In this document: piece after piece, positions 1 through 64,000 of the stretch
Layout: every line of letters begins with the position of its first letter
Numbering within the stretch: position 1 is the first letter of the stretch
Virus record (IMG/VR): IMGVR_UViG_3300025162_000016
Location: 124,001 to 188,000 of that record
DNA: 64,000 bases
Strand: one strand, 5' to 3'
Translations under genes and position numbers: made by a program
Notes under the pieces: model-generated
Databases searched by the model: none
What the model was told of the DNA's origin: nothing
The model's input: only the letters and a program-made list of their open reading frames with translations

Positions 1-1
1 A

Positions 2-3000
2 GTAGCCACATCAGTAACCGCTTCATTATTTGGAACCGCAAGTTGGGCATTAAACGCTTTAACAGCGAGTTATGTATCTTCCAGTAACATCGCCGGTAAT
101 GTTACCGCCTTTAGTTCGTCGTGGGCATCGTCAAGTATCTCAGCAAGTTATTTAAATGGATCACACACTGGTTCTACGTTTGGAACCGCATCTTGGGCGA
201 ATAATGCTTTAACCGCATCTTATATTTCTTCGAGTAATATTACCGGAAACATTACCGCATTTAGTTCTTCTTGGGCATCAAGCTCATTGAGTTCATCGTA
301 TCCATGGTTTACTACGGGAAGTAATATTGCGTATGTCGGAGGAAATGTTGGTATTGGGATTGCTACACCGGTAGAAACATTAGCAATATATCAACCTATT
401 GGTTCGAATTCAAGTCTATCATTGGCGGATGGAGATGTTACACATGGAGTAACAACATTAGCAGGAACAAATGTTTGGTTATTAATCAATGAACACACTA
501 CAGATAAAGGCGGAGCACAATTAATTGGATTTTCGGATGCTTCGGATAATCCGGCATTTGAAATAAAAGGAGTTAATACTACAGATCCGGATGTAAACAT
601 ACCGGCAATTGTATTAGATGGATATAGTGCCAATGGAACTGGAGTTAAAGCATTGGCGGCAACTAAAACGGTGGTACAGCTTCAGAACAATGGAGTTGCG
701 CTTTTTAGTCTTTTAGGAAACGGTAATGTTGGCATAGGAATTACTAATCCAATAAACAGTTTGGATGTAGTAGGAAACATTTCTTGCAGCGTAATAACCG
801 CCTCGTTATTTTATGGCACTGCCAGTTGGGCTCTTAATTCTAAAACAGCGAGTTATATTTCTTCCAGTAATATTTTTGGTAGCATTACCGCATTTTCTTC
901 TTCATGGGCTTCCAGTTCATTAATAGCAATAAGTGCAATCTATGCATCCAGTTCAATAACAGCTACGAGTTCGATATTCGCATCTGCGAGTTTATATACC
1001 ACCGGCGCAATTTATGCGTCCAGTTCAATCAGTGCAAGCTGGGCATCTGCTAGTATATCGTCTAGTTATTTATTTGGATCACATACCGGCTCTACATTTG
1101 GAACATCATCTTGGGCTTTTAATTCATTAACTGCTAGTTATATTTCTTCGAGTAATATCACCGGCAATATTACCGCATTTTCTTCTTCATGGGCTTCCAG
1201 TTCATTGAGTTCATCGTATCCATGGTTTACTACGGGAAGTAATATCGCTTATGTCGGCGGAAATGTTGGAATTGGAACAACCAATCCAGCAAATATTATT
1301 GATATTTATCAGAATACAAATTCCAAACCGAAACTTTTGTTTACAAATGCATCAAATGGCACGGGGGCACAGAGTTTAATGGAGTTTGCGAATGATGTGG
1401 GTAATAGAGCGGATTTTGGAATGAATAGTTCCAATAAAACCCAATATGGTAATATTGAACCCGGTTTCGCATTTATGTATACGACTGCCCCTGGTTTCGC
1501 ATTCATGGATGATAGCGCAGGGGGTAAAATAAGTTTTTGGATAGGTTCTAATATATGGAATTCGGCACAATTAACAATAACCGCATCTGGCGTTGGCATT
1601 GGTATCACGACTCCAGTAAATAAATTAGATGTAGCAGGTAATATTTCTTGTTCCATAATCACCGCCTCATTATTCTATGGAACTGCATCGTGGGCACTTA
1701 ATTCTTTAACAGCTAGTTATGTTTCTTCCAGTAATATTATTGGTATAGTAACCGCCTTAAGCGCAAGCTGGGCTAGTGCATCAATCAGTGCTTCATATGC
1801 TCCAGTCCAACCAAATTATTCTTCGAGTGTTTCTGTACAATTTGGGACTAAACAAGACACACTTGTAACTGGAAATACTTATTCTATTACATCATCTTGG
1901 GCTTTTAATTCATTAACTGCTAGTTATATTTCTTCCAGTAATATTATTGGTAATGTAACCGCATTTTCTGCATCATGGGCATCTTCCAGCATTTCTTCTA
2001 GTTATTCCATAACTGCCGGAACGGCGAATGCGATTTCTTTTGTTCCTTTAACATCGACTAGTGCCTCTTGGGTAAGTGCTTCGGTTAAAATAACTACTGC
2101 TGATACTGCATCTTATATTTCTTCCAGTAATATTTTTGGTAATGTAACTGCTCTCTCAGCATCATGGGCTAGTGCATCAATCAGTGCTTCATATGCTCCA
2201 GTCCAACCAAATTATTCTTCGAGTGTTTCTGTACAATTTGGGACTAAACAAGACACACTTGTAACTGGAAATACTTATTCTATTACATCATCTTGGGCTT
2301 TTAATTCATTAACTGCTAGTTATATTTCTTCCAGTAATATTATTGGTAATGTAACCGCATTTTCTGCATCATGGGCATCGGCATCTATTTTTTCGATTAG
2401 TGCATCCTATCTATCGGGAGCAACTGCTATTATAGGAAATGGTGCAACCATTGGAGCAATATCTCTAGGAGTTCCAACTTTTTCATCTACTCAAATAGGA
2501 TATGGATTAACTGGAAATAATGATAATTCAAGAACAGTTCAAGTAGGATATCAAGCCGGTTCGGATACAACCTCCGCAACTGACGCCGTTCAAATCGGGT
2601 TTCAACCGGGACAATTCATATACAATGCAAATAGCTCCGTTCAAGTTGGGGCATATGCTGGCAGATTTGCTACTACTTCATCAAATTCCGTTCATGTTGG
2701 ACGTTCAGCCGGAGAAGGATCAACCAACTCGGAACAATCTGTTAAAGTGGGTGCCTATGCTGGCAAGAGTTCACCTACATCTATTAATGCCGTTCAAATC
2801 GGTTTTCGGGCAGGAGAATTAACTGGAGATTCCACTAACGCCGTTCAGATCGGAGTACTTGCGGGATATTCCGCAACTCACGCAGAAGGAGCAACCCAAG
2901 TCGGTGCTTTTGCAGGACAATATTCTAGCGAAATAAGTTTCTCAACTCAAATAGGATACCGGGCCGGATATGATGCAAAGTTAGCAAATTATACAACGTT

Positions 3001-4570
3001 TATCGGAGCATTCGCAGATGCATTCACTCGTTCATTGTCATTAGATGTTCAAAAAAGCATTGCGATAGGATATGGGGCAAAAGTTTCTGCTTCTAACACC
3101 GCTGTAATCGGAGGAACAATTGGAAGTGGAAACGAAGTTAATGTAACCATTGGCGGCACAACTGCTACAAACAGATTAGATGTAATTGGAAATATTTACT
3201 GTAATGTTATAACTGCCTCGTTCCATTTTGGAACCGCCTCGTGGGCACAATCATCTTCCGTGGCATTAACGGCATCTTATGTTTCTTCCAGTAACATTAT
3301 TGGAACCGTATATTCTCTCAGTTCATCATGGGCATCTGCTAGTTTATATGCAACGGGAGCGATTTATGCTTCCAGTTCAATCAGTGCAAGTTGGGCATCA
3401 AGTTCATTATATTCATTGGGGTCGAATTATGCATCAAGGTCAATATCATCTTCTTGGGCATCTGCCAGTTTATATGCCATTGGAGCAATCTACGCTTCCA
3501 GTTCAATTAGTTCTAGCTGGGCTAGCAGTTCTTTAATAGCAGTAAGTTCAATCTATGCATCCAGTTCAGTAACAGCTACTAGTTCGATATTTGCTTCAGC
3601 TAGTTTATATGCGACGGGAGCAATTTATGCGTCCAGTTCAATCAGTGCAAGTTGGGCATCTGCTAGTATATCGTCTAGTTATTTATTTGGATCACATACC
3701 GGCTCTACATTTGGAACATCATCTTGGGCTTTTAATTCATTAACTGCTAGTTATATTTCTTCGAGTAATATTACCGGAAACATTACCGCATTTAGTTCTT
3801 CATGGGCTTCCAGTTCATTGAGTTCAAGCTATCCTTGGTTTACTACCGGAAGTAATATCGCTTATGTCGGCGGAAATGTTGGTATCGGCATTGTTTCTCC
3901 AGTAAATAAATTAGATGTAGTAGGAAATATTTCTTGTTCAGTAATAACCGCTTCTTTATTTTATGGAACCGCAAGTTTGGCATCATATTCTTTAAGTTCA
4001 TCGGTGGCTACGGTATCGACTGGTCCTTATTATTTATTAATGGCAACGGGATCAACTGGGAATCAGCCATTATATATTGACAATGGGGTTACGTTAAATG
4101 CGGCTACGAATACCTTAACAGTAACGTCATCGAATGCCTTATATGCAATAACTGCTAGTGGAACTACACCGGGATTAAATGCGAGTAATAGAATTACCTG
4201 GACGGCGGGGGAGATGATATTTAGCAGTGGGGTGCCGTATAATCTTGAAGTGGCTCAATTATTGGCAGGGGGATCATGTTTAGTGAAATTGACGATACAG
4301 GGAGACGATGTTAACACGGGGACTCCATATACGTATTATGGAGAATTTATGGTATTGAGAGTTTATTTGGGGGCGAGTCCGCAACCGGGGTATATATTGC
4401 GGCAGATTTCCAGTCCGACCTGGGCGATAACGTCTACGATTATAGATCCCGGTGCTGGTACCCCTAATACATTACAAATATATAATCTCTCGTTCACAGT
4501 AAATCAAACGACAACTGCGAGATATTTAATGGAGAAGTGGTTGTTTGTGGGCAGTGGTTATGGAGTTTAA
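2..4570 (+). CDS. Giant tail-fibre/adhesin-like protein 1 (5'-truncated by the window)
   Basis: The frame of ORF 287..4570 is open from position 2 (VATSVTASLFGTASWALN...), so the TTG at 287 is not the real start. Ser/Ala/Trp-rich TASWA..LTASY repeats, several GNVGIG(T/I) motifs, and a YadA-head-like xxxIGxxAG repeat block at ~2530-3115. Confidence 0.75.
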   Translation, partial: VATSVTASLFGTASWALNALTASYVSSSNIAGNVTAFSSSWASSSISASYLNGSHTGSTFGTASWANNALTASYISSSNITGNITAFSSSWASSSLSSSYPWFTTGSNIAYVGGNVGIGIATPVETLAIYQPIGSNSSLSLADGDVTHGVTTLAGTNVWLLINEHTTDKGGAQLIGFSDASDNPAFEIKGVNTTDPDVNIPAIVLDGYSANGTGVKALAATKTVVQLQNNGVALFSLLGNGNVGIGITNPINSLDVVGNISCSVITASLFYGTASWALNSKTASYISSSNIFGSITAFSSSWASSSLIAISAIYASSSITATSSIFASASLYTTGAIYASSSISASWASASISSSYLFGSHTGSTFGTSSWAFNSLTASYISSSNITGNITAFSSSWASSSLSSSYPWFTTGSNIAYVGGNVGIGTTNPANIIDIYQNTNSKPKLLFTNASNGTGAQSLMEFANDVGNRADFGMNSSNKTQYGNIEPGFAFMYTTAPGFAFMDDSAGGKISFWIGSNIWNSAQLTITASGVGIGITTPVNKLDVAGNISCSIITASLFYGTASWALNSLTASYVSSSNIIGIVTALSASWASASISASYAPVQPNYSSSVSVQFGTKQDTLVTGNTYSITSSWAFNSLTASYISSSNIIGNVTAFSASWASSSISSSYSITAGTANAISFVPLTSTSASWVSASVKITTADTASYISSSNIFGNVTALSASWASASISASYAPVQPNYSSSVSVQFGTKQDTLVTGNTYSITSSWAFNSLTASYISSSNIIGNVTAFSASWASASIFSISASYLSGATAIIGNGATIGAISLGVPTFSSTQIGYGLTGNNDNSRTVQVGYQAGSDTTSATDAVQIGFQPGQFIYNANSSVQVGAYAGRFATTSSNSVHVGRSAGEGSTNSEQSVKVGAYAGKSSPTSINAVQIGFRAGELTGDSTNAVQIGVLAGYSATHAEGATQVGAFAGQYSSEISFSTQIGYRAGYDAKLANYTTFIGAFADAFTRSLSLDVQKSIAIGYGAKVSASNTAVIGGTIGSGNEVNVTIGGTTATNRLDVIGNIYCNVITASFHFGTASWAQSSSVALTASYVSSSNIIGTVYSLSSSWASASLYATGAIYASSSISASWASSSLYSLGSNYASRSISSSWASASLYAIGAIYASSSISSSWASSSLIAVSSIYASSSVTATSSIFASASLYATGAIYASSSISASWASASISSSYLFGSHTGSTFGTSSWAFNSLTASYISSSNITGNITAFSSSWASSSLSSSYPWFTTGSNIAYVGGNVGIGIVSPVNKLDVVGNISCSVITASLFYGTASLASYSLSSSVATVSTGPYYLLMATGSTGNQPLYIDNGVTLNAATNTLTVTSSNALYAITASGTTPGLNASNRITWTAGEMIFSSGVPYNLEVAQLLAGGSCLVKLTIQGDDVNTGTPYTYYGEFMVLRVYLGASPQPGYILRQISSPTWAITSTIIDPGAGTPNTLQIYNLSFTVNQTTTARYLMEKWLFVGSGYGV
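1769..2379 (+). repeat. Exact 215-bp direct duplication inside fibre 1 (1769-1983 = 2165-2379)
   Basis: Base-by-base identity read from the sequence; offset 396 bp (in frame). Confidence 0.9.
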
Positions 4571-4573
4571 AAT

Positions 4574-7500
4574 ATGGCAAATATAACACAAGTAGTTGAA
4601 AACATAGCATATGGAACAGCGTCGTTGTATGGAACAGCCTCCTGGGCTCTTAATTCCAAAACCGCATCCTATATTTCTTCCAGTAATATTATTGGTAATG
4701 TTACCGCCCTCTCTGCTTCTTGGGCGAGTAGCTCTCTAAGCTCATCTTATCCTTGGTTTACTACCGGAAGCAATATCGCTTATGTCGGCGGAAATGTGGG
4801 AATTGGGACTACGAGTCCTGCTCAGAAGCTACATATTGAAAGCTCTACCAGTGCCACCTCTCAATTGCTTATTCGCAATACGGCAATCGCTTTTGGTAGT
4901 GGGTATTCATCTGCCTTATTATTCGCTCCGATTTCATCCTTTGGTGGGACTACGGAAGCGTTATCGGGTGCGAGTATTAAATCGATAACCAGTGATAACT
5001 ATTCCACCGACCTTTTATTTAGTAATTTTGACCAAAATCGTGGAACTTTTGCGGAATCAATGAGGATAACAAGTATCGGCAACGTTGCCATTGGCACTAC
5101 TACTTCGAGCGGACAACAAGTAACAATCAATTCGAATCAAGGAGGAGTAGGAAACGCCGCTCTTAAAATAATTTATAACAATAGTTCGGTTTTAGGTGAA
5201 GTCGCTGTATTAGCTCACCGAACCACGGGATGGAGCAGTTTATATGTTAGCGGCTCTGGAGTTAGTTTGGTCAATGCGGTTTTTGTAGAAGGAGATAAAC
5301 CGGTTATACTCAATGCGGGCAATGTAGGCATCGGGACGACGACTCCGAACAACAAACTGGAAGTGAATGGTAATTTGTATGTGGGAGGTGGGTCTGGTGG
5401 GTCTGGGACAGCGACTCAAAGTGGTTTTCAAGATACCTATGGTGGTATTCGTTCTGCTCTGTTTTTGAGAAATAGTGCAGATTATGCGGCTAGCAGAGGG
5501 ACAGGTATTGATTTTCAAAGTGGAGCAGGAGTCGCCAAAACGAGAATATATTCCCAAGCTCTTGATGCTAATCAAGATGGTTATTATATGGCGTTTGCTA
5601 CAACTCCGACGGGTGGAACTATTGGCGAAAAAATGAGATTGAGTGCAACGGGTGGCTTGTCTTTGGGGACTTATACTGGCACAGACCCAGGGGCAGGGTC
5701 AATGATAATAAGTGGCAACGTCGGAATAGGAACTATTTCTCCGGTAAACAGATTAGATGTAGTAGGAAATATCAGTTGTAGTGTAATCACGGCCAGTTTA
5801 TTCAACGGCATTGCCACTAATATAAGCGGTGGAGTTGCAAATTATATACCAATATGGGCCAGTGGAACTACTCTATCCAGTAGTAATATCTATCAAACCG
5901 GAGGTAATGTCGGAATTGGGACGACGTCACCGGGACAGAAATTATCGGTGGCCGGTGGGACTATGACTTTTTCGGCTGGTGGACTTTCCAATCCCGCTGT
6001 TGGTATTGGAAATACTCAAGCCGCTGCTCAAGCGGAACTGGCAGGTTTCTATACCTACGATAGTTCCAGCGGTTATCAGGGTTGGATTGGTGGTATTGCG
6101 GTAGGAGGAGAAGCGGGAGGTTGGGGAGCAAAAACTTTGAGATTTCAAGTTCCTGATGGTAGTGGAAATCCCGTTAATGCGTTGAACATTTTGGGAGGTA
6201 ACGGATATGTCGGCATCGGGACGACGGCACCGGGGGCAACGTTAGATGTTTCGGCATTTTCCAGCATAAGAGGCCCCGAAATAAGATTGACCGACAGAAC
6301 TGTTATTGCTGCTGCTAGAAACTGGGTCATCGGTAATGCTGTAGGAAATCTTTCATATGGCTCATTTGGTATCTCTTACGGGTCATCTCAAGGAGCTACC
6401 CCCGATGCAAATACGGCGCTTGCGATATTAAATAACGGCAACGTCGGTATCGGGACTACTAGTCCTGCGACAAAACTTCATATTTCTGGAGCAACAGGTG
6501 TCGCTTCTTCAATGTTATTAACTGATACTACGGACAGTGCGGAAATGGTATTCAGACCTGTTTCGGGAGGGGGTTTAATTGCGGTTACTGACCCAAAAGA
6601 TATTTTGTTTGGAACATACTCTACACCTTCAGGTTTGTCGGGCTATACGCAGAACATGGTAATAAAAGGAAGCGGCAACGTCGGCATCGGGACGACGAGT
6701 CCTAGGGCGAAGTTACACGTTAGTACTGGAAGTATTCAATTAGAAGAAAATTATGGTATAAACTGGTTAGTGTCAGGAACTACTCGTCGCATGTTAGCCT
6801 ATGCTGGAAGTAATATTTATTTTGGTAGTATAGACAACGATATTGCTACCAACAATTATTATCGTGCGGGTAGTACTGGCGTGCATATTTTCGAAACCAA
6901 TGGGGGAGAAAAAATGCGTATCACAAATACCGGCAATGTCGGTATTGGTACTGACACTCCCGGTGGAGGATTAGACGTAAGGGTTGTCGGGGCGGGTATT
7001 GCTACTCAAAAAACGGCGGATAGCGTGAGACTTGGTTCTTCTGCTTCCGGACGAAGTTCAATTTGGTTGGATACTTCAAACACCACCTATACGTGGCGAG
7101 CTTGGTTTATAGAAAATTATCTCGGCGATCTCAATATCGGAAGACCAAGCCTAACTGTTATGACTCTTTTAAACGGAGGTAATGTCGGGATTGGGACTAC
7201 TAGTCCACAGGCGTTGACAAGTCTTTCTGGGCTAATTGGCGCACCCGGTATAACAGATAAAGGGATATTACAAATTTATACAGATGCAACTACTCATCCT
7301 GGTAGTGCGGTAAATGTTGGTCTTAGTATTGGAGGCTATTTAGCATATCCGTATGGGATGTGGATTCAATCTATGGATTCAAGGGCTAATCAAAATACCG
7401 CTTACCCAATCATTTTAAATCCACTTGGCGGCAACGTCGGCATCGGGACGACGAGTCCCGGCAGTTCTTTACATGTTTATAGTGCTGGCACGACGGCTTT

Positions 7501-10500
7501 CATTCAAGTTGATACTATCGCTGCTAATACTTCACAATTTAGACTACTTAAAGATAATGTTCTTAAATGGGCAATATATTCTCCCGCTGGTTCAAATGAT
7601 TTAAGATTTTATGATGCTGCGGATAGAGTTACAATTCAAAGTGGCGGCAATGTTGGTATCGGCACTACTACACCCGAAGCATTATTAACGTTGTCCAAAG
7701 ATGCGGATATTGCCATCCGATTTAACACGACATCCGCCGTCACAGTTGCACGTAATTGGGCAATAGATGCATCAAGACTCGCTTATGGTGATTTAGCGGT
7801 AATGCAATCAACCGCTCTCGGAGGTGATCCCCTAGCAGCAGGAACTGCTAGAATGTATTTTGATTATTCAGGCTATGTCGGTATCGGGACGACGAGTCCG
7901 GAATCTTTGTTACATATATCCGGAGGAGCAGTAGATATATCTCCCGGCGCAAATGGTAATTATAATGAAGGCATACGTATTCATCCTGCTAATAATGATT
8001 ATTCAACTATTGTAATAGGTGCGGTTTCTGGAGCAAATGGATCTGGAACCGGACAATGGAATTTTTTAAGATATCCGGCGGCAAATGGCAATATGTTTTC
8101 TATCCTACATAATGCCGCAAATGTTATGACTATGACGACAGGTAGTAATATCGGCATCGGGACGACGACACCAGTCGCTAAACTTGATGTAAACGGTACA
8201 ATTAATTCCGGAACTGGTCATATATATTTATCTAGGAACCTTACTGATTTATCGGCTCGTCGAAACTGGGGATTTGTAACTGAACAAGACACTGTTGGTG
8301 ATTTTAGTATTAGGGAAAGCACTTCTAATGTTAATGACCCCGCTTCTTCTAGGTTGACTATTTTAAGCGGCGGCAACGTCGGCATCGGGACGACGAGTCC
8401 AGGAGCGAAGTTGGAAGTTAATGGAAGCATTAATGCTAAAACTGCTGGTAGCAATATCATTTCTTCTACAGTATCAGGCACTGGTGTATATGCATCGGTT
8501 CAAACTGCCGCAGATACCGCTGGATTATACCAATGTACATTCGGTTCGACTTACGGCGGAACTCTATATGGCGGAGTTACGGGAAACAATCAAGTTGTCA
8601 GTGAAGTTCAAGGGGCAAGTAGTTATTATTTTGGAACGGTTGGTACTGCTCCGATTTATTTCGCTCCACAAAGAAGTATTGCAATGACAATATTAAATAA
8701 TGGCAACGTCGGCATAGGAACTATTTCTCCGGTAAACAGATTAGATGTAGTAGGAAATATCAGTTGTAGTGTAATCACGGCCAGTTTATTTTTTGGTACT
8801 GCATCAAGAGCAACCAATGCATTGACAGCGGCATATGTATCAAATACTGGAGTAGTAATAGATACTACCGGAATGAATGTTAATAATGCTACCACCTATG
8901 GGGTTACTGGTATTAATTTCAGTTCCGGAATAACTTATGTATCCAGTAGTGGAATTATCTTTACTTCCGGTAATAGTTACAAAGATGGCGCTGCTACCGC
9001 TTCTTTATTCGGTACGGCCAGTTGGGCACTTAATGCCAAAACCGCCAGTTATATCTCCTCTACCAATATCTCCGGTAATGTCACTGCCTTTAGTGCAAGT
9101 TGGGCCAGTTCTTCTTTAAGCTCATCCTACCCCTGGCTTACCACCGCCGACAATATTTCTTATGTCGGCGGTAACGTCGGTATCGGGGTATCTGCTTTCG
9201 GAAGTACTGCGGAAAAATTATTGGTCTCCGGAACAACTTATAACGTAATCAGTGGCGTAGGAACTCTAGATAATTATTTACAATTAAATATTAAAAATAG
9301 TAGCGCCGGTGTCGCCGCCAGTTCAGATATAGTAGCAACTAATAATACCGGCAATGAAACCGGTAATTTCGTAGACTTAGGTATTAATAGCAGCGGTTAT
9401 ACTTCCAATGTCGTCGGATTACAAAATGATGGCTATTTGTATAATACCGGTAGTAATTTCTATATCGGTAATATAACCACTGGTAAAAATCTCTACCTGT
9501 TCGCAGGTGGAACCGCCGATACCGCCTCCGTAATAATAAATTCTTCTAAAAATGTCGGCATCGGTACAATTTCCCCAGTAAATAAATTAGATGTATTCGG
9601 TAATATATCATGTAGTATAATCACCGCTTCTTTATTTTATGGTACCGCTTCCAGAGCAACTACTGCTACCACCGCATTATCAAGTTCCACTGGGGTGTCT
9701 TCTGATAGTACAGATTATAATTTAACAATGGTGGCCGGAAGTGGTAATCAACCATTACTAGCAGATACACATCCAAGTTTAGTATGGAATCCAGGAACAA
9801 CCGGAGTCGGTCTATTAAAAGTAGGTGGATTATTAAATCTTAGAGATCCTAATTCGACGACGGTTTTATATAGAGATACATATATAGAAGATGCGGGCGG
9901 TGCAATACGATTTACAACAAGCGGATCAACTTATACCACATTCGGGGTTACTGGAAATATCACTATTCCCGTAACCGCCAAATTAGTCGGAACATCCAGT
10001 TGGGCAGTAAGTGCCTCCTGGGCTCCCTCTGTAGCTGCTAGTTTATATGTCACCGGCGCAATCTATGCCTCCAGTTCTATTAGTGCATCATGGGCATCAT
10101 CGAGTTTATATTCTATTGGGGCAATCTATGCCTCCAGTTCTATTAGTGCATCATGGGCATCATCGAGTTTATATTCTATTGGGGCAATCTATGCCTCCAG
10201 TTCTATTAGTGCATCATGGGCATCATCGAGTTTATATTCTATTGGGGCAATCTATGCCTCCAGTTCTATTAGTGCATCATGGGCATCATCGAGTTTATAT
10301 TCTATTGGGGCAATCTATGCCTCCAGTTCTATTAGTGCATCATGGGCCAGTGCATCTATAAGCTCATCCTACCCTTGGCGTGCCATTGGAACAGATGTTT
10401 CTTATATGGGCGGTAATGTAGGAATTGGTACAACTACCCCAATAGGAGCAGATTCAACAAACCGAACCTTCCAAATCGGCGATCGGTTTGTAATTCAAAG

Positions 10501-11452
10501 TACTGTCGGCAATCAAACTACTATTGCAAATAATGCGTATTATGACGGAGGTTGGAAAAAAATAGTTACCGGAGCTTCAACCGCAGTTCGGTTAAATGGA
10601 CTGGGTACCGCCGGAGATATTACTTTTACCACCAGTGCGAGTGCGGCAGGTGGAACTGCAATGAATAATTGGGATAGCACTGATATTAAAATGACCATTC
10701 TAAATGGCGGTAATGTCGGTATCGGACTTGCCAATCCAGGAGCAAAATTGCAAGTAGCTGGTAATATTAGACTACCAAATGCCGGTGGATATCTTGAATG
10801 GCTGGATGCGGGCGGCGGAGCTAATATTGGATTTTATGCTTCTGTCAATGATTTAGCATTTTATACAGCGGGAACTAATCGCATGCAAATTGATACTGCC
10901 GGTGGAGTGTCAATTGGAAATGATACATATGTAACCACAACCCCACCATCTAATGGACTAATAATCAGTGGTGCCGTTGGTATTGGTTCACTCGCCCCGG
11001 TAAATAAATTAGATGTAGTTGGTAATATATCATGTAGTGTAATCACCGCTTCTTTATTTTATGGAACCGCTTCCCGAGCAGTTAGTTCATCCTTTGCTAT
11101 AACGGCATCCTATGCCTCAAATGCCGCTTCATCAACTCCGTCAAATGTATATACATTAGTTAATAATTCCGCACAAACACAATCAGTAAATTTTACTATG
11201 CCTTATATTGCAGTAACTGCCGGTGCTGGAAATTTATATTTTATTACCTCTTCAAATAGAACCGCCGTTAGCTCAACCGTAATATACGTCTCTGCCTCTT
11301 ATTCAAGATTGTTACGCTGGAATGAAGACTGGCAATACTTAACTCAACCCCATCCCAATAGCCTAGCCGCCGATGAATCATTAATAGCAAGCTTTACTTG
11401 CTTCGGTACCAATGAAACCGATGTAATAGTAGCAATCGCCGTAACAGTATAA
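4574..11452 (+). CDS. Giant modular tail-fibre-like protein 2 (2292 aa, ~20 GNVGIGT-delimited modules)
   Basis: About 20 G(N/Y)VGIGT motifs separating variable segments (72-110 aa each in the central 5903-8702 run), plus SSSWAS repeats shared with fibre 1; lies upstream of the tail genes. Confidence 0.75.
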   Translation: MANITQVVENIAYGTASLYGTASWALNSKTASYISSSNIIGNVTALSASWASSSLSSSYPWFTTGSNIAYVGGNVGIGTTSPAQKLHIESSTSATSQLLIRNTAIAFGSGYSSALLFAPISSFGGTTEALSGASIKSITSDNYSTDLLFSNFDQNRGTFAESMRITSIGNVAIGTTTSSGQQVTINSNQGGVGNAALKIIYNNSSVLGEVAVLAHRTTGWSSLYVSGSGVSLVNAVFVEGDKPVILNAGNVGIGTTTPNNKLEVNGNLYVGGGSGGSGTATQSGFQDTYGGIRSALFLRNSADYAASRGTGIDFQSGAGVAKTRIYSQALDANQDGYYMAFATTPTGGTIGEKMRLSATGGLSLGTYTGTDPGAGSMIISGNVGIGTISPVNRLDVVGNISCSVITASLFNGIATNISGGVANYIPIWASGTTLSSSNIYQTGGNVGIGTTSPGQKLSVAGGTMTFSAGGLSNPAVGIGNTQAAAQAELAGFYTYDSSSGYQGWIGGIAVGGEAGGWGAKTLRFQVPDGSGNPVNALNILGGNGYVGIGTTAPGATLDVSAFSSIRGPEIRLTDRTVIAAARNWVIGNAVGNLSYGSFGISYGSSQGATPDANTALAILNNGNVGIGTTSPATKLHISGATGVASSMLLTDTTDSAEMVFRPVSGGGLIAVTDPKDILFGTYSTPSGLSGYTQNMVIKGSGNVGIGTTSPRAKLHVSTGSIQLEENYGINWLVSGTTRRMLAYAGSNIYFGSIDNDIATNNYYRAGSTGVHIFETNGGEKMRITNTGNVGIGTDTPGGGLDVRVVGAGIATQKTADSVRLGSSASGRSSIWLDTSNTTYTWRAWFIENYLGDLNIGRPSLTVMTLLNGGNVGIGTTSPQALTSLSGLIGAPGITDKGILQIYTDATTHPGSAVNVGLSIGGYLAYPYGMWIQSMDSRANQNTAYPIILNPLGGNVGIGTTSPGSSLHVYSAGTTAFIQVDTIAANTSQFRLLKDNVLKWAIYSPAGSNDLRFYDAADRVTIQSGGNVGIGTTTPEALLTLSKDADIAIRFNTTSAVTVARNWAIDASRLAYGDLAVMQSTALGGDPLAAGTARMYFDYSGYVGIGTTSPESLLHISGGAVDISPGANGNYNEGIRIHPANNDYSTIVIGAVSGANGSGTGQWNFLRYPAANGNMFSILHNAANVMTMTTGSNIGIGTTTPVAKLDVNGTINSGTGHIYLSRNLTDLSARRNWGFVTEQDTVGDFSIRESTSNVNDPASSRLTILSGGNVGIGTTSPGAKLEVNGSINAKTAGSNIISSTVSGTGVYASVQTAADTAGLYQCTFGSTYGGTLYGGVTGNNQVVSEVQGASSYYFGTVGTAPIYFAPQRSIAMTILNNGNVGIGTISPVNRLDVVGNISCSVITASLFFGTASRATNALTAAYVSNTGVVIDTTGMNVNNATTYGVTGINFSSGITYVSSSGIIFTSGNSYKDGAATASLFGTASWALNAKTASYISSTNISGNVTAFSASWASSSLSSSYPWLTTADNISYVGGNVGIGVSAFGSTAEKLLVSGTTYNVISGVGTLDNYLQLNIKNSSAGVAASSDIVATNNTGNETGNFVDLGINSSGYTSNVVGLQNDGYLYNTGSNFYIGNITTGKNLYLFAGGTADTASVIINSSKNVGIGTISPVNKLDVFGNISCSIITASLFYGTASRATTATTALSSSTGVSSDSTDYNLTMVAGSGNQPLLADTHPSLVWNPGTTGVGLLKVGGLLNLRDPNSTTVLYRDTYIEDAGGAIRFTTSGSTYTTFGVTGNITIPVTAKLVGTSSWAVSASWAPSVAASLYVTGAIYASSSISASWASSSLYSIGAIYASSSISASWASSSLYSIGAIYASSSISASWASSSLYSIGAIYASSSISASWASSSLYSIGAIYASSSISASWASASISSSYPWRAIGTDVSYMGGNVGIGTTTPIGADSTNRTFQIGDRFVIQSTVGNQTTIANNAYYDGGWKKIVTGASTAVRLNGLGTAGDITFTTSASAAGGTAMNNWDSTDIKMTILNGGNVGIGLANPGAKLQVAGNIRLPNAGGYLEWLDAGGGANIGFYASVNDLAFYTAGTNRMQIDTAGGVSIGNDTYVTTTPPSNGLIISGAVGIGSLAPVNKLDVVGNISCSVITASLFYGTASRAVSSSFAITASYASNAASSTPSNVYTLVNNSAQTQSVNFTMPYIAVTAGAGNLYFITSSNRTAVSSTVIYVSASYSRLLRWNEDWQYLTQPHPNSLAADESLIASFTCFGTNETDVIVAIAVTV
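10058..10347 (+). repeat. 63-bp perfect tandem repeat (4 copies + 38 nt) encoding AIYASSSISASWASSSLYSIG
   Basis: Units start at 10058, 10121, 10184, 10247 and 10310 (partial); identical at DNA level. Confidence 0.95.
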
Positions 11453-11464
11453 AAATAAAATAAT

Positions 11465-12238
11465 ATGTTTGGATCATTATCAGATGCCGCCTTCGTAGGA
11501 GAAAATGTATACAGTGGAAGTGTATTAGCTATCGATTTTAATTATGGAGTAAATCCGCCGGCAGTACAAAGAACTTTAAATGCTAATATTGTATCTAATA
11601 CAGTTGATATTAGCAACGTTCATTGGAGAAGATTATATGCTACTAGATGTCCCAATCTTATATATCTGTTTGCGGTATCGTGCAATCTAAGTTATATAAG
11701 CATATTAAATTGCCCAAATATCGATTATCTCTATTGCGATATTAATAATTTAACGTCATTGGATTTAAGTTATTCAAAAATTACTACGCTCTCTGTTTTA
11801 CTTTGCCACCACAATCAATTACAAGTATTAACATTAGGTAGTTGTTTAGTACAAGATCAATTGGAATGTCATAATAATCAACTCACTTCATTGGATTTAC
11901 ATACTCAAACCTCATTAATATATTTAAATTGCAGTACTAATCCACTGGCATCATTAAACGTGCATACGGCTTCGGCGTTAACAAATTTAAATGTACGTGA
12001 TTGTTCTGCATTGAGAATCTTGGATGCGTATGGAACAGCACTAGATCAAAATATGATCGATATCGTATATGGAGATCTACTTTATAATGCAATAACTTAT
12101 AATTTACGTGGTAATGGAAATGTAGATTTAAGAGTAGCCAATGCCAGTGTAACTCCATCCGCAACCGGTATAGGATATAGAAATACTCTAACAAGTACCT
12201 CATATTTATGGACTTGTATAGACAATGACAATTTTTGA
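11465..12238 (+). CDS. Leucine-rich-repeat protein (internalin/BspA-like LRRs)
   Basis: Repeats of the LxxLxCxxNxLxxLDL type (YLYCDINNLTSLDLS, LECHNNQLTSLDLH, YLNCSTNPLASLNV). Confidence 0.75.
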   Translation: MFGSLSDAAFVGENVYSGSVLAIDFNYGVNPPAVQRTLNANIVSNTVDISNVHWRRLYATRCPNLIYLFAVSCNLSYISILNCPNIDYLYCDINNLTSLDLSYSKITTLSVLLCHHNQLQVLTLGSCLVQDQLECHNNQLTSLDLHTQTSLIYLNCSTNPLASLNVHTASALTNLNVRDCSALRILDAYGTALDQNMIDIVYGDLLYNAITYNLRGNGNVDLRVANASVTPSATGIGYRNTLTSTSYLWTCIDNDNF

Positions 12239-12393
12239 TATAAAATGTCAAATAATCATAAAAATAAGTTGTTTTTCCAGTTTTGAATAATACATATTCT
12301 TGGTTGAATAATCGATAACGATATTAGATTTTCCGGTGTAAATGCCGAAAAACAACTAAAAAGTTATATAAATTACTAGTTTAATTAAAAAAT

Positions 12394-12702
12394 ATGAGCG
12401 AAAAAATAAAGTTTACCACCGAAGAGCTTGCAGAAATCAAAAATTTGCAGGATAAATTTCAAGGAAAAGTCTTCCTGTTCGGTCAGTTTCGGCTAGAACG
12501 CATGCACCTATTGAGATTAGTCAAAGAATTGGAAACTCGGGAAACCAAAACCGAAGAGGAATATATCGCTCTCCAAACTGACGAAACTTCTCTGCTTGAG
12601 AAATTAATGGAAAAATATGGCGCTGGACAACTTAACCTCGCCGATGGATCCTTTACTCCAGAGAAAAATCTGCCTCCTACCCCAACCGCAACTGCACCGT
12701 AA
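12394..12702 (+). CDS. Hypothetical coiled-coil protein (102 aa)
   Basis: ORF with AT-rich leader; helical, charged sequence; no recognisable domain. Confidence 0.6.
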   Translation: MSEKIKFTTEELAEIKNLQDKFQGKVFLFGQFRLERMHLLRLVKELETRETKTEEEYIALQTDETSLLEKLMEKYGAGQLNLADGSFTPEKNLPPTPTATAP

Positions 12703-12837
12703 AAAAAGTTCGCAGTGAATAGTCCTGCTTATAGCTCATCCATCAAGTGACGGGTGATCACACTGAATTGAGAATGCATATTCGATTCGGAAAAATAAAA
12801 ATTATATAATTAATTTATCTTTCCAAAAATTGGTTCC

Positions 12838-12845
12838 TATTTATA
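12838..12845 (+). promoter_or_regulatory. Putative late promoter TATTTATA (also at 20901, 21588, 26732, 31170, 33519, 36142, 42971, 58374, 59210)
   Basis: Same octamer recurs in intergenic DNA a short distance upstream of structural and putative virion genes; analogous in position to the T4 late promoter TATAAATA. Confidence 0.6.
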
Positions 12846-12877
12846 TTTAGTGAACAATTATAATATAAGGATCAAAT

Positions 12878-15800
12878 ATGCCTACAATCAATAATGGAGG
12901 ATATACCCCCTCCCCCATCGTAAGTCCCGGCGTTTTTACAAAAGAAAACGACCTCTCAGGATTAGCCCAAGGTGTTGCGGAAATCGGCGCAGTAATCGTT
13001 GCCCCATTCCCTAAAGGACCAGGATTTACTCCGGTTATTGTAGAGAGTGTCGCCGACCTAGAAAGTCAATTCGGGGTCGCCGATGGAGTATACTATGGAC
13101 CCTATACCGCCAAAGAATACCTGATAGAAAAAGGATTCGTCACCGTTTGTCGTGTCGGTGCTCTTACTGGATATGAACAGCAATTCCCATTCGTCATTTA
13201 TGCTATCAAAGGCGAATGGACCCGAGCCATAGATGCCGGTTATACTAATTTCGACAAAACATGGCTCTTAAATCCCGTCTTTGTTTTAAATTCATGGAAT
13301 ACCGACAACACGGCGGCTCAACTTATAACTAATGGAACTTTTACTACCGATACCTCCGGATGGGATCATTCTGGAAATGGTGGCTTTAATGTCGTTGATT
13401 CATATTTAGTAATAACCGGAAGTGGTCTCGTAACGCAATCATTTGCAACTGCTTTAGATAAATCATATGATTTATATTATTCATTCATGTCAGGATCCGA
13501 TACACATGGCGGAAATATTAAAATCGGAACTACTGCGGGCGCAAGTGATATTGACGATATTCGTGAATCCGGAGTTGGTCCTAATATTTGGGCTAACCGA
13601 ACCGCTTCATTCGTTGCTCAAGGATCAACTACTTATATAGCTCTTACTAATGCCATTGTCGGAACTACATTATCTGCTAGTTTCGATAATATTTCAGTAC
13701 AAGAAAAAAATCTTACTAATACATATGTCACCGGCGCTGTAGTATTTTCTTCCTCGTTTACCGTACAATTCGCAGATGTTGCCGGGTCAGCAAGTGCGCA
13801 AGCAGCAGGACATGGAACGGGAAGTTCAATGTATTATGGACAAAATGTTTATATTGGAAATGTTGCGGTAAAACTTCCAATATCTCAAGCATTAGCATGG
13901 AGAGATATTAGCGTCAATGTAGCGTCTTCTTCTATCTTAAACGAACTATTACAATCTGGATCGATAGTAGGTAATTTAGTCACAACTAACAATAGTATTA
14001 CGGGCATCGGTGAACCGTGGAATAATCCTTTCGACCCCAACACCACTGGACCGGGAACTCAATTTGCATCATCTTCATACATCAGTCAGTCGTTTGGCGA
14101 ATGTGAAGGCGCAGTATATAAATTGGATGCCTTAATTAAAGGTAGATTCGGAAAATATACCGGAGAATTCCAATCGAATGGTACTCCAACCTATAATCCG
14201 TGCGACGGAACTTGGAAGACAAATAATGCAGATTATAAAGTTTTAGCAGTTCTGGCAGATACTCAAAACTCTCCAGTAAATAGTAACTTGATAGCGGCTG
14301 GTTTTAATGGATCTACAATGGTAACTGCAAGTAATATTGCGGGTGCTACTGAAATTCCAATCGATTATAATTTAACCTTGAAATCTACGGATAGTACCGC
14401 TCCATACGGAACTTATGCTTTCTCATTCGATGCCGGTTCTACAAAATATATTACTACGGTGTTTGGAGATGATCCTACCGCCGGAAATATTGCAACTTAT
14501 GCGGCAGGAACAAAACGAGAAGCGGCTTATACCTATAAAATATTCGAAAATACTATCCGAACCGTAACTGCCGATCCATTGCGATGGTATATTTCAGGAA
14601 GTGTATTGCCCGATGATACCTTCAAAGGTCAACCAATGAACTTCACCGATGAATTTTCATTGAAATTAAATGAAGGCGATTGTCAGTTCGGATTAACTAA
14701 TGCAGCAACTCCTTGGGTTATTTCACAAGAAATTTCTCCTTGGAATGGCGGCACTCCAACTCGGTTCGTTCTTTTCCGAGTGCTCACAATGAGCGATGGA
14801 ACGGATACTAATAGATCCTATAAGATTGAAATAAGTAATATCAAATTAGCCGGAACAGTCTCCGGAACGGATTGGGGTACTTTCACTCTTTCGGTTCGTG
14901 ATTATAGTGATACCGATAAAAAACCACAAATCCTCCAGCAGTTTAATAATTTGACTCTTGATCCAGATTCTTCAAACTTTGTTGCTCGTAGAATCGGCGA
15001 TAGATTCAATTTCATTGACTTCAATGGAAAAATTCTGGAATACGGCACCTATACTAATAACAGTAAATATATCCGTATTGAAATGAATGATATTCCGTGG
15101 CCTATTACAGCAGTCCCTTATGGGTTCGAAGCATACGCACTGCCAGTTGATAGTTCAGCGGGATATTGGTGCCCTCCAATGCGATATACTAAAGCATCAG
15201 TATATTCAGTTAGTCCCGGTAAATACCCATCTGGTATAAACTTCGACGGTGCTCCAACCGGTGCCGAAAATTCACTGGCAGCATTATATCCTACTTCATC
15301 TACTGGCGTAGGAACCGCTGAAGATAATAAACAGTATTTCGCACCACTTCCCCAATTCGATGGTAAAGGCGGAACCTATAGCAGCGTTGGACAGAATTCT
15401 AACTTTGCTCTGGATATGGATATTACTAATGGCGGAGTAATCGAAGCCCCTATTAATTCCGGAAGTCTGCTGGATGGAACAAATATCATTCCCGCAATAT
15501 TAGACAGAGCCGTGGAATCAACTTACGTTAAAATGCGTAAATTCATATTCGGATTTCAGGGTGGATTTGATGGTCAATCTCCTGCAATTCCTATTAATGT
15601 TGGCGGAAATATTATCCCAGGTAATACCCAAGGACTTGATTGCACAAATATCAATTCAGCCGGATCAATTGCTTATAAACAATGTATCGCCGCTCTCGGA
15701 AATGCCGATGAATTCGATATTAACATGATCGTAACTCCCGGTGTTCTCTATGATAGTCATCCATATGTTACTACTCTAGTAGTTGATATGTGTGAAGCTC

Positions 15801-16534
15801 GTGGTGATTGTTTTTATATCTTGGATCTCTATGCCGATGATGGCAATCCCAGCGGTGGACAAATCGAATCAGTCATTAACTTAGCCGCAGAATTCGATAC
15901 CAATTACGCCGGTGCTTATTATCCTTGGGTGAAAATCAAAGATACCAATACTAACAAAATCATCACCGTTCCACCCTCGGTTCTTCTTCCCGGTGTCTAT
16001 GCTGCTAATGATAAAGTAGCGGGCGAATGGTGGGCAGTTGCCGGTCTAAACCGTGGCGGAATTCCTAAAGCAATCCAAGTAACTGATCGCACAACTCATG
16101 CAGAACGGGACGATCTCTACGAAGGAAAAGTTAATCCTATCGCCGCATTCCCCGGTCAAGGTATTGTAGTGTGGGGTCAGAAAACTCTCCAAGTTAAAGC
16201 CTCCGCTCTCGATAGAATCAATGTCCGCCGATTACTCATCGAAATCAAAAAATTCTTCGCCTCATCCGCAAGATACTTGGTCTTTGAACAAAATACCGCC
16301 GCAACAAGAAATAGATTCTTGTCAATCGTTAATCCTTACCTCCAAAGCATCCAACAAAGATCCGGTTTGTACGCTTTCCAAGTGGTAATGGATGATACCA
16401 ATAACACCCCAGATTTAATCGATCAGAACGTATTGTATGGACAGATTTATCTGAAACCTGTGAAATCAGCCGAATTTATCATCTTCGATTTTAATATTTT
16501 AAGCACAGGTGCCAGTTTTGGTGCAAGCGCATAA
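12878..16534 (+). CDS. Contractile tail sheath protein (T4 gp18-like) with large insertions
   Basis: N-terminal SPGVFTKEND; C-terminal YYPWVKI, WWAVAGLNRG, RDDLYEGKVNPIA, WGQKTLQ, SALDRINVRRLL, IYLKPVKSAEFI are sheath hallmarks. Confidence 0.93.
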   Translation: MPTINNGGYTPSPIVSPGVFTKENDLSGLAQGVAEIGAVIVAPFPKGPGFTPVIVESVADLESQFGVADGVYYGPYTAKEYLIEKGFVTVCRVGALTGYEQQFPFVIYAIKGEWTRAIDAGYTNFDKTWLLNPVFVLNSWNTDNTAAQLITNGTFTTDTSGWDHSGNGGFNVVDSYLVITGSGLVTQSFATALDKSYDLYYSFMSGSDTHGGNIKIGTTAGASDIDDIRESGVGPNIWANRTASFVAQGSTTYIALTNAIVGTTLSASFDNISVQEKNLTNTYVTGAVVFSSSFTVQFADVAGSASAQAAGHGTGSSMYYGQNVYIGNVAVKLPISQALAWRDISVNVASSSILNELLQSGSIVGNLVTTNNSITGIGEPWNNPFDPNTTGPGTQFASSSYISQSFGECEGAVYKLDALIKGRFGKYTGEFQSNGTPTYNPCDGTWKTNNADYKVLAVLADTQNSPVNSNLIAAGFNGSTMVTASNIAGATEIPIDYNLTLKSTDSTAPYGTYAFSFDAGSTKYITTVFGDDPTAGNIATYAAGTKREAAYTYKIFENTIRTVTADPLRWYISGSVLPDDTFKGQPMNFTDEFSLKLNEGDCQFGLTNAATPWVISQEISPWNGGTPTRFVLFRVLTMSDGTDTNRSYKIEISNIKLAGTVSGTDWGTFTLSVRDYSDTDKKPQILQQFNNLTLDPDSSNFVARRIGDRFNFIDFNGKILEYGTYTNNSKYIRIEMNDIPWPITAVPYGFEAYALPVDSSAGYWCPPMRYTKASVYSVSPGKYPSGINFDGAPTGAENSLAALYPTSSTGVGTAEDNKQYFAPLPQFDGKGGTYSSVGQNSNFALDMDITNGGVIEAPINSGSLLDGTNIIPAILDRAVESTYVKMRKFIFGFQGGFDGQSPAIPINVGGNIIPGNTQGLDCTNINSAGSIAYKQCIAALGNADEFDINMIVTPGVLYDSHPYVTTLVVDMCEARGDCFYILDLYADDGNPSGGQIESVINLAAEFDTNYAGAYYPWVKIKDTNTNKIITVPPSVLLPGVYAANDKVAGEWWAVAGLNRGGIPKAIQVTDRTTHAERDDLYEGKVNPIAAFPGQGIVVWGQKTLQVKASALDRINVRRLLIEIKKFFASSARYLVFEQNTAATRNRFLSIVNPYLQSIQQRSGLYAFQVVMDDTNNTPDLIDQNVLYGQIYLKPVKSAEFIIFDFNILSTGASFGASA

Positions 16535-16540
16535 CACTGA

Positions 16541-16573
16541 TGAACTACCCACCCGCTAAAGCAGGTGGGTTTC
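16541..16573 (+). mobile_element. Orphan IS200/IS605-type terminal hairpin (left-end-like)
   Basis: TGAACTACCCACCCGCTAAAGCAGGTGGGTTTC: GC-rich stem around a CTAAAG core, resembling IS605-group subterminal palindromes; no transposase next to it. Confidence 0.55.
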
Positions 16574-16592
16574 CCCCCCGAGCAATAGTTAT

Positions 16593-16626
16593 AAAATCCT
16601 GACTTAGAAATGAGTCAGGATTTTTT
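16593..16626 (+). terminator. Rho-independent terminator after the sheath gene
   Basis: AAAATCCTGACT...AGTCAGGATTTT stem followed by a T run. Confidence 0.8.
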
Positions 16627-16701
16627 CTGTCATTATAATAAATTGTGGTTTCTTTCTTTTTTTGATATATATCATCATGCACAATAACATTGTAACCATA
16701 T

Positions 16702-18519
16702 ATGCCATATAATCACTGTAATCAATGTAAAAAAAGATTAAAAAACGATGCAACTGAGAAGTTTTGTTCAATAACCTGTAAAACAGCTTATCAAACCTCT
16801 CCAGAAATATATTGTAAGTTTTGTAAAAAAACTATAGGAATATCATCATGTAATAAAAAACAGTTCTGTAATAATATCTGCGTCAACGAATATCAGAGGC
16901 AAATAAATAAAATTGAGCGAATGTGTGTAAATTGCAATAATCTATTTATCGTTCAAAAAAGTTCGCATCGTTATAAATTATGTTCTATAAAATGTGAAAA
17001 GGAATATGTGGCATCAGACAGAAGAAATGAAGCCAGGATGAATTCATTAACGCATAATAATCTAAAAAAATATGGGGTAGAATTCACACAGTCTTTACCA
17101 GAAATTATACAAAAATCACAAAACACAAAACAATTAAAATATGGAGATAGAAATTATAATAACATTAATAAAATAAAAGAAACTAATTTAAAAAAATATG
17201 GTAAAGAATTTGCCATGCAATTGGATATTATTAATAATAAAGCGATAGAAACAAAACTAAAAAAATATGGTACTTTAAACTTCAATGATAAATCAAATAA
17301 AACGAAATTGGAAAAATACGGAACTTTGAATTTTTATAATAAAGCGTCAAAAACGGTAAAAGAAAAATATGGAGTAGATAACATTTCACAATTGGATAGT
17401 AACAAAAAAAAGATGTCAGAATTACAAAAAAATCTTTTTTGGGAAAAGATATCCTTGGGAAATAGACTACAAAATAAAGCGAAACCATTATTTACTATCG
17501 ATGAATTAAAAAAATCGGAATATAAAACTAAATATAAATTTCAATGTAACACTTGTTTAGTTTTATTCTCGGATCATTTAAATTGTGGTCATGTTCCCCG
17601 ATGTCCAAATTGTTATCCATCATCAATAACAAAACCACACCGTGAAATTTTAGATTTTATAAAATCCATATATAGTGAGGAAATTCAAATTAATAATAGA
17701 AATGTATTAAATGGATTCGAATTGGACATTTATATACCGAAACTAAAACTAGCGATTGAATACAATGGATTATACTGGCACGGTGAGGTGAGTGGAGGAA
17801 AAGAAAGAAAATATCATTTAACAAAAACAATTAAATGTGAAGAAAAAGATATACAGTTAATACATATTTTTGAAGATGAGTGGTTTGATAAACAGGATAT
17901 AATTAAATCGAAATTAAAACATTTATTGGGATGCAACAATGAGGTGATATATGCTAGAAAATGCATAATCTCCTCTATTAATTTTGATGTTAAAAATGAT
18001 TTTCTTGAAAATAATCATTTACAAGGAACCGATAATTCTTCAATTAGACTGGGAGCATTTCATAATAATAAATTGGTAGCAGTTATGACATTTGGAAAAT
18101 TACGAAAAGCACTTGGAAACAATAAAAGCGAGGAGGGGCATTATGAAATGTATAGATTTTGCATTGGAAACAAAAATGTGGTTGGCATTGCGGGAAAATT
18201 CTTAAATTATTTTATAAAAAATCATTCACCAAAACAAATCGTTTCTTATTCTGATCGTAGATATTCAAATTTAAATAAATGTTATTTATCTAAAATAGGA
18301 TTTAATTTAAATAGTAAAACCGAACCGGGATATTGGTATTTTGATAAAACCGGAATCAGATATCATCGATTTAATTTTCGTAAGGATCAACTTTCTAAAA
18401 AATTATCTGTATTTGATCCAGACTTGACTGAATGGGAGAATATGCAATTAAACGGATATGATCGGATATGGGATTGTGGGAATTATAAATACATATGGAA
18501 ACCGCCAATTTCAGATTGA
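16702..18519 (+). CDS. Hef-like free-standing endonuclease (Zn fingers, KYG repeats, Vsr-like PD-(D/E)XK, C-terminal GNAT/Mom-like domain)
   Basis: CxxC..FCSxxC fingers, repeated K(K/Y)YG motifs, ELDIYIPKLKLAIEYNGLYWH, NHLQG...VMTFG...SYSDRRY...EWENMQLNGYDRIWDCG. Confidence 0.7.
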   Translation: MPYNHCNQCKKRLKNDATEKFCSITCKTAYQTSPEIYCKFCKKTIGISSCNKKQFCNNICVNEYQRQINKIERMCVNCNNLFIVQKSSHRYKLCSIKCEKEYVASDRRNEARMNSLTHNNLKKYGVEFTQSLPEIIQKSQNTKQLKYGDRNYNNINKIKETNLKKYGKEFAMQLDIINNKAIETKLKKYGTLNFNDKSNKTKLEKYGTLNFYNKASKTVKEKYGVDNISQLDSNKKKMSELQKNLFWEKISLGNRLQNKAKPLFTIDELKKSEYKTKYKFQCNTCLVLFSDHLNCGHVPRCPNCYPSSITKPHREILDFIKSIYSEEIQINNRNVLNGFELDIYIPKLKLAIEYNGLYWHGEVSGGKERKYHLTKTIKCEEKDIQLIHIFEDEWFDKQDIIKSKLKHLLGCNNEVIYARKCIISSINFDVKNDFLENNHLQGTDNSSIRLGAFHNNKLVAVMTFGKLRKALGNNKSEEGHYEMYRFCIGNKNVVGIAGKFLNYFIKNHSPKQIVSYSDRRYSNLNKCYLSKIGFNLNSKTEPGYWYFDKTGIRYHRFNFRKDQLSKKLSVFDPDLTEWENMQLNGYDRIWDCGNYKYIWKPPISD

Positions 18520-18536
18520 TCTAACATATCAAATAA

Positions 18537-18574
18537 TGAACCACCCCTACGTCTTTAGCGTAGGGGTGAGTTCA
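18537..18574 (+). mobile_element. Orphan IS200/IS605-type terminal hairpin (right-end-like)
   Basis: TGAACCACCCCTACGTCTTTAGCGTAGGGGTGAGTTCA; its reverse complement begins TGAACT and carries the GCTAAAG core like the 16541 copy. A second weaker hairpin follows at 18593-18624. Confidence 0.55.
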
Positions 18575-18649
18575 TAAGAATATGATCAAATTGCTTCACC
18601 GGTCGAATAATGGGCGGGTGGAGTGCTATATATTAATAGGTAAATTATT

Positions 18650-20755
<2,106 letters not shown>

Positions 20756-20773
20756 CAAATTTTCCTGTACATA

Positions 20774-20902
20774 TTAGTACAAGTACTTAGTACAAGTACT
20801 TAGTACAAGTACTTAGTACAAGTACTTAGTACAAGTACTTAGTACAAGTACTTAGTACAAGTACTTAGTACAAGTACAAGTACTTAGTACAAGTACTTAG
20901 TA
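20774..20902. repeat. Intergenic 13-bp tandem array (TTAGTACAAGTAC)x9 with one 6-bp AAGTAC insertion
   Basis: Eight perfect units 20774-20877, extra AAGTAC 20878-20883, ninth unit 20884-20896, partial TTAGTA; no spacers. Confidence 0.95.
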
Positions 20903-21010
20903 TTTATATAGTAACTGTTTAAAACATAGAACATATATACTGTTTGTACAGTACAGTGTACAGAGAAAAATTAAAAAGTCAACTTATTTTATTTATTATC
21001 GAGTTTTTAT

Positions 21011-21568
21011 ATGCAAAGCGAACACGTAATTTTTTTAGATATGGACGGTGTGATCACGGATTTTGATACCGGGTTCAAGAAATTATCGGGGGGGTTGACT
21101 GGGGATGAATATAGAGCATTACACGGCAGAACCGAAGAAACTTCTCTTTTTTTATCTCGTGGAAACACATTCTGGGAATCATTGAAGTGGATGCCGGGAG
21201 GAAAAGAATTACTTTCATTTGTTTTTAATCATTTCAAATCAATTCGGATTTTGTCTTCTGCTGGAACTGGTACAGATTGGAATAGATTTAAAAAAGTTCA
21301 AATTGGAAAAATGACCTGGTTGGCTGAGAATGCTCCGTATATTCCTAAAAAACATATAATCATTGTACCTTTTGCAAGCCTCAAGTCTAGGCACTCCGGA
21401 CCCAATCGTATTTTGGTAGATGATAAAGATACGACTATAAAGCAATGGCGCATAAGCGGTGGAGTTGGTATTCTTCATTTTGGTTCGACTTGGCAAAATA
21501 CAATCAATGAGCTTCAGAAATATTCTGTCGGTAATATTAAACTCCGAGAAATCGTTGAATCAATCTAA
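21011..21568 (+). CDS. HAD-superfamily 5'(3')-deoxyribonucleotidase-like phosphatase
   Basis: Motif I IFLDMDGVITDF, motif II ILSS, motif IV ILVDDK, and the W...GGVGILH tail typical of phage NT5C-like proteins. Confidence 0.85.
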   Translation: MQSEHVIFLDMDGVITDFDTGFKKLSGGLTGDEYRALHGRTEETSLFLSRGNTFWESLKWMPGGKELLSFVFNHFKSIRILSSAGTGTDWNRFKKVQIGKMTWLAENAPYIPKKHIIIVPFASLKSRHSGPNRILVDDKDTTIKQWRISGGVGILHFGSTWQNTINELQKYSVGNIKLREIVESI

Positions 21569-21601
21569 TCAATCTGTTTCTGAGTGATATTTATAGACAT
21601 A

Positions 21602-21739
21602 ATGAAAGCCGCCGATTTAAACGCCCTAATAAAAGAATGTGTTCAAGAAGTCATCGATGAAGAGTTTGGTGATGAAGGATGGATGCAAGCCGTTAATATC
21701 GCAGAAAGAGAAAATGAAAATCTCAACGTGAAAGATTAA
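21602..21739 (+). CDS. Small acidic protein (45 aa, MKAADLNALIKECVQEVIDEE...), missing from the ORF track
   Basis: ATG 6 nt after the TATTTATA box at 21588; carries the LIKExVxEV helix shared by several neighbouring proteins. Confidence 0.55.
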   Translation: MKAADLNALIKECVQEVIDEEFGDEGWMQAVNIAERENENLNVKD

Positions 21740-21747
21740 TTTTAAAT

Positions 21748-24700
21748 ATGAGAGATAAATTAACACATGCCATTGATGATATAATCAAAGAAGTTTTACT
21801 TTTAGAAGACCCCGATACGGTCACGGATCAAAGTGGGATGACAATCGTTCGACATGATACTCCCAATCAACCTGCTATTGCGTTTTTTTGTATTAATGAT
21901 GAGTCAATTGGAAAGAAAAAGTTTTTCTTTTATCGAAATGATAATGGGAGCGCAGCTCACAATAAAATTAAACAGGATTCAACTCCTGATTTCCCAGATC
22001 CATGGGCGGGGAGTGATCGGTTTCTTCGTGGTCGAGCATGGACTAAATTAAAAATTCTTTCATTTTATTCGAGTGAACAAGAAATCCAACCTTATTTTAA
22101 AGAGATTGAAGATTTTTTCACAAGCGAGCTTCATTTAAATATTAATGAATTCAACGTTGATTTCGGTGGATCTTCGGAAATCGAAGGTCTTAAACCATGG
22201 CTGGGAAATGGAGTTGTTAAATCTGCTCCAAAACAATTAACTCCTGAACAGGAGCAAACCGTTAAAACTTTAAATAAACAAATTGCAGAATTACAAGCAA
22301 CTCTTCATCTAAAACGGGACGAAGAAAGGGATGAAGTTGAAGATAATATTAGGATTCTTAAAACAAATGTAGCAGATATAACTGGAGAAAAGCCACCGGC
22401 GCAAAGACAATTATCGACATACGAACAGGCTGAATTGAATAAAATAGATCAATCTCTTGAGGATTTGTATTCCAGACTTGCAGCGGGAGTGCCACTGTTT
22501 AAAAGACGCCGATATGAAAGAATTATAAATAAATTACAAAAGCAGAGAAAACTCATTGTTCGTCCATCGAGAAAAGTGTATCGTCCGGAAATTGAAAAAC
22601 AACGTGCAAAAGGAGGTGGCGGTGCATTGGCTAGATATGCTGGAAGTCTTCCGGCACTTCAAGAACAAATTAGACGACTTTTGAAAGAAGACCCCGATAC
22701 AGTTTACGGTACAGACGGAACGGAATTGGCATTTTTTGGAGAAAATAGTCCTGCTATTGCATGGTATTGTATTGAGGATGCTAGCATTGGAAAGAAAAAG
22801 TTTTTCTTTATTCGGAACAATACGGGAGCGGCATATCACTCGGATATTAAACTATACGCAACTCCCGATTTTCCCAATCCATTTAATAGTAATTCAAACG
22901 ATAGATTTCTTCGTGGTCGAGCATGGACAACAAAGATGATATGTTCTTTTTATGCCAGTGAAGATCAGATTCGTCCTTATTTTAAAGAGATTGAGGAATT
23001 TTTTCAAAATGAGTTAAATTTAAATATCAATGATTTTAAAATTGAATTTGGAACTTCAGCTAGAAGAGAAGGGTTAAAACCATGGCCGGGAAGTGTACAA
23101 ACAACAAAATCTCTGATTTTATCTCCGGAAGAACAAGCGAAGGTTGATGAAATAAATAAAAAGATAGCCGAACTTCAGGCGACTCTTCATTTAAAAACGG
23201 GATCGGATAAAAAAGCGGTAGAAGATGAAATTGAGGAACTCGAAAAATCGATTGGAAAAATTAGTAATCGTGAAGCTTCTAAAGCTGCTTATAGAAAAAC
23301 GGGTGCCGAGAAAATTGCTCCTTTTGAAAAAGGAGCCGGTTCATATGCTGGATATAAAGGGAGACTTCCTGCGATTGCGGAAGAAAAAGTTCAGATTTAT
23401 AATAAAACTCTTTGTCCGGACCTCTGGCGGAATGAAAATAAATTAAATCCAGAAGTTAAAACTGCTTTATTGAAAATAGCTTTTGATTTTTATGTCGATA
23501 CCGAGCTTAAATCTAAAGTTCAAGATGTTTGTCTATTAGGGTCCGGTGCTAATTATAATTGGACTTCTCAAAGTGATCTGGATGTTCATATTGTAGTAGA
23601 TAGTGTCACGTTATCTATGCATCCGGAGAATTCAGAAAAATTCTTCCGCTCTCTTTCTGGTAGGTGGAACCTGGAACATGAGGTTAAGGTCAAAGGACAT
23701 AAAGTAGAGCTTTATATTCAAGACGCTCAAGAAAATAATAGTGCTACCGGAGTTTATTCACTGATTCATGATGATTGGGTTAAAAAACCATCTCCGGAAA
23801 ATATTAATGTAGATAAATTACTCATTCAAAAGAAATATTCTACGTGGGTTGAAAAAATTGATAACGCTATTAAACAGGAAGACGAGAAAATGCTCAAACG
23901 GATTTTAGATGGTTTGAGAGAATATCGGCAGGCCGGATTAGATAAACAAGGGGAATTTAGTTCGGAGAATCTTGTTTTCAAAATTCTTCGTTCTCGTGGC
24001 TATCTTGAAAAAATAAAACAATGTTATAATAAAATTTATGATAAAAAGATGACCGTTAAAGATTGTTTTGATCCAACTTCTGCTGGTCCAAATCCAGCCG
24101 CTACCGAAGGACAACCTCAGACCGGCACATTTTATAAAGATTTGAATAGTAAAATGAGAAAAATGGAAGAGGGAAAAAAATATGACGGAAATTCTAGATC
24201 TTGGATGGATTCCAGTGGTAAGTTTCATCCAACGGAAAGACATCTTATAGGAGCTAGAGAATTACTTGGAGAACCGAGTAAACCGTTAAGTCCCGGTGGA
24301 GAAGAAGATGATATTGATTATGATAGAACTGCATCTGCTTTATTTAATAAAGGATTTCTAAGAATAGCGGAGACTCCAAATATAATATATGCTACGGGTA
24401 AAGTGAGTTCTGGTCAATTGAAACTTTTAAAAGATAAAGCAATTGAACGCCATAAAAATTTAATATATAACGGCAAGGAGTTTAATTTTCAAACCGGAGA
24501 TACGGTTAAGATTTATCAAGAGGTAACTCAGCGAGATATAAAATCCACATTACCAAATCGGGCAATCGATTTGACCGATATTCCATTTGACGAGTTAACA
24601 ATGGATAATCTTATGGGTTTAAAAAATAAAATTGAACGTTTTTATAATGAATATATGAAACGTCCAGAACGAACCTCTGAAGAACAAGAAGGGATGCGGA

Positions 24701-25149
24701 TTAAATTAAAGGCATTGTATTTGATTAAGCAAGAGATAAAAGACCGAAGTAAATTTATCAATAAAGGGTTGGAAGAAAGTACAATTGATTGGGTGGCATG
24801 GGATAAAGAAAAAAATGCTAATACAGTTTCCATTCCTATACCGGGAACGAATATGAGAATGGCGGCAAAAATGCGCCCTCCATCTCCCGGTGAAAAAACA
24901 AAATCGAAAATGGTCGGGTTTGGTGGAGACCGTGATCAGGCATATGGTAAATCCAGTGAACCGAGGCATTTTGAAGAAGGTTATGGGGCCGGTAACCCAG
25001 AAGAAGATAGATTAAAAATAATTAATCCGGATGGTTCTACCCGAAGATGGCAAGTTAAAAGTAAAAATGCTTCTAAAACTCCTAAAATTGTTGAAGAAAT
25101 GATAAATAAGATTTTAAAAGAGACTTTTTTAGGTAAGCCAAAGATATAA
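21748..25149 (+). CDS. Multidomain protein: duplicated 170-aa N-terminal domain + Pol-beta-superfamily nucleotidyltransferase + C-terminal domains
   Basis: Repeats 21805-22314 and 22687-23196 (IGKKKFFF, DRFLRGRAW, PYFKEIE, IAELQATLHLK); NTase signature LLGSGANYNWTSQSDLDVH (GS at 23539, DLD at 23575) and VELYIQD. Confidence 0.75.
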   Translation: MRDKLTHAIDDIIKEVLLLEDPDTVTDQSGMTIVRHDTPNQPAIAFFCINDESIGKKKFFFYRNDNGSAAHNKIKQDSTPDFPDPWAGSDRFLRGRAWTKLKILSFYSSEQEIQPYFKEIEDFFTSELHLNINEFNVDFGGSSEIEGLKPWLGNGVVKSAPKQLTPEQEQTVKTLNKQIAELQATLHLKRDEERDEVEDNIRILKTNVADITGEKPPAQRQLSTYEQAELNKIDQSLEDLYSRLAAGVPLFKRRRYERIINKLQKQRKLIVRPSRKVYRPEIEKQRAKGGGGALARYAGSLPALQEQIRRLLKEDPDTVYGTDGTELAFFGENSPAIAWYCIEDASIGKKKFFFIRNNTGAAYHSDIKLYATPDFPNPFNSNSNDRFLRGRAWTTKMICSFYASEDQIRPYFKEIEEFFQNELNLNINDFKIEFGTSARREGLKPWPGSVQTTKSLILSPEEQAKVDEINKKIAELQATLHLKTGSDKKAVEDEIEELEKSIGKISNREASKAAYRKTGAEKIAPFEKGAGSYAGYKGRLPAIAEEKVQIYNKTLCPDLWRNENKLNPEVKTALLKIAFDFYVDTELKSKVQDVCLLGSGANYNWTSQSDLDVHIVVDSVTLSMHPENSEKFFRSLSGRWNLEHEVKVKGHKVELYIQDAQENNSATGVYSLIHDDWVKKPSPENINVDKLLIQKKYSTWVEKIDNAIKQEDEKMLKRILDGLREYRQAGLDKQGEFSSENLVFKILRSRGYLEKIKQCYNKIYDKKMTVKDCFDPTSAGPNPAATEGQPQTGTFYKDLNSKMRKMEEGKKYDGNSRSWMDSSGKFHPTERHLIGARELLGEPSKPLSPGGEEDDIDYDRTASALFNKGFLRIAETPNIIYATGKVSSGQLKLLKDKAIERHKNLIYNGKEFNFQTGDTVKIYQEVTQRDIKSTLPNRAIDLTDIPFDELTMDNLMGLKNKIERFYNEYMKRPERTSEEQEGMRIKLKALYLIKQEIKDRSKFINKGLEESTIDWVAWDKEKNANTVSIPIPGTNMRMAAKMRPPSPGEKTKSKMVGFGGDRDQAYGKSSEPRHFEEGYGAGNPEEDRLKIINPDGSTRRWQVKSKNASKTPKIVEEMINKILKETFLGKPKI

Positions 25150-25150
25150 T

Positions 25151-26695
25151 TCACGGTTGGGTAAAAATCCATTTTGAATGACCGCAATCCCAGATTCTAT
25201 CAAAACCATTATTTTTCATATTTTCCCATTCTGATAAAGAAGCATCGAATAATGGAAGTCTGTTTTTCTGTTTATGTTTTTGAAATTGCATTCGATTCAT
25301 TAAATATTTATAATCTTTAGAGATATAATGATATGATGGCGGTGTATTACTTATAAAATGAAATCCTAGAATAGAATAAAGATTACCATCAAAGTATCTC
25401 CGATCGCTATAAGACACGATAGAAGTAGGATTATAAATTTTTACGAAATGAGAAAATAACTTACTTGCTCCGCCCGATATTATTGTATTTAGTTTGTTAC
25501 AGAACCGTAACATTTCCCATTCGCTGGTTTTATCAAATCTGGAGGATTTGCGAAAGGTCATTAAAGATACTAGTTTTTCATCTGAATATAATCCTAGTTT
25601 TACCGTTGATTTATCCGCTCCTTGTAAATGATTCCCGGTGAGAAACATATCTTTTTCTTTGATTTCCACCGTTTTGATTTCACATTTTCTGGCATGTAAT
25701 TTTCTAAGGTTAATGGGATCGTCTAATTTATTCCTGATAATAGATTTAATAATCTCCGGTTTGTCCCTCCATTCATTCTCAAATATATGAATAAGCGAGA
25801 TTCCATGAGATAAACACCCTTTGGTTTTATTCAAATGATAGCTTTTAATGTGGCCACCCGCATTTTCGGAATGCCAATATAAACCATTAAGTTCAAATGC
25901 GGTATTTTTATCTTTAACTAAAAAATCTAGCTCCTTTCCATATAAAATCGTTCGGTCTCTTCGTTTTATTATTCCAACTGAACAGGCTGTGAGAAAATCA
26001 AAAAATCTGTTTTCTAAAGTAGGTTGCCGAGTTGGATCGCATTTTCCACAAAATAAATTATCGAGATTGTAAACGGTACTGTTGAAGATATATCCACATT
26101 TTTTACAAATAAATTTATAACAAAATGAAAAATGATATCCTTTGTATTCTTCTAAAGAAAACAATGGGGTAAGATTTTCCTTTTCACAAAATTCAAGCAA
26201 ATAAGTATAATGAGCGGTTTTTCTCGCTTGTATTCGAGTTTTCATTATTTTATCCGATTTACATACGTTATCCACCCCATATCTATTTATACAAGTTTTT
26301 TTTGCTTTTTCTCGGTTTGTGTAATTCTCATTTCCATACCGCTCTTTTTTTGTCACTTTTACTTTATTATTATAATCTTTATGCTGCCCATACCATTCTA
26401 CTCCATATTTTTCCATCATCGATTTTTTAAATTTCGTTTTTGTCTCTTCCATCTCCATTGGATGTTTTCCTTCATAATTATTAGCATACGTTGCTAATTG
26501 ACTCTGTCGCATTTTTGCTAATACCGCAGTATCGTGATTGGCACAGGACTTACTACAAAATCTTTGGCGGTTTTTCCGATAGGAGATAGTAAATAGTTTA
26601 TTACAAGTGGGACAGGTCTTATCAATTGTTAATGGATTTATTCTGGGTCTTGACATAATATGCCTTTGGTTCGTATAATGGTAAGTATTATACAA
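25151..26695 (-). CDS. Hef-like free-standing endonuclease paralog (alternative start MSRPRI at 26656)
   Basis: CPTC..FCSKSC, KYGV repeats, ELDFLVKDKNTAFELNGLYWH, NHLQG..LMTF..SYSDRRYF..EWENMKNNGFDRIWDCG; convergent with the NTase gene. Confidence 0.7.
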   Translation of the reverse strand: MYNTYHYTNQRHIMSRPRINPLTIDKTCPTCNKLFTISYRKNRQRFCSKSCANHDTAVLAKMRQSQLATYANNYEGKHPMEMEETKTKFKKSMMEKYGVEWYGQHKDYNNKVKVTKKERYGNENYTNREKAKKTCINRYGVDNVCKSDKIMKTRIQARKTAHYTYLLEFCEKENLTPLFSLEEYKGYHFSFCYKFICKKCGYIFNSTVYNLDNLFCGKCDPTRQPTLENRFFDFLTACSVGIIKRRDRTILYGKELDFLVKDKNTAFELNGLYWHSENAGGHIKSYHLNKTKGCLSHGISLIHIFENEWRDKPEIIKSIIRNKLDDPINLRKLHARKCEIKTVEIKEKDMFLTGNHLQGADKSTVKLGLYSDEKLVSLMTFRKSSRFDKTSEWEMLRFCNKLNTIISGGASKLFSHFVKIYNPTSIVSYSDRRYFDGNLYSILGFHFISNTPPSYHYISKDYKYLMNRMQFQKHKQKNRLPLFDASLSEWENMKNNGFDRIWDCGHSKWIFTQP

Positions 26696-26744
26696 AACAA
26701 TGAGGAAGTCAATATTTTTCCATATTTCGTATATTTATATTTGA

Positions 26745-27091
26745 ATGAGTAAAGTGTCTGAACATATGAAAGCTCTATCCGAAACCAAATATTTAGGAAA
26801 ATCTGTGGATAAGGGTCAGTTAGAATTTTTGGTAAAATGGAATCGATTAGGATTTGAATTTGAACCTAATTATCAGGTTTATACAGAAAAAGATTTGTTC
26901 TATATTGATGGATACGATAAAGAACATAATGTGGTTGTGGAATATGATTCTAAATATCATAACAAAACCCATCAAAAACAAAAAGATTTAATTCGGCAAA
27001 ATAAAATTATAGACATTCTTAGCCGAAAAAATTCTGGCGGTATAACGCCGCAAATAAACAATGTAAGAATGTCTTAGAAAAGGCAGGGTAA
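26745..27091 (+). pseudogene. Small Vsr/DUF559-like endonuclease domain with an apparent single-base frameshift near 27021
   Basis: FYIDGYDKEHNVVVEYDSKYH motif; restoring one base at CTTAGCCG gives ...ILKPKKFWRYNAANKQCKNVLEKAG-stop (TAA 27089-91), ending 4 nt before the tail tube ATG. Confidence 0.55.
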
Positions 27092-27095
27092 CTCT

Positions 27096-27587
27096 ATGGC
27101 AGATTTATTAACTAATAATGAAATATTCTTTACAATGTATGAACCAAAAACACAGAACAGGTTCATCATGTATATTGACGGTATTCCGGCATTTCTTATC
27201 CGAAAAACAGATCGCCCAAAATGGTCTTCTGAAAAAATGACGTTAGATCATATTAACGTTCAACGTTATTACAAAGGAAAGACGAAATGGGAAGAAATTA
27301 CTATTGAAATGTATGATGCTATCGTTCCATCTGCCGCACAATCGGTTTTTGAATGGTTCCGTCTATCGCACGAGTCTGTTACCGGGAGGGACGGATACAT
27401 GGACTTTTATAAAAAAGATGTAATTATTAATGTGGTTGGTCCTGTTGGTGATAAAGTAGAGGAATGGAAACTTGTAGGAGCATTCCCTATTTCATTTGAC
27501 GGCGGTACCCTCGATTGGACCAATGGTGGTGATGCTCTGCTTGCAACCTGCACTTTATCGGTGGATTACGCAATTTTACAATATTGA
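27096..27587 (+). CDS. Tail tube protein (T4 gp19-like)
   Basis: EPKTQNRFIMYI, KTKWEEITIEMYD, FEWFRL, YKKDVII, EEWKLVGAFPISFDGGTLDW, TLSVDYA. Confidence 0.92.
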   Translation: MADLLTNNEIFFTMYEPKTQNRFIMYIDGIPAFLIRKTDRPKWSSEKMTLDHINVQRYYKGKTKWEEITIEMYDAIVPSAAQSVFEWFRLSHESVTGRDGYMDFYKKDVIINVVGPVGDKVEEWKLVGAFPISFDGGTLDWTNGGDALLATCTLSVDYAILQY

Positions 27588-27632
27588 TATATCTATCGTA
27601 TTTTCAGATACTTATAACATCCCTACATCAGC

Positions 27633-27667
27633 AAAAAGATCGGCAAATTTCGCCGGTCTTTTTTTTT
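27633..27667 (+). terminator. Rho-independent terminator after tail tube
   Basis: AAAAAGATCGGC-loop-GCCGGTCTTTTT plus long T run. Confidence 0.8.
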
Positions 27668-27677
27668 CTGAAAATTC

Positions 27678-27706
27678 TTGATACTTTCACGTCAATGGTA
27701 TATAGT
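27678..27706 (+). promoter_or_regulatory. Sigma70-type promoter TTGATA-N17-TATAGT for the endonuclease pair
   Basis: Near-consensus boxes at exact 17-bp spacing upstream of ORF 27712. Confidence 0.65.
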
Positions 27707-27711
27707 TATGT

Positions 27712-28839
27712 TTGAAACCAGAATGTGATATGTTAATTGATTTGGATAAAATAATAAAAGAGAATAAAAGTTGTTATTCTTTTTTCATAAAAAGATATCA
27801 CAGAGAATTATATGATGAAATTTTTAAGTTAGATGGAAGCACTTTTTCGGAGAAGTTGTATTTTTACAAGCATGGAATTAGAGGAGTTTGCAAGGAATGT
27901 AGGAATCAGACACCGTTTATTGGAATAAATGATGGGTATCGAGAATATTGCTCGAATAGATGTGTAAATAAGAATTTAGAAATTAGAGAGCGTATAAAAA
28001 GTGGTTTTATAAAAAAGTATGGAGTTGACAATGTTTCTAAAGATATTTCTATAAAAGAAAAAAAGAAGCAGACGTTTTTTAATAGATATGGAGTTAGCAG
28101 TCCATTTGGGATTAAAGCGGTAAAAGAAAAGCGTATAAGAAATGCAAAAAAATATATTGATTGTCACCGAAGTTCCATTCTGTATCGTTTAAAAGAAGAT
28201 CGGAGAAAAGCATTTATTGATCAGTGTGAGAATGGGGAGCGACTTGGATCTGAAATAGAGGCATTATTTGATATAGATAGTTTTACCAATATAAAAGACA
28301 GAATGTTGAAATTTAGGTGTAAAATATGTAAAAATATTTTCCATCATCATTTACAATGGGGAGTAATACCGATTTGTTGGCGATGTCATCCTAATTCCGG
28401 CTTTCAGGATGAAGTCACGGATTTTTTTCAAAATACGAAATTGATTGTGTTTCCAAATGTTAGAAATGTGATTCGAGGGGAATTAGACGTATACATTCCT
28501 TCGATAAAGTTGGCGGTAGAATGTAATGGTGTATATTGGCATTCGTGTAAAAGAAAGAATCAATATTATCATTTGAATAAAACTATACAATGTGAAGATA
28601 AAAATATAAAATTGATTCATTTGTTTGAAAATGAATGGAATGATGCTACAAAGAATCTATTATCATCGATTTTATCGGATAAATTTAATTTCGATGGAAG
28701 TTTTGAGGTGGATAGAAGGATTTTTAATAAAGTATTTTTTCAGAATAAAAAATATCAATTAGTAGGAGAAAGTATGCCGGAAAAGAAACTATTTGGTGGG
28801 TATGAATGTTGGGATTGTGGAACATTAAGTTTTAAATAA
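27712..28839 (+). CDS. Hef-like endonuclease paralog lacking most of the GNAT-like domain
   Basis: CKEC..YCSNRC, KYGVDNV, ELDVYIPSIKLAVECNGVYWH; C-terminus reduced to GYECWDCG. Confidence 0.65.
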   Translation: MKPECDMLIDLDKIIKENKSCYSFFIKRYHRELYDEIFKLDGSTFSEKLYFYKHGIRGVCKECRNQTPFIGINDGYREYCSNRCVNKNLEIRERIKSGFIKKYGVDNVSKDISIKEKKKQTFFNRYGVSSPFGIKAVKEKRIRNAKKYIDCHRSSILYRLKEDRRKAFIDQCENGERLGSEIEALFDIDSFTNIKDRMLKFRCKICKNIFHHHLQWGVIPICWRCHPNSGFQDEVTDFFQNTKLIVFPNVRNVIRGELDVYIPSIKLAVECNGVYWHSCKRKNQYYHLNKTIQCEDKNIKLIHLFENEWNDATKNLLSSILSDKFNFDGSFEVDRRIFNKVFFQNKKYQLVGESMPEKKLFGGYECWDCGTLSFK

Positions 28840-28841
28840 AT

Positions 28842-30842
28842 ATGAAGACCATTATATTGAATCTTATAAAAAGTAATAAAGATTCATTTGTTCAAATAAT
28901 AAAAGCAAAACATTCGTTATTTTATAATGAAATAAATGAAAAGTTTTCTGGGGGTTCATTTTCAGAAAAAATTTATCAGTGGTTAAATTATGAATCAGGA
29001 GTTAACTGTGGAATTTGTGTGGAATGTAAGTCTTCCACCAAATTCCTTAATATAAAGGATGGGTATAGAAAATATTGTTCTTCTAAATGTGCGAATGTAA
29101 GTACTGCCAGTGTTCGATCTATAAAGATGACTCATGTTGAAAAGGATATTAATATATGGGAACAAAAAAAATGTGAACTATGTAATGAGGATTTTTGGGC
29201 ATATAAAAAGAGGAATGGAAGGTTTTGTTCTAATAAATGTAGTGCTTTGTTTACTGCCAACAATAAAGAACGGCTGGAAAAAATTAAATGTACTAAATTA
29301 AAAGTGTACGGAAATGAGACATATGTTAATCCGGAAAAGGCAAAGCAGACTTGTTTAGAAAAATATGGGGTAGATAATGCTAGTAAGGCTAAAGAAGTAA
29401 TTGTTAAAATTCAACAAGTTAATTTGGAGCGATATGGAAAGAAATGGTCATGGCAATCGGAGTCGGTTAAGGAAAAGATAAAGCAAACAAATCTACTTCG
29501 TTATGGAGTAGAAAATCCTTCTCAATCTTCTCATATTAAAGAGAATAAGATACAATCATATTTAAAACAATATGGAGTTAAAAATCCATTTCAGAATCTG
29601 ACAATTAAAGAAGATATAAAGGCACACTATAAGGAGAAATTTGGAGTTGAATATCCTACTCAGATTGAAGAGGTTCGAAATAAAATAGCAGAAATTGTAA
29701 GAAAAAACAATTATAAATTGCTATGTTCTTCAAAGCGGGTATTAGATAATATAGAAGTATTATTTACGGTTGATGAATATAAAGGATCCTCGTCTGAGTT
29801 TTTATATTCAGTTAAATGTAAAAAATGTGGCAATGTTTTTCAAGATCATTTCGATGGAAATGGACATCCGAGATGTTTAATATGCTATCCTAATATCGCC
29901 GGTTTTTCATATGCCGAAAAAGAAATAGTTTCATATATTCATTCTATTGTTTTGAGAGAAGAGATTATAGAAAAGGATAGAAGTGTTCTTGGTAATAGAG
30001 AATTGGATATTTATATTCCTTCAAAGGCATTGGCTATAGAATATAATGGATTATTCTGGCATTCTGAATCTAATGGTAAAAAATCTAAATTATATCATTT
30101 GGATAAGTTAGAACGATGTCAATCTAAGGGAATTAGATTAATTACAATATTTGAGGATGAATGGGAAAATAACCGGGATATTGTTCAAGTTCGGTTACAA
30201 CATATTCTAAACCTATCCACAAATAAAATATATGCGAGACAGTGTTCGATACAAGTTGTTACATCTAAACTTGCGAATGCTTTTTTAAATAAAAATCATA
30301 TTCAGGGAGGATGCTCTTCATTAGTTAATTTGGGATTGTTTGATGAAAATAGTATATTGGTGGCAATTATGACTTTTGGGAAGCCACGACTTAGTTTGGG
30401 AAGATCGGTGTCTATGCCAGGAGAATATGAATTATTAAGATATGCTACATCAAAAGTGGTTGTTGGAGGAGCATCTAAATTGTTTACACATTTTATTAGA
30501 ATCCACTCCCCTGTAAAAATATTTTCATATTCCGATAAACGTTGGAGCACCGGAAAAATGTATGAAAAACTCGGATTTTTGTTTAAAAAAGAAACTAAAC
30601 CAAATTATTGGTATTTTAAGCCGGGTTATGCTATCCGATATCATCGTTTCGGATTTAGAAAGAATATATTAAATGAAAAATTAGATATATTTGATCCAGA
30701 ATTAACCGAGTGGGAGAATATGCAGTTAAATGGATATGATCGAATCTGGGATTGTGGGAATTCTAAATACGAATGGAATAGTCAACCTTTTTGTGGCAAG
30801 GAATCCCTTCCTTTAGGTAAGGGAGGAATTGCCACGATATAA
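28842..30842 (+). CDS. Hef-like endonuclease paralog (full length, 666 aa)
   Basis: Two Zn-finger blocks, several KYGV(D/E)N repeats, ELDIYIPSKALAIEYNGLFWH, VVGGASKLF..SYSDKRWSTG..EWENMQLNGYDRIWDCG; last ~15 codons overlap an IS-like hairpin. Confidence 0.7.
   Translation: MKTIILNLIKSNKDSFVQIIKAKHSLFYNEINEKFSGGSFSEKIYQWLNYESGVNCGICVECKSSTKFLNIKDGYRKYCSSKCANVSTASVRSIKMTHVEKDINIWEQKKCELCNEDFWAYKKRNGRFCSNKCSALFTANNKERLEKIKCTKLKVYGNETYVNPEKAKQTCLEKYGVDNASKAKEVIVKIQQVNLERYGKKWSWQSESVKEKIKQTNLLRYGVENPSQSSHIKENKIQSYLKQYGVKNPFQNLTIKEDIKAHYKEKFGVEYPTQIEEVRNKIAEIVRKNNYKLLCSSKRVLDNIEVLFTVDEYKGSSSEFLYSVKCKKCGNVFQDHFDGNGHPRCLICYPNIAGFSYAEKEIVSYIHSIVLREEIIEKDRSVLGNRELDIYIPSKALAIEYNGLFWHSESNGKKSKLYHLDKLERCQSKGIRLITIFEDEWENNRDIVQVRLQHILNLSTNKIYARQCSIQVVTSKLANAFLNKNHIQGGCSSLVNLGLFDENSILVAIMTFGKPRLSLGRSVSMPGEYELLRYATSKVVVGGASKLFTHFIRIHSPVKIFSYSDKRWSTGKMYEKLGFLFKKETKPNYWYFKPGYAIRYHRFGFRKNILNEKLDIFDPELTEWENMQLNGYDRIWDCGNSKYEWNSQPFCGKESLPLGKGGIATI
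30801..30833 (+). mobile_element. Orphan IS200/IS605-type right-end-like hairpin overlapping the 3' end of ORF 28842
   Basis: GAATCCCTTCCTTTAGGTAAGGGAGGAATTGCC with CTTTAG core; reverse complement resembles the copy at 31188. Confidence 0.5.
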
Positions 30843-30846
30843 TAAA

Positions 30847-30875
30847 TTGACTTTTTTTGTTTTATACTATATATT
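30847..30875 (+). promoter_or_regulatory. Sigma70-type promoter TTGACT-N17-TATATT with no downstream ORF
   Basis: Exact spacing; the next terminator is ~200 nt downstream and the interval holds only very short reading frames. Confidence 0.6.
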
Positions 30876-30881
30876 TGATAC

Positions 30882-31065
30882 AGTCATAAAAGGCACTCCG
30901 TTTACGGAGACACAGTTATGATGACATTGATTTTTTGTTAGTTTATATAAATTAACGGGGCTGCAATCAATCAGCCTATTGTATGTAAATCTTCTAAGAG
31001 TTTAGAAGTATTATAAACTCCCACCTTCAGGTGGGGTAGTTGATATATAGTTATTATCAGCGGAG
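30882..31065 (+). ncRNA. Candidate orphan TnpB-type omega/reRNA scaffold plus guide
   Basis: Several stems (TCATAA/TTATGA, CTCCG/CGGAG, ATTGATT/AATCAAT, GTTAGTTT/AAATTAAC, CTTCTA/TAGAAG); relic frame NGAAINQPIV resembling TnpB C-terminal tails; IS605-like right end AAACTCCCACCTTCAGGTGGGGTAGTTGAT (31015-31044). Confidence 0.45.
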
Positions 31066-31076
31066 TCTATATACAG

Positions 31077-31110
31077 AGCCCTCGAAAGCGATACTTTCGG
31101 GGGTTTTCTT
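31077..31110 (+). terminator. Rho-independent terminator
   Basis: AGCCCTCGAAAG-loop-CTTTCGGGGGTT followed by TTCTT. Confidence 0.7.
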
Positions 31111-31182
31111 CATATTGGGAGTGCGGTTAAAATATTTTTGTGGTTGACACTTTTTCGGAGATGTTGTTCTATTTATAATAGT

Positions 31183-31227
31183 GGAAGGAATTCCTCCCCG
31201 AGGCTAAAGCCATTGGGATTTCCTTCC
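31183..31227 (+). mobile_element. Orphan IS200/IS605-type hairpin between late promoter and start codon
   Basis: GGAAGGAATTCCTCCCCGAGGCTAAAGCCATTGGGATTTCCTTCC with GCTAAAG core. Confidence 0.5.
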
Positions 31228-31236
31228 TCCAAAATT

Positions 31237-31962
31237 ATGAAAAAAGAATTACTGGAATATATTATTCGGAAGTGTGTAAAAGAAGTATTAGCGAACGTTT
31301 CTGAGGCGGATGATACCGCAGGAGCACCCGCCCCGCCTGCAAGTGGGCAGGGAACCGCAGATACATTAGCAATTCCTCCGGCGTCTCCTCAGGGGGCTCC
31401 GAAACCGGCAAAAGCAATAAAAGGGGTATGGTTTGTTGATCCAAAGAAAGCATTACAGCCTGATTATAAGGGGGTTCCATTGCAAGATCTTAAACCGGGA
31501 GATCAAGGAAACAATGAACGGAGAATTTATAATATTGCAGCTAGAAGTGGTGGTCCCCGAGTTATGCTTACTATTTCTGCTCGTCAAAAGGTTGATGCTG
31601 TTTTAAGTGGAAAAGTGCCATTCGTTTATCTTTATGTAGGAACGAAACCATGGTCACCTTCTCAGCAATCCAGTCCGGAGGCATCTACTGGAACTCCGTC
31701 GGATGATTCTGAAAATGCAACGGTTTCTATACATTGGGCACCCACACTTCAAGCCGCCAAAAGTTTAAGTGTGCCATCTGGAGTATCGGCGGAACATCCT
31801 CAGACGGCGTTCAATGAACCAGAACCAGGGTTAACAACGCCTCAGACTGGTCCTCAGACTGCTTCTAAAACTCAGGCTCCAAGCATCGATGAGAGTAATA
31901 GTTTAAAAAATATGGTTTCATCTATGATTGGGGAAGCTCTTAGAGAAGCCCGAAGAAAATAA
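31237..31962 (+). CDS. Hypothetical putative head/virion protein (start revised to MKKELLEYII)
   Basis: ATG at 31237 follows the TATTTATA box at 31170; N- and C-terminal amphipathic helices (IIRKCVKEVL, MVSSMIGEALRE). Confidence 0.6.
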   Translation: MKKELLEYIIRKCVKEVLANVSEADDTAGAPAPPASGQGTADTLAIPPASPQGAPKPAKAIKGVWFVDPKKALQPDYKGVPLQDLKPGDQGNNERRIYNIAARSGGPRVMLTISARQKVDAVLSGKVPFVYLYVGTKPWSPSQQSSPEASTGTPSDDSENATVSIHWAPTLQAAKSLSVPSGVSAEHPQTAFNEPEPGLTTPQTGPQTASKTQAPSIDESNSLKNMVSSMIGEALREARRK

Positions 31963-32313
31963 ATGATTATTAAAGAATCGCAATTTAAAGAGCTTTTAGG
32001 ACATTTGGTAAAAGAAATTATGACCGAATTAGCTTCTAGCTCGGACCCCGTGGATTCGATGTCTCAATCTTCTCCCGATAACGCTTCTTCCCCTGTTACT
32101 CCTATTGATATTGCAACTCAACGGAAAGTAGCACGGGATAAGAAAGACGCTACTAGGAAGGCTCTTAAATTGTCCAAACAAGAATATGCTCAAGGTATAG
32201 ATCAAGCGAAAGCTGACGAAAAAAGAACTGAACTAAATAAACGGACAAAGCTTCCTAAGTTAAAACAACAAATACAGGCACTACAACGACAACAATCGTT
32301 ACAATCGCCATAA
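31963..32313 (+). CDS. Hypothetical putative virion protein (116 aa)
   Basis: Abuts the previous stop; N-terminal FKELLGHLVKEIMTE helix and basic coiled-coil tail. Confidence 0.6.
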   Translation: MIIKESQFKELLGHLVKEIMTELASSSDPVDSMSQSSPDNASSPVTPIDIATQRKVARDKKDATRKALKLSKQEYAQGIDQAKADEKRTELNKRTKLPKLKQQIQALQRQQSLQSP

Positions 32314-32373
32314 TATTTTTTGTAAAAGTCTAATTGTTGACTATATATTAGCAACAGATAGATAAGTTTTATT

Positions 32374-33195
32374 ATGAATGATCAAATCGTTACCCTTACT
32401 CGACCGGGAGTTCGTCCCGCTGCATCGCAATCGACCAAGCAGGAATCTACATTTCCTACAGAAACAATCAACATCCCATCAAAAGGATGGTTTTATTCTT
32501 CTGACAGTCCTCTTTCGGCGGGTACATTGGAATTAAAGCCAATGACAGCAAGAGAGGAAGATATTCTTACTTCTAAAAATCTTATTCAAAAAGGCATTGT
32601 TCTAGATAAGGTATTGGAGTCGCTTATAGTAGAAAAAGCAATTCATTCTGAAGACATGTTAAATTGTGATAGAAATGCTGCTTTTGTGGCTATTCGTCGT
32701 ATGGCATATGGAGACGAATATAAAGCTAATATCACTTGTCCTAAGTGTGGTGTTGACAATTCTTTAACTATTGATCTCGGAAAAATGGATAACAAGCCAT
32801 TTGATTTTGAAAAATATCCGAAAGGGACAAATGAATTTGAGTTTACGTTGCCGGTATCTAAACGGGTAGTGACGTTTAAATTACTTACCAAAAAAGATGA
32901 AGATGCTATTGATGCTGATTTAAAAGCTCTTACAAAAATCTCTAAAGAAGTTACGAGTGAAATTACTACCCGTCTTAAATCATATATTATTGCATTGGAC
33001 GGGAATGCGGATAAAAGTGCTATTCGGAAGTTTGTGGATGAGATGCGAGCGGGGGATAGTTTAGCATTAAGAAATTATGTTCGCACTATGACACCGGATG
33101 TTGACATGAGTTTTGATTTTGTGTGCAGTTCATGCGGAGTTGAAAGGAGGGAGGACGTTCCATTAAGCGTCTCCTTTTTTTGGCCTAACGGATGA
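32374..33195 (+). CDS. Tail/baseplate assembly chaperone (T4 gp26-like, short product)
   Basis: FPTETINIPSKG, LKPMTAREEDIL, CPKCG, FEFTLPVSKRVVTFKLLT, terminal VSFFWP; directly upstream of the tape measure gene. Confidence 0.8.
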   Translation: MNDQIVTLTRPGVRPAASQSTKQESTFPTETINIPSKGWFYSSDSPLSAGTLELKPMTAREEDILTSKNLIQKGIVLDKVLESLIVEKAIHSEDMLNCDRNAAFVAIRRMAYGDEYKANITCPKCGVDNSLTIDLGKMDNKPFDFEKYPKGTNEFEFTLPVSKRVVTFKLLTKKDEDAIDADLKALTKISKEVTSEITTRLKSYIIALDGNADKSAIRKFVDEMRAGDSLALRNYVRTMTPDVDMSFDFVCSSCGVERREDVPLSVSFFWPNG

Positions 33196-33436
33196 ATATA
33201 GAATATCCGTTTACGAGCAAATAGATGGAATGGTTGAGCGGGGTTATAGCTTCTATGATCTCTATACTATGCCGGTATATCTTCGGGGTCTTTTTATTCG
33301 CATTGCAATAAAGAAACAAGAAAAAGAACGTAAAGATATGGATAAATCTCGGGGAGTTTCTGAAGGGGCATCTACCAGTAAAAAATCACCGGGAACAGTT
33401 CCTGGATTTGTTGCTCGGCAATCTTCTGCTAAATAG
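33182..33436 (+). CDS. Frameshift-accessed C-terminal extension of the chaperone (gp51/GT-like); ORF track starts it at ATG 33230
   Basis: +1 frame opens at 33167 and reads ...FFGLTDEYRISVYEQIDGMVERGYSFYDLYTMPVYLRGLF; T7 run at 33175-33181. Confidence 0.65.
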   Translation, partial: GLTDEYRISVYEQIDGMVERGYSFYDLYTMPVYLRGLFIRIAIKKQEKERKDMDKSRGVSEGASTSKKSPGTVPGFVARQSSAK

Positions 33437-33457
33437 TTATTTTATCATTTCAATCAT

Positions 33458-33486
33458 CTCATCCACTGGAAGCAGATGGGTTTTCT
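33458..33486 (+). mobile_element. Degenerate IS200/IS605-type hairpin
   Basis: CTCATCCACTGGAAGCAGATGGGTTTTCT aligns with CCCACCCGCTAAAGCAGGTGGGTTTC at 16548. Confidence 0.45.
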
Positions 33487-33551
33487 GGCGAGAGTGCGAT
33501 AAAAGAGAAGTGCCGGTATATTTATAACAGTATATCGAATAATATATTAAT

Positions 33552-36134
33552 ATGGCAAAAAAAGGTACAACTCAAGATCGAGATAAAACTGAAAATGAAG
33601 TAACAGAGCAAAAAGTTGCGCTTGAACGAGAGCTTGTAAAGATTCGACAAGAATCCGAATTATTGTCGAAAGAACAAGCGAGTATGGATAAGCAACTTTT
33701 AGCTAATGTTAAAGCGAGGCTTGATTTAATCGGTAATAATTTTAACCTAGAAATAAAACTTAGAGATGAGCTTTTTAAAATGCATGCGGCGGAAAAAGTT
33801 GAAGAAGGAAAGGAAAAAAAGCAATTAACCGCAAAACGGAAAGGGATAGAATCGCACTTACGAGATGTAAAAGCCTTAAATAATATAGAAAAAATACAGC
33901 TTGAGACAGCTAAAGAGTTGCTTGCGTTGGATAAAAAAGGAAAAGATGAAGAGACGGCTAAATTTGAGGGTGCATTGGATTATGTTGGTAAATTGGGAGA
34001 TATATTTAAGCTTCAGGCAAATCACTATAAATGGATTAAAAAAATGGATATAATTCCGAAATCGTGGTTGGTGCGGGCGGCAGGATTTGCGGCAATTATT
34101 GAGTATACTGTAACTAAATTTTTAGAATTTGATAAAGCAATGGCAAAGTTCCGTATTCAAATGGGACTTCTCCGAGAGGATTCAAAGCGAATATCCGATA
34201 ATATTAAAAGTGTTTATGTTAGTTTTGTAGGTATTGGGGTTACTATAGAGGGTGCAGTTGTTGCGGCGGAGGCATTGGCAAATGAATTTGGTGGAACGAT
34301 GAAGATTTCTAAAGATCTGATTGAAACCACCGCAATTTTTAAATCGCAGCTTGGGGTTGCAGAAGATGCTACGGCTGGGTTTCTCAGAAATATTTCTGCT
34401 ATTAGTAAAACCACCGCTCAGTCTAATAAACATATTGCATATTTTGCCAGTAGATTATCCGCAGCAGCGGGGGTTCCGCTTAATATGGTTATGCAGGATG
34501 TATCTAAATTATCTGGGAATGCGTTATCAATGGTTTCTCGAATGCCGGGACAATTAATAAAAGCGGCAGTAGAAGCAAGAGTATTGGGAACGACTCTGAA
34601 TAAAATGGCAGATGCCAGTAGACATCTGCTTAATTTCACGGAGAGTATTCAACAGGAAATGGATGCATCGGTTCTTGTTGGCAGAAACATTAATCTTCAA
34701 AAAGCTCGTGAGTTAGCATATCGAAGGGATCTGGTTGGATCTACAAAAGAAATACTTCGTATTGCTAAAAATATTAATTTTGAAAACTTGGATGTATTTC
34801 AGATGGATGCATTTGCTGCTGCAACGGGTAGGTCTACCGATGAATTATTAAAAATGATACAGGCTCAAAGACAGCTTGAAGAAGCCAGAAATATAGATGG
34901 GTTAAAAGATGAAGTTAGAGAATATGAAAGATTAAAAGGAATACGGGAAGGGGATTTGAAAAACGTTGGACTTCAACGGGAGCTTCAAGTAAAACAAATG
35001 GCAAATCAAGAAAGAATTGCGGCATTACAGCAGCAATGGAATAAACTTTTACTTCAAGCTACGGCTACGTTGTTTCCTATTCTTGATGCCACTATGAAAA
35101 TTGCGGGAGTAATTCTTGCGTTGGGACCAGTCCTGATGCCCGTAATAAAACTCGTTGAAGTATTATCTTCACGGATTGGCCGTATAGCAATTGGTGCTCG
35201 TACACTTAGAGATGAATTCATGGTGGCGTGGGAACTATTTAAAGGTGGAATAGAACTTAGTGCCACGCTCTCTAAATGGATTGCGAAAATAGGAAAAGCA
35301 TTTTCTGTCGTTTTTAAAGTTTTCTCTTTTGCAAAAACTTTTGCTCCATTTTTTGAATTTATTCCAGTAGTAGGATGGATTATTACTGGACTGACTTTAC
35401 TTTGTAATCTTTTTAAACGTATTAGCACGGAAGGGTTTTCGCTTGCGTCTATTGGAAAAGCAATTGTGGATACTTTTTGGCAGCCATTTGTCGATGCATG
35501 GGAATGGATTAAGTCTATTTTCGTTGGAAATTCTCCTTCGGTTATGTCACAAGGAATTGTTGATGGTATAATTGCAGTAAAAGGATTAATTTTGAATCAT
35601 TTACTTTCGCCATTTAAGGATGCTTATACATGGATTATGGATAGGATGGGAGGGCATTCGGCATCGGAGTTAATGTTATCCGTTATTCGTGGAATTATTG
35701 GGGGTGGGGCAAAACTATTGGATGTATTGACCAGTCCATTTCGTCAATTTTTCGCATGGGTATTAGAGAAGATACCATTTGTTGGAAAAAATTTAGCAAA
35801 GGGTATTCGGGGTGGATATACCGGGGCGTTAGAAAATTTGGGTGTATTAGAAAAGAAAATTACTACACCGGAATTAATTCCGACGGCAATTACGACGGAA
35901 GCGGTTACTGCTAAATCCCCCCCTATTACTCCCACGATTCCTCCTACTTTAGAAGAATCAAAACAACAGCAACAAAATTCCACGACTTTGGCGGCGATTT
36001 TAAAAGAGCTTTGTAATTTAAATGCAGATTTAACTGCGGGTAAAATTGCGGTTAATATGGATGGTATGCTTGTAAGTGCTCAGATGGATAGGATGACTAA
36101 GTACAAAAAGGGATATGGTGTAATGACGACATAA
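33552..36134 (+). CDS. Tape measure protein
   Basis: 860-aa helical protein with N-terminal coiled coil, LLNFTESIQQEMDASVLVGRNINLQKARELA segment and hydrophobic W/F-periodic C-terminal repeats; canonical position after tube/chaperone. Confidence 0.85.
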   Translation: MAKKGTTQDRDKTENEVTEQKVALERELVKIRQESELLSKEQASMDKQLLANVKARLDLIGNNFNLEIKLRDELFKMHAAEKVEEGKEKKQLTAKRKGIESHLRDVKALNNIEKIQLETAKELLALDKKGKDEETAKFEGALDYVGKLGDIFKLQANHYKWIKKMDIIPKSWLVRAAGFAAIIEYTVTKFLEFDKAMAKFRIQMGLLREDSKRISDNIKSVYVSFVGIGVTIEGAVVAAEALANEFGGTMKISKDLIETTAIFKSQLGVAEDATAGFLRNISAISKTTAQSNKHIAYFASRLSAAAGVPLNMVMQDVSKLSGNALSMVSRMPGQLIKAAVEARVLGTTLNKMADASRHLLNFTESIQQEMDASVLVGRNINLQKARELAYRRDLVGSTKEILRIAKNINFENLDVFQMDAFAAATGRSTDELLKMIQAQRQLEEARNIDGLKDEVREYERLKGIREGDLKNVGLQRELQVKQMANQERIAALQQQWNKLLLQATATLFPILDATMKIAGVILALGPVLMPVIKLVEVLSSRIGRIAIGARTLRDEFMVAWELFKGGIELSATLSKWIAKIGKAFSVVFKVFSFAKTFAPFFEFIPVVGWIITGLTLLCNLFKRISTEGFSLASIGKAIVDTFWQPFVDAWEWIKSIFVGNSPSVMSQGIVDGIIAVKGLILNHLLSPFKDAYTWIMDRMGGHSASELMLSVIRGIIGGGAKLLDVLTSPFRQFFAWVLEKIPFVGKNLAKGIRGGYTGALENLGVLEKKITTPELIPTAITTEAVTAKSPPITPTIPPTLEESKQQQQNSTTLAAILKELCNLNADLTAGKIAVNMDGMLVSAQMDRMTKYKKGYGVMTT

Positions 36135-36153
36135 GATTTACTATTTATAACAT

Positions 36154-38430
36154 ATGGCAAACCAATCACCCATCCCGTTAATTCCCTTGTTGAAAGTTCC
36201 GGCAAATTATCCTACGGTTCCTTCACCGGGAAAAATTCGTATTTTATACGACAAAAATAAAAAAGAGCTTTATCATCGATTATCTCCGTATGGAACCGAT
36301 ACTTTCATGGGAATAAAATCGACCCAGCCGTTTAATTATGTTTATCCGGATGGTCCTAAAAGTAGTGATTGTTACCTGATAGATTACGTTCAACATGCGC
36401 TTAATGATGTTAAAAGAATAACTAAATTCATGATATCCGGACAAGGAGTATTGTGGATCGGTAAACAATTCTTACTTCAAACCGGAAACGCATTTAATGA
36501 AACTCGTATCTGGAATCCTACTTCCCCTATTGTAGCAGCATCCTTTATTATCAGACCCCAAAGAAATATAGATACCAGTAATTTATTGGGAAGCTTATTG
36601 GGTAGTGTTGGCTCTGCGGTGGGAGGGGTATTAGGGCTAGGTAATTCTCCAACCGCCCCATCCGGAACGGTTGGAATGTCTGCTCTTTCTCGTAATAGCG
36701 TAACGGCGCAATCCGGTGGAAAAGGACTATTGAGAGCCGATACCGCTAACGCAGGACTGGCAACTTTTAGAAGTAAGTGGGGACCACCGGCAACTGGCGG
36801 AGGATTTTTATCGGATTTTATTAAAAAAACATTTAATAATTTTATACCTGCACGTCAAGAGGGAATAAAAGTTCGTTCCGACGAAAAGTCCTATGGATGG
36901 ATGATTGATGATGGTTCATGGGGAGGGGCATTTGACTATGGTGGAACCTCACAACTTATTAAATTTCATCAGAGATGGATAGCCGGTGATAAGGGCGGAA
37001 TACGCATTGCCGATCAGGATAATATGATGCATGGTGGAATAGCATATACAACGTTCAATGGGTTGCGGTATCTTCAAAATACCAAAACTTATAGTAAAAC
37101 TCTTCAAAATGGTATTAAATTTGGATGGTCTATTGAACCTAGTACTGATCCGATACACCCTGGCATTCGATATGAGAATGCAATTGGAATGAAAGCGACG
37201 GATCAAGATGGGCAATATTTCGCATCGAGTATGATGGTTCAGTGGGGAATGTTTCAGGAAACGGGGAAACAGTCGCAATATCCTTCTAAGATGACCGATC
37301 CAAAGGGAGCCAGGGTATTAGCAGAGATTTTATATGACCGACTTAAAACTTTAAGAAAAAGCGAGGTTTATACCTTTCCCTCGCTTACTTCCATTCCAGA
37401 CAATGGAGTTTTTCCATCCGCATATCCCGATATAGATGGTTATGATAGATTAATGTCGGTGAAGAATATAGGTGATCCAAAACACTTTGGAAATGACAAA
37501 ACAAAGTTGTTTACGTTAGCTGCATATCGGGCGGGTAAAGTTAGAGTGTTAGAAAACCAACATACTGACGCTACCGAAAAATCATTTAAAATGGGAGGTA
37601 CTGGTCAGTTTGATGGCATCAATACTCTTATGGTTATAGATGGGTCTTATAAAAATAGAGGAAAATCAAATGGTAGTTTTAAAATAGAAAATCGAAGAAT
37701 AGTGGAGTGGACTGAATGGAATCCTTATAAAGACGATCTCATTGCATTTTATTTCTATGATATAGTTAACCAGAAATATATTCCATTTCGAGCTACTATA
37801 AAAGGACTACAAGAAACCGATTCCGTTAATTGGGAAGAACTTACTTTTATTGGAAGAGCAGATAAAGTATATTCCTATGGCGGATTTAACCGATCTCTAG
37901 CATTCAATTTCACGGTTCATATTGGAAGTCTTATAGAAATGGCTCCAACGTGGCAACGAGTTAATTATCTTATGAGTTTAGTAAAACCGGCATCTTATAC
38001 ACGGCGAGATAATAAAAATGATTCTAGTGGAACATATACTCGATTTATGGTTCCTCCGATGGTAATGATTACGATTGGAGACATGTATAAAAATCAACCG
38101 GTAGTTATTGGTTCGTTAGGTATTACTATTCCGGAAAATACGTCTTGGGAAACTCTAAATGAAAAAAATTCAACCGAATGGTCTTATTTAGTTGATTACA
38201 TAAAATCTCCCAAGGTGGGTATGAATTATGGCCAGCTTCCACGAACCATGGAAATTTCTGTTAATGCATATCTTCTTGAGAAGGAACGAGCAATTGTCGG
38301 TGCGGCTCATTTTGGTCATGCTCCACACAACGAACAATATGATGAAAAATTTAATGTAAAAACAATACCAGATAATGAATTTCCCACGGAACTTCATAAA
38401 TCTATGGTTGTTTATAATAGACAGTCATAA
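36154..38430 (+). CDS. Baseplate hub / tube-initiator-like protein
   Basis: C-terminal IPFRATIKGLQETDSVNW...IGRADKVYSY.GFNRSLAFNF...PPMVMITIGDMY motif of contractile-tail initiator proteins; lies between TMP and LysM genes. Confidence 0.7.
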   Translation: MANQSPIPLIPLLKVPANYPTVPSPGKIRILYDKNKKELYHRLSPYGTDTFMGIKSTQPFNYVYPDGPKSSDCYLIDYVQHALNDVKRITKFMISGQGVLWIGKQFLLQTGNAFNETRIWNPTSPIVAASFIIRPQRNIDTSNLLGSLLGSVGSAVGGVLGLGNSPTAPSGTVGMSALSRNSVTAQSGGKGLLRADTANAGLATFRSKWGPPATGGGFLSDFIKKTFNNFIPARQEGIKVRSDEKSYGWMIDDGSWGGAFDYGGTSQLIKFHQRWIAGDKGGIRIADQDNMMHGGIAYTTFNGLRYLQNTKTYSKTLQNGIKFGWSIEPSTDPIHPGIRYENAIGMKATDQDGQYFASSMMVQWGMFQETGKQSQYPSKMTDPKGARVLAEILYDRLKTLRKSEVYTFPSLTSIPDNGVFPSAYPDIDGYDRLMSVKNIGDPKHFGNDKTKLFTLAAYRAGKVRVLENQHTDATEKSFKMGGTGQFDGINTLMVIDGSYKNRGKSNGSFKIENRRIVEWTEWNPYKDDLIAFYFYDIVNQKYIPFRATIKGLQETDSVNWEELTFIGRADKVYSYGGFNRSLAFNFTVHIGSLIEMAPTWQRVNYLMSLVKPASYTRRDNKNDSSGTYTRFMVPPMVMITIGDMYKNQPVVIGSLGITIPENTSWETLNEKNSTEWSYLVDYIKSPKVGMNYGQLPRTMEISVNAYLLEKERAIVGAAHFGHAPHNEQYDEKFNVKTIPDNEFPTELHKSMVVYNRQS

Positions 38431-38435
38431 AATAA

Positions 38436-38732
38436 ATGAACCGATATTCAAATAATTTATCTGGGAAGAGGTGGGATGGGAAAGAGGTGTATAAAACCAC
38501 TATTTATCCTCCTGTTCCTTTGTCTGATAGTGATATTTATATTACTGCAAGTGAAACTGAGTCATTAGATACATTGGCATTTAAGTATTATAACGATTCA
38601 ACGCTTTGGTGGATTATTGCCAACATAAATAATATAGGAAAAGGAAGATTAAGTATTGAACCGGGATTACAATTACGTATCCCTACCGATATCATTTCTG
38701 TTCTCAATACATTCAAACAATTAAATCAATGA
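38436..38732 (+). CDS. LysM-like baseplate protein (T4 gp53 / P2 X-like)
   Basis: ESLDTLAFKYYNDSTLWWIIANINN...PGLQLRIP. Confidence 0.85.
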   Translation: MNRYSNNLSGKRWDGKEVYKTTIYPPVPLSDSDIYITASETESLDTLAFKYYNDSTLWWIIANINNIGKGRLSIEPGLQLRIPTDIISVLNTFKQLNQ

Positions 38733-38763
38733 AAAAAAATCAAATAAATATTTTGAAAATGAT

Positions 38764-41544
38764 ATGAGTTCACTCGTACTAATTCCATGGGAACCACATT
38801 GCTGGGACAATGCGATACAAACCGAGCTTAATCGGCGTTCGGTTAACAGAAGTTTAAATTATATTGAAAATTCCGGTGCAACTTGGAAGGCAGATACCGA
38901 TGATTGGAATTCTTATAAAGGTCCGATGACTTCATGGGTCAGGGTATGTTCAAATGGATATGGATTGGAGAACAAGAATAAGAATAAGGATAAACCGGGA
39001 TTTGTTCTATATGGAGGGAAAGATTTTTATTCTACATATGGATTCAATACCGGAGTTAAAAGCGGAGATGGATCTAGCAATGAGAGTATTATTGGATATA
39101 CCCCGAATGGAATGCCACATATAGTTGATAATAGTTTAATTAATAATAATTATCCAATTCATGTTCCGGTTCCAGAAATTGAAAAAATATCTGCTACTAT
39201 TCAAAAAGAAATTTTGCGGCGGGTTAATATTGAATGGACGTGTTTTTCTTCCAAGCAATTGGAATATATGACTCCTTATTTTTTGGTACCGGGTATTTCA
39301 GTTATTGTTGAGTGGGGATGGAATCATTTTAACCCGTTGTCGTTATTGGATTTGGTTAAAACAGATAACCTTTCTTATCTTTTTAATAATCCATATTCTT
39401 TGTATACTGATAATGTTTTAGATTCCAAAGGAAACTATGAAGTGGTGTTTGGAATTATAACAAATTTTGAGTGGTCGATAGATGGAAATAAAATTAAATG
39501 TAGAACTGAAATTACTACAAAGGATCGGCTTTGGGCGGGATTGGCGGTTAACTCACATATGATTGAAAAAGATACCGAAATACCCGATACAGGTTCCGAT
39601 AAGGGAAAAATAAAATCCGAGTCCAGAGTTATTGACTCTTTGAGACAATTTGTAGACAGTTATGTTGATGGATTTATTAGTTTAGTGAATACAAAAGAAG
39701 ATGATGGAGATAAAGCTATCAATAGTTTTTTGAATACTGTTGGTAAATCTAATCAAGAAGTTATTACGCAATTCGAAGCGAAAAAAAATGCTGCTCCTAT
39801 TCCTTCTCCGCTTTTCTTAATGAATCCGGTATGGGCGGGATTAATGCCCCCCGAAATGCCTGTGGCGGAACCTGTTAAATCTCAATCTTCTAATCCGGAA
39901 ACTCCTCTCGTAAATCCGATGGAGAGTTTTATTAAATATATTAAAATCGCTCATCCTGATAATTACTTGGAATATTTGTTTGGAATTTTTAATGGTAGAA
40001 AAAGGGTCAGATCTAGTTCTCCTATGGGTGGTTATATTGCTAGTTATTCTGAATTAAATGATTGGGATTATTCCAATTCCGATATTAAATCGTGCTGGAT
40101 AAACATGGGATTAATCGTAGAGATTATTAATTATCATTCATCGGGATTGATAGGTGTAAAAGATGCTCCGATGTTTAGCATTGATATAGACGATTGTATT
40201 ATTAATGCGCATCCCAATCTTATTTCTACTAATAGCAGTAATCTTTTGATACCTAATCCAGTTGCTCCTAAATATTTTGAAGGTAAATTCGGATATGATG
40301 CAAATAAAGAAGATGCCGATGCAAAAAAATACCAAGCTGCATTTAAAGTAACTTCGGTCTCTAAACCATATTCTAACACGCCATTAGATCCGAATAGAAC
40401 ACCCTCTGATATATCCTATGCCGATCATAGATTGCGAAAAATCGTTTATCCGATGGGGGATACGAAAAGAGATGATCTTTCTCAGTTTATTAATTCTAAT
40501 AGAAGCGTACTTAGTCAAAAATCGATACGTAAAACCCCTTTTGATTTCCCGTTCAAAGAGGAATATAATGATATTACGGACGGTGAAAATAATTCTAGAA
40601 AAAGACCTGCATATTTTACGGGTCTTTTGAAAAATTTATATATTAATACAGAGGCATTTAAAAATATGTTAAAGGGGCTTGATCCCGGAGTATTTTATGA
40701 AAAATTATATGAAGAACTTTTTAAATTGATAAACGGTGCTGCGGCGAATTTTTGGGATTTTAAAATAACTGCGGCGACGGGTAGACATTCTACCGGTAAC
40801 GTAGCTAAAATGAAAATAATTGATCAGAATATGACTCAATATACCGGAAATGAAGGGGAAAAGGTTTATACATTTGATTATTATGGTGCCGATAGTTTAA
40901 TTAAATCAATGGTTTTTAGGCCCATGTTAAGTAATGCTCAAGCTATCCGAACTATATATGCTCAAGTAGCTGCGAATAATACAAAAAAAATAGTATTGAG
41001 CGATGAGGCATCTTTGTTAGATCCTAAATTTAAAGATAGACTTTTTAGCTCTAGTGATGTGTCTTCTAATAAAGGTCGCAGTGAGCGGTTTGGAAGTGAT
41101 TCGCATCAAAAAACAATGGCACAAATCCAAGGATTAAAACCAATTAGTGCAGAAGTACTTCAGATGTCTAGTAAAAAACCCGACGGAAAAGTTCTAATTG
41201 TTCGGCTCGCTATTCCAAAAAACAATTCAGATTTGTTGTCTTTATTATTAGATGATGAAGATGAACAATATAATCCTAAATATACCGGAATTATGCCTAA
41301 TATTCAAGCGGAGTTTACGATTCAGGGGATTGCGGGACTCCGCACGTTTGGGATGTTCAGAGTTAGGGGATTGCCCGACCCCTATTCCGAAGAAAATATT
41401 GTATTTCGTATTGTGAATGTTCAAGATACTATTCAAGGTGGTCAATGGGTAACAAATATCGTCGCCGGTATTATTCCGCTGCGTGGATACATGCGAGATA
41501 AATTAGGACTGCCGCCTAAAGAAGTGCCTGCAAGCGGCAAATAA
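38764..41544 (+). CDS. Baseplate hub protein (gp27/P2 D-like)
   Basis: Position after LysM gene; YFLVPGISVIVEWGW, FGIITNFEWS and C-terminal AEFTIQGIAGLR...FRIVNVQDTIQGGQWVTNI beta-rich motifs. Confidence 0.65.
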   Translation: MSSLVLIPWEPHCWDNAIQTELNRRSVNRSLNYIENSGATWKADTDDWNSYKGPMTSWVRVCSNGYGLENKNKNKDKPGFVLYGGKDFYSTYGFNTGVKSGDGSSNESIIGYTPNGMPHIVDNSLINNNYPIHVPVPEIEKISATIQKEILRRVNIEWTCFSSKQLEYMTPYFLVPGISVIVEWGWNHFNPLSLLDLVKTDNLSYLFNNPYSLYTDNVLDSKGNYEVVFGIITNFEWSIDGNKIKCRTEITTKDRLWAGLAVNSHMIEKDTEIPDTGSDKGKIKSESRVIDSLRQFVDSYVDGFISLVNTKEDDGDKAINSFLNTVGKSNQEVITQFEAKKNAAPIPSPLFLMNPVWAGLMPPEMPVAEPVKSQSSNPETPLVNPMESFIKYIKIAHPDNYLEYLFGIFNGRKRVRSSSPMGGYIASYSELNDWDYSNSDIKSCWINMGLIVEIINYHSSGLIGVKDAPMFSIDIDDCIINAHPNLISTNSSNLLIPNPVAPKYFEGKFGYDANKEDADAKKYQAAFKVTSVSKPYSNTPLDPNRTPSDISYADHRLRKIVYPMGDTKRDDLSQFINSNRSVLSQKSIRKTPFDFPFKEEYNDITDGENNSRKRPAYFTGLLKNLYINTEAFKNMLKGLDPGVFYEKLYEELFKLINGAAANFWDFKITAATGRHSTGNVAKMKIIDQNMTQYTGNEGEKVYTFDYYGADSLIKSMVFRPMLSNAQAIRTIYAQVAANNTKKIVLSDEASLLDPKFKDRLFSSSDVSSNKGRSERFGSDSHQKTMAQIQGLKPISAEVLQMSSKKPDGKVLIVRLAIPKNNSDLLSLLLDDEDEQYNPKYTGIMPNIQAEFTIQGIAGLRTFGMFRVRGLPDPYSEENIVFRIVNVQDTIQGGQWVTNIVAGIIPLRGYMRDKLGLPPKEVPASGK

Positions 41545-41585
41545 AAAAAGTTGAGATTTCTGAGAAGTACGGTAAAGTTCCTAAA

Positions 41586-42941
41586 ATGATCGAATCGTGG
41601 GAACAATGGTTTCAATTTATCAGCACGTCAATAAACGACGATTTGCTGTTACATGTGATTCCTCTTCATGATAATGTTCATTCTGCCCGTAATTCCCCCT
41701 GTTTGTTATTCATTCGGAATTTATCCAAAGGAAAAACTTATTATTATGGGTTCAATCATCCGGATATAAAAACCCCGAAGCCAGTTGATCATCAATCGAT
41801 TATAGATACCCTCGACCAGTTGCAAGGAATTAAATGGGCGGTTGATAAAAAAGCATTTTCTCATTTAATTCCAATTAAAGAGACGTATGATGTAGGAATG
41901 ATAGGATATTTATCCAATAATAAAATTCTAGAATTAAGTGAGTTTGATACACCGGCACATTCTCTTATTCGCAGAAATTTTTCGGATAGACCCGACTACG
42001 GTAAGCTTGTTCCGCTAACAAAACATCTGGAATCTTTTTCTGAATTGGCGGAGGTCTGTGAAAAAAGTATTAAAAAGATGTCTAATATCGGGGACTCATT
42101 TAAACAATTTAATCGACTGATAATAGAGCCGTTAGCAGAAGTCGAAAGCCAAGGACTGGCGATAAATCCGGCGATATTTCGAGAGCATTTTGGGGATATA
42201 TGTATAAATTCAGGGAAGGTATATACTCAATATAATGTTTATACTGCCACGGGAAGACCGTCTAATCGATTTGGGGGTATCAATTACGCTGCTTTAAATA
42301 AAGAAGATGGATCTAGAAAAGCATTTATTTCTAGATTTGGTGATAACGGTAAACTTATTTTAATTGATTATTCTGCTTTTCATCCTCGAATTGTTTCTTT
42401 ATTAACTCATTATCCGATTTCGACTTCAATCGATATCTACGAATATCTTGCTACGCTTTATTTTAATAAAAAAGAAGTCGATGAAACTGATATTGCCAAT
42501 GCAAAACAGATTACTTTTAGACAATTTTTTGGCGGAGTTCAATCGGAATATGCTCATATTAAATATTTGGCCCACTTAAAGGATTTCATTGATTATCATT
42601 GGGGATTTTTCAATCAATATGGGTATGTTGAAACTCCATTATTTAAACGCCGAATTTCCAATAAACATGTTAAAGAACCTAAGCCCGCTACTATATTTAA
42701 TTATATTATGCAGGCAGTGGAAGGAGAGATTTCCATTCCGGTGTTGGGAATGGTGAATAATCTTTTAAGAAATAAAAGAAGTAAATGCGTTTTATACACA
42801 TATGATTCTTTTTTAATAGATTATTGCTTAGATGACGGAAACATTTTGACAGAAATTCGTGAAGAGATGAGTCTAGATGGGAAATTCCCTACGAAGGTTT
42901 ATATGGGAGATAATTATCATGATATGGATTTGATAGTATAA
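41586..42941 (+). CDS. polA: Compact family A DNA polymerase
   Basis: TATGRPSN, motif A LIDYSAFHPRI, motif B AKQITFRQFFGG, NYIMQAVE, motif C LYTYDSFL; only 451 aa. Confidence 0.82.
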   Translation: MIESWEQWFQFISTSINDDLLLHVIPLHDNVHSARNSPCLLFIRNLSKGKTYYYGFNHPDIKTPKPVDHQSIIDTLDQLQGIKWAVDKKAFSHLIPIKETYDVGMIGYLSNNKILELSEFDTPAHSLIRRNFSDRPDYGKLVPLTKHLESFSELAEVCEKSIKKMSNIGDSFKQFNRLIIEPLAEVESQGLAINPAIFREHFGDICINSGKVYTQYNVYTATGRPSNRFGGINYAALNKEDGSRKAFISRFGDNGKLILIDYSAFHPRIVSLLTHYPISTSIDIYEYLATLYFNKKEVDETDIANAKQITFRQFFGGVQSEYAHIKYLAHLKDFIDYHWGFFNQYGYVETPLFKRRISNKHVKEPKPATIFNYIMQAVEGEISIPVLGMVNNLLRNKRSKCVLYTYDSFLIDYCLDDGNILTEIREEMSLDGKFPTKVYMGDNYHDMDLIV

Positions 42942-42999
42942 TTTTCATTTGCTTTTGGCATTTTAGGAGATATTTATAATCGTATAATGTCTCTTGAAC

Positions 43000-43980
43000 A
43001 TGTCTAATATCATTGATCAAATTTTAAACGAAGTCTGTTTGGATGAACGCATTCCAGATGGAATTTTCGATATGTCCAATTCACTTCACATGGAAGCGTT
43101 ATTGGAAAACCTTACAACTGAACATCAAATCCCCGTTAATGATGCCAAAGCGATTCATAATAAACTTATCGAGGGAAAATACCCGGAGCGCCAGGCGTAC
43201 AACCGAGATGGGCTGTTGGTAACATTTCCTACTCCTCAACATAAGGCCAGAGCTATTGCAAGAGGGACGCATTTTGAGAAAGATCCAACACTCGGAAAGA
43301 CAGATATGTTTGCCGGGGGACAGCCTCCTGCACAAGGTCAGCCTCAAGTGCCTGCGCAAGGACAACCAGCGACGGATGCTCCATCTCAAAATCTTTTTCC
43401 GCCACCGCAACCGCCTCCGCAGCCACCGCCTCCGCAGCCACCGCAACCGCCTCCGCAGCCACCGCCTCCGCAGCCACCGCAACCGCCTCCGCAACCGCCT
43501 CCGCAACCGCAACCTGCACCAGCGCAAGGTGCAAGTCAACTTCCTGCATCCAATATTCCATCGGCGACATCTTCCCCTGCTGCGGTATCATTGTTGCCGC
43601 CATCGGATCAACAGTCGGCGGGATCGGATCGACAAGGACTATCTGTAGAACCAGCGCCAGCGCCAACCGGAGCAGCGGCTCCTGTTCCTCCTCCTAATTT
43701 TGATACTAAAAAAACTCCGCAACAGCGATCGGCGGAAGCACAGGTCGTAAAACAAATGATGCGGGGTGATAATACTAATAATCAACAGGAAATTCGACCA
43801 TCTCCAATTACTGAACTCCAGAATATGAGTGGGGATGCGATTACAATAGCAGAGGTAATTAATACGTATTCCAAAGATGCTAATAATAAGAATGATCCTA
43901 CGTTAAATAGACAAACTTTAATTAAGATACAATCATTATCTGGGATGCTGGTAATAAAACTAAAAGAAATTCCAAGATAA
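43000..43980 (+). CDS. Hypothetical putative virion protein with Pro/Gln-rich tract (start revised to ATG 43000)
   Basis: TATTTATA at 42971; N-terminal IIDQILNEVCLDE helix; EGKYPERQAYNRDGLLVTFPTP; PPQPPPQ tract ~43400-43520. Confidence 0.6.
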   Translation: MSNIIDQILNEVCLDERIPDGIFDMSNSLHMEALLENLTTEHQIPVNDAKAIHNKLIEGKYPERQAYNRDGLLVTFPTPQHKARAIARGTHFEKDPTLGKTDMFAGGQPPAQGQPQVPAQGQPATDAPSQNLFPPPQPPPQPPPPQPPQPPPQPPPPQPPQPPPQPPPQPQPAPAQGASQLPASNIPSATSSPAAVSLLPPSDQQSAGSDRQGLSVEPAPAPTGAAAPVPPPNFDTKKTPQQRSAEAQVVKQMMRGDNTNNQQEIRPSPITELQNMSGDAITIAEVINTYSKDANNKNDPTLNRQTLIKIQSLSGMLVIKLKEIPR

Positions 43981-43990
43981 ATTCGCAGTT

Positions 43991-44386
43991 ATGACAATGT
44001 TTCAAGATAACCGACAATTATTGTGTACCTTTTCAACGGTAGCTGATTTTCAAAAAATAATTCAAGAAATCCTTTCTTTCTATGAAATATATAATAAACG
44101 AGTATTCGTTTTTTCTAATATTAAAAATCCCAAAGAAATTTTTCTAACCTATAACGTCCTTAATATGCGCCGGGACGCTCCTAAATTTCCCAATACTATT
44201 CTTATTCACCGGAAAAAAGAATTTAATGTATTATATACGCTTAATAGTATGAATCGTCTTATTGAAGAAGAAAATGGCTCATTCGATAGAACATATCAGG
44301 TAAATTGGAAGCTTTATGCGAATTCTCTCATTATAACCGGTGATATTTCAGTACGAATTATCCCACTGAAAATCCATCGGAGTTAG
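43991..44386 (+). CDS. Hypothetical protein (131 aa)
   Basis: Clean ORF (QLLCTFS...TILIHRKKEFNVLYTLNSMN) upstream of the SSB gene. Confidence 0.65.
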   Translation: MTMFQDNRQLLCTFSTVADFQKIIQEILSFYEIYNKRVFVFSNIKNPKEIFLTYNVLNMRRDAPKFPNTILIHRKKEFNVLYTLNSMNRLIEEENGSFDRTYQVNWKLYANSLIITGDISVRIIPLKIHRS

Positions 44387-44550
44387 TCTTTTCAAAAAAA
44401 TAACTGCTTTCGGGATAAAATAAGTTGTGAAAAACGTTTTTTCTGATATCGTCTCTATGTATAAAAGGTAACAGAGTTAGAGACTTAACATGTTAGTTAA
44501 CGATTTGACTCGATTACCTAATTAACTAATTAAATATAAGAAATAAACAA

Positions 44551-45450
44551 ATGAACTTAGATTTCATCAAAAACAAGTTGGATGCCTTACAAGGTAAAAA
44601 CAAACAAAGTTCCAAATTTTGGAAACCTTCTGAAGGGGAACAAAAAGTCCGTATTCTTCCATATAAATTCAATCGTGAAAATCCATTCACTGAATTGAAG
44701 TTTTATTATTACAGGCAAGCTAACGGAACTACTAAAACGTTTCTTTCTCCTAGCGTAAATGGAAATCCAGACCCCGTTCTGGAGTTTTGTGAAAAGTTGC
44801 GTGGTACCGGTTCTAAAGAGAATTGGGTTCTATCTAAATCGTATGAACCCAAGCTTCGGACCTATGTCCCCGTTATTGTACGTGGACAAGAGGATCAGGG
44901 CGTAAAGTTTTGGGGGTTTGGAAAGACTGTGTACGAAGCCATCTTAGAGAAGATGAGCAATCCTGACATCGGCGATATTACTGACCTCGAAAATGGAAAT
45001 GATCTTATTATTAAGTTCACGAAACTTCCACCTACTGGTAAGAAGTATCCCGATACTAAGATTGATGTACGTTTTAAGAAGACGCCTGCGGTTGACCCCT
45101 CTAATAATGACTTGATGGCAAAAATCCAGGATCAAGTGGATGTTATGACGCTCTTTACCGAGCCAAATTATGCTGAACTCAAGCAGGAATTTGAAAATCA
45201 TATCAACCCTGATAATGATCAAGCACCAGAGATTGAATCGGAGGTTCCCACTGATCAGGGTGGGAATGTAGAAGTAGATGAAACCTCTGCTCCTGCAAAA
45301 ACGTTGAGTCCGACTGAACCCAGTGAGAACGATACTGGCGCAGTTGTGTCTCCATCGGCGGAAAAAGCTGCATCTGTTGCCCTTTCGCCGGAAGACATGA
45401 AAGCAAAATTCAAGCAAATGTTTGCTAATGCTGCTACGGCAAAGGTGTAA
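44551..45450 (+). CDS. Single-stranded DNA-binding protein (T4 gp32-like)
   Basis: FWKPSEG..VRILP, DPVLEF, VPVIVRG...GVKFWGFGKTVY, DITDLENGNDL, acidic C-terminal tail. Confidence 0.85.
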   Translation: MNLDFIKNKLDALQGKNKQSSKFWKPSEGEQKVRILPYKFNRENPFTELKFYYYRQANGTTKTFLSPSVNGNPDPVLEFCEKLRGTGSKENWVLSKSYEPKLRTYVPVIVRGQEDQGVKFWGFGKTVYEAILEKMSNPDIGDITDLENGNDLIIKFTKLPPTGKKYPDTKIDVRFKKTPAVDPSNNDLMAKIQDQVDVMTLFTEPNYAELKQEFENHINPDNDQAPEIESEVPTDQGGNVEVDETSAPAKTLSPTEPSENDTGAVVSPSAEKAASVALSPEDMKAKFKQMFANAATAKV

Positions 45451-45464
45451 TCATAGATAACAAT

Positions 45465-45503
45465 TCGGGAGTCTATCTATATGGTAGACTCCCGATTTCA
45501 TTT
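45465..45503 (+). terminator. Stem-loop/terminator after SSB gene
   Basis: TCGGGAGTCTATC-loop-GGTAGACTCCCGA followed by TTTCATTT. Confidence 0.7.
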
Positions 45504-45513
45504 AATTTATATT

Positions 45514-47118
45514 ATGGCAAAAACGAAATCAACTCACGTAGAACAAGATGAAACCGCAAGTCGAGATAAGTTGGCTACTTTTCTTCAAAAGGCTCTTAAT
45601 GGCCGACAAAAGGATGGTCAAAAAGTAGCTTATTTTTTGGATGAGAAAGAAGACCCCTCCAATGTAATTGATTGGGTATCAACTGGATGCACCATGTTAG
45701 ATTTGGCTATTTGTAATAGACCAAATGCCGGTCTTCCTGCCGGGAGAATTTCTGAATTCAATGGGCTCGAATCCTGTGTCACCGAAGATACCGAAATTGC
45801 AGTAAGAATTGGCGATGATGTAAAAATCTTAAATAAGTTTAAAATTGGTGACGTAAAACCCTTGATGGAACAAGGAATCCCTGTGGCGGTTTTAACTGTA
45901 AAAGAGGAATTTGTTAAAATCACAAAATATGTAGAAAAGGGATTACTTGATACATTTGAAGTATTTACTGAATACGGAAATAGTATTAAAGTAAGCCGTG
46001 AACACCGGTTTTTTACTAATGACGGTTGGGTGGAATGTAAAGATTTGATTCCAGGAAGACACTCTATTTTTTATCGTGAAGATGGATATACAAACGCATT
46101 ATCTTTTTGGAAAGTTACAGAAATATTTCCGATAGGAAAACATAACATTGTTGATATTACGGTCGATCATCCCGATCATTGTTATTTTGGTAATGGAATG
46201 TTAAATCATAATTCCGGGAAATCTTTACTATGTGCTCACATTATTGCAGAGACGCAGAAAAAAGGTGGATTTGCAGTTATGCTTGATCCGGAATACGCTG
46301 CGGCTCCTGATTTTTGGACCGCATTGGGCGTTTCTGTGAAAGATCTTCTTTATGTACCTTGTTCCTATTTGGAAGAGATGCTTGGGCATTTGGAAGCTAT
46401 TATCGGAGAGACTAGAAAAGAAAATCCCGATCGATTAGTTACCATTATTACGGATTCAATCGCCTCGGTTCCTACAAAGAAAGAACTTGAAGCTGATTAT
46501 GATGCCGCTGGGTATGGAACCGATAAATCTAAACTGCTTTCTTTAGCAATGAGAAAACTTAATGGACTTATTGCTCGACAACGGATTTGTGCGGTATTCA
46601 CAAATCAACTTCGACAAAATCTTAAAGCAGTATCATTTGGTGACCCCTATCTGGAACCGGGAGGTATGGCATTTCGGTATGCGGCAAGTGTGCGAGTTAG
46701 AACTAAAAATGTTGGTCGAGTATCTACTAAAGAAAAAGAAGTAATTGGTAGAACTATTCAAACTCAAGTGACAAAGACTCGATTCGGCCCGTCTTTCCGA
46801 ACAGCGTCTTTTGATATCCACTATGATAGCGGTATTCAAAATCTCGCAAGTTGGTTGGATTACATGAAAGATCATGGATTGATTACCGGCACAAAAGCGG
46901 GATATACATTTAAAATGTGTGATAATCAAATTCTTAATGCGAATGAATTTGTTCGTGTCGCCAATGAACAGCCCGAATTCAAAGAAAAAGTTTATAAATC
47001 CATTTGTGATAATTATATCATGGTATATCGTCCCGCAAACTCCAAAATAGATGAATCGGTAGAGCATTTAGAAGGAGATGGCAAAGATGAAGAAAAAGTA
47101 AAAGAGACTGTCGAATAA
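45514..47118 (+). CDS. recA: RecA/UvsX recombinase containing a mini-intein (start revised to ATG 45514)
   Basis: STGCTMLDLAI, GLPAGRISEF, P-loop GLES|SGKS split by the intein, DSIAS, FTNQLR, PGGMAFRYAASVR. Confidence 0.9.
   Translation: MAKTKSTHVEQDETASRDKLATFLQKALNGRQKDGQKVAYFLDEKEDPSNVIDWVSTGCTMLDLAICNRPNAGLPAGRISEFNGLESCVTEDTEIAVRIGDDVKILNKFKIGDVKPLMEQGIPVAVLTVKEEFVKITKYVEKGLLDTFEVFTEYGNSIKVSREHRFFTNDGWVECKDLIPGRHSIFYREDGYTNALSFWKVTEIFPIGKHNIVDITVDHPDHCYFGNGMLNHNSGKSLLCAHIIAETQKKGGFAVMLDPEYAAAPDFWTALGVSVKDLLYVPCSYLEEMLGHLEAIIGETRKENPDRLVTIITDSIASVPTKKELEADYDAAGYGTDKSKLLSLAMRKLNGLIARQRICAVFTNQLRQNLKAVSFGDPYLEPGGMAFRYAASVRVRTKNVGRVSTKEKEVIGRTIQTQVTKTRFGPSFRTASFDIHYDSGIQNLASWLDYMKDHGLITGTKAGYTFKMCDNQILNANEFVRVANEQPEFKEKVYKSICDNYIMVYRPANSKIDESVEHLEGDGKDEEKVKETVE
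45775..46212 (+). mobile_element. Mini-intein (146 aa) in the RecA Walker A loop
   Basis: Starts CVTEDT, ends VDITVDHPDHCYFGNGMLNHN, +1 residue Ser; no endonuclease motifs. Confidence 0.9.
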
Positions 47119-47120
47119 TT

Positions 47121-47345
47121 ATGAGAATTTCTAAATTGAAAATAAAACACGTAAATTCAACAAATTGTAAAAACAAGAAAGTATTTTGTTGGACTATTAC
47201 AAAGCATCTCTCGGATGGAAGAGCTATTGTAAAAATATTTCCATCTAGAGGCATTGCCAGAAAAAAGTTGAAAAAAATGAGAGAAGGATTGGAATATTCG
47301 AATATTAAATATCAGTTACACCGATCAATATTGTCGATAATATAA
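47121..47345 (+). CDS. Small basic hypothetical protein (74 aa)
   Basis: Fills the gap between recA and the exonuclease gene with 2- and 5-nt spacing. Confidence 0.5.
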   Translation: MRISKLKIKHVNSTNCKNKKVFCWTITKHLSDGRAIVKIFPSRGIARKKLKKMREGLEYSNIKYQLHRSILSII

Positions 47346-47350
47346 TTCAT

Positions 47351-48427
47351 ATGCCGTCCAAAGAAGAGAATGCAAGGGCATTCGGTTTATTTTCTCAATT
47401 CAAAAATGATTTAGTTCCTGATCAGGGATTAAATCGGAAGGTAAATGATAAAATTCTTTTGGTAGATGCGTTAAATTTATATTTAAGATGTTGGAATGCA
47501 AATCCAATGATGAACGACGACGGATTGCATACCGGAGGACTTGCGGGGTCTTTAAAATCCTTAGGCTATGCTATTAAGTCTATTAAACCTACTCGTTGCG
47601 TCATTATTTTCGACGGAGACGGCGGGTCTGAAAAAAGACGCAAAATATATCCTGAATATAAGATGCATCGCAAAAGTTCGATTCGACTTAATCGGACATA
47701 TGAAGAATTATCGGAAAAGGAGGGTGAAGAGGCTAGCAAGCTAAAACAACTTGTGCGTTTGGCGGAATATCTTCAACATCTTCCAGTTAATGTTTTAATT
47801 TCTAATGGAATTGAAGCAGATGATTCAATTGCATATTGTACCAATGAATTCTTTAAAGAATCGGACGTTATAATCATGTCGTCCGATAAAGACTTTCTGC
47901 AACTTGTTACTGATAGAGTAAAAGTTTGGAGCCCAACTAAAAAAATAATGTTTGGACCGGCTGAAGTGCTTCACGAATATGGAATTCATCCTAATAATTT
48001 TGTATTGTTTCGGGCAATGGATGGCGATCCCTCCGATAATATTAACGGGATTAAAGGAATAGGAATTAAAACCGTTATAAAGTATTTTCCTTTTATGTCC
48101 GATCCTACCCCCCGAGATGTAAAATATATAGTAGGATATGCTCAACAAAATAAAGGAAAAGTTAAGATTTATGAAAAAATAGTGGAGGGAGAACAAATAT
48201 TAGAAAGAAATTATCAATTGATGCAGTTAAAAGATTCAATTGCGTCCACTTTTTCTCAATTAAATATTAATGATTGTTTAACCAAATCAAAAATTCCTCG
48301 TTTGGATAGGTATGGTATGATTAAACTTATTACAGAAGATAAGTTATGGAATAATCTTCCTAACCACCAGACTTGGATTAATGAAACTTTTTCCGGTTTA
48401 GATTCAATGGCAAGATCGATACTATGA
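47351..48427 (+). CDS. 5'-3' exonuclease / T4 RNase H-like (FEN family)
   Basis: LLVDALN, IIFDG, RRKIYPEYKMHR, EADDSIAY, SSDKDFLQL, H3TH GDPSDNINGIKGIG. Confidence 0.9.
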   Translation: MPSKEENARAFGLFSQFKNDLVPDQGLNRKVNDKILLVDALNLYLRCWNANPMMNDDGLHTGGLAGSLKSLGYAIKSIKPTRCVIIFDGDGGSEKRRKIYPEYKMHRKSSIRLNRTYEELSEKEGEEASKLKQLVRLAEYLQHLPVNVLISNGIEADDSIAYCTNEFFKESDVIIMSSDKDFLQLVTDRVKVWSPTKKIMFGPAEVLHEYGIHPNNFVLFRAMDGDPSDNINGIKGIGIKTVIKYFPFMSDPTPRDVKYIVGYAQQNKGKVKIYEKIVEGEQILERNYQLMQLKDSIASTFSQLNINDCLTKSKIPRLDRYGMIKLITEDKLWNNLPNHQTWINETFSGLDSMARSIL

Positions 48428-48570
48428 AAACTTATAAATTAAAATTAAAACGGCAACATAAACGACATGAAAAACACGAATGGAAAAAACAAGCCGGTAA
48501 AGAAGTCTTCCAAGAAGAGTCCCTCAAAAAAGCCAAAATGCTTACCCCAGCTTCAGAAGATTTTGAGTAA
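48424..48570 (+). CDS. Small basic ORF (48 aa, MKTYKLKLKRQHKRHEKHEW...), not in the ORF track
   Basis: ATGA overlap with the exonuclease stop suggests translational coupling. Confidence 0.4.
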   Translation: MKTYKLKLKRQHKRHEKHEWKKQAGKEVFQEESLKKAKMLTPASEDFE

Positions 48571-48704
48571 TTATTTCAAATCTTTGAAATAAAATACAAT
48601 CAGTCGTTCCGATGGATTTTGACGCAAAAAAATCGCATCGGACTTATTATAAGTGGACTTTTGTGTAATAAGTGATATCTTCAACAGAAATACAGAATCT
48701 CAAT

Positions 48705-50093
48705 ATGGAAGAACAAGAACTTGGTAATTTAAAGGAGTTTGGAACGGAATTTCAGAATAAATGCCTTACCGCATTATTGACAAATAGAGCATTTTTGGAG
48801 CGAGTAGTAGATATGCTATCTCCGGATTTCTTTGAAACATCCGCACAGAAATGGGTGGTGGAACAAACGGTAAAATATTTTATGTTATATCGGGATATTC
48901 CTACCGCCCTGGCATTCACGGTTGAAATTAAAGCCATCGATGATCAGTTGAAACTTCTTAAACAATCGGTTGCGGATTTATTAGGTATTATATATGATCA
49001 TTCGACTGACACCGATTTAAAGTATATTGAAAATCAATTTCTTGAATTCTGTAAAAGTAGGACGCTTGCCAAAGCTATTCTCAAATCGGTTGATTTACTT
49101 AAACAGCAAGATTATGATGCTATTAAAAGCACTGTTGATACTGCATTGAAAGCGGGAATGGAACGAAATCTCGGACATGATTATATGGTGGACGTTGATA
49201 AACGAATGTCTCATGTTGCGAGGGATTGTATTAAGACGAATTGGGACTTGCTTGATCAACTTATTGATGGCGGATTGGGTAAAGGAGAACTTGGTTTTGT
49301 GGTTGCACCCGCTGGTTCTGGAAAGACATGGTTGTTATGTCGATTTGGAACTGAAGCGATGAAACAAGGAAAGAATGTTTTACATGTTACGTTAGAATTA
49401 AATGAGAATTATGTTGGTCTTCGATATGATGCTTGTTTTACTGGGTTAGGGTTTCAGACCATCCGCAATCATGTAGATGCCGTTAAAAAGGCAATCGAAA
49501 AAATCCCAGGTAAACTTTTTATTAAATATTATCCTTTGAAGACAGTTAGTCCTCAGAGTATACGACTATTTATTGATCGGTTTCAAATGTTACAGCAAAT
49601 AAAAATAGATATGTTAGTGGTTGATTATGCAGATATTCTTCGTCCATTTGTTCCAGATAAGAATGCTAACAGTTATACCGAAGCGGGGTCGGTATATGAG
49701 GAACTTCGTGCGGTTGCAGGAGAACTTCAAATTCCGGTTTGGAGTGCTTCGCAGAGCAACCGGCAAGGTCATGAAATGGATGTATTACAGGCGGGAAACG
49801 TGGCGGATTCTTATCGTAAAATAATGACGGGAGACGTTATTCTTTCGCTTTCAAGGAAAATGGAAGATAAACAACAAAATGTTGGACGTATTCATGTTAT
49901 GAAAAACCGATTTGGAGCGGATGGCATGACTTTTCCATGTAAATTCGATCCATCTAATGGTCATGTTAGTATATATGAGGAAGCTTCTGCCGATGGTATG
50001 TTGCTTAAAAAGAAAATGAAAGACGGTGAGAAAAGTATTAAGAAATTGACTAAAACGCTGTATGACTCCATGCAGGGTAGTGATTCGGATTAA
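48705..50093 (+). CDS. dnaB: Replicative helicase (DnaB / T4 gp41-like); start revised to ATG 48705
   Basis: Walker A APAGSGKT, HVTLEL, VVDYAD, WSASQSNR, VMKNRFG. Confidence 0.9.
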   Translation: MEEQELGNLKEFGTEFQNKCLTALLTNRAFLERVVDMLSPDFFETSAQKWVVEQTVKYFMLYRDIPTALAFTVEIKAIDDQLKLLKQSVADLLGIIYDHSTDTDLKYIENQFLEFCKSRTLAKAILKSVDLLKQQDYDAIKSTVDTALKAGMERNLGHDYMVDVDKRMSHVARDCIKTNWDLLDQLIDGGLGKGELGFVVAPAGSGKTWLLCRFGTEAMKQGKNVLHVTLELNENYVGLRYDACFTGLGFQTIRNHVDAVKKAIEKIPGKLFIKYYPLKTVSPQSIRLFIDRFQMLQQIKIDMLVVDYADILRPFVPDKNANSYTEAGSVYEELRAVAGELQIPVWSASQSNRQGHEMDVLQAGNVADSYRKIMTGDVILSLSRKMEDKQQNVGRIHVMKNRFGADGMTFPCKFDPSNGHVSIYEEASADGMLLKKKMKDGEKSIKKLTKTLYDSMQGSDSD

Positions 50094-50208
50094 TATTGTT
50101 TTCGGAAACAGAATAATTTGTTCATATTTTTAAAAATGAAAAATGTGAAATTGAAAATGTCGGATATAGTTATTCTTTGCAGATAAAAATTTATAAATAT
50201 AAAAATAC

Positions 50209-53200
50209 ATGGAAACTCTAAAATTACAGCCACATATAGAAAAGATATTACAAGAACGGTATTATTTAAAATCCGAAAGTTCCTGGAGTCAAATGACAGA
50301 AAGGTTATCTGTTTTAGATTCTAAAATGCACGAATATATTCTCAATAGAGTTTTTATACCTAGTACTCCGACATTGATGAATCTTAATACCAAGGGAGAA
50401 AGAAATGGGACTTTGTCTTCATGTTTTATTTTGGATATTGAAGATAGCATTGAAGACATTATGAATTCCATGAAGGATACCGCTTTTGTTACAAAAGCGG
50501 CTGGAGGAGTGGGGTTTAATTTTTCAAAACTAAGAGGATCGAATGAAAATGTAAAAACCATCAGTGCTAATTCGGGGGGAGTGATGGCATTCATTCAAAT
50601 ATTCGATTCTGTATTAGATGGAATTAGACAGGGTGGTAAACGTAGAGGAGCAGGTATGTCGATGCTTTCCTGTGTTTCTGGAGAAACTTTAATTTCAACA
50701 TTAAATGGAAAAATCAAAATAAAAGATTTGGTTGGTAAATTTCCAATTGTGTATTGTACGGATTTGAAAGGAAATATAAAAATACAAAAATCCAATAAAG
50801 TGTGGAAAACCGGAAAACTAAAAACCATTAAAATTAAATTTGATAATGATTCCCATTTACAATGTACTCCAGATCATAAAATATTATTATCAAATTATAC
50901 ATATAAAAATGCTGGGGATTTAGTATTGGGAGATAGTGTTTCTGTTTTACATAAACGAATATATTTTAGAAAGGGACAACAAAAAAATAGAGCTGAATAT
51001 GTTTTAGACATAACAAAAGGAAATTCAATTAAAGAACATATTGCGGTGTCGGAATATAAATATGGGAATATTTCGAATACTATTTTAAATGATAATAATG
51101 GATTCGATGATGACTCTGAAATAATTCATCATATAGATGGAAATTCTTTAAATAATGATCCTGATAATTTAGAAAAAATGACATATAAAGGAAGAGAGAA
51201 TTTAGCAAAAATCAAAAAAGGAAAAACGTGGGAAGAATTTTATGGTATAGAAAAATCCGAAGAAATAAAAAACAAATTAAGAGAAAAAAGAAAAAATCAA
51301 ATAGTTAGGAATGCTGGTTTTTTGGGTGAAGATTATAAAAGACATTATAAAGATGGATTTAAAAATCAATTTTCTAATCATAAAGTTATTTGTATTGAAG
51401 AAGGAGATGAAATAGATGTATATGATATTTCTGTTCCGGAATACAATAATTTTGTAGCAAATGATGTTTTTGTCCATAATTGTTACCATCCCGATATTCT
51501 TCAATTTATTGATGCGAAAGTTGAGGATACTACCAAATATACCCGAAGCAATTTTTCTGTATGGGTAGATTCTGCTTTTTACAAGGTATTAAAACAAAGT
51601 CCCAACAAGGTGTTTAAAGTTCGGAATGTAGTAGATGGTCAAGAAAATGAATTAAAAGATAATTCTGGGCAACTATATACTTATAAAATGTTATGGGATA
51701 AAATTATTCATAATGCTTGGAAAAGAGCCGAGCCCGGTATTTTTAATGGAGAAATTGCGGCGGATCGTTGTACTTGTAAACACATTACTCGTAATATTTT
51801 TTCAAATCCCTGCTGTTTTGCTTCTAGTAAATCCTTATATGTAAAAACCTCAAATGGAATTAAAGAAATCAAAGAGATAACCTCTAAAGATAAAATACTT
51901 CTGCCCGATGGAGAGTTTACTGACACCTGTGGTTACTTTAATGCAGGGGTTGCAGAGGTTTATGCGGTTGCGTTTTCAACAGGAGAAATTTTTTATATCA
52001 CTCATAATCATAAGTTGGTTACGTCCATTGATAACGGCATTTATGAACTTAAAGAATTGCGTTTCCTTAAAGAAGGCGATTATGTTTTACTAGATGATGG
52101 GCAGAAAGTAAAAATAGATTCTATTCGTTTATATTCAACTGAGAATGTGGGGTGTATTACAGTTCCGGGAGTCGGATTTTTTATTACCGAAAGCGGTATT
52201 CTAAGTGGAAATTCGGAATATGTACATATTCCATATACTTCGTGTAATTTAGCATCTTTTAATCTTCATAAATTTATTAAAGATAACGAATTTGATTGGA
52301 AATCATTTGAAGTTGCCGTTGATGAATCAGTAGTGTATATGAATGGGGTTATTGATAACAATCGATATCCTATTGAAAAAATTAGAAAAGAAACTTTGAA
52401 TGTTAGACCAATCGGGTTAGGTATTATGGGATTTGCTCATTTATTATATGAATTGAGAATTCCCTTTGATTCACTTGCTGCCGCTAATTTGGCGGAAAAA
52501 ATTTGTAGGTTTCAAACATTAGTTGCTATGCGTAAAAGCGTGGAAATGGCGAAAGAATATAAGAAAAAGTATCCATATTTTGATTATGATATTTTTATGG
52601 ATGCTAGCAAACGATTCTTCGTCGAAAAAGAATTCATGGGAATTAGTGTTGAAAAATTAGCATCTGATATCAAAAAATACGGTATTTATAATAGTTGTCT
52701 TACTTCTATTGCTCCAACCGGATGTATTGAAGAAAATACACGAATTATTACAAATGCAGGACTTATAAAAATAAAAGACATTGTTGCGGAACATCCGAGA
52801 GAAAAGGAATTTAATTATAATGTTCCCGAAATGTTAGTGGCGAGTGAAGATGCCGAAAATAAACTATCTGCATTTTTTAATAATGGTGAAACCAACGGAT
52901 ATTCTATACGATTAGAAGATGGAAGACGGATTAAAACATCTTCTACTCATAGAATTCGAATTTTAAAAGATGGAAAATATTCGTGGGAATTCTCTCCTGA
53001 TATTAAGGTCGGAGATATTGTTGTTTTATCGCAAAATAGTTCGACGGAAACCAGTGAGGAACTGGAACTTGATTGTTCTAATGCGAGTAATCATTTCAAT
53101 TCTTCTGATAATATTCTCCCATCTAAATTAAACGAAAAATTTGCGGAATGGATGGGCATATTCACTGGAGATGGGAGCACGAAATTTAGATCTGAAAATG

Positions 53201-56200
53201 GGAAGATAGATGGAATCAGGTTTCCCGCAGATAGTAAGGATTATGATTTTGCCCTTTATATACAGACATTGACAAAAAATTTGTTTGGTATAGATTCTTA
53301 TATTTCCAAGGCAAAAAATAAAAATATGTATGAAATTTCCATTCATTCGATAAATATTGGAAATTTTTTAGTTAAAAATGGGTTGGCAAAAAAGGATAAT
53401 ATTTCGAGTGTGAAGGAAAAGTCCGATCATATATATCATGTTCCAGAACTTATTTTCAGATCTCCGAAGAAAGTTATTTGTGCATATTTACGGGGATTGT
53501 TTGAAACTGATGGTAGTATTTCAAACGGATCTATTACTTTTTCTTCCAAGTTTGAACATATAACACTTGAAGTCCAGGAACTTTTAACATATCTCGGCAT
53601 TCGTTCGAGTATTCGCAAATTGATAAAAGGCACGGGAGGATTTAATGATGTAATGTTTTCCCTTAGAATTGATTATAAAGCCAGTAATTTGGCATTTAGA
53701 GATAAAATAGGATTTTTAAGCGATAGAAAAAAGAAATTGTTAGCGGATTTTAAGTATACCATCGATTTCGAAAAAATTTATCTGACTTATGATGAATCTA
53801 TAAGATGTCGTTCGGAAATTAAAACTAAATTATCGTCTAAACATTCGTTGTATCAGAAATTCAATGGCAATATTTGTAGAAATCATTGCAATGATTTGGT
53901 TTGGTTTAATCGGGATATTCTGAATGAAGCACTTGAATATGTCAATTTGGATTTTCCTTTCGAATTGCATAAAATGTTTCATCTTAAAGTTGCGGATGTC
54001 GTTAGAGAAAAAATTAAAACCTTTGACATTGAAATAAATAATGAGGATCATACATATTTAACTTCGAATGGAATTATTAATCATAATACAATCTCCTATA
54101 TTGCTGATTGTTCTAGCAGCGGTGAACCAGTATTTGGTCTTGTTTTTACTCGTAAGATTGAAAAGGAAAATAAAACATATGAAAAGGTTTATTTAGTAGA
54201 TCCTGTTTTTAAGAAGTTTGTTGAAACTAATTATAAAGAAAATTCTGAGAAGATTTATGATTATGTATCCGATCATGCTGGGAGTTGTCAAGGATGTGAA
54301 TATCTTACAAAAACAGAACAAAATGTATTCAAAGTAGCGGGAGATATTACCCCAGAATGGCACCTTAAAGTTTTGGCAGCGATGGCGAATAATATTTCTC
54401 TTTCAGTTAGTAAATGTGTTGCTAAAGGAACCAAAATTTTAACAAATAAAGGAATAATAAATATAGAAGATTTAGGAGTTGCTAGGGGTGATGATAAGTT
54501 TGATCGTTCATTAGATGTGAAGGTAAAAGATATGAACGGAGATTGGAAACAAGTTACCAAACATTATTCTGGGGGAATTAAACCAACAAAAATAATACGA
54601 TTTAATAATGGAAATATAATCGAATTTGCTAATACACATAAACTATTAACAAATGATGGATGGACACCTGTTGATAACTTAAATGTTAATGATTATGTGT
54701 ATTGTAGATCATCTAAATATGAAACTAATAATGAAGGACATTTACCGATATCAACGGATTTTGAGGATAACACGAATAGTAATTTAATTTTTCTTCCAAT
54801 TAAAATGGACAGTGATTTGGCGTTATTTCTGGGAATGATAGCATCCGATGGACATTTAGTGGAAATTACGGGGAATGTCGGAATAACAACGGCGGATGAT
54901 GAGGTGGAAAAAGTTTTTTCTGAATTGTGTAAAAAAATATTTAAAGTAAAAATGGTAAATGTTCAATATGATAAGAGAACTAAAAATACTCGTTCCGTTT
55001 ATATAACATCACGGAAATTGTGTCGATATATCGTTAACTTATTAGATGGACATAATTGTATTAGTAAAAAGGTTCCTAGTCAAATAATAAACGGGTCGGA
55101 GTTGGAAAAAATAAGTTTCATAAACGGATTAACATTGGATGGATATATTGCTGGAAACAAATTGATGGTATACCAAGGATATTCTAAACATTTGGTAGAT
55201 TCTGTGTTTCAGATGTGTTGCGAACTTGGGTTAAAACCACGAAAATCGGATGCATTTGTTAAAACTGGAAGGTTATCTAATTGGACATACGGGGTTGATG
55301 TTGATTATCATTGCTTTAAACCAATTGAATTGCATAAAAACAAAATATTGGAATATTCCAATATTATACCCGTCCCGGAAAAATTAAAAAAATTATCTTA
55401 TAAGAATTTAGATAGAAAATATTATGGTTCACTTCGAACGTTGAGACGTAATAAATATAGGAGTATGAGAAGTAATAATTCTTTATTGGAATTATGTGAT
55501 TGGGATAAGAATTTATATTTGTTAAAAATTGTATCGATAGAAAATTCCTCAAATGAGGTATATGACATTGAGGTAGAGGATACTCACAATTATTTAATAG
55601 ATAATATTATATCTCACAATACAATAAATTTGCCTAAAGATTGTGAAGAAGAAGAAATTTCAAATGTTTTTATTAAAGCTCATGAATTGGGAGTTATTGG
55701 AGTCACTGTATATAGAGATGGCAGTCGAGAAGGTGTTTTAGTGCATAAGGAAGAATTAAAGGCGGAGACATATGTCCAACGTCATGATGCCCCAAAACGT
55801 CCGGAATTGCTTCCTTGTGATATTCATGAAATGGCGGTAGTTATTAATGGTAAAAAAGAACGTTTTGTTGCGTTAGTAGGCAAGTTGGCGGGAACGGTAT
55901 ATGAAATTTTTGTAACCAAAGACATTGAAAATAAGTTAGATTTTGAGAAACACAAGACCGGGTTTATTAAAAAAGTTAATAAAGGAAAATACGATTTATT
56001 AACTGTTAATGGTGAAGAAAAAATTTGTTTAGAAGATATAGGAATCATTTTTGGTGGCCAAATGGGAACGCTTTCACGGTTGGTTTCAATGAGTTTAAGG
56101 CATGGTACTCCATTACAAATAGTAGCCGATCAGTTATCAAAAGAAAATAGTGTTGGTTTTCTTGATTTTGAACGGTGTGTTGCTAGAGTATTAAAACATT

Positions 56201-56325
56201 ATATCAAAGAGGGAGAAAAAGTCATAACATCTGAAGTATGTCAACAATGTGGATCTAAATTGATTTATATAGAAGGTTGTAAGACATGTTCCAACAAAGA
56301 ATGCGGCTGGAGTAAATGTAATTAA
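50209..56325 (+). CDS. nrdJ: Class II (adenosylcobalamin-dependent) ribonucleotide reductase with four inteins (~778-aa extein)
   Basis: PSTPTLMN, TLSSCF, GGKRRGA, EPGIF, NPC|SE, TSCNL, RPIGLG, SIAPTG|TIS, VSK|TINLP, GVTVYRDGSR, and C-terminal CxxC...GCxxC...CGWSKC; no ATP cone and no class I YY pair seen. Confidence 0.9.
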   Translation: METLKLQPHIEKILQERYYLKSESSWSQMTERLSVLDSKMHEYILNRVFIPSTPTLMNLNTKGERNGTLSSCFILDIEDSIEDIMNSMKDTAFVTKAAGGVGFNFSKLRGSNENVKTISANSGGVMAFIQIFDSVLDGIRQGGKRRGAGMSMLSCVSGETLISTLNGKIKIKDLVGKFPIVYCTDLKGNIKIQKSNKVWKTGKLKTIKIKFDNDSHLQCTPDHKILLSNYTYKNAGDLVLGDSVSVLHKRIYFRKGQQKNRAEYVLDITKGNSIKEHIAVSEYKYGNISNTILNDNNGFDDDSEIIHHIDGNSLNNDPDNLEKMTYKGRENLAKIKKGKTWEEFYGIEKSEEIKNKLREKRKNQIVRNAGFLGEDYKRHYKDGFKNQFSNHKVICIEEGDEIDVYDISVPEYNNFVANDVFVHNCYHPDILQFIDAKVEDTTKYTRSNFSVWVDSAFYKVLKQSPNKVFKVRNVVDGQENELKDNSGQLYTYKMLWDKIIHNAWKRAEPGIFNGEIAADRCTCKHITRNIFSNPCCFASSKSLYVKTSNGIKEIKEITSKDKILLPDGEFTDTCGYFNAGVAEVYAVAFSTGEIFYITHNHKLVTSIDNGIYELKELRFLKEGDYVLLDDGQKVKIDSIRLYSTENVGCITVPGVGFFITESGILSGNSEYVHIPYTSCNLASFNLHKFIKDNEFDWKSFEVAVDESVVYMNGVIDNNRYPIEKIRKETLNVRPIGLGIMGFAHLLYELRIPFDSLAAANLAEKICRFQTLVAMRKSVEMAKEYKKKYPYFDYDIFMDASKRFFVEKEFMGISVEKLASDIKKYGIYNSCLTSIAPTGCIEENTRIITNAGLIKIKDIVAEHPREKEFNYNVPEMLVASEDAENKLSAFFNNGETNGYSIRLEDGRRIKTSSTHRIRILKDGKYSWEFSPDIKVGDIVVLSQNSSTETSEELELDCSNASNHFNSSDNILPSKLNEKFAEWMGIFTGDGSTKFRSENGKIDGIRFPADSKDYDFALYIQTLTKNLFGIDSYISKAKNKNMYEISIHSINIGNFLVKNGLAKKDNISSVKEKSDHIYHVPELIFRSPKKVICAYLRGLFETDGSISNGSITFSSKFEHITLEVQELLTYLGIRSSIRKLIKGTGGFNDVMFSLRIDYKASNLAFRDKIGFLSDRKKKLLADFKYTIDFEKIYLTYDESIRCRSEIKTKLSSKHSLYQKFNGNICRNHCNDLVWFNRDILNEALEYVNLDFPFELHKMFHLKVADVVREKIKTFDIEINNEDHTYLTSNGIINHNTISYIADCSSSGEPVFGLVFTRKIEKENKTYEKVYLVDPVFKKFVETNYKENSEKIYDYVSDHAGSCQGCEYLTKTEQNVFKVAGDITPEWHLKVLAAMANNISLSVSKCVAKGTKILTNKGIINIEDLGVARGDDKFDRSLDVKVKDMNGDWKQVTKHYSGGIKPTKIIRFNNGNIIEFANTHKLLTNDGWTPVDNLNVNDYVYCRSSKYETNNEGHLPISTDFEDNTNSNLIFLPIKMDSDLALFLGMIASDGHLVEITGNVGITTADDEVEKVFSELCKKIFKVKMVNVQYDKRTKNTRSVYITSRKLCRYIVNLLDGHNCISKKVPSQIINGSELEKISFINGLTLDGYIAGNKLMVYQGYSKHLVDSVFQMCCELGLKPRKSDAFVKTGRLSNWTYGVDVDYHCFKPIELHKNKILEYSNIIPVPEKLKKLSYKNLDRKYYGSLRTLRRNKYRSMRSNNSLLELCDWDKNLYLLKIVSIENSSNEVYDIEVEDTHNYLIDNIISHNTINLPKDCEEEEISNVFIKAHELGVIGVTVYRDGSREGVLVHKEELKAETYVQRHDAPKRPELLPCDIHEMAVVINGKKERFVALVGKLAGTVYEIFVTKDIENKLDFEKHKTGFIKKVNKGKYDLLTVNGEEKICLEDIGIIFGGQMGTLSRLVSMSLRHGTPLQIVADQLSKENSVGFLDFERCVARVLKHYIKEGEKVITSEVCQQCGSKLIYIEGCKTCSNKECGWSKCN
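50671..51480 (+). mobile_element. NrdJ intein 1 (270 aa) with HNH endonuclease
   Basis: CVSGET...NDVFVHN|C; internal IHHIDGNSLNNDPDNLE and KKGKTWEEFYG. Confidence 0.88.
51814..52212 (+). mobile_element. NrdJ intein 2 (133-aa mini-intein ending Gly-Asn)
   Basis: NPC|CFASSK...FFITESGILSGN|SE; splits the catalytic NPCxE motif. Confidence 0.85.
52723..54087 (+). mobile_element. NrdJ intein 3 (455 aa) with LAGLIDADG endonuclease
   Basis: SIAPTG|CIEENT...NGIINHN|T; blocks WMGIFTGDGS and YLRGLFETDGS. Confidence 0.9.
54415..55620 (+). mobile_element. NrdJ intein 4 (402 aa) with LAGLIDADG endonuclease
   Basis: VSK|CVAKGT...DNIISHN|T; blocks FLGMIASDGH and FINGLTLDGY. Confidence 0.9.
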
Positions 56326-56450
56326 TTGTTCATACAAATATTGTCTTACTTTTATACAGTTTGTAATATTGTGTAATTCATTGGTAGATTAAATTATACT
56401 TTTTTGTCATTTTTTATACGTTTTCATATTTGTAACATATATGTATATTC

Positions 56451-57047
56451 ATGATTAAATTGTCTAAATGGGCAAAACAATACGGTGTAACATATAAAAC
56501 TGCTTGGAAATGGTTCAAAGAAGGGAATTTTCCTGCCAAAACAAAACAGTTATCAACCGGAACTATATTAGTTTATGATGATGAAAATATCAAAGAGAAG
56601 GAAATTAAAACCGTAATTTATTGTAGAGTTTCAAATCACTCCAGAAAAGCAGAATTGGAATACCAAGTTCAACGATGTGAAGAGTTCTGTGTTAAAAACG
56701 GTTGGCAAATATCAAAAATATATAGAGAGATTGCCTCTGGTATGAATGATAAAAGAAAACAATTGTGGACAATGATTGATAGCAATCCAACCAGAATTGT
56801 TGTAGAGAATAAAGATAGATTGACTCGTTTTGGATTTAATTATATCGAGCAATTATCAAAGAAATTAGGAACAGAAATTATAGTAATTCATATGGATAAA
56901 GAAGATGATAAGGATTTGATAAAAGACTTGGTATCCATAATTTATTCTTTCTGTGCCAGATTGTACGGAATGAGAAAGGCGTATAATAAAACCAAGAAAA
57001 TCAAAGAAATTATAAATATGACCGATCAATTGGAAATTGTAAAATGA
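56451..57047 (+). CDS. tnpA: IS607 transposase (MerR-like HTH + serine recombinase)
   Basis: MIKLSKWAKQYGVTYKTAWKW, YCRVS, EIASG, VVENKDRLTRFGF, DLVSIIYSFCARLYG. Confidence 0.93.
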   Translation: MIKLSKWAKQYGVTYKTAWKWFKEGNFPAKTKQLSTGTILVYDDENIKEKEIKTVIYCRVSNHSRKAELEYQVQRCEEFCVKNGWQISKIYREIASGMNDKRKQLWTMIDSNPTRIVVENKDRLTRFGFNYIEQLSKKLGTEIIVIHMDKEDDKDLIKDLVSIIYSFCARLYGMRKAYNKTKKIKEIINMTDQLEIVK

Positions 57048-58345
57048 TCAAATCAAGTAAACATACAATTAAATTCTCGAACAATATAAAATTGGAGAAT
57101 TTAAACTTTATTCTTAAAGAATACCGAAGATGCTTACAGCATTTTATCGATTATTTGTGGATAACTCCTTACTCGTGGACCGATGACAAAAATATTATTC
57201 ACATGATGGATATTAAGAATAATAAGTATGATGCTCCTCAATTTGTTACGTCCAATATAATTAGTAATTCGGGATTAATTACAAATCTATCAGGAAGATT
57301 GCTCAAGTGTTGTATGACTCAGGCGATGGGAATGATTAAGGCATCGTTAGAAAAACAAAGAAAAAGAATTTATATTTTCAATAAGCATAAATTATCTGGA
57401 AAATCAAAGAAAAGTCTTAAATTATTAATCCGTAAAATTAAACAAAATATTCCACAAAAACCAAATGGTTATATTGCTAATATGGAATTAAATTCTATTT
57501 GTGCGGATTTTATGTTTACCCCGGAATCCAATGATTTTAATGGGTTTCTTCAGTTTAAATGTTTAACAACAAATAAAATCAAGATTAAAATTCCCGTAAA
57601 ATTTGACCGTCATTCTATTGGATTAATGAATAGAGGGAAGATGTTAAATTCATTTCTGGTTAAAAATAATTCAATTGATATTAGATGGGAGATTGATATC
57701 CCTAAATTGAGAGACGAAGGAAATATTATTGGATGTGATCAGGGATTGAAAACGGTGCTGACTTGTAGCAATGGAATTACAACATTATTGACTGATAATC
57801 ACGGACATTCATTAGATTCAATATTGAATACTGTGTTGAAAAAAACCCGTGGATCGAATGCATTTAAAAGAGCAAAGGATCATCAAGAAAATTTTGTTAA
57901 TTGGTCAATAAATCATTTGAATTTGGATAATATAAAGCAAATAAATTTAGAAGAAATCCGGAATATTGGATATAAAAATCGAACAAGTAAGAAACTTTCT
58001 CATTGGCAAAATACATTAATTAGAGACAAGATAGAGTCGGTGTGTGAAGATCGAGGAATTAGGTTAATTTATCAATCTTCAACTTATAGGTCTCAGAGAT
58101 GTAGTTGCTGTGGAAATGTTCGTAAATCGAATCGGAAAGGAAAAATTTATTCATGTAAACATTGTGGAAACACGATGGATGCTGATTTAAATGCAGCAAA
58201 AAACCACGAAATAAGTCTTCCCGAAATCCCGTATGATTTACGAAATCTAAATCTCAATAGAAAAGATGGGTTTATGTGGAGGGAAGATGGATTCTATGAT
58301 TTAGATGGTAGGAGTTTACAGTCCCTACTTCATAAAAAAGAATAA
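57044..58345 (+). CDS. tnpB: TnpB RNA-guided nuclease, RuvC catalytic residues present
   Basis: RuvC-I GCDQG, RuvC-II INLEE, Zn finger CSCC...CKHC, RuvC-III DADLNAAKN; ATGA overlap with tnpA. Confidence 0.9.
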   Translation: MIKSSKHTIKFSNNIKLENLNFILKEYRRCLQHFIDYLWITPYSWTDDKNIIHMMDIKNNKYDAPQFVTSNIISNSGLITNLSGRLLKCCMTQAMGMIKASLEKQRKRIYIFNKHKLSGKSKKSLKLLIRKIKQNIPQKPNGYIANMELNSICADFMFTPESNDFNGFLQFKCLTTNKIKIKIPVKFDRHSIGLMNRGKMLNSFLVKNNSIDIRWEIDIPKLRDEGNIIGCDQGLKTVLTCSNGITTLLTDNHGHSLDSILNTVLKKTRGSNAFKRAKDHQENFVNWSINHLNLDNIKQINLEEIRNIGYKNRTSKKLSHWQNTLIRDKIESVCEDRGIRLIYQSSTYRSQRCSCCGNVRKSNRKGKIYSCKHCGNTMDADLNAAKNHEISLPEIPYDLRNLNLNRKDGFMWREDGFYDLDGRSLQSLLHKKE

Positions 58346-58474
58346 AATGTCATGTTTTTTATTCAACTGTACATATTTATAATCACCCATCATATTATGT
58401 AACGATGGATCAAAATTACCCAGTAAAGAGGTGAATTGTGTATGGCGATCAGAAAAAAACAACGAATTATTGAT

Positions 58475-59182
58475 ATGATGAACGATTCCCAGTTGGAACC
58501 TCGGGTTGTGCGACTCGAAACCGGACTTGATATTCTAACGAAGAATGTCAATGATATTGCTATTTCCATGCGAGAAAATGCAATAAATCTAGATAATAAA
58601 ATGGGGGAGTTGACGATTGCCATTACTACCGCCCAAGCTCCCAAAAAAACCGATTGGTCTTTGTTTGTTAGCATAGGTTTTTTTATTATGGCTCTTGCAT
58701 CTGCGGTTTTTTGGCCACTCAATCAACAAACTCAAAATAATAAAGAAACTATTGCCCAAGCCAATAATTCGATGGTTGAGCATATCAAGCTAGACATGCA
58801 TCCGGTTGGATTAGCATTGGTTAATCGGCTTGAAATGCAGATAAAAGAACATATTTCAACTAATGAACGGGAATTAAAAACTCATGTAGATCGAGATATT
58901 CTGGAAGCTGGCGAAACTCGAAAACATTTTCATGAAGAATTGGGATTTGTGCAATCGCTTATAGAAGCTAAAGTTGCAATGTTGGGAGTTGAATTGAAAG
59001 GGATTCAATCAAAAAATGAGTTATATTTCGATATGCTGGCTGGAAAACTCCTAAATCTTGAAGGCATAAGAACAAAGATAAATGATAGAGAATATGATGA
59101 ACTTATGCTATGGAAACAGAGATTAATTGGGGTCAATGTGCCAACTACGGGGAGTCCACTGCTTCCAAAAAGTAAAGAATAA
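58475..59182 (+). CDS. Membrane-anchored coiled-coil protein (XhlA/holin-like architecture, function uncertain)
   Basis: RVVRLETGLD coiled coil, one hydrophobic span WSLFVSIGFFIMALASAVFWPL, second coiled coil; TATTTATA at 58374. The true start is uncertain. Confidence 0.5.
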   Translation: MMNDSQLEPRVVRLETGLDILTKNVNDIAISMRENAINLDNKMGELTIAITTAQAPKKTDWSLFVSIGFFIMALASAVFWPLNQQTQNNKETIAQANNSMVEHIKLDMHPVGLALVNRLEMQIKEHISTNERELKTHVDRDILEAGETRKHFHEELGFVQSLIEAKVAMLGVELKGIQSKNELYFDMLAGKLLNLEGIRTKINDREYDELMLWKQRLIGVNVPTTGSPLLPKSKE

Positions 59183-59225
59183 TATTACTATTTTAGGGAA
59201 ATGAAGTGATATTTATAGTTATAAT

Positions 59226-59936
59226 ATGAACAAAACTATTTTTCAGAACATGGTTCGTCGAATTCTCAACGAAGAAATCTCTAAACGAGTGCCCGAAATG
59301 GACAATAATGGATTAAACGTTGATGCAAAAGATAAAGATAAGGTATTTCCATCTGACCCAAATTCCCGTGATGTTGATACTAAAGAAGAAATGCAGGATC
59401 AGCTTGCTAAAGCAGTGAAAGCAGTTGATAAGAGTTTCATTGTTGCATGGAATGATCATGATGATTTAACCATTAACGGCGGAGATATGTTATATGTTTG
59501 GATTACTCCGCTGTGGGAGGATAATTATAAAATAGTATATATGCCTCGTAATGAAGATCGTTATTTCTTTACCGGATTAAATTGGAAACAGGTTCTTGAT
59601 TTTGTTAAAAATAATTTATCTCAAAAAACACATACAGGTGTGGAAAAGGCTAGAGACAAATCGTGGAGAAATAGAGAAGATCAAATTCCAGCCACAGACA
59701 AGGGGTTAAACCAAAAAGATAAGCCGAAAACAATGTCTACGGATAAGCCGTTTTCTAAAGAAAAGAATAAAGATAAACGATATGTGGAAGATCAAGTGAC
59801 GAACGAAGATGATTTGCCAGATAAACCAATGAAAGAAGTTGAGAAATTTAAAAAACAAGATCAACATAAAGTAACCACTCCCGTAAAGTTGCGTAGACAT
59901 AAACCCAACACCAAATTGACCGTGAAACAAACCTAA
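59226..59936 (+). CDS. Hypothetical putative head/virion protein
   Basis: TATTTATA at 59210; N-terminal FQNMVRRILNEE helix; charged C-terminus. Confidence 0.6.
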   Translation: MNKTIFQNMVRRILNEEISKRVPEMDNNGLNVDAKDKDKVFPSDPNSRDVDTKEEMQDQLAKAVKAVDKSFIVAWNDHDDLTINGGDMLYVWITPLWEDNYKIVYMPRNEDRYFFTGLNWKQVLDFVKNNLSQKTHTGVEKARDKSWRNREDQIPATDKGLNQKDKPKTMSTDKPFSKEKNKDKRYVEDQVTNEDDLPDKPMKEVEKFKKQDQHKVTTPVKLRRHKPNTKLTVKQT

Positions 59937-59955
59937 TTTCGGTTAACCAGACCCG

Positions 59956-59988
59956 AAAAGCGCACCCGGTTGGTGCGCTTTTTTCTTT
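59956..59988 (+). terminator. Rho-independent terminator
   Basis: AAAAGCGCACC-loop-GGTGCGCTTTT plus T run. Confidence 0.85.
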
Positions 59989-59990
59989 GA

Positions 59991-60019
59991 TTGACAACTG
60001 TTCGTTTTTCTGCTAGGTT
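59991..60019 (+). promoter_or_regulatory. Sigma70-type promoter TTGACA-N17-TAGGTT (extended TG)
   Basis: Consensus -35, 17-bp spacer, TG at 60011-12; implies the AAA gene starts at ATG 60027 rather than TTG 59991. Confidence 0.7.
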
Positions 60020-60026
60020 ACATCAA

Positions 60027-60950
60027 ATGGAAACTAGTAAAATCTCGGAATTGCTTGTGCAAGCAAGCTCTTTGAAACCTCGGACCCTTATTATCAGTGA
60101 TTTAAAATGGAAATATTTATTGTGGGCGGTATATCGACGTAAAAATATTTTATTTGTAGGTCATACTCGGTGTGGCAAAACCAGTGTTGCTAGAGCCGCA
60201 GCAGAGGTGTTACAGTTGCCATTTTTCGTTTTCAATTGTGGTGGCGGGCAAGATGCTAGGGCGACATTGATAGGAAATACCGTATTTAAAAAAGATACTG
60301 GAACATTATTTTGTAAATCTCAATTTGTCGAAGCTATTCAAACGAAAAATGCTATTGTATTGCTAGATGAATTAACCAGAGGGAGTCATGATTTTTGGAA
60401 CATTCTTATTCCAACTCTTGATTCCACTCAACGGTATTTACGACTGGATGAGGATGAACACTCTCCTGTTATAAAAGTGGACGATAGTGTGTGTTTTATT
60501 GCAACTTCTAATATTGGGAGTGAATATACTTCTACAAGAACCTTAGATCGGGCAATGGCGGCACGGTTTCCAGTGAAGGTCGAAATGCTACCTTTGAACC
60601 GAGATGAACTTCTTCATTTGATAAAAATTTTGTATCCCGGTTTAACTATAGATAAAGGGTCTCCGACATGGAATATTTGTGACATTGCGCATAAGACCAT
60701 AACTGAATTAAAAAAAGATGAACCTCGGCTTTCTTGTTTTATTCCAACGGGAGCAGTTCTTGAAATGGCTCAGTTAATTGAAGATGGATTTACTCTTGCG
60801 GAAATAGCTGAAATGGCTATTTATCCGGATTACAGTGATGAGGGCGGAGTCGAATCGGAAAAAATATTTATAAAACAAATTATTGAGGGATATATTTCTA
60901 AGCCGGGAGCAAAAACACCACTCAATGATCCTACTAATAAAAATAAATGA
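60027..60950 (+). CDS. MoxR/CbbQ/CobS-type AAA+ ATPase
   Basis: Walker A GHTRCGKT, DARATLIG, Walker B LLDELTR, FIATSN, LDRAMAARF. Confidence 0.85.
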   Translation: METSKISELLVQASSLKPRTLIISDLKWKYLLWAVYRRKNILFVGHTRCGKTSVARAAAEVLQLPFFVFNCGGGQDARATLIGNTVFKKDTGTLFCKSQFVEAIQTKNAIVLLDELTRGSHDFWNILIPTLDSTQRYLRLDEDEHSPVIKVDDSVCFIATSNIGSEYTSTRTLDRAMAARFPVKVEMLPLNRDELLHLIKILYPGLTIDKGSPTWNICDIAHKTITELKKDEPRLSCFIPTGAVLEMAQLIEDGFTLAEIAEMAIYPDYSDEGGVESEKIFIKQIIEGYISKPGAKTPLNDPTNKNK

Positions 60951-63058
60951 GTGATAATCCAATTTATTCGGATTTTTGGTTAGAACAGGAAACCTATTCG
61001 AATTATATTGATACTAGTTCCGAAAATCCAGATGGTGCATTTTCAATTGATTTAATTCAATTGGCATCGGTTCGACGAATTATCTCGAATTACGTAGACA
61101 TTTTAACGGGGATAACTATTCCAGTTTATTTTAAGTCTGTTGGAGAAAGTTATAATATTGGTGGTAAAGAGATTTATATTACGACTGCAATTAAACGTCG
61201 CAAGGATTTCGATCAAGCGGTTGGGTTGGCTTTACATGAGGCGGCACACACGGTTCTTACTGATTTTGATTTGGCCAAAACTATTCCATTTAATACTCCA
61301 AAACTTATTTGGGATTTTTGCAAAAAGAATAATATTCGCCGGATAACGATGGAGCGATTTTTAAAAACGATGTTTAACATCGTGGAAGATTGGTACATCG
61401 ATGATTGGGTTATATCTCGGGTGCCAGGCTATATTGGATATTATGAGGAATCTTATAATGTTTGTTTTAATACCTCAGTTATTGATCAGCTTTTACTTAG
61501 CAATGATTATCGCCATCCTAGCCTTACCTCTTACGAATTTCGAATTGTTAATTTTACTAATCCTTTAACTGATTTGATGTCCTTGCCGGGACTTGAAGAT
61601 ATAGCAAAAACAATTAATATATCTTCGATTTCTCGGTTAACTAACACCTCACAACGCATTGCCGTATCGTTCAAGGTGGTTGAAATCGTGCTTAAAAATT
61701 TACAATTGTATCACGATAAGTCGATCCCAACACCGTCTCCCAGTTCTCAAAATAAGCGGATAGATGTCAATTCTTTCTTTAAAGATACTCGACCGAATGC
61801 AAATGAGAAGAAAAATAAAGAAAAAAGCGATTCAGATAGAACAATGCAAGATATTGCGAATGCATTGGCTCAACGCCCCAAAGATATTGATGATGAAAAC
61901 AAATCGGCAACATCTCAGACAAGTAAATCTGCGGATAAAGAACTTCCAAAAGAAGTTAAACAGTCCGTGGACAAACAAATTCATTACGTTCATGGAAATA
62001 CCTCTAAGCAGGAACTTGGCGATTTACAGAAAAAGATGTTGGATTTGATTGAAAAACACGGTATTGAACTCGTATATGTACCAGTAACAATGTCGGGGAA
62101 CGATGCTACACTTCGGATCGGCTGCGTAGTTGTAAAAAAACTTACTATGGAGTTGATTGAAGCCGGGAAGGAAGTTTTCCCCATGGTTAATGCTTGGAAA
62201 GATGGAGATGGCAATATTAGACCTGATAACGCAATGGCGGAGGCGGTGCAAAAAGGAATTTTGTTGGGAAATAAATTGGGTCGGAAACTGATTATTCGTA
62301 GAGAATCCAATCGAAATAAAGAAATTCGAAAACGTTATGGGAAAATTAATAAACGATTAATTTATTCGGCTGGATTTGATTCGGAAGATATTTTTGAGAA
62401 AATAAATATCTCTAAATATTCCAAAGGAAGTTTACATATTACCGTTGATGCCAGTACATCAATGGTCGGTAAAAAATGGAATGATACAATAACGATGTGT
62501 GTGGCTGTTTGTAAAGCAACCTCCATGGTGGATAACATTCATGTCACCGTTTCTTTTCGTGCCACTAAAACGGTTAGTGGAGTAGAGATGCCTTATGTAG
62601 TTCAGGCATATGATTCTCAAGTAGATAAATTTTCCAAAGTAAAAAATTTGTTTCAATATCTTTGTCCCTGTGGATGCACTCCGGAGGGGCTGGCTTTTCA
62701 TGCAATAATGAATTTGTTTACAAAGGCGGCACCCGATGAGGAAGATAGATATTTTCTTAATATCTCTGATGGCGAACCTTATTTTGCTATGAAATCTCCG
62801 TTAACAGGTCAAATTTTCAATTATGGGGATGAAAACGGAGTAGAACATACCAAAAATCAAGTAAATAAAATCCGTAGGCAAGGAATACATATACTTAGTT
62901 ATTATATTCAAGATGAAACATGTAATAGTTGGATCGGGGATGGTCATAACACCAAAAAGAACTTTCAACTCATGTATGGACGGGATGCTAGATTTTTAGA
63001 TATAAACAGTGTCACTGCATTAGCAACATCAATCAACGAACTTTTTTTGAAAGAGTAA
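60947..63058 (+). CDS. HExxH metallopeptidase-like + vWA domain protein (CobT-like partner of the AAA+ ATPase)
   Basis: GLALHEAAH, NIVEDWYID, MIDAS VDASTSM, TPEG, ISDGEP; ATGA overlap with the ATPase gene. Confidence 0.8.
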   Translation: MSDNPIYSDFWLEQETYSNYIDTSSENPDGAFSIDLIQLASVRRIISNYVDILTGITIPVYFKSVGESYNIGGKEIYITTAIKRRKDFDQAVGLALHEAAHTVLTDFDLAKTIPFNTPKLIWDFCKKNNIRRITMERFLKTMFNIVEDWYIDDWVISRVPGYIGYYEESYNVCFNTSVIDQLLLSNDYRHPSLTSYEFRIVNFTNPLTDLMSLPGLEDIAKTINISSISRLTNTSQRIAVSFKVVEIVLKNLQLYHDKSIPTPSPSSQNKRIDVNSFFKDTRPNANEKKNKEKSDSDRTMQDIANALAQRPKDIDDENKSATSQTSKSADKELPKEVKQSVDKQIHYVHGNTSKQELGDLQKKMLDLIEKHGIELVYVPVTMSGNDATLRIGCVVVKKLTMELIEAGKEVFPMVNAWKDGDGNIRPDNAMAEAVQKGILLGNKLGRKLIIRRESNRNKEIRKRYGKINKRLIYSAGFDSEDIFEKINISKYSKGSLHITVDASTSMVGKKWNDTITMCVAVCKATSMVDNIHVTVSFRATKTVSGVEMPYVVQAYDSQVDKFSKVKNLFQYLCPCGCTPEGLAFHAIMNLFTKAAPDEEDRYFLNISDGEPYFAMKSPLTGQIFNYGDENGVEHTKNQVNKIRRQGIHILSYYIQDETCNSWIGDGHNTKKNFQLMYGRDARFLDINSVTALATSINELFLKE

Positions 63059-63067
63059 AAAAAAGTG

Positions 63068-63096
63068 TTGACATTTTATAGGGTCTGTGATATTGT
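63068..63096 (+). promoter_or_regulatory. Sigma70-type promoter TTGACA-N17-TATTGT (extended TG)
   Basis: Consensus -35, 17-bp spacer, TG at 63088-89. Confidence 0.7.
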
Positions 63097-63125
63097 TAGT
63101 TTGATAATTATAAACCGTAAAAATT

Positions 63126-63491
63126 ATGAATAAAAATAAAGAAAGAAAAAACACGACAAGTCTTAATGTAAACTGGCCAAAGACGCCGTATTTTACAATT
63201 GAAGACGTATTTGCAGCAAATAAGAATGCAAAACCTATTACTTTACGAGTTCGCCTTACTAAGGAAATTGAAAATGGTAGAGCTGGGGAAATCGGTTATA
63301 TAACTGGCCTTCAAGGAAGACCTCGGAAGGTATTTGCGTTTACGCCTATTTCTCAGGTAATGTTAGATTCCACTAAATCACGGCAAATTATTTTGGTTGA
63401 AGAGAACCGTCTCGCTAAATTGAAAATTGCGCCGATGGTTGCTGCTTTTGTACCAAAACCGACGGTTAAATCGGAACTGTTGCCAGTATAA
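63126..63491 (+). CDS. Hypothetical basic protein (possible winged-helix DNA-binding)
   Basis: FTIEDVF...ITLRVRLTKEIENG...GRPRKVF pattern; follows a promoter. Confidence 0.55.
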   Translation: MNKNKERKNTTSLNVNWPKTPYFTIEDVFAANKNAKPITLRVRLTKEIENGRAGEIGYITGLQGRPRKVFAFTPISQVMLDSTKSRQIILVEENRLAKLKIAPMVAAFVPKPTVKSELLPV

Positions 63492-63521
63492 GAATTATTA
63501 TATCACCCCGCCATATACCAT

Positions 63522-63728
63522 ATGCCCGTTAAAAAAAGAAAAAATCCTAAAAAAGGAATGTCTATTCGGGTGTATGGTATATGGTCGAAGAAAAAAAATA
63601 AAATGATTTATACCAATCTATCAAAAGAAGATACTGAATTGGAATATGATATGGAAGGTTATAACGAATCTGCCCACATCATTGTTTGTTTGGATGCCCT
63701 ATATGATATTAGTAGTTTGGGACTTTAA
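63522..63728 (+). CDS. Small hypothetical protein (68 aa)
   Basis: ATG-started ORF with basic N-terminus. Confidence 0.5.
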   Translation: MPVKKRKNPKKGMSIRVYGIWSKKKNKMIYTNLSKEDTELEYDMEGYNESAHIIVCLDALYDISSLGL

Positions 63729-63978
63729 TATCAACCGCCTTGCCCGTAAGTGGAGTTCCAATTTTTTTTATCTCACCGTTCCCTTGCATGCGATAAACAT
63801 ATAAAGTAATTATTTTTTCTAAGTATGAGGAGCCATCGTTTTGATCTATGAGTGCGGAAAATAATTTTGGATTTTTAAAATTCCCTCGAACTGTTCCTTT
63901 TGATGCATAAATAATGGGATCTCCCCAATCGGAATCATATAATACTGCGTCCTTTCCAAGGAATACTAAATTAAACAT
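63709..63978 (-). CDS. Small hypothetical protein (89 aa), convergent
   Basis: ATG-started ORF of ordinary composition overlapping the previous stop by 20 nt. Confidence 0.5.
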   Translation of the reverse strand: MFNLVFLGKDAVLYDSDWGDPIIYASKGTVRGNFKNPKLFSALIDQNDGSSYLEKIITLYVYRMQGNGEIKKIGTPLTGKAVDIKVPNY

Positions 63979-64000
63979 AGTTCCATGAATGAAATCTTTT

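What the first reader, a model, noticed from the sequence alone, without database searches (positions are those of the whole stretch)
5318..8790. Tail-fibre modules joined by DNA-identical GC-rich linkers: possible recombinational cassette shuffling
Seen: variable 72-110 aa modules are separated by GNVGIGTTSP. The 29-mer GGCAACGTCGGCATCGGGACGACGAGTCC is identical at 6674, 7430 and 8372, and the core ATCGGGACGAC recurs near 5330, 6215, 7883 and 8156, despite free synonymous positions and an AT-rich genome. A longer block (GNVGIGTISPVNRLDVVGNISCSVITASLF) is nearly DNA-identical at ~5714 and ~8702. The modules between linkers are unrelated to each other. Inference: linkers serve as homologous crossover or gene-conversion points letting the phage RecA/UvsX add, delete or swap receptor-binding modules. 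All linkers are direct repeats and no invertase is present, so this is not a classic shufflon.
Basis: partly seen in the sequence, partly recalled or inferred. Interest (0 to 1): 0.65.

Follow-up and report, generated by a model that had tools for sequence, protein, structure and literature searches.

The report
Fibre modules joined by shared DNA linkers
A giant tail-fibre gene of a 369-kb freshwater phage is a chain of variable beta-helix modules joined by one conserved motif whose DNA, not just its protein, is near-identical here and in hundreds of fibre genes of other phages, tiny symbiotic bacteria and archaea, and comparisons suggest modules have been swapped at these joints.

Summary
ORF2 (4574-11452, 2292 aa) is a tail fibre built like the solved Bdellovibrio 'mosaic adhesive trimer' (MAT) fibres. 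Each module is one beta-helix unit, and GNVGIGTTSP is the unit's boundary motif. The modules therefore share one architecture, and at least three share a subfamily, though most cores are too diverged to align.

The linker DNA is unusual. Linker GC3 is 0.59 against 0.28 in module interiors and the genome. Glycine codon choice is position-specific. The same 29-mer occurs in at least 119 viral and 120 prokaryotic contigs with locus GC from 0.29 to 0.66. It sits in more than 100 unrelated flank contexts, while three other synonymous versions occur in 0-7 viral contigs.

Single modules here are 55-74% identical to modules in unrelated proteins, with identity falling to about 20% or less at the linkers. 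In other phages, 40% of shared-patch ends lie at linkers, against 9% expected.

So linkers as evolutionary crossover or gene-conversion joints is supported. Ongoing shuffling in this phage's population is not shown: the independent assemblies that span the array give the same module order, and the available reads cannot bridge the linkers. The closest precedent is recombination at conserved motifs in T-even fibre genes.

The parts
4574..11452 (+). ORF2 (P0001, 2292 aa): giant tail-fibre protein with 22 GNVGIG-type boundary motifs plus SNIGIG at 8144. It lies directly upstream of an LRR protein and the tail sheath gene.
   Evidence: ORF list. PHROG tail-fibre families phrog_9942 (E 9.8e-41) and phrog_18345 (E 7.5e-32). 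Sheath at 12878-16534. No Pfam hit.
5318..8790 (+).
   Evidence: Linker GC3 is 0.586 against 0.28 in module interiors.
6672..6702 (+). Canonical linker copy 1: 31 nt identical to copies 2 and 3. It encodes (S)GNVGIGTTSP.
7428..7458 (+). Canonical linker copy 2, 756 nt downstream of copy 1 and in frame.
8370..8400 (+). Canonical linker copy 3, 942 nt downstream of copy 2 and in frame. Its downstream 20-40 nt (PGAKLEVNG) is also 86-96% identical to CPR and other prokaryotic loci.
5318..5346 (+). Near-canonical linker with 3 mismatches. Others of this kind start at 6437 and 7871. More diverged linkers start at 5903, 6203, 6932, 7178, 7646 and 8144.
5713..5802 (+). Left copy of a 90-nt direct repeat (1 mismatch) encoding GNVGIGTISPVNRLDVVGNISCSVITASLF. 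With the right copy it brackets a 2988-nt in-frame block that holds most of the module array.
   Evidence: The other six or seven copies of this junction motif in ORF1 and ORF2 are only 62-73% identical in DNA (families D6 and D8).
8701..8790 (+). Right copy of the 90-nt direct repeat. It is followed by the usual FGTAS... continuation, so it looks like the original junction.
5903..6232 (+). Module m444 with both of its linkers. The core is 72-74% identical in protein, and 73% in DNA, to one module of P0073 on a bacterial contig (L141). Flanking modules are about 20% identical.
8144..8400 (+). Module m1191 with both linkers. The core is 70% identical to one module of a Candidatus Roizmanbacteria protein (P0015, L142). 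Identity collapses at both linkers.
2..4570 (+). 3' part of ORF1, a second giant fibre gene that starts at genome position 120009. It has the same boundary motif 4 times, but in AT-rich codons such as GGAAATGTTGGTATTGG.
45481..47118 (+). RecA/UvsX-like recombinase, the candidate enzyme for homologous exchange. It carries a sub-threshold intein-like insert.
   Evidence: phrog_97 E 1.2e-52. Pfam RecA E 6.9e-40 and a weak, sub-threshold Intein_splicing hit.

Best explanation
ORF2 is a MAT-type tail fibre, probably a homotrimer, made of tandem beta-helix units. GNVGIGTTSPxxKLxV is the structural boundary (capping-loop) motif that starts every unit, which explains its conservation in protein.

In addition, the motif's DNA belongs to a 'canonical' 24-31-nt GC-rich haplotype, GGC AAC GTC GGC ATC GGG ACG ACG AGT CC. 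This haplotype is shared by fibre genes of many phages, CPR bacteria, DPANN archaea and predatory bacteria, whatever the genome's base composition.

The most likely cause is recurrent homologous recombination and short-tract gene conversion at these codon-aligned direct repeats. Because all linkers sit in the same frame and the same structural register, any linker-to-linker exchange gives an in-frame, foldable fibre with whole units added, lost or replaced. Exchange also keeps the linker DNA homogeneous, while unit interiors drift to the local codon usage.

Shown here:
- the fibre's fold family;
- the anomaly in linker DNA;
- mosaic modules bounded by linkers;
- enrichment of patch ends at linkers in other phages.

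Inferred:
- that DNA identity drives the exchange, rather than merely marking where exchange is tolerated;
- that the phage's RecA/UvsX-like enzyme or host enzymes do the exchange;
- that GC-richness reflects biased conversion or selection for stable pairing.

There is no evidence that this is a programmed switch or that it is active in the sampled population.
For: Fold:
- A profile of the m1191 module family hits Bdellovibrio fibre Bd2133 (8OND) at E 5.6e-28, and four other MAT fibre chains.
- The Bd2133 chain carries the same ...MRIDTSGNLGLGT / ...ISQAGNVGIGATAPTAKLEV motifs.
- The top Foldseek hits for the module model are all MAT fibres.
- The paper places beta-helix domain borders at G683 and N814 and describes conserved capping loops (PMC10769870).

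DNA anomaly in the window:
- Linker GC3 is 0.586, against 0.28 in module interiors and 0.27 in the genome. Linkers use this genome's rare codons GGC, GTC, ATC, GGG and ACG.
- Synonymous identity is z = 4.9 above the null and confined to the 10 linker codons. Three identical haplotypes have P = 0.0002.

DNA anomaly across the family:
- Three other synonymous 29-mers occur in 2, 0 and 7 viral contigs.
- Among 123 occurrences in the viral loci and this window, there are more than 100 flank clusters on each side. Locus GC ranges from 0.29 to 0.66.
- Two CPR-type bacterial genes that were picked by protein similarity alone have linker GC3 of 0.73, against 0.23 and 0.36 in their interiors.

Copying rather than codon preference:
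- Glycine codons are position-specific: G1 is GGC, G4 is GGC or GGT, G6 is GGG. The test gives p = 0.0026 in the window array, 1.7e-8 in viral loci and 2.3e-15 in the CPR genes.
- Mismatches to the canonical version are bimodal, with peaks at 0-2 and at 5-6.
- Locus L006 has a private haplotype in 7 of 8 linkers, although its module cores are at most 34% identical.

Exchange at linkers:
- m444, m1191 and m1267 are 55-74% identical to single modules of P0073, P0015 and P0049. The drop at the linkers is sharp for m444 and m1191 (flanks about 20% or less). For m1267 the high identity covers the C-terminal 75 aa and ends at the 3' linker.
- In P0073 the m444-like unit is followed by an m953-like unit, so the order differs.
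- 198 of 500 internal ends of DNA patches at 88% identity or more lie within 12 nt of a linker, against 46 +/- 6 expected.
- 13 of 25 locus pairs that share one flank of the 29-mer do not share the other flank.

In the gene itself:
- A 90-nt repeat with one mismatch brackets a 2988-nt in-frame block.
Against: - No structural variant of this gene was seen. L004 (another sample) is 100% identical over 3649-10180. P0002, from a 252-kb contig, differs only by one 63-nt tandem unit.
- Short-read contigs break at every long repeat, including the three exact linkers, so they are uninformative. Contig depths show no consistent drop across modules.
- In the best module match (m444 against P0073), the linkers are no more conserved at synonymous sites than the core: 0.50-0.57 against 0.57. 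That exchange is therefore old.
- Breakpoints at linkers would also arise if recombination were random and only domain-boundary recombinants folded.
- Metagenome assemblers can make chimeras at shared repeats, which would inflate the patch-end statistic.
- Cores next to canonical linkers show no foreign codon usage. This test is weak, because likely donors are also AT-rich with GC-rich linkers.
- Why this particular GC-rich haplotype is the canonical one remains unexplained.
Confidence: 0.6

Rival explanations
1. Codon-level selection without recombination. The invariant, structurally critical motif is encoded by particular codons for translational accuracy or for a pause at each domain boundary that helps co-translational folding. 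Linker DNA would then converge independently in each gene.
For: Most linker codons (GGC, AAC, GTC, ATC) are C-ending NNY codons, and all the favoured ones are rare in this genome. Linker GC3 exceeds interior GC3 in 7 of 8 distant viral relatives and in both CPR genes. The excess is confined to the motif itself.
Against: - The same codons are used in loci from 29% to 66% GC, where they cannot all be rare or all be optimal.
- Glycine codons differ by position within the motif (GGC, GGC/GGT, GGG), which a codon-general preference does not predict.
- The haplotypes are linked, and the mismatch distribution is bimodal.
- ORF1 of the same phage encodes the same motif with ordinary AT-rich codons.
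- L006 has a different, private, homogenised version.
- There is no RNA hairpin signal.
Confidence: 0.15
2. Relic of recent tandem duplication or a single recent acquisition. The array arose by recent duplication of one module, or was imported from a GC-richer donor, and the linkers simply have not yet diverged.
For: The array is tandem. The 2988-nt block is bracketed by a 90-nt repeat with one mismatch, which suggests one recent insertion or duplication event. Overall GC in 4001-8000 is 0.44, against 0.39-0.40 nearby.
Against: - Most module cores are not alignable with each other in protein. The window's 16 cores fall into 15 BLAST clusters, so any duplication is ancient, yet three linkers are identical.
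- Synonymous identity does not extend even 8 codons beyond the motif.
- Interior GC3 equals the genome's, so the cores carry no donor codon bias.
- The higher overall GC comes from glycine- and alanine-rich composition plus the linkers.
Confidence: 0.05
3. Breakpoints at linkers reflect selection on protein folding only. Recombination, homologous or illegitimate, occurs anywhere, and only products joined at unit boundaries give a functional trimeric fibre. The canonical DNA spreads merely by hitch-hiking with frequently transferred modules.
For: The linker is the structural unit boundary in solved MAT fibres, so boundary-joined chimeras are the ones expected to fold. Old exchanges show no extra linker conservation.
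Against: This does not explain why linker DNA is homogenised within a gene whose cores are long diverged. It also does not explain why canonical linkers persist against strong AT pressure in genes whose interiors are at GC3 0.23-0.36. Hitch-hiking predicts extended identity into the adjacent core, which is absent in more than 100 contexts.
Confidence: 0.15
4. Programmed site-specific switching. The 29-31-nt linkers are sites for a dedicated recombinase that deletes or exchanges modules at high frequency.
For: The genome encodes three small serine recombinases. The identical sites are about the size of a recombinase crossover site.
Against: - All 23 linker motifs found in the genome are direct repeats in two ORFs, with no inverted or silent cassettes.
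- The recombinase in the window is an IS607-like TnpA paired with a TnpB, 45 kb away.
- There is no tyrosine recombinase.
- No variants appear in the independent assemblies.
- The same linker occurs in hundreds of unrelated genomes.
Confidence: 0.03

Closest known systems
Mosaic adhesive trimer (MAT) fibres of Bdellovibrio bacteriovorus (Caulton et al. 2024, PMC10769870; PDB 8OND, 8OJN, 8OML, 8OL4, 8ON4)
   Same: The repeated unit is the same: an intertwined beta-helix or beta-prism segment that starts with a GN[VL]G[IL]G...P..KL.V boundary or capping motif. The proteins are long fibres with variable parts. Many homologues end in a Peptidase_S74 chaperone.
   Different: This one is a phage virion fibre of 2292 aa with about 20 units. 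No S74 domain was detected, and its ends are different (SSSNI..SWAS repeats). The paper describes mosaicism of protein domains, mainly the tips. In the passages returned by term searches for 'recombin', 'mosaic' and 'capping loop' it does not discuss nucleotide-level conservation of the motif or recombination at it; the full text was not read.
Recombination at conserved motifs in T-even long-tail-fibre and adhesin genes (gp37 His boxes, gp38 glycine-rich motifs; Tetart et al. 1996, 1998, as cited in Trojet et al. 2011, PMC3157838)
   Same: Short conserved, glycine-rich motifs separate hypervariable segments. [quoted passage not shown] The logic is the same: conserved joints plus interchangeable segments.
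   Different: The protein family and fold are unrelated. In gp38 the segments are loops of one small domain, not whole beta-helix units. The T-even exchanges were shown experimentally among close relatives. Here a single 29-nt haplotype is shared across phages, bacteria and archaea and runs against local codon bias, which to my knowledge has not been reported for the T-even motifs.
Shufflons and invertase-driven fibre switching (R64 Rci shufflon; Mu Gin, P1 Cin)
   Same: Alternative fibre or adhesin ends are produced by recombination at short repeats.
   Different: Those systems need inverted repeats, silent cassettes and an adjacent site-specific recombinase. Here all repeats are direct and lie within one ORF, and no dedicated recombinase is adjacent.
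Diversity-generating retroelements (DGRs)
   Same: They diversify phage fibre proteins. One is present in this very fibre cluster, just upstream of the window.
   Different: A DGR rewrites one variable repeat from a template repeat through a reverse transcriptase, with adenine-specific changes. The linkers are not template/variable repeat pairs and show no adenine-specific pattern.

Membership tests
MAT-type trimeric beta-helix fibre superfamily | Repeated beta-helix or beta-prism units that are homologous to the solved MAT fibre units | tested here: met
   Module-family profile A1 against the PDB: 8OND E 5.6e-28, 8OJN E 1.3e-13, 8OML E 3.1e-10. The top Foldseek hits are all MAT fibres, with TM-score (query-normalised) 0.50-0.52 for a monomer model of pLDDT 74.
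MAT-type trimeric beta-helix fibre superfamily | Conserved boundary or capping-loop motif at the edges of each unit | tested here: met
   The motif GN[VL]G[IL]G..P..KL.V aligns between P0001 and the Bd2133 crystal chain. The paper's published consensus is V-G-G/N-pi-x-x-P-x-x-x-L; the register differs by one residue from the motif here.
MAT-type trimeric beta-helix fibre superfamily | Homotrimeric, intertwined assembly | not tested
   Only a monomer model was made. The trimer is inferred from homology to the crystal structures.
MAT-type trimeric beta-helix fibre superfamily | C-terminal S74 chaperone-protease (S74 subgroup), or an alternative adhesive tip (NS74 subgroup) | tested here: not met
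   P0001 has no Peptidase_S74 or any other Pfam domain at E <= 0.01. Many homologues do carry PF13884. It could belong to the NS74 type; the C-terminal about 140 aa are uncharacterised.
MAT-type trimeric beta-helix fibre superfamily | Signal peptide followed by a conserved N-terminal beta-rich domain of about 130 aa (Bdellovibrio members) | not tested
   This was not compared. The N-terminus here carries the phage's own GTASWALNS / SSSNI..SWAS repeats, so this feature is probably absent.
Conserved-motif-mediated fibre recombination (T-even gp37/gp38 type) | Conserved short motifs flanking variable segments | tested here: met
Conserved-motif-mediated fibre recombination (T-even gp37/gp38 type) | Recombination breakpoints fall in or next to the motifs | tested here: met
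   This rests on comparison only: module-limited identity with breaks at linkers, and 198 of 500 patch ends at linkers against 46 expected. The caveats are assembly chimeras and selection for foldable products.
Conserved-motif-mediated fibre recombination (T-even gp37/gp38 type) | Recombinants observed in crosses or in populations | tested here: inconclusive
   The public runs are held only as short-read contigs that break at every long repeat, including the three exact linkers. The assemblies that span the array give one module order.
Conserved-motif-mediated fibre recombination (T-even gp37/gp38 type) | Homology to gp37 or gp38 | tested here: not met
   No Pfam hit of any kind, so none to gp37 or gp38 families. 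The PHROG hits are generic tail-fibre families, and the fold is MAT-like.
Shufflon or invertase switch | Inverted repeats and silent cassettes | tested here: not met
   All 23 linker motifs found in the 369-kb genome are on the + strand inside ORF1 and ORF2. The 29-mer has 0 reverse matches.
Shufflon or invertase switch | Adjacent site-specific recombinase | tested here: not met
   No tyrosine recombinase was found. The three serine recombinases are distant, and the one in the window is IS607-like with a TnpB.
Diversity-generating retroelement acting on the linkers | Template and variable repeat pair with adenine-specific differences, plus a reverse transcriptase | tested here: not met
   A DGR exists at genome 113638-118215, but its template repeat matches only two variable repeats in two 460-aa genes. 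Differences between linkers are not adenine-specific.

The most novel reading that the evidence does not exclude
The canonical 24-31-nt GC-rich linker is a shared recombination 'adaptor'. It would be a common DNA currency that lets phages, CPR bacteria, DPANN archaea and predatory bacteria, all of which live by attaching to other cells, trade beta-helix adhesin units across domains of life by short-homology recombination. It would be kept identical against local mutation bias because lineages whose linkers decay drop out of the exchange pool. On this reading the linker is conserved for evolvability, not for coding.
Probability: 0.3. Interest if true: 0.8.

Novelty: new variant of a known kind. 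Interest (0 to 1): 0.62.

Why it matters
Tail fibres and surface fibres decide which cells a phage, a predator or an episymbiont can attach to. How they diversify so fast is a long-standing question.

If a short, DNA-identical joint really mediates exchange of whole structural units, it gives a concrete and testable rule for natural fibre shuffling. It would explain the extreme mosaicism of a very large and almost unstudied protein family: 3934 of the 8000 scored giant-protein candidates matched the array. It would also show synonymous sites being held constant for recombination rather than for translation.

It links phage fibres to the cell-surface fibres of CPR bacteria and Bdellovibrio at the DNA level, which bears on gene flow between these groups. 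It also has a practical consequence: these linkers break short-read assemblies, so fibre genes of this family are probably often fragmented or mis-joined in metagenomes.

Tried and rejected
- Near-identity search of the phage collection with ORF2: no match.
- Pfam on ORF1 and ORF2: no family.
- Full-text search for the motif (GNVGIGT and variants): no paper.
- Read evidence. Only Logan contigs from two studies were available. They break at 4672-4699, 5755-5773, 6675-6701, 7430-7456, 8375-8398, 8743-8761 and 10087. The listed 'joints' have sides of 22-36 nt and come from other organisms that share the linker; depth in the linker bins is up to 4-6 times the phage's. They say nothing for or against variants.
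- Relatives found through the tail sheath (at most 71% aa identity) do not carry this fibre upstream of the sheath. Module order could therefore not be compared between close relatives.
- Metagenome scan for modules m1100-m1267: it returned only the source contig.
- Test of whether modules next to canonical linkers look foreign by GC3: they do not (0.16-0.30). The test is uninformative, because likely donors have the same AT-rich cores.
- RNA hairpin in the linker: the minimum free energy of -7.8 is ordinary (41% of shuffles are as low or lower).
- Tests of whether all cores are homologous. By BLAST, 1674 cores fall into 1005 clusters. Profile-to-profile links are patchy, with probabilities of 98, 97, 88, 80 and 75% for some pairs and below 15% for most. 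A common origin of all cores is plausible from the shared architecture but was not shown by sequence.
- Shufflon, invertase and DGR explanations were considered and rejected.

Full report
**Setting**

The window is G000:C1:124001-188000 of a 368,758-bp IMG/VR phage record with direct terminal repeats. Its GC content is 35.8%. The source contig is Ga0209083_1000006, and the runs that hold the sequence are freshwater and lake metagenomes.

ORF2 (4574-11452, 2292 aa, P0001) follows a second giant fibre ORF. That ORF, ORF1, starts at genome position 120009 and ends at window 4570. ORF2 precedes an LRR protein and the tail sheath gene at 12878-16534. PHROGs place ORF2 in tail-fibre families. Pfam finds nothing.

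**Check of the observation**

- The 29-mer is exact at 6674, 7430 and 8372. It occurs with 3 mismatches at 5318, 6437 and 7871.
- The longer block is a 90-nt direct repeat with one mismatch (5713-5802 and 8701-8790). The copies are 2988 nt apart and in frame.
- The span 5318-8790 holds 14 boundary motifs. ORF2 holds 22, plus SNIGIG at 8144. A genome-wide scan puts all 23 linker motifs it found in the two fibre ORFs, on the + strand.

The DNA identity is more than the protein motif requires.
- Linker GC3 is 0.586. Module interiors have 0.28 and long ORFs across the genome have 0.27.
- The favoured linker codons (GGC, GTC, ATC, GGG, ACG) are among the rarest synonymous codons in this genome.
- Same-codon identity between linkers is 0.465, against 0.335 expected (z = 4.9).
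- Three identical haplotypes occur in 0.02% of column shuffles.
- The 8 codons on either side of the motif show no excess.
- ORF1 encodes the same motif with ordinary AT-rich codons.

It fails, because the interiors carry the phage's codon usage.

**What the modules are**

A profile of the family that contains m1025 and m1191 (alignment A1) matches the crystal chains of Bdellovibrio bacteriovorus fibres. Bd2133 (8OND) scores E 5.6e-28, and four other chains also match. The Bd2133 chain shows the same ...MRIDTSGNLGLGT... and ...ISQAGNVGIGATAPTAKLEV... motifs. An AlphaFold model of one unit has pLDDT 74, and its best Foldseek matches are only these fibres.

Caulton et al. 2024 (PMC10769870) describe these as 'mosaic adhesive trimer' fibres. 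They are intertwined trimeric beta-helices whose units are edged by conserved capping loops. The paper places domain borders at G683 and N814, that is, at this motif.

So each 'module' is one beta-helix unit of a fibre shaft, and the linker is the unit boundary.

The cores are extremely diverse. Among 1674 cores from 120 homologues there are 1005 BLAST clusters. The A1 profile nevertheless spans the full length of m169, m544, m787, m1025, m1191 and m1947. Beyond the two linkers, the core clearly adds score only for m544, m1025 and m1191. An RNW...YGD core motif is visible in m544, m787, m1025 and m1191. Profile-to-profile links between the other core families are patchy.

'Unrelated' is therefore too strong, although most cores cannot be aligned with each other.

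**The linker DNA across the family**

The exact 29-mer occurs in at least 119 IMG/VR contigs, including giant-virus bins. It also occurs in at least 120 contigs of prokaryote genomes. The prokaryote hits include:
- many CPR lineages (Saccharibacteria, Paceibacterota, Doudnabacteria, Kaiserbacteria and others);
- DPANN archaea;
- Bdellovibrionales;
- Planctomycetes, Gammaproteobacteria and Flavobacteriales.

Three other synonymous versions of the same peptide occur in 2, 0 and 7 viral contigs.

The 123 occurrences with full flanks, from the viral loci and this window, fall into more than 100 flank clusters on each side. Locus GC ranges from 0.29 to 0.66 in the viral loci and from 0.32 to 0.61 in the prokaryotic loci.

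Two bacterial genes were chosen only because single modules resemble modules of ORF2. They are L141, whose neighbours are TsaE and POR genes, and L142 from Candidatus Roizmanbacteria, whose neighbours are ComEC, SecE and NusG. Both have canonical linkers almost throughout. Linker GC3 is 0.73, against 0.23 and 0.36 in their interiors.

Three features point to copying rather than codon preference.
- Glycine codons are position-specific (GGC, then GGC or GGT, then GGG) in the window, in viral loci and in the CPR genes.
- Mismatches of other GNVGIGTTSP linkers to the canonical version are bimodal, with peaks at 0-2 and at 5-6.
- Locus L006 carries its own 20-nt haplotype in 7 of 8 linkers, while its cores are at most 34% identical.

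The sequence has no unusual RNA fold.

**Evidence for exchange at linkers**

With the linkers removed, single modules of ORF2 find much closer relatives than the protein as a whole does. The whole-array match to other proteins is about 27-32%. The best single-module matches are:

| Module | Best match | Identity |
|---|---|---|
| m444 | P0073 | 74% over 88 aa |
| m1191 | P0015 | 70% over 63 aa |
| m1267 | P0049 | 55% over 75 aa |
| m1025 | P0121 | 50% over 62 aa |

For m444 and m1191, alignments through the neighbouring modules show identity falling to about 20% or less exactly at the linkers on both sides. For m1267 the similarity covers the C-terminal part of the module and ends at its 3' linker. 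In P0073 the m444-like unit is followed by an m953-like unit, which is a different order from ORF2.

Among 138 other viral loci, 198 of 500 internal ends of DNA patches (at least 88% identical, 150-3000 nt long) lie within 12 nt of a linker. The expectation is 46 +/- 6. Several patches of 540-570 nt at 96-100% identity are bounded by linkers on both sides in both loci. Thirteen of 25 locus pairs that share one flank of the 29-mer do not share the other flank.

In ORF2 itself, the 90-nt near-perfect repeat brackets a 2988-nt in-frame block. Only the right copy continues with the usual FGTAS sequence. This looks like a block insertion, or a conversion, through that junction motif.

Because all linkers are codon-aligned direct repeats at the same structural point, any linker-to-linker exchange is in frame and in register. 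This last point is inference.

**Limits**

No variant of this gene was seen.
- L004, from another sample, is 100% identical over 3649-10180.
- P0002, from a 252-kb contig, differs only by one unit of the perfect 63-nt tandem repeat at 10058-10347.
- The five runs that hold the sequence are available only as k-mer contigs that break at every long repeat, including the three exact linkers. Their 'joints' come from other organisms that share the linker. Contig depths show no consistent dip.
- No close relative with a comparable array was found.

Breakpoints at linkers could also reflect selection for foldable chimeras. Some linker-bounded patches in metagenome contigs could be assembly chimeras. 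The best module match is old: it is 73% identical in DNA, and its linkers are no better conserved than its core.

**Other mechanisms**

- There are no inverted copies of the linker.
- No tyrosine recombinase was found.
- The serine recombinase in the window is an IS607-like TnpA with a TnpB next to it.
- A genuine DGR sits about 6 kb upstream of the window, but it targets two other genes.
- A RecA/UvsX-like recombinase is encoded at 45481-47118.

**Verdict**

The inference that linkers are crossover or gene-conversion joints is supported as an evolutionary mechanism. It turns out to be a property of a very large fibre family rather than of this phage alone. Active shuffling in this population remains untested.

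Conceptually the closest precedent is recombination at conserved motifs in T-even fibre and adhesin genes (PMC3157838). Structurally the protein belongs with the MAT fibres.

I found no description of the cross-domain, DNA-identical, GC-rich linker in the searchable literature. In the passages of the MAT paper that my term searches returned, recombination is mentioned only in the methods.

Noticed in passing
outside the window: genome G000:C1:113638-118215 (about 6-10 kb upstream of window position 1): A complete diversity-generating retroelement sits inside the fibre gene cluster. The reverse transcriptase ORF is at 117217-118215 (RVT_1, E 2.7e-19). The template repeat is at 116922-117026. 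Two variable repeats lie at the 3' ends of paralogous 465- and 459-aa genes (114914-115015 and 116375-116479). Their differences from the template are almost all at adenines (A>G 7 and 10).
   Followed up: partly
window 10058-10347: A perfect 63-nt tandem repeat with 4.6 copies encodes 21-aa units (SLYSIGAIYASSSISASWASS) in ORF2. The same protein from another assembly (P0002, 252-kb contig) has exactly one unit fewer. This is either copy-number variation or assembly collapse.
   Followed up: partly
window 56451-58345: An IS607-like pair: a 198-aa serine recombinase (Resolvase domain at residues 55-179) overlaps a 433-aa TnpB-like ORF (Cas12f1-like TNB domain). Two more such recombinases lie at genome positions 11242 and 76313.
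   Followed up: partly
window 45481-47118: The RecA/UvsX-like recombinase is long (545 aa). It has a sub-threshold Intein_splicing hit (26 bits against a 35.8-bit cut-off) at residues 136-190, ahead of the main RecA match, so it may contain an intein.
   Followed up: no
window 16702-18519 and 28842-30842: Two large ORFs (605 and 666 aa) of the HNH/homing-endonuclease type (phrog_3339, E 1e-122 and 1e-130) lie among the structural genes.
   Followed up: no
window 891-1190 / 3504-3803 and 1717-1998 / 2113-2394: ORF1 holds long direct repeats of 300 nt (91% identical) and 282 nt (93% identical). The SSSNI..SWAS repeat family recurs 12 times across ORF1 and ORF2. These fibre genes are therefore full of substrates for unequal recombination beyond the linkers.
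   Followed up: no
loci L141 and L142 (bacterial contigs); window 5903-6232 and 8144-8400: Two modules of this phage fibre are 70-74% identical to modules of giant surface proteins on bacterial contigs. One is on a Candidatus Roizmanbacteria contig, next to ComEC, SecE and NusG genes. The other is on an unnamed 136-kb contig, next to TsaE and POR genes. This could reflect gene flow between phage and CPR bacteria, or hint at the host.
   Followed up: partly
window 4672-10087 (contig ends) and L004, L143: Public assemblies of this phage break at the long repeats of the fibre genes, including the three exact linkers. Fibre genes of this family are therefore likely to be fragmented or mis-joined in short-read metagenomes.
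   Followed up: partly
window 11465-12238: A 257-aa leucine-rich-repeat protein (LRR_4, E 2.2e-8) lies between the fibre gene and the tail sheath gene.
   Followed up: no

What the first reader, a model, noticed from the sequence alone, without database searches (positions are those of the whole stretch)
30847..31110. Candidate stand-alone TnpB-type guide RNA cassette inserted into a phage promoter
Seen: a TTGACT-N17-TATATT promoter, ~165 nt of multi-stem non-coding sequence, an IS605-style right-end hairpin (AAACTCCCACCTTCAGGTGGGGTAGTTGAT, 31015-31044), ~30 nt of unique sequence (ATATAGTTATTATCAGCGGAGTC...) and a terminator, with no protein gene. TATATA is duplicated at 30868-73 and 31044-49; deleting the 176 bp between the copies restores TTGACT-N17-TATAGTTAT, the same -10 context as the promoter at 27678. 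A relic frame NGAAINQPIV resembles the C-terminal tails of IS605-group TnpBs (recognition from memory, not a search). Established: TnpB reRNA/omegaRNA is the 3' end of tnpB plus the right end, and the guide is the flanking DNA. Inference: a protein-free mini-element transcribed from the promoter it invaded, making a guide against the empty allele of this locus in related phages and relying on a TnpB supplied in trans. That would be an RNA-only homing or exclusion element.
Basis: partly seen in the sequence, partly recalled or inferred. Interest (0 to 1): 0.8.

Follow-up and report, generated by a model that had tools for sequence, protein, structure and literature searches.

The report
Stand-alone TnpB guide RNA mini-element
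A 259-base, protein-free remnant of a TnpB "jumping gene" in a giant phage still carries its own promoter and the folded guide-RNA scaffold, so it probably borrows the TnpB nuclease encoded elsewhere in the same phage; such stand-alone guide RNAs are known in bacteria, and this is a phage variant with an unusual front end.

Summary
Window 30786-31044 is a protein-less derivative of a 1.27-kb tnpB-only IS200/IS605-type element ("TnpB-A"). It keeps that element's left end, its promoter position and the last ~90 nt (tnpB 3' end plus right end). That ~90 nt is a covarying omega-RNA core with a pseudoknot. Homology in every copy stops exactly at 31044, the predicted scaffold/guide junction. The relic frame matches the TnpB-A C-terminus. 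An intact 378-aa TnpB-A lies elsewhere in the same phage genome.

The insertion model is wrong. The promoter belongs to the element, the left boundary is at about 30786 next to a TCAA motif, and the TATATA pair is coincidental. The terminator is ancestral locus sequence.

In place of tnpB the element carries a ~75-nt 5' module with a conserved hairpin. Other stand-alone copies in several phages share this module, but tnpB-linked omega-RNAs lack it.

No matching empty allele or protospacer was found. Near-identical phages carry either this allele or an imprecise deletion scar. Stand-alone omega-RNAs acting in trans are already described, so this is a new variant of a known kind. Transcription and TnpB loading are untested.

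The parts
30782..30785 (+). TCAA, the putative transposon-adjacent motif (TAM) flanking the left end
   Evidence: All five independent left junctions read (T/G)TCAA followed by CCTTTTTGTGG: window, L170, L185, L274, L275. The occupied/empty pair L275/L342 places the left-end start right after this motif.
30786..30838 (+). Left end (LE-A) with a subterminal hairpin at about 30796-30835. It overlaps the last ~19 codons of the HEG ORF.
   Evidence: nhmmer with the L201 tnpB left end matches window 30779-30849, E = 1e-13. The reverse search finds only TnpB-A elements and L170.
30847..30875 (+). The element's own sigma-70-like promoter (TTGACT, 17-nt spacer, TATATT). Inferred transcription start near 30882.
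   Evidence: The hexamers are conserved in L170 while the spacer is only 10/17 identical. The position matches the tnpB promoter of L201/L274. SA2 and SA3 copies also have TTGACA-N17-TATAnn.
30883..30956 (+). Stand-alone-specific 5' module. Hairpin H1 spans 30883-30922 and holds the conserved motif AAGGCACTCCG-N4-CGGAG (30890-30909). An AT-rich hairpin follows at 30937-30956.
   Evidence: Folds. The motif is shared by SA1, SA2, L167, L164 and L182 and is absent from tnpB-bearing elements.
30955..31044 (+). Omega-RNA core, equal to the relic tnpB-A 3' end plus the right end. P1 is 30959-63 paired with 30972-76. The pseudoknot pairs 30966-71 with 31039-44. P2 is 30991-97 paired with 31002-08. 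P3, the right-end hairpin, is 31019-36.
   Evidence: Covariance model R1 scores 86.2 bits. Covariation: 91.8% of cells paired, 17 of 28 pairs changed on both sides, 0 of 500 shuffles as good. About 91% identical to the TnpB-A right end.
30951..31016 (+). Relic reading frame I-N-G-A-A-I-N-Q-P-I-V-C-K-S-S-K-S-L-E-V-L, bounded by stops
   Evidence: Homologous to the TnpB-A C-terminus, which ends ...AAINQPIVCKSSKSLGVLQTSAFRQG*.
31045..31064 (+). Predicted guide (first ~16-20 nt of flank, ATATAGTTATTATCAGCGGA)
   Evidence: Homology among all family members ends at 31044 and the flanks all differ. No second copy or protospacer was found.
31075..31107 (+). Intrinsic terminator that probably ends the primary transcript. 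It is ancestral to the locus, not part of the element.
   Evidence: Homologous terminators follow the tail-tube gene in the HEG-free relatives L205, L206 and L207.
28842..30842 (+). Hef-like homing endonuclease gene whose 3' end reads through into LE-A (neighbour, not part of the element)
   Evidence: PHROG 3339, E = 1.4e-130. In the alternative allele L343 the protein is 651 aa and ends ...EWNSQPFF*.

Best explanation
Window 30786-31044 is a 259-bp non-autonomous, protein-less derivative of the phage's own tnpB-only IS200/IS605-type element (TnpB-A). This is the kind called a stand-alone omega-RNA or PATE-like element.

Shown:
- It keeps the left-end hairpin, a promoter at the tnpB promoter position, and the terminal ~90 nt that form the conserved, pseudoknotted omega-RNA core.
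- tnpB is replaced by a ~75-nt non-coding 5' module.

Inferred:
- Host RNA polymerase starts near 30882 and reads through the right end into the flank, stopping at the resident terminator 31075-31107.
- The ~163-nt scaffold plus about 16-20 nt of flank is bound by the 378-aa TnpB-A made elsewhere in the same genome.
- The complex cuts DNA that carries TCAA followed by the flank sequence without the element. That means excised or element-free copies among replicating or co-infecting genomes.
- Recombination with an occupied genome then restores or spreads the element.
For: Homology of ends and core:
- Left end to TnpB-A, E = 1e-13. Core to the tnpB-A 3' end, E = 4e-16.
- The family has 20+ members. 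In each the homology stops at GTTGAY and the flanks differ.
- The upstream ORFs of the linked copies are TnpB: PF07282 at 8.7e-25 plus PF01385, with PDB Cas12f/TnpB hits. The RuvC D/E/D motifs and the zinc finger are visible in the sequences.

RNA structure:
- Covariation supports P1, P2, P3 and a pseudoknot next to the guide. ISDra2 omega-RNA has the same logic (PMC10097598).

The parent element is mobile:
- TnpB-A copies are 99.8% identical in unrelated contexts.
- One occupied/empty pair lies in flanks that are 99% identical.

Partner and signs of selection:
- The partner TnpB-A is on the same 368,758-bp contig.
- Window against L170 (different locus, about 90% identical): the promoter hexamers are kept while the spacer diverges, and the stem changes are compensatory.
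- The 5' module is conserved across divergent stand-alone lineages.

Literature: stand-alone omega-RNAs work in trans (PMC10691335), and PATEs encoding omega-RNAs have been noted (10.1101/2023.03.14.532601).
Against: - There are no expression or binding data.
- The tnpB-internal 5' part of the native omega-RNA is missing and replaced, so compatibility with TnpB-A is unproven.
- No precise empty allele (TCAA plus guide) and no protospacer was found in any collection or relative examined.
- The alternative allele in 99.8%-identical phages is an imprecise 333-bp loss with a 69-bp palindromic scar, so the element is dispensable.
- No Y1 TnpA was seen in the window or near the TnpB-A loci.
- The hairpin conservation could serve DNA-level transposition rather than the RNA.
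Confidence: 0.55

Rival explanations
1. An inert fossil: an internally deleted TnpB-A element that is neither transcribed usefully nor mobile, drifting toward loss.
For: - The tnpB reading frame is destroyed.
- The element is lost imprecisely in about half of the near-identical phage contigs read.
- No target was found for its guide.
Against: - The replacement 5' module is not tnpB-derived and is conserved in other stand-alone lineages with different ends.
- Promoter hexamers and RNA stems are maintained between the window and L170 while the promoter spacer diverges.
- Several phages carry multiple stand-alone copies at different loci.
Confidence: 0.2
2. A purely DNA-level non-autonomous transposon (MITE/PATE). 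Its hairpins are conserved only for recognition by a transposase supplied in trans, and any RNA is a by-product.
For: - The left-end and right-end hairpins resemble each other and those of the autonomous-type elements.
- SA2 copies are about 97% identical with unrelated flanks on both sides.
Against: - No Y1 transposase was found.
- Conservation covers the promoter hexamers, P1, P2 and the pseudoknot, which a transposase does not need.
- The pseudoknot covaries G-C to A-U, 11 to 4.
Confidence: 0.12
3. A regulatory or otherwise TnpB-independent small RNA that reuses an omega-RNA-like 3' domain, with the conserved 5' hairpin as its functional part.
For: - The 5' hairpin AAGGCACUCCG-N4-CGGAG is invariant across GC-poor and GC-rich phages.
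- There is no Rfam match.
Against: - The 3' core tracks the cognate TnpB subtype: SA1 is about 91% identical to the TnpB-A right end.
- The variable 3' flank behaves like a guide.
Confidence: 0.08
4. One reading: a 176-bp element (30874-31049) inserted into a resident phage promoter, with a TATATA target duplication.
For: The hexamer repeat exists and the arithmetic of the restored promoter is correct.
Against: - Homology with L170 and with the tnpB elements runs from 30782/30786 through the promoter.
- IS200/IS605-type insertion makes no duplication. The occupied/empty pair shows none.
- The repeat is at chance level.
Confidence: 0.02
5. A structured 3' UTR or terminator region belonging to the upstream homing-endonuclease gene.
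For: It lies directly downstream of the HEG, and the HEG ORF ends inside it.
Against: - The same element occurs in L170 with no HEG upstream.
- Other Hef-like HEGs lack it.
- It has its own promoter.
Confidence: 0.02

Closest known systems
Stand-alone omega-RNAs and PATE-like IS200/IS605 derivatives. They are described in bacteria, and stand-alone omega-RNAs are reported to work in trans with compatible effectors (PMC10691335 citing Altae-Tran 2021; Meers et al. 10.1101/2023.03.14.532601).
   Same: - No protein gene.
- Left and right ends of a TnpB element present in the same genome.
- An omega-RNA scaffold next to a variable flank.
- Presumed use of TnpB in trans.
   Different: - It sits in a T4-like jumbo phage.
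- It has its own strong promoter.
- The tnpB-internal half of the scaffold is replaced by a conserved non-coding 5' module shared by several stand-alone lineages.
- It lies inside a homing-endonuclease island.
ISDra2 TnpB omega-RNA/reRNA (PMC8612924, PMC10097598)
   Same: - The RNA overlaps the tnpB 3' end and the right end.
- The guide is the flanking DNA.
- A pseudoknot joins the last scaffold nucleotides to a 5' region.
- A 4-5-nt motif flanks the left end.
   Different: - No detectable sequence similarity, and no Rfam model.
- The motif here is inferred as TCAA (TTGAT in ISDra2).
- The protein partner is closer to Cas12f entries than to ISDra2 TnpB (1e-25 against 2e-8).
Free-standing homing endonucleases of T4-type phages, and collaborative or trans homing (PMC2988022, PMC2790892, review PMC13565253)
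   Same: A selfish element at a gene junction in a phage structural module. It is expected to spread by double-strand break and recombination during co-infection. The review lists transposon non-restorative homing between co-infecting phages as a category.
   Different: Recognition would be RNA-guided, and the nuclease is encoded at another locus.
Virus-borne CRISPR mini-arrays or solitary repeat-spacer units (from my own knowledge, not checked here)
   Same: A guide-only locus on a virus that relies on an effector encoded elsewhere.
   Different: The guide here is fixed by the insertion site rather than acquired, and there are no repeats.

Membership tests
Stand-alone omega-RNA / PATE-like IS200/IS605 derivative | Left and right ends homologous to those of a TnpB-encoding element | tested here: met
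   Left end E = 1e-13 and right end/core E = 4e-16 against TnpB-A. CM score 86 bits.
Stand-alone omega-RNA / PATE-like IS200/IS605 derivative | No effector or transposase gene inside the element | tested here: met
   No ORF of 60 aa or more. The tnpB frame is reduced to 21 codons between stops.
Stand-alone omega-RNA / PATE-like IS200/IS605 derivative | A compatible effector in the same genome | tested here: met
   The 378-aa TnpB-A is on the same 368,758-bp contig and in the same sample. Compatibility itself was not tested.
Stand-alone omega-RNA / PATE-like IS200/IS605 derivative | The RNA is expressed and guides the effector in trans | not testable with these tools
   Needs RNA-seq, RIP or a cleavage assay.
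TnpB omega-RNA (reRNA) | Conserved structured scaffold with a pseudoknot abutting the guide | tested here: met
   17 of 28 pairs covary. The pseudoknot helix is 90% paired with a G-C/A-U switch.
TnpB omega-RNA (reRNA) | The scaffold overlaps the 3' end of an intact tnpB | tested here: not met
   Only a 21-codon relic remains. The upstream scaffold half is replaced by a non-homologous module.
TnpB omega-RNA (reRNA) | Match to a curated omega-RNA or IS605-orfB covariance model | tested here: not met
   Nothing reaches gathering score, and E-value mode gives only noise. The tnpB-linked relatives also match nothing, so this says the family is uncurated.
IS200/IS605-family element | Insertion 3' of a short motif with no target duplication, and scarless absence in the empty allele | tested here: met
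   Shown for the parent TnpB-A element: L275 occupied against L342 empty, with flanks 99.2-99.5% identical. For the window copy itself no precise empty allele was found.
IS200/IS605-family element | A Y1 (HUH) TnpA transposase available | tested here: inconclusive
   None in the window ORFs scanned or within 6 kb of the TnpB-A loci. Only serine recombinases were found. The rest of the 369-kb genome was not scanned.

The most novel reading that the evidence does not exclude
Stand-alone omega-RNAs with the conserved AAGGCACUCCG-N4-CGGAG 5' domain form a distinct, phage-borne class of dedicated guide-RNA genes. Each large phage would carry one or two TnpB/Cas12f-like nucleases and several dispersed promoter-driven guides placed at junctions of conserved structural genes. 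It would use them in trans to cut and convert, or exclude, co-infecting relatives. That would be a natural multi-guide, array-free stage between a transposon omega-RNA and CRISPR.
Probability: 0.2. Interest if true: 0.75.

Novelty: new variant of a known kind. Interest (0 to 1): 0.55.

Why it matters
If the RNA is made and loaded, a lytic jumbo phage is using one TnpB with extra guide genes encoded in trans. The ecological role of stand-alone omega-RNAs has been described as unknown (PMC10691335). This phage system would make that question testable, because it has natural presence/absence alleles and a TAM-variant empty site. It also gives a compact natural scaffold (about 163 nt) in which the protein-coding half of an omega-RNA has been swapped for a small conserved hairpin module. 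That is relevant to how guide RNAs became separate from tnpB on the way to Cas12. If it is inert, it is still a clean example of IS decay inside a homing-endonuclease island.

Tried and rejected
- Rfam at gathering score on the window and on seven related loci gave nothing. E-value mode gave only a terminator look-alike (His_leader, 29 bits) and HEARO at 15 bits on the wrong strand.
- No tRNA or tmRNA.
- BLAST against GenBank phages matched only the HEG gene.
- There is no second copy in the window or in 80 syntenic relatives.
- The genome contigs pattern scan gave 61 hits. That is about the ~69 chance matches I estimate for 17 fixed bases, and none passes the covariance model. The host stays unknown.
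- The guide 21-mer occurs only in the phage itself. Guides of all family members have no trans targets in the loci held.
- The empty-site pattern for the L274 context found nothing.
- HEG 3' UTR idea: rejected, because L170 has no HEG.
- TCAAC as the TAM was revised to TCAA after the occupied/empty pair.
- The in-window TnpB (57044-58345) as partner: rejected. It is only 32% identical over 72 aa to TnpB-A, and there is no core match near it.

Full report
**Observation.**
- The hexamers TTGACT (30847-52) and TATATT (30870-75) are 17 nt apart.
- TATATA occurs at 30868-73 and at 31044-49.
- The GC hairpin followed by GGTAGTTGAT ends at 31044.
- A 14-bp-stem terminator lies at 31075-31107.
- No ORF of 60 aa or more lies inside.
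- The + strand of 30876-31115 folds far better than shuffles (z = -5.9).
- Promoter-like hexamer pairs are near chance here (42 against 34.3 +/- 6.2). The 11-mer shared with 27699 is not significant.

**Setting.** The window is part of a T4-like jumbo phage. The same sequence lies on a 368,758-bp contig.
- The finding sits between the tail-tube gene (27096-27587, gp19-like) and a baseplate-hub gene (32374-33195).
- Three Hef-like homing-endonuclease genes surround the tail-tube gene: 25151-26695 on the minus strand, 27712-28839, and 28842-30842.
- Relatives have the tail-tube gene followed directly by a terminator, a late-promoter-like motif and the next gene (L205, L206, L207). Others have different endonuclease genes at this junction (L003, L204).
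- The sequence to the right of 31044, including the terminator, is colinear with what follows the tail-tube stop codon in those relatives. The terminator is therefore ancestral locus DNA.

**What it is.** nhmmer with 30876-31074 found a weak homologue in another phage. Two conserved blocks from that hit were used as patterns and brought in a family.
- In all members the homology ends right after GTTGAT or GTTGAC, which is window 31044. The following bases all differ.
- One class overlaps the 3' end of 378-397-aa ORFs. These are TnpB: PF07282 plus PF01385, with best PDB matches to Cas12f and TnpB. The RuvC D/E/D motifs are visible, and type A also has the CxxC...CxxC zinc finger.
- Two subtypes occur: type A with right end ...GGGGTAGTTGAT, and type B with ...GTTGAC. 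Both are present in the window's own phage (L193 and L190, on the 368,758-bp contig).

**Left boundary.** The window sequence from 30782 through the hairpin at 30796-30835 and the promoter is homologous to the left end of TnpB-A elements and of the stand-alone copy L170.
- The TnpB-A element is 1.27 kb and 99.8% identical in two unrelated contexts.
- One of those insertions (L275) has an empty counterpart in the window's own phage (L342), inside flanks that are 99.2-99.5% identical.
  - The occupied allele reads ...GCC-TTCAA, then the element, then GAGTCGC...
  - The empty allele reads ...GCC-TTGAA-GAGTCGC...
  - This is the canonical IS200/IS605 geometry. The element follows a short motif, makes no duplication and is scarless when absent.
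- With all five left junctions reading (T/G)TCAA, I infer a TCAA TAM and place the window element at 30786-31044 (259 bp).
- The empty allele differs from the occupied one by one base inside that motif. This could be chance or escape. I could not tell which.
- The promoter therefore belongs to the element. It sits where the tnpB promoter sits in L201/L274.
- The HEG ORF reads about 19 codons into the left end. In the alternative allele L343 it ends earlier (651 aa).

**RNA.** I built a covariance model of the core and re-aligned 24 matches. On that alignment the proposed structure has these properties:
- 91.8% of cells form standard pairs, against 33-48% when partners are slid.
- 17 of 28 pairs change on both sides.
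- No shuffle out of 500 reaches the observed values.
- The structure has P1, P2 with a 3-bp extension, the right-end hairpin P3, and a pseudoknot.
- The pseudoknot pairs the P1 loop (RTCAAT) with the last six scaffold bases (GTTGAY). It switches G-C to A-U between subtypes, 11 to 4.

A pseudoknot that pairs bases just upstream of the guide (positions -5 to -3) with a 5' region is the hallmark of the ISDra2 omega-RNA (PMC10097598). Neither these RNAs nor their tnpB-linked relatives match any Rfam family.

**The stand-alone class.** The window copy and L170 (SA1, about 90% identical, at different loci) lack tnpB.
- Between promoter and core they carry a ~75-nt module. Its first hairpin holds AAGGCACTCCG-N4-CGGAG (30890-30909).
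- The same motif, a TTGACA-N17-TATAnn promoter and a hairpin-plus-GTAGTTGAC end occur in a second type (SA2: L110, L162, L189, L195). SA2 copies are about 97% identical to each other, with unrelated flanks on both sides.
- They also occur in longer RNAs of GC-richer phages (L167, and similarly L164 and L182).
- The motif is absent from all tnpB-bearing elements examined.
- Single contigs carry a tnpB copy plus several stand-alone copies.
- Between the window and L170, the promoter hexamers are kept while the spacer is 10/17 identical. The RNA is about 93% identical by my own count from the alignment. Most core differences are compensatory or wobble changes.
- This pattern fits selection on a transcribed, folded RNA better than decay.
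- The SA1 core is about 91% identical to the TnpB-A right end. It is far less similar to SA2, which suggests it tracks its cognate nuclease.

**Partner.**
- The exact 378-aa TnpB-A protein is recorded on the 368,758-bp contig. It is also on a 96,641-bp contig from the window's sample.
- The window contains a serine-recombinase gene directly upstream of, and overlapping, a TnpB-like gene, an arrangement like IS607 (56451-57047 and 57044-58345).
- That in-window TnpB is only distantly related to TnpB-A (32% over 72 aa). No core match lies near it.

**Alleles and targets.**
- The guide sequence occurs only in this phage.
- Phages 99.8% identical in the flanks are dimorphic at this site. Counting the places shown plus the similar places not shown, about 11 contigs have the window allele and about 9 have the L343 allele.
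- The L343 allele lacks 30791-31123, which covers the element, the guide and the ancestral terminator. It has instead a 69-bp palindrome.
- One arm of that palindrome resembles the P2 region of the core (local score 32 against 19.8 +/- 2.9 for shuffles, 1 of 500).
- This looks like an imprecise loss scar rather than a virgin site, and it holds no protospacer.
- The predicted target, TCAA followed by the 31045-31064 sequence, has therefore not been observed.

**Mechanism, and how sure I am.**
- Shown: the derivation from TnpB-A, the boundaries, the conserved structure, the absence of a protein gene, the presence of the nuclease in the same genome, and the mobility and insertion geometry of the parent element.
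- Inferred: transcription from 30847-75, loading into TnpB-A, cleavage of TCAA-plus-guide DNA, and recombinational retention or homing.
- I put the full chain at about 0.55. The identity of the element alone I put above 0.9.
- The rivals are an inert fossil, a purely DNA-level MITE, and a TnpB-independent small RNA. Each is listed with the result that would refute it.

**Comparison with what is known.**
- Stand-alone omega-RNAs that lack an effector and transposase, lie in genomes with effector loci, and work in trans are already described. Their biological role is stated to be unknown (PMC10691335).
- PATE-like IS605 derivatives encoding omega-RNAs have been noted (Meers et al.).
- Transposon homing between co-infecting phages is listed as a category in a 2026 review (PMC13565253).
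- What differs here is the phage setting, the dedicated promoter, the conserved replacement 5' module, and the natural allele series.
- Hence: a new variant of a known kind, of moderate interest.

Noticed in passing
window 31176-31241, minus strand: A solo left end of the type B TnpB element (nhmmer E = 2e-11). It sits between the late-promoter-like motif and the start codon of gene 31237, abutting TTCAT (the reverse complement of ATGAA). Relatives L205 and L207 have TTCAT there without the insert, which suggests TTCAT is the type B adjacent motif. The hairpin now forms the gene's 5' UTR.
   Followed up: partly
window 56451-58345: A serine recombinase (PF00239, 198 aa) overlaps a 433-aa TnpB-like protein (PF07282). 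This is an IS607-type element inside the window. The protein is only distantly related to TnpB-A, and no R1 core match lies near it.
   Followed up: partly
window 25151-30842; L003, L204: The junction between the tail-tube gene and the next gene is a homing-endonuclease hotspot. The window has three Hef-like genes, one of them a 375-aa truncated copy. L003 has an HNH gene, L204 has a different ORF, and L205, L206 and L207 have none.
   Followed up: partly
window 27583-27670 and 31040-31110: The 9-mer TTGATATAT occurs both at the tail-tube stop codon and at the right-end/flank junction. Two diverged copies of the 'post-tail-tube intergenic region plus terminator' flank the 3.46-kb block. How the block was assembled is unexplained.
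   Followed up: partly
L343 9697-9765 (replaces window 30791-31123): A 69-bp palindrome with perfectly matching arms in near-identical phages. One arm resembles the P2 region of the omega-RNA core. It may be a fold-back repair scar after loss of the element.
   Followed up: partly
L342 2044-2048 against L275 5874-5878: The window's own phage is the empty allele for a relative's TnpB-A insertion. It carries the full protospacer but has TTGAA instead of TTCAA at the adjacent motif. This could be TAM escape or a chance SNP.
   Followed up: partly
L275 10956-12270 against L342 6626-6634: A second tnpB element (391 aa) is present in L275 and absent from the window's phage at an otherwise homologous site. 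These phage populations are polymorphic for several TnpB insertions.
   Followed up: no
window 16540-16575 (minus strand) and 18540-18580 (plus strand): Solo GC hairpins with CTTTAG/CTAAAG loops followed by GTTCAT. They resemble the left-end and right-end hairpins. The first gives a weak R1 hit (14 bits, E = 0.27).
   Followed up: no
window 20761-20922: About 11 tandem copies of a 13-nt unit (TTAGTACAAGTAC) in the intergenic region upstream of gene 21011.
   Followed up: no
window, many intergenic regions (for example 26725, 31170, 33520, 36140, 42968, 58378, 59205): A recurrent (A/C)TATTTATA(A/G) motif just upstream of structural genes. It is likely the late promoter of this phage and is also present in relatives (L205, L207).
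   Followed up: no
window 45481-47118: A RecA/UvsX-like protein (PF00154) with a weak intein-splicing-domain hit. It may contain an intein.
   Followed up: no
L167 3020-3268; L164; L182: Longer promoter-driven RNAs in GC-richer phages. They share the 5' hairpin motif and end in a hairpin plus GTAGTTGAC-like tail, with no tnpB nearby. The stand-alone class is wider than the T4-like phages.
   Followed up: partly

What the first reader, a model, noticed from the sequence alone, without database searches (positions are those of the whole stretch)
33161..33436. Probable programmed +1 (or -2) ribosomal frameshift in the tail assembly chaperone
Seen: ORF 32374 ends TCC TTT TTT TGG CCT AAC GGA TGA. 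The +1 frame opens only at 33167 (TAA at 33164) and reads FFGLTDEYRISVYEQIDG before the first ATG at 33230; a T7 run (33175-81) lets tRNA-Phe re-pair. The +1 product would be ~353 aa. Established: lambda G/GT-type chaperones upstream of tape measure genes use programmed frameshifts, mostly -1. Inference: a less common +1/-2 version in a T4-like gp26/gp51 pair that annotation pipelines would miss.
Basis: partly seen in the sequence, partly recalled or inferred. Interest (0 to 1): 0.6.

Follow-up and report, generated by a model that had tools for sequence, protein, structure and literature searches.

The report
Conserved +1 frameshift in phage tail chaperone
A 369-kb freshwater jumbo phage makes the long form of its tail assembly chaperone by slipping one base forward at a run of seven T's; the slip site, the out-of-frame tail and a hairpin just before the site are conserved in about 80 related phages, yet none of the seven annotated GenBank records examined joins the two pieces.

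Summary
ORF 32374-33195 (273 aa, T4 gp26-like, PF12322) ends TCC TTT TTT TGG CCT AAC GGA TGA. The +1 frame is open from 33167 to 33436.

The same layout occurs in 75 of 79 complete non-redundant related loci (27-79% identity). The other four carry the homologous tail in the -1 frame. No locus is fused in frame.

The +1 peptide is conserved from the shift point onward. In many loci that frame has no start codon for 16-59 codons.

The 353-aa fusion corresponds to T4 gp51, the long chaperone form. The zero-frame product corresponds to T4 gp26, the short form. The genome has only this one gene of the family. Independent metagenome assemblies agree on T7.

New here: a 5-9 bp hairpin lies 0-4 nt before the Phe-Phe codons in 49 of 55 loci, with lineage-specific stems. 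An SD-like element flanks its 5' side.

Best explanation: a programmed +1 ribosomal frameshift at UUU_Y, stimulated by the upstream hairpin. The main rival is hairpin-driven RNA polymerase slippage that drops one U. No RNA data were available to decide between them.

This is a new variant of the known lambda G/GT chaperone frameshift.

The parts
32374..33195 (+). Zero-frame ORF, 273 aa: the short tail assembly chaperone (TAC-N), T4 gp26-like
   Evidence: PF12322 scores 62.3 bits against a cut-off of 24.5. phrog_150 matches profile positions 11-232, as T4 gp26 does at 14-235. The AF2 model has pLDDT 88.5. Its N-terminal part (residues ~19-121) best matches the solved chaperones 3klu/YqbN and 2ob9 (the HK97 TAC) and the uncharacterised protein 3fgx, at Z 5.1-6.2.
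33175..33181 (+). Shift site: T7 run, zero frame TTT TTT T(GG). tRNA-Phe can re-pair one base forward, after which GGC is read.
   Evidence: Sequence. The context TTT TTT TGG CCT occurs in 52 of 69 +1 loci, and every one has an in-frame TTT followed by T or C. Phe is TTT in 127 of 133 codons at the site against 571 of 741 elsewhere. Pro is CCT in 65 of 67 against 239 of 733.
33182..33436 (+). +1-frame extension (GLTDEYR...SSAK, then the stop): the C-terminal tail of the long chaperone form (TAC-NC). It overlaps the zero-frame end at 33182-33195.
   Evidence: Alignment A2 (56 sequences) has the consensus FFGLxPEYKxxxHExIFxLxYxxxGGFTxxEVYNMPIYLRxFY, with L4, Y30, P33 and R37 invariant. In many loci there is no start codon before codon 16-59, and none at all in L051. 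The AF2 model has three helices and pLDDT 76. It is collinear with the C-terminal tail of T4 gp51. It is the only copy in the genome.
33150..33174 (+). Hairpin immediately 5' of the T-run: 9 bp with one bulge, loop CCATTA, -8.9 kcal/mol. Its 3' arm GTCTCC abuts the first T.
   Evidence: Across 55 loci the 30 nt 5' of the Phe-Phe codons have a mean MFE of -8.0, against about -2 elsewhere. The mean z-score against synonymous randomisation is -2.0. This window is in the top 5% of its own gene's windows in 43 of 55 loci. The 3' edge lies 0-4 nt from the first Phe codon in 49 of 55 loci.
33144..33155 (+). SD-like purine tract AAGGAGGGAGGA, flanking and overlapping the 5' arm of the hairpin
   Evidence: SD-like 5-mers occur at 62 per kb in the region -40 to -8, against 4 per kb in the rest of the gene. 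I counted 131, against 34 +/- 6 under synonymous randomisation. The element is adjacent to the hairpin's 5' base in 47 of 55 loci. Its function is unexplained.
33552..36134 (+). Tape measure protein gene (860 aa), the expected client of the chaperone
   Evidence: tblastn similarity to the tape measure proteins of Mel-JY01 and Flavobacterium phage immuto, E 1e-16 and 3e-13. It holds the same position in all annotated relatives.
27096..27587 (+). Tail tube protein gene (T4 gp19-like). In relatives it lies directly upstream of the chaperone gene.
   Evidence: PF06841. It is 57% identical to the Mel-JY01 tube protein.

Best explanation
The gp26-like gene 32374-33195 encodes the short tail assembly chaperone. 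A fraction of ribosomes shifts +1 while decoding TTT TTT T at 33175-33181. Peptidyl-tRNA-Phe re-pairs from UUU to the overlapping UUU, skipping one U, while the zero-frame UGG waits in the A site.

Decoding then continues with GGC CUA ACG... to the stop at 33434-33436. The result is a 353-aa long form, equivalent to join(32374..33180,33182..33436), with the junction ...VSFFGLTDEYR....

The long form is the counterpart of T4 gp51, and the short form is the counterpart of T4 gp26. Together they play the role of lambda gpG and gpGT in building the tail tube around the tape measure protein.

A hairpin that refolds immediately 5' of the E-site codon is proposed to favour the forward slip. It is flanked by an SD-like tract.

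Shown here: the site, its conservation, the homology of both parts, the single gene copy, the hairpin and the SD-like enrichment. Inferred: that the event happens on the ribosome, that the hairpin stimulates it, the ratio of the two products, and which partners each part binds.
For: 1. An out-of-frame homologous extension is present in all 79 complete non-redundant loci: 75 in +1 and 4 in -1. This includes cultured phages at 27-43% identity: Mel-JY01, Flavobacterium immuto, SP-15, HSE3, LIS04, GXN1 and Xoo-sp13.
2. The extension is conserved as protein from the shift point. In many loci there is no start codon for 16-59 codons, and in one locus none at all.
3. Codon choice is constrained at the site.
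4. One rule fits all 69 analysed +1 sites: an in-frame UUU followed by U or C. This includes broken runs such as TTT-C-TTT-GG, TTT-C-TA-TGG and TTC-TTT-CGT, where skipping the base after UUU restores the consensus F(F/Y)GL.
5. On phrog_150 the fusion extends the match from profile position 232 to 271, as gp51 does to 280. hhalign of the fused family against a gp51 alignment is collinear to the end of gp51, E 2.8e-4. T4 gp26 ends at ..EFFELL*, exactly at the homologous point.
6. [quoted passage not shown]
7. The upstream hairpin is conserved, with lineage-specific stems. An upstream hairpin next to the E site stimulates +1 frameshifting on E. coli 70S ribosomes in vitro (PMC6321510).
8. The SD-like enrichment points to a signal read by the ribosome.
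9. T7 is identical in independent assemblies.
Against: There is no direct evidence for either product: no RNA runs hold this sequence, and there is no proteomics.

A hairpin followed by a U-run is equally the architecture of an intrinsic terminator and of hairpin-driven transcriptional slippage.

The A-site codon UGG is a sense codon, not a stop, and its decoding speed in the unknown host is unknown.

The hairpin register differs between lineages, so RNAalifold finds no single consensus. A hairpin is also present in one -1 locus (L063) and is absent from two distant loci.

The loci are related, so the statistics overstate independence.

The SD-like tract is 20-27 nt from the P-site codon along the chain, which is outside the spacing known to act on frameshifting.
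Confidence: 0.6

Rival explanations
1. Hairpin-stimulated transcriptional slippage. As RNA polymerase transcribes the T7 run, the nascent hairpin 33150-33174 forms and shears the weak rU:dA hybrid. The transcript realigns one base forward, giving a subpopulation of mRNAs with U6. Standard translation of those mRNAs yields the same 353-aa fusion.
For: The stem-loop is 0-4 nt 5' of a U-run in 49 of 55 loci, and the window's site is flagged as terminator-like. This is the architecture described for Roseiflexus IS630, where a stem-loop 5'-adjacent to T5C5 gives transcripts lacking one nucleotide (Penno et al. 2015, as summarised in PMC5009743). Losing one nucleotide gives the +1 frame, which matches the dominant direction. 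No downstream structure is conserved.
Against: Loci with no usable run (TTT CTA TGG, TTT CTA TTC, TTC TTT CGT) keep both the hairpin and the +1 extension but cannot realign. The SD-like enrichment has no role for a polymerase. Seven U's is short for unaided slippage (9 are cited in PMC5009743). No RNA data were available.
Confidence: 0.27
2. A -2 ribosomal frameshift on the T7 run, giving ...SFFFGLTDEYR... with one extra Phe.
For: T7 allows full re-pairing after a -2 slip, and the -2 frame is the same as the +1 frame.
Against: Variants such as TTC TTT TGG, TTT CTT TGG, TTT CTA TGG and TTC TTT CGT do not allow -2 re-pairing but do allow +1. An upstream hairpin opposes backward movement (PMC6321510).
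Confidence: 0.04
3. Two separate genes. The small ORF is translated on its own from ATG 33230 or a non-canonical start, and the overlap is incidental. Or the hairpin plus T-run is only a transcription terminator or attenuator that lowers tape measure expression.
For: GenBank records annotate small separate ORFs here. The site is terminator-like.
Against: The most conserved part of the extension (FFGLxPEYKxxxHExIF) lies upstream of ATG 33230. In many loci it lies upstream of every ATG, GTG or TTG, and in L051 there is no start at all. The frequent 'first ATG' is the conserved Met of the NMP motif. The extension is collinear with the tail of gp51, which is fused in T4. A terminator 15 nt before a stop codon would produce non-stop mRNAs.
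Confidence: 0.04
4. Sequencing or assembly error in a homopolymer, or a decaying pseudogene.
For: Homopolymers are error-prone.
Against: Four runs in two studies give identical contigs. The same frame relation holds in about 80 independent assemblies and in cultured phage genomes. Both parts are under protein-level conservation.
Confidence: 0.01

Closest known systems
Lambda gpG/gpGT and the conserved tail assembly chaperone frameshift of long-tailed phages (Levin 1993; Xu, Hendrix & Duda 2004, as cited in PMC2147016 and PMC5009743)
   Same: [quoted passage not shown] The second has no start of its own. There is a slippery homopolymer in the overlap. The short and long forms share their N-terminal part. 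The N-terminal subdomain gives its best structural matches to two solved chaperones (2ob9, 3klu) and to the uncharacterised 3fgx.
   Different: The direction is +1, not -1. The chaperone is much larger (273 against about 140 aa), has a zinc-ribbon and helical domain, and belongs to PF12322. The conserved RNA element is upstream of the site, not downstream.
T4 gp26 and gp51, identified as the T4 chaperone pair by Vladimirov, Gautam & Davidson 2022 (Virology 566:9). That paper is not held in the library and is known here only through citing papers (PMC10274946, PMC12846349).
   Same: Same protein family: PF12322 covers gp26 residues 1-206, gp51 residues 1-201 and the window protein residues 48-259. 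The short form ends at the FF motif, and the long form carries a helical tail of about 50 aa with the M-P..R motif.
   Different: T4 encodes the two forms as two separate, divergently transcribed genes. This phage has one gene and must recode it. Atkins et al. 2016 list T4 as the exception to G-T frameshifting.
E. coli prfB (RF2) +1 frameshift, CUU UGA C
   Same: P-site tRNA re-pairs one base forward onto UUU. A duplex lies just 5' of the E site. The variant TTT CTT TGG C in Flavobacterium phage immuto resembles CUU UGA C.
   Different: The A-site codon is a sense codon (UGG), not a stop. The 5' duplex is an intramolecular hairpin, not an SD:anti-SD helix 3 nt upstream. The SD-like tract lies on the far side of the hairpin.
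Engineered upstream refolding hairpins that stimulate +1 and attenuate -1 frameshifting (Huang, Cho & Chang 2018, PMC6321510)
   Same: A stable hairpin juxtaposed to the E site of a +1-prone site, shown to act on 70S ribosomes.
   Different: Those were designed constructs with 12-bp GC-rich stems, tested on CUUUGA without RF2. Here the hairpins are natural, 5-9 bp, and untested.
Roseiflexus IS630 stem-loop-mediated transcriptional slippage (Penno et al. 2015, via PMC5009743)
   Same: A stem-loop 5'-adjacent to a slippery run, with loss of one nucleotide giving the +1 frame, and terminator-like architecture.
   Different: That is a transposase gene and a heteropolymeric T5C5 motif. Several loci here lack any run that could realign.
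Haloarchaeal myovirus HSTV-2, whose tail chaperone frameshift is 'very likely +1' (PMC5009743)
   Same: A +1 chaperone frameshift in a myovirus.
   Different: It is an unrelated protein family and host domain. I did not examine its site.

Membership tests
Frameshifted tail assembly chaperone (lambda G/GT type) | The gene pair lies between the tail tube (major tail) gene and the tape measure gene, immediately upstream of the latter | tested here: met
   The tape measure gene starts at 33552, 116 nt after the extension's stop. The order sheath, tube, chaperone, tape measure holds in Mel-JY01, immuto, SP-15, HSE3 and LIS04. In the window a 4.8-kb insert separates the tube gene from the chaperone gene.
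Frameshifted tail assembly chaperone (lambda G/GT type) | The second ORF overlaps the end of the first in another frame, has no conserved start of its own, and this arrangement is conserved among diverged relatives | tested here: met
   75 loci in +1 and 4 in -1 of 79 complete loci, with conservation upstream of any start codon.
Frameshifted tail assembly chaperone (lambda G/GT type) | A -1 slippery heptamer (X XXY YYZ) in the overlap | tested here: not met
   In the window the needed shift is +1 (or -2) and the -1 frame closes after 9 codons. A -1 heptamer with a -1 extension is found only in L004, L089 and L061/L063.
Frameshifted tail assembly chaperone (lambda G/GT type) | Chaperone fold of the shared N-terminal part | tested here: inconclusive
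   The three best of 48,161 chains are 3fgx (Z 6.2), 3klu/YqbN (Z 5.5) and 2ob9, the HK97 TAC (Z 5.1), each with 83-88 residues aligned. These Z values are below the tool's own caution line of 8, and Foldseek gave E above 0.6.
Frameshifted tail assembly chaperone (lambda G/GT type) | Both products are made in a fixed ratio, are required for tail assembly and are absent from virions. The short part binds the tape measure protein and the extension binds the tube protein. | not testable with these tools
   This needs infection proteomics, genetics and binding assays.
T4 gp26/gp51 family (Pfam PF12322 T4_baseplate; phrog_150) | Match to the family profile above the curated cut-off | tested here: met
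   62.3 bits against 24.5. phrog_150 E 2e-17, and 2.6e-18 for the fusion.
T4 gp26/gp51 family (Pfam PF12322 T4_baseplate; phrog_150) | The long form carries the gp51-type C-terminal tail | tested here: met
   On phrog_150 the match reaches position 271 of 282 for the fusion, against 232 for the zero frame and 280 for gp51. hhalign gives E 2.8e-4 for the fused profile and 0.024 for the extension alone. This is weak but collinear.
T4 gp26/gp51 family (Pfam PF12322 T4_baseplate; phrog_150) | The short and long forms are encoded by two separate genes (the T4 arrangement) | tested here: not met
   There is a single PF12322 locus and a single extension locus in the complete 368,758-bp genome.
prfB-type +1 programmed frameshift | The P-site codon allows +1 re-pairing of its tRNA | tested here: met
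   UUU followed by U or C in all 69 analysed +1 loci.
prfB-type +1 programmed frameshift | A stop codon in the A site and an SD sequence 3 nt 5' of the shift codon | tested here: not met
   The A-site codon is UGG. The SD-like tract is 20-27 nt upstream along the chain, and the hairpin occupies the proximal position.
Stem-loop-mediated transcriptional slippage (Roseiflexus IS630 type) | A stem-loop immediately 5' of a run that can realign by one base | tested here: met
   In the window the hairpin 33150-33174 abuts T7. This is not met in loci with TTT CTA TGG, TTT CTA TTC or TTC TTT CGT.
Stem-loop-mediated transcriptional slippage (Roseiflexus IS630 type) | A subpopulation of transcripts lacks one nucleotide | not testable with these tools
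   No RNA run holds the sequence, and only contigs could be laid.

The most novel reading that the evidence does not exclude
This would be a natural, deeply conserved +1 ribosomal frameshift signal of a new composition: an SD-like tract, then a hairpin refolding next to the E site, then UUU_UGG. It would be used by a large clade of mostly uncultivated T4-related and jumbo myoviruses to make the gp51-like long chaperone from a gp26-like gene. It would be the first natural counterpart of the engineered upstream-hairpin +1 stimulators. It would also represent the undivided arrangement, with T4's separate genes 26 and 51 as the split version.
Probability: 0.4. Interest if true: 0.7.

Novelty: new variant of a known kind. 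Interest (0 to 1): 0.58.

Why it matters
Three reasons.

1. Annotation. None of the seven annotated GenBank relatives examined joins the two ORFs. They list a 'baseplate hub subunit' plus a short hypothetical protein, or nothing. More than 590 IMG/VR stretches encode relatives of the upstream protein. One rule would correct them: PF12322 gene, FF motif, +1 join.

2. Phage biology. T4 has been cited as the exception to the otherwise near-universal G-T chaperone frameshift. This family shows the same protein in the frameshifted state, so T4's two genes can be read as the same two products encoded separately.

3. Recoding mechanism. A covarying hairpin placed just before a +1 site, with an adjacent SD-like tract, is a testable natural signal. 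It bears on how structures at the mRNA exit side of the ribosome, or in the RNA exit channel of RNA polymerase, bias the direction of slippage. The cultured relatives Mel-JY01, Flavobacterium phage immuto and Bacillus phage SP-15 make this testable at the bench.

Tried and rejected
- Complex prediction of the tail tube protein (A3) with extension residues 1-60 (A2) returned no verdict, score 0.00.
- Alignment A1 (the fusion plus separate N-terminal and extension fragments) was unusable, because MAFFT placed the short extension fragments inside the N-domain. The fused protein was therefore not folded as one chain. The two parts were folded separately.
- Downstream stimulator: no conserved structure in the 70-75 nt after the site. 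The mean z-score was -0.6 and alifold found nothing. The window's own hairpin AACGGAT..ATCCGTT (33187-33211) is not conserved.
- RNAalifold on the 45-nt upstream alignment found no consensus, because the hairpin register differs among lineages. A single register pairs 61% of cells against 52% in shuffles. Register-free tests were used instead.
- BLASTP of the fusion against T4 gp51 was not significant, E 0.29-0.57. The extension profile against the single gp51 sequence gave E 0.27. The link rests on profile comparisons.
- Pfam and PHROGs gave no match for the extension alone.
- Megablast of the locus against GenBank phages found nothing.
- Foldseek against the PDB gave nothing at E <= 0.001, and a sequence profile against the PDB gave nothing relevant.
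- The key paper, Vladimirov et al. 2022, is not held. What it says about frameshift sites in gp26-like genes is known only second-hand.
- The family scans and locus search left nothing open.
Full report
**1. The observation**

ORF 32374-33195 (273 aa, P0001) ends GTC TCC TTT TTT TGG CCT AAC GGA TGA. T7 occupies 33175-33181. In the +1 frame a TAA lies at 33164-33166. The frame is then open from 33167 to 33436 (P0002) and reads ASPFFGLTDEYRISVYEQIDG before the first ATG at 33230.

Reading one four-base step at TCCT (33172-33175) gives the same product as a slip in the run. That product is a 353-aa protein, P0004, with the junction ...PLSVSFFGLTDEYR....

Contigs from four lake or freshwater metagenome runs in two studies cover 32300-33700 without any difference or gap, at depths of 11-48x. 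The T7 run is therefore not a homopolymer error, although some of these runs may be the source of the assembly. In the same runs, diverged relatives match the window only over the 18-31 nt around the run (records 3 and 8). This already hints at nucleotide-level conservation.

**2. The genes**

The upstream protein belongs to Pfam PF12322 (T4_baseplate, 62.3 bits against a cut-off of 24.5) and to phrog_150, 'baseplate hub'. ORF 33552-36134 is the tape measure protein, by similarity to the annotated tape measure proteins of Microcystis phage Mel-JY01 and Flavobacterium phage immuto. The tail tube gene is 27096-27587 (PF06841).

The window lies in a complete 368,758-bp virus record with direct terminal repeats, so this is a jumbo phage.

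**3. Conservation of the recoding arrangement**

tblastn and a scan of IMG/VR gave 80 loci at 44-100% identity (more than 590 stretches matched). Annotated phages at 23-43% identity were added.

After removing duplicates, 82 loci remain, of which 79 are complete.

- In 75, the homologous extension (57-97 aa beyond the stop) is in the +1 frame. In six of these both alternative frames are open, and a profile of the extension picks +1 with E of 1e-26 to 1e-35, against 0.2-5 for the other frame.
- In four, the extension is in the -1 frame, each with a usable -1 heptamer: L061 and L063 (A AAT TTC), L004 (T TTT TTC) and Xanthomonas phage Xoo-sp13 (T TTT TTT).
- No locus has the two parts in one frame.

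None of the seven annotated GenBank records examined joins the ORFs.

**4. The site**

Among the 69 simple +1 loci the context is TTT TTT TGG CCT in 52. The variants are TTT TTT TAC CCT, TTC TTT TGG, TTT CTT TGG, TTT CTA TGG, TTT CTA TTC, TTC TTT CGT, TTT TTT CAC and TTT TTT AGT. The feature common to all is an in-frame TTT followed by T or C.

Codon choice is constrained at the site. Phe is TTT in 127 of 133 codons there, against 571 of 741 elsewhere in the genes. The following Pro is CCT in 65 of 67, against 239 of 733.

In the broken-run variants, skipping the base after the first TTT restores the consensus product F(F/Y)GL.

**5. The extension is translated from the shift point**

Alignment A2 (56 sequences) has the consensus FFGLxPEYKxxxHExIFxLxYxxxGGFTxxEVYNMPIYLRxFYxKxL, with L4, Y30, P33 and R37 invariant.

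The first ATG, GTG or TTG in that frame often lies 16, 32 or even 59 codons after the shift point, and L051 has none. The frequent ATG at codon 32 is the conserved Met of the NMP motif. Independent initiation cannot produce the conserved part.

AF2 predicts three helices for the extension (residues 6-22, 26-31 and 34-64; pLDDT about 90 over residues 10-50) followed by a disordered basic tail.

**6. Relation to T4**

PF12322 covers T4 gp26 (residues 1-206 of 208) and also T4 gp51 (residues 1-201 of 249). gp51 is therefore a gp26-like domain plus a tail of about 48 aa.

On phrog_150 (282 positions):

- gp26 matches positions 14-235;
- gp51 matches 13-280;
- the window's zero-frame product matches 11-232;
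- the +1 fusion matches 11-271, and the score rises from 64.4 to 67.4 bits.

hhalign of the fused family profile against an alignment of nine gp51 proteins is collinear from gp51 residue 9 to its end (E 2.8e-4). The extension profile alone aligns to gp51 positions 220-253 (E 0.024). These values are weak, but the alignments are positionally exact. The FF|GL junction aligns with gp51 ..VFKLL.., and T4 gp26 stops right there (..EFFELL*).

According to citing papers, Vladimirov, Gautam & Davidson (2022) identified gp26 and gp51 as the short and long chaperone forms of T4-like phages, encoded by separate genes (PMC10274946; PMC12846349). I could not read that paper. Atkins et al. 2016 list T4 as the exception to the conserved G-T frameshift (PMC5009743).

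The AF2 model of the zero-frame protein (pLDDT 88.5) has no significant Foldseek match. In an exhaustive alignment against 48,161 chains, its three best matches all lie on residues ~19-121. They are 3fgx (an uncharacterised Bacillus stearothermophilus protein, Z 6.2), 3klu/YqbN (Z 5.5) and 2ob9, the HK97 tail assembly chaperone (Z 5.1). This is suggestive, but below the tool's caution line.

**7. Signals around the site**

There is no conserved structure downstream.

Upstream, almost every locus has a hairpin whose 3' arm ends just before the Phe-Phe codons. The stems differ between lineages. Examples are GTTGCGGTC/GACCGCAAC, AGTGGTC/GACCACT, GTCGAT/ATCGAC and TGTACC/GGTACA, and in the window GGAG-GACGTT/AGCGTCTCC at 33150-33174, -8.9 kcal/mol.

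Register-free tests give the following.

- The 30 nt 5' of the Phe-Phe codons have a mean MFE of -8.0 kcal/mol. Other positions in the genes give about -1.3 to -3, and the profile has a sharp peak at the site.
- The mean z-score against synonymous-codon randomisation is -2.0 (t = -12 over 55 loci, which are not phylogenetically independent).
- This window is among the most stable 5% of windows in its own gene in 43 of 55 loci.
- The 3' edge lies 0-4 nt from the first Phe codon in 49 of 55 loci. The median stem is 8 bp and the median loop is 5 nt.

Because the register shifts between lineages, RNAalifold gives no consensus. A single register pairs 61% of cells against 52% in shuffles, with 0 of 500 shuffles reaching the observed value.

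The hairpin also occurs in the distant +1 loci SP-15, HSE3 and LR756508, and in one -1 locus (L063). It is absent from GXN1 and Xoo-sp13.

Just 5' of the hairpin there is an SD-like tract. The density is 62 SD-like 5-mers per kb against 4 per kb in the rest of the genes. I counted 131, against 34 +/- 6 expected from the encoded amino acids. The tract is adjacent to the hairpin's 5' base in 47 of 55 loci. In the window it is AAGGAGGGAGGA at 33144-33155.

**8. Mechanism**

That a long form is made by recoding is, in my judgement, about 93% likely. How it happens is less certain.

(a) +1 ribosomal frameshifting, about 0.6.

- One rule (UUU followed by U or C) fits every analysed +1 locus, including those without a homopolymer.
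- tRNA-Phe reads UUU and UUC equally. This is my own knowledge and was not tested here.
- With the second Phe codon in the P site, the hairpin abuts the E-site codon. That is the position at which an engineered refolding hairpin stimulates +1 and attenuates -1 frameshifting on E. coli 70S ribosomes, as a 'functional mimicry of an internal SD-mediated duplex' (PMC6321510).
- The SD-like tract suggests that the ribosome reads the signal. If the hairpin is extruded, the tract lies only 0-9 nt from the first Phe codon in 42 of 47 loci. Whether that matters is speculation.

(b) Hairpin-driven transcriptional slippage, about 0.27.

- A hairpin followed directly by a U-run is terminator-like.
- In Roseiflexus IS630 such a stem-loop makes RNA polymerase produce transcripts lacking one base (PMC5009743). 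That would give the +1 frame.
- It cannot work at TTT CTA TGG or TTC TTT CGT, and it gives no role to the SD-like tract.
- For the window's own T7 it cannot be excluded, and both processes could contribute.

(c) A -2 shift, independent initiation and sequencing error are each unlikely, for the reasons given under the rivals.

By analogy with lambda gpG and gpGT (PMC5009743), the shared part should coat the tape measure protein and the extension should recruit the tube protein. This is inference only. A complex prediction gave no verdict (see Tried and rejected).

**9. Novelty**

Three things are known:

- chaperone frameshifts, mostly -1, with some +1 cases;
- gp26/gp51 as the chaperone family of T4-like phages, from the 2022 paper I could not read;
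- upstream hairpins as +1 stimulators in engineered constructs.

Four things appear new, as far as the open literature searched here shows:

- the near-universal +1 recoding of gp26-like genes outside the T4 group;
- its T7-GG site;
- the covarying hairpin 5' of the site;
- the flanking SD-like tract.

I rate it a new variant of a known kind, of moderate to good interest.

Noticed in passing
window 12878-16534: The tail sheath ORF is 1218 aa, against 709-812 aa in Mel-JY01 and immuto. Homology is interrupted between about 13363 and 14414, so there is an in-frame insertion of about 350 aa. It has no Pfam match. It could be an extra decoration domain or an intein-like insert.
   Followed up: partly
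window 27588-32373: About 4.8 kb lies between the tube gene and the chaperone gene. These two genes are adjacent in relatives. The insert holds two DUF7487 ORFs (27712-28839 and 28842-30842); the second, 666 aa, also matches HNH/homing-endonuclease PHROGs (phrog_3339). It also holds two ORFs without matches (31138-31962 and 31963-32313). It looks like a mobile-element insertion into the tail module.
   Followed up: partly
window 33454-33487: A 34-nt stretch between the extension's stop and the tape measure start (CATCTCATCCACTGGAAGCAGATGGGTTTTCTGG at 33455-33488) also occurs, with 2 mismatches, on another contig of the same depth in all four metagenome runs. It does not occur elsewhere in the 64-kb window. 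It is probably a repeated intergenic regulatory element of this 369-kb genome. It contains a small hairpin followed by T's.
   Followed up: partly
window 33144-33155, and the same position in 47 of 55 related loci: The SD-like purine tract adjacent to the 5' base of the pre-site hairpin is enriched about 15-fold, beyond what the encoded amino acids require. Along the chain it is too far (20-27 nt) from the shift codon for the known SD effects on frameshifting. Its role is unexplained.
   Followed up: partly
L061:3717-3944, L063:2240-2470, L004:4681-4953, L089:4283-4555: Four loci carry the homologous extension in the -1 frame, with -1 heptamers (A AAT TTC, T TTT TTC, T TTT TTT). In L061 and L063 the old T-run has decayed to TTC TTC. 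The direction of recoding has therefore switched several times within one protein family.
   Followed up: partly
L001:5998-6234, L002:4851-4961, L085:4309-4428, L086:4246-4416: GenBank annotates the extension as a separate 'hypothetical protein' of 36-78 aa starting at an arbitrary internal ATG or TTG. In LIS04 and GXN1 it is not annotated at all. The upstream gene is called 'baseplate hub subunit'. These look like systematic annotation errors.
   Followed up: yes
window 33389-33405: A second terminator-like hairpin (CCGGGAACAGTTCCTGG followed by ATTTGTTGCT) lies inside the poorly conserved 3' end of the extension, about 30 nt before its stop.
   Followed up: no
window 33187-33211: The inverted repeat AACGGAT-N11-ATCCGTT starts 5 nt after the T-run in the window only. 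It is not kept in the closest relatives L006 and L008, so it is probably incidental.
   Followed up: yes
whole genome (G000:C1, window = 124001-188000): The source is a complete 368,758-bp jumbo phage with direct terminal repeats. It is found at near identity in lake and freshwater metagenomes from two studies. Its closest cultured relatives by this locus are a Microcystis phage and Flavobacterium phages. The host is unknown.
   Followed up: partly
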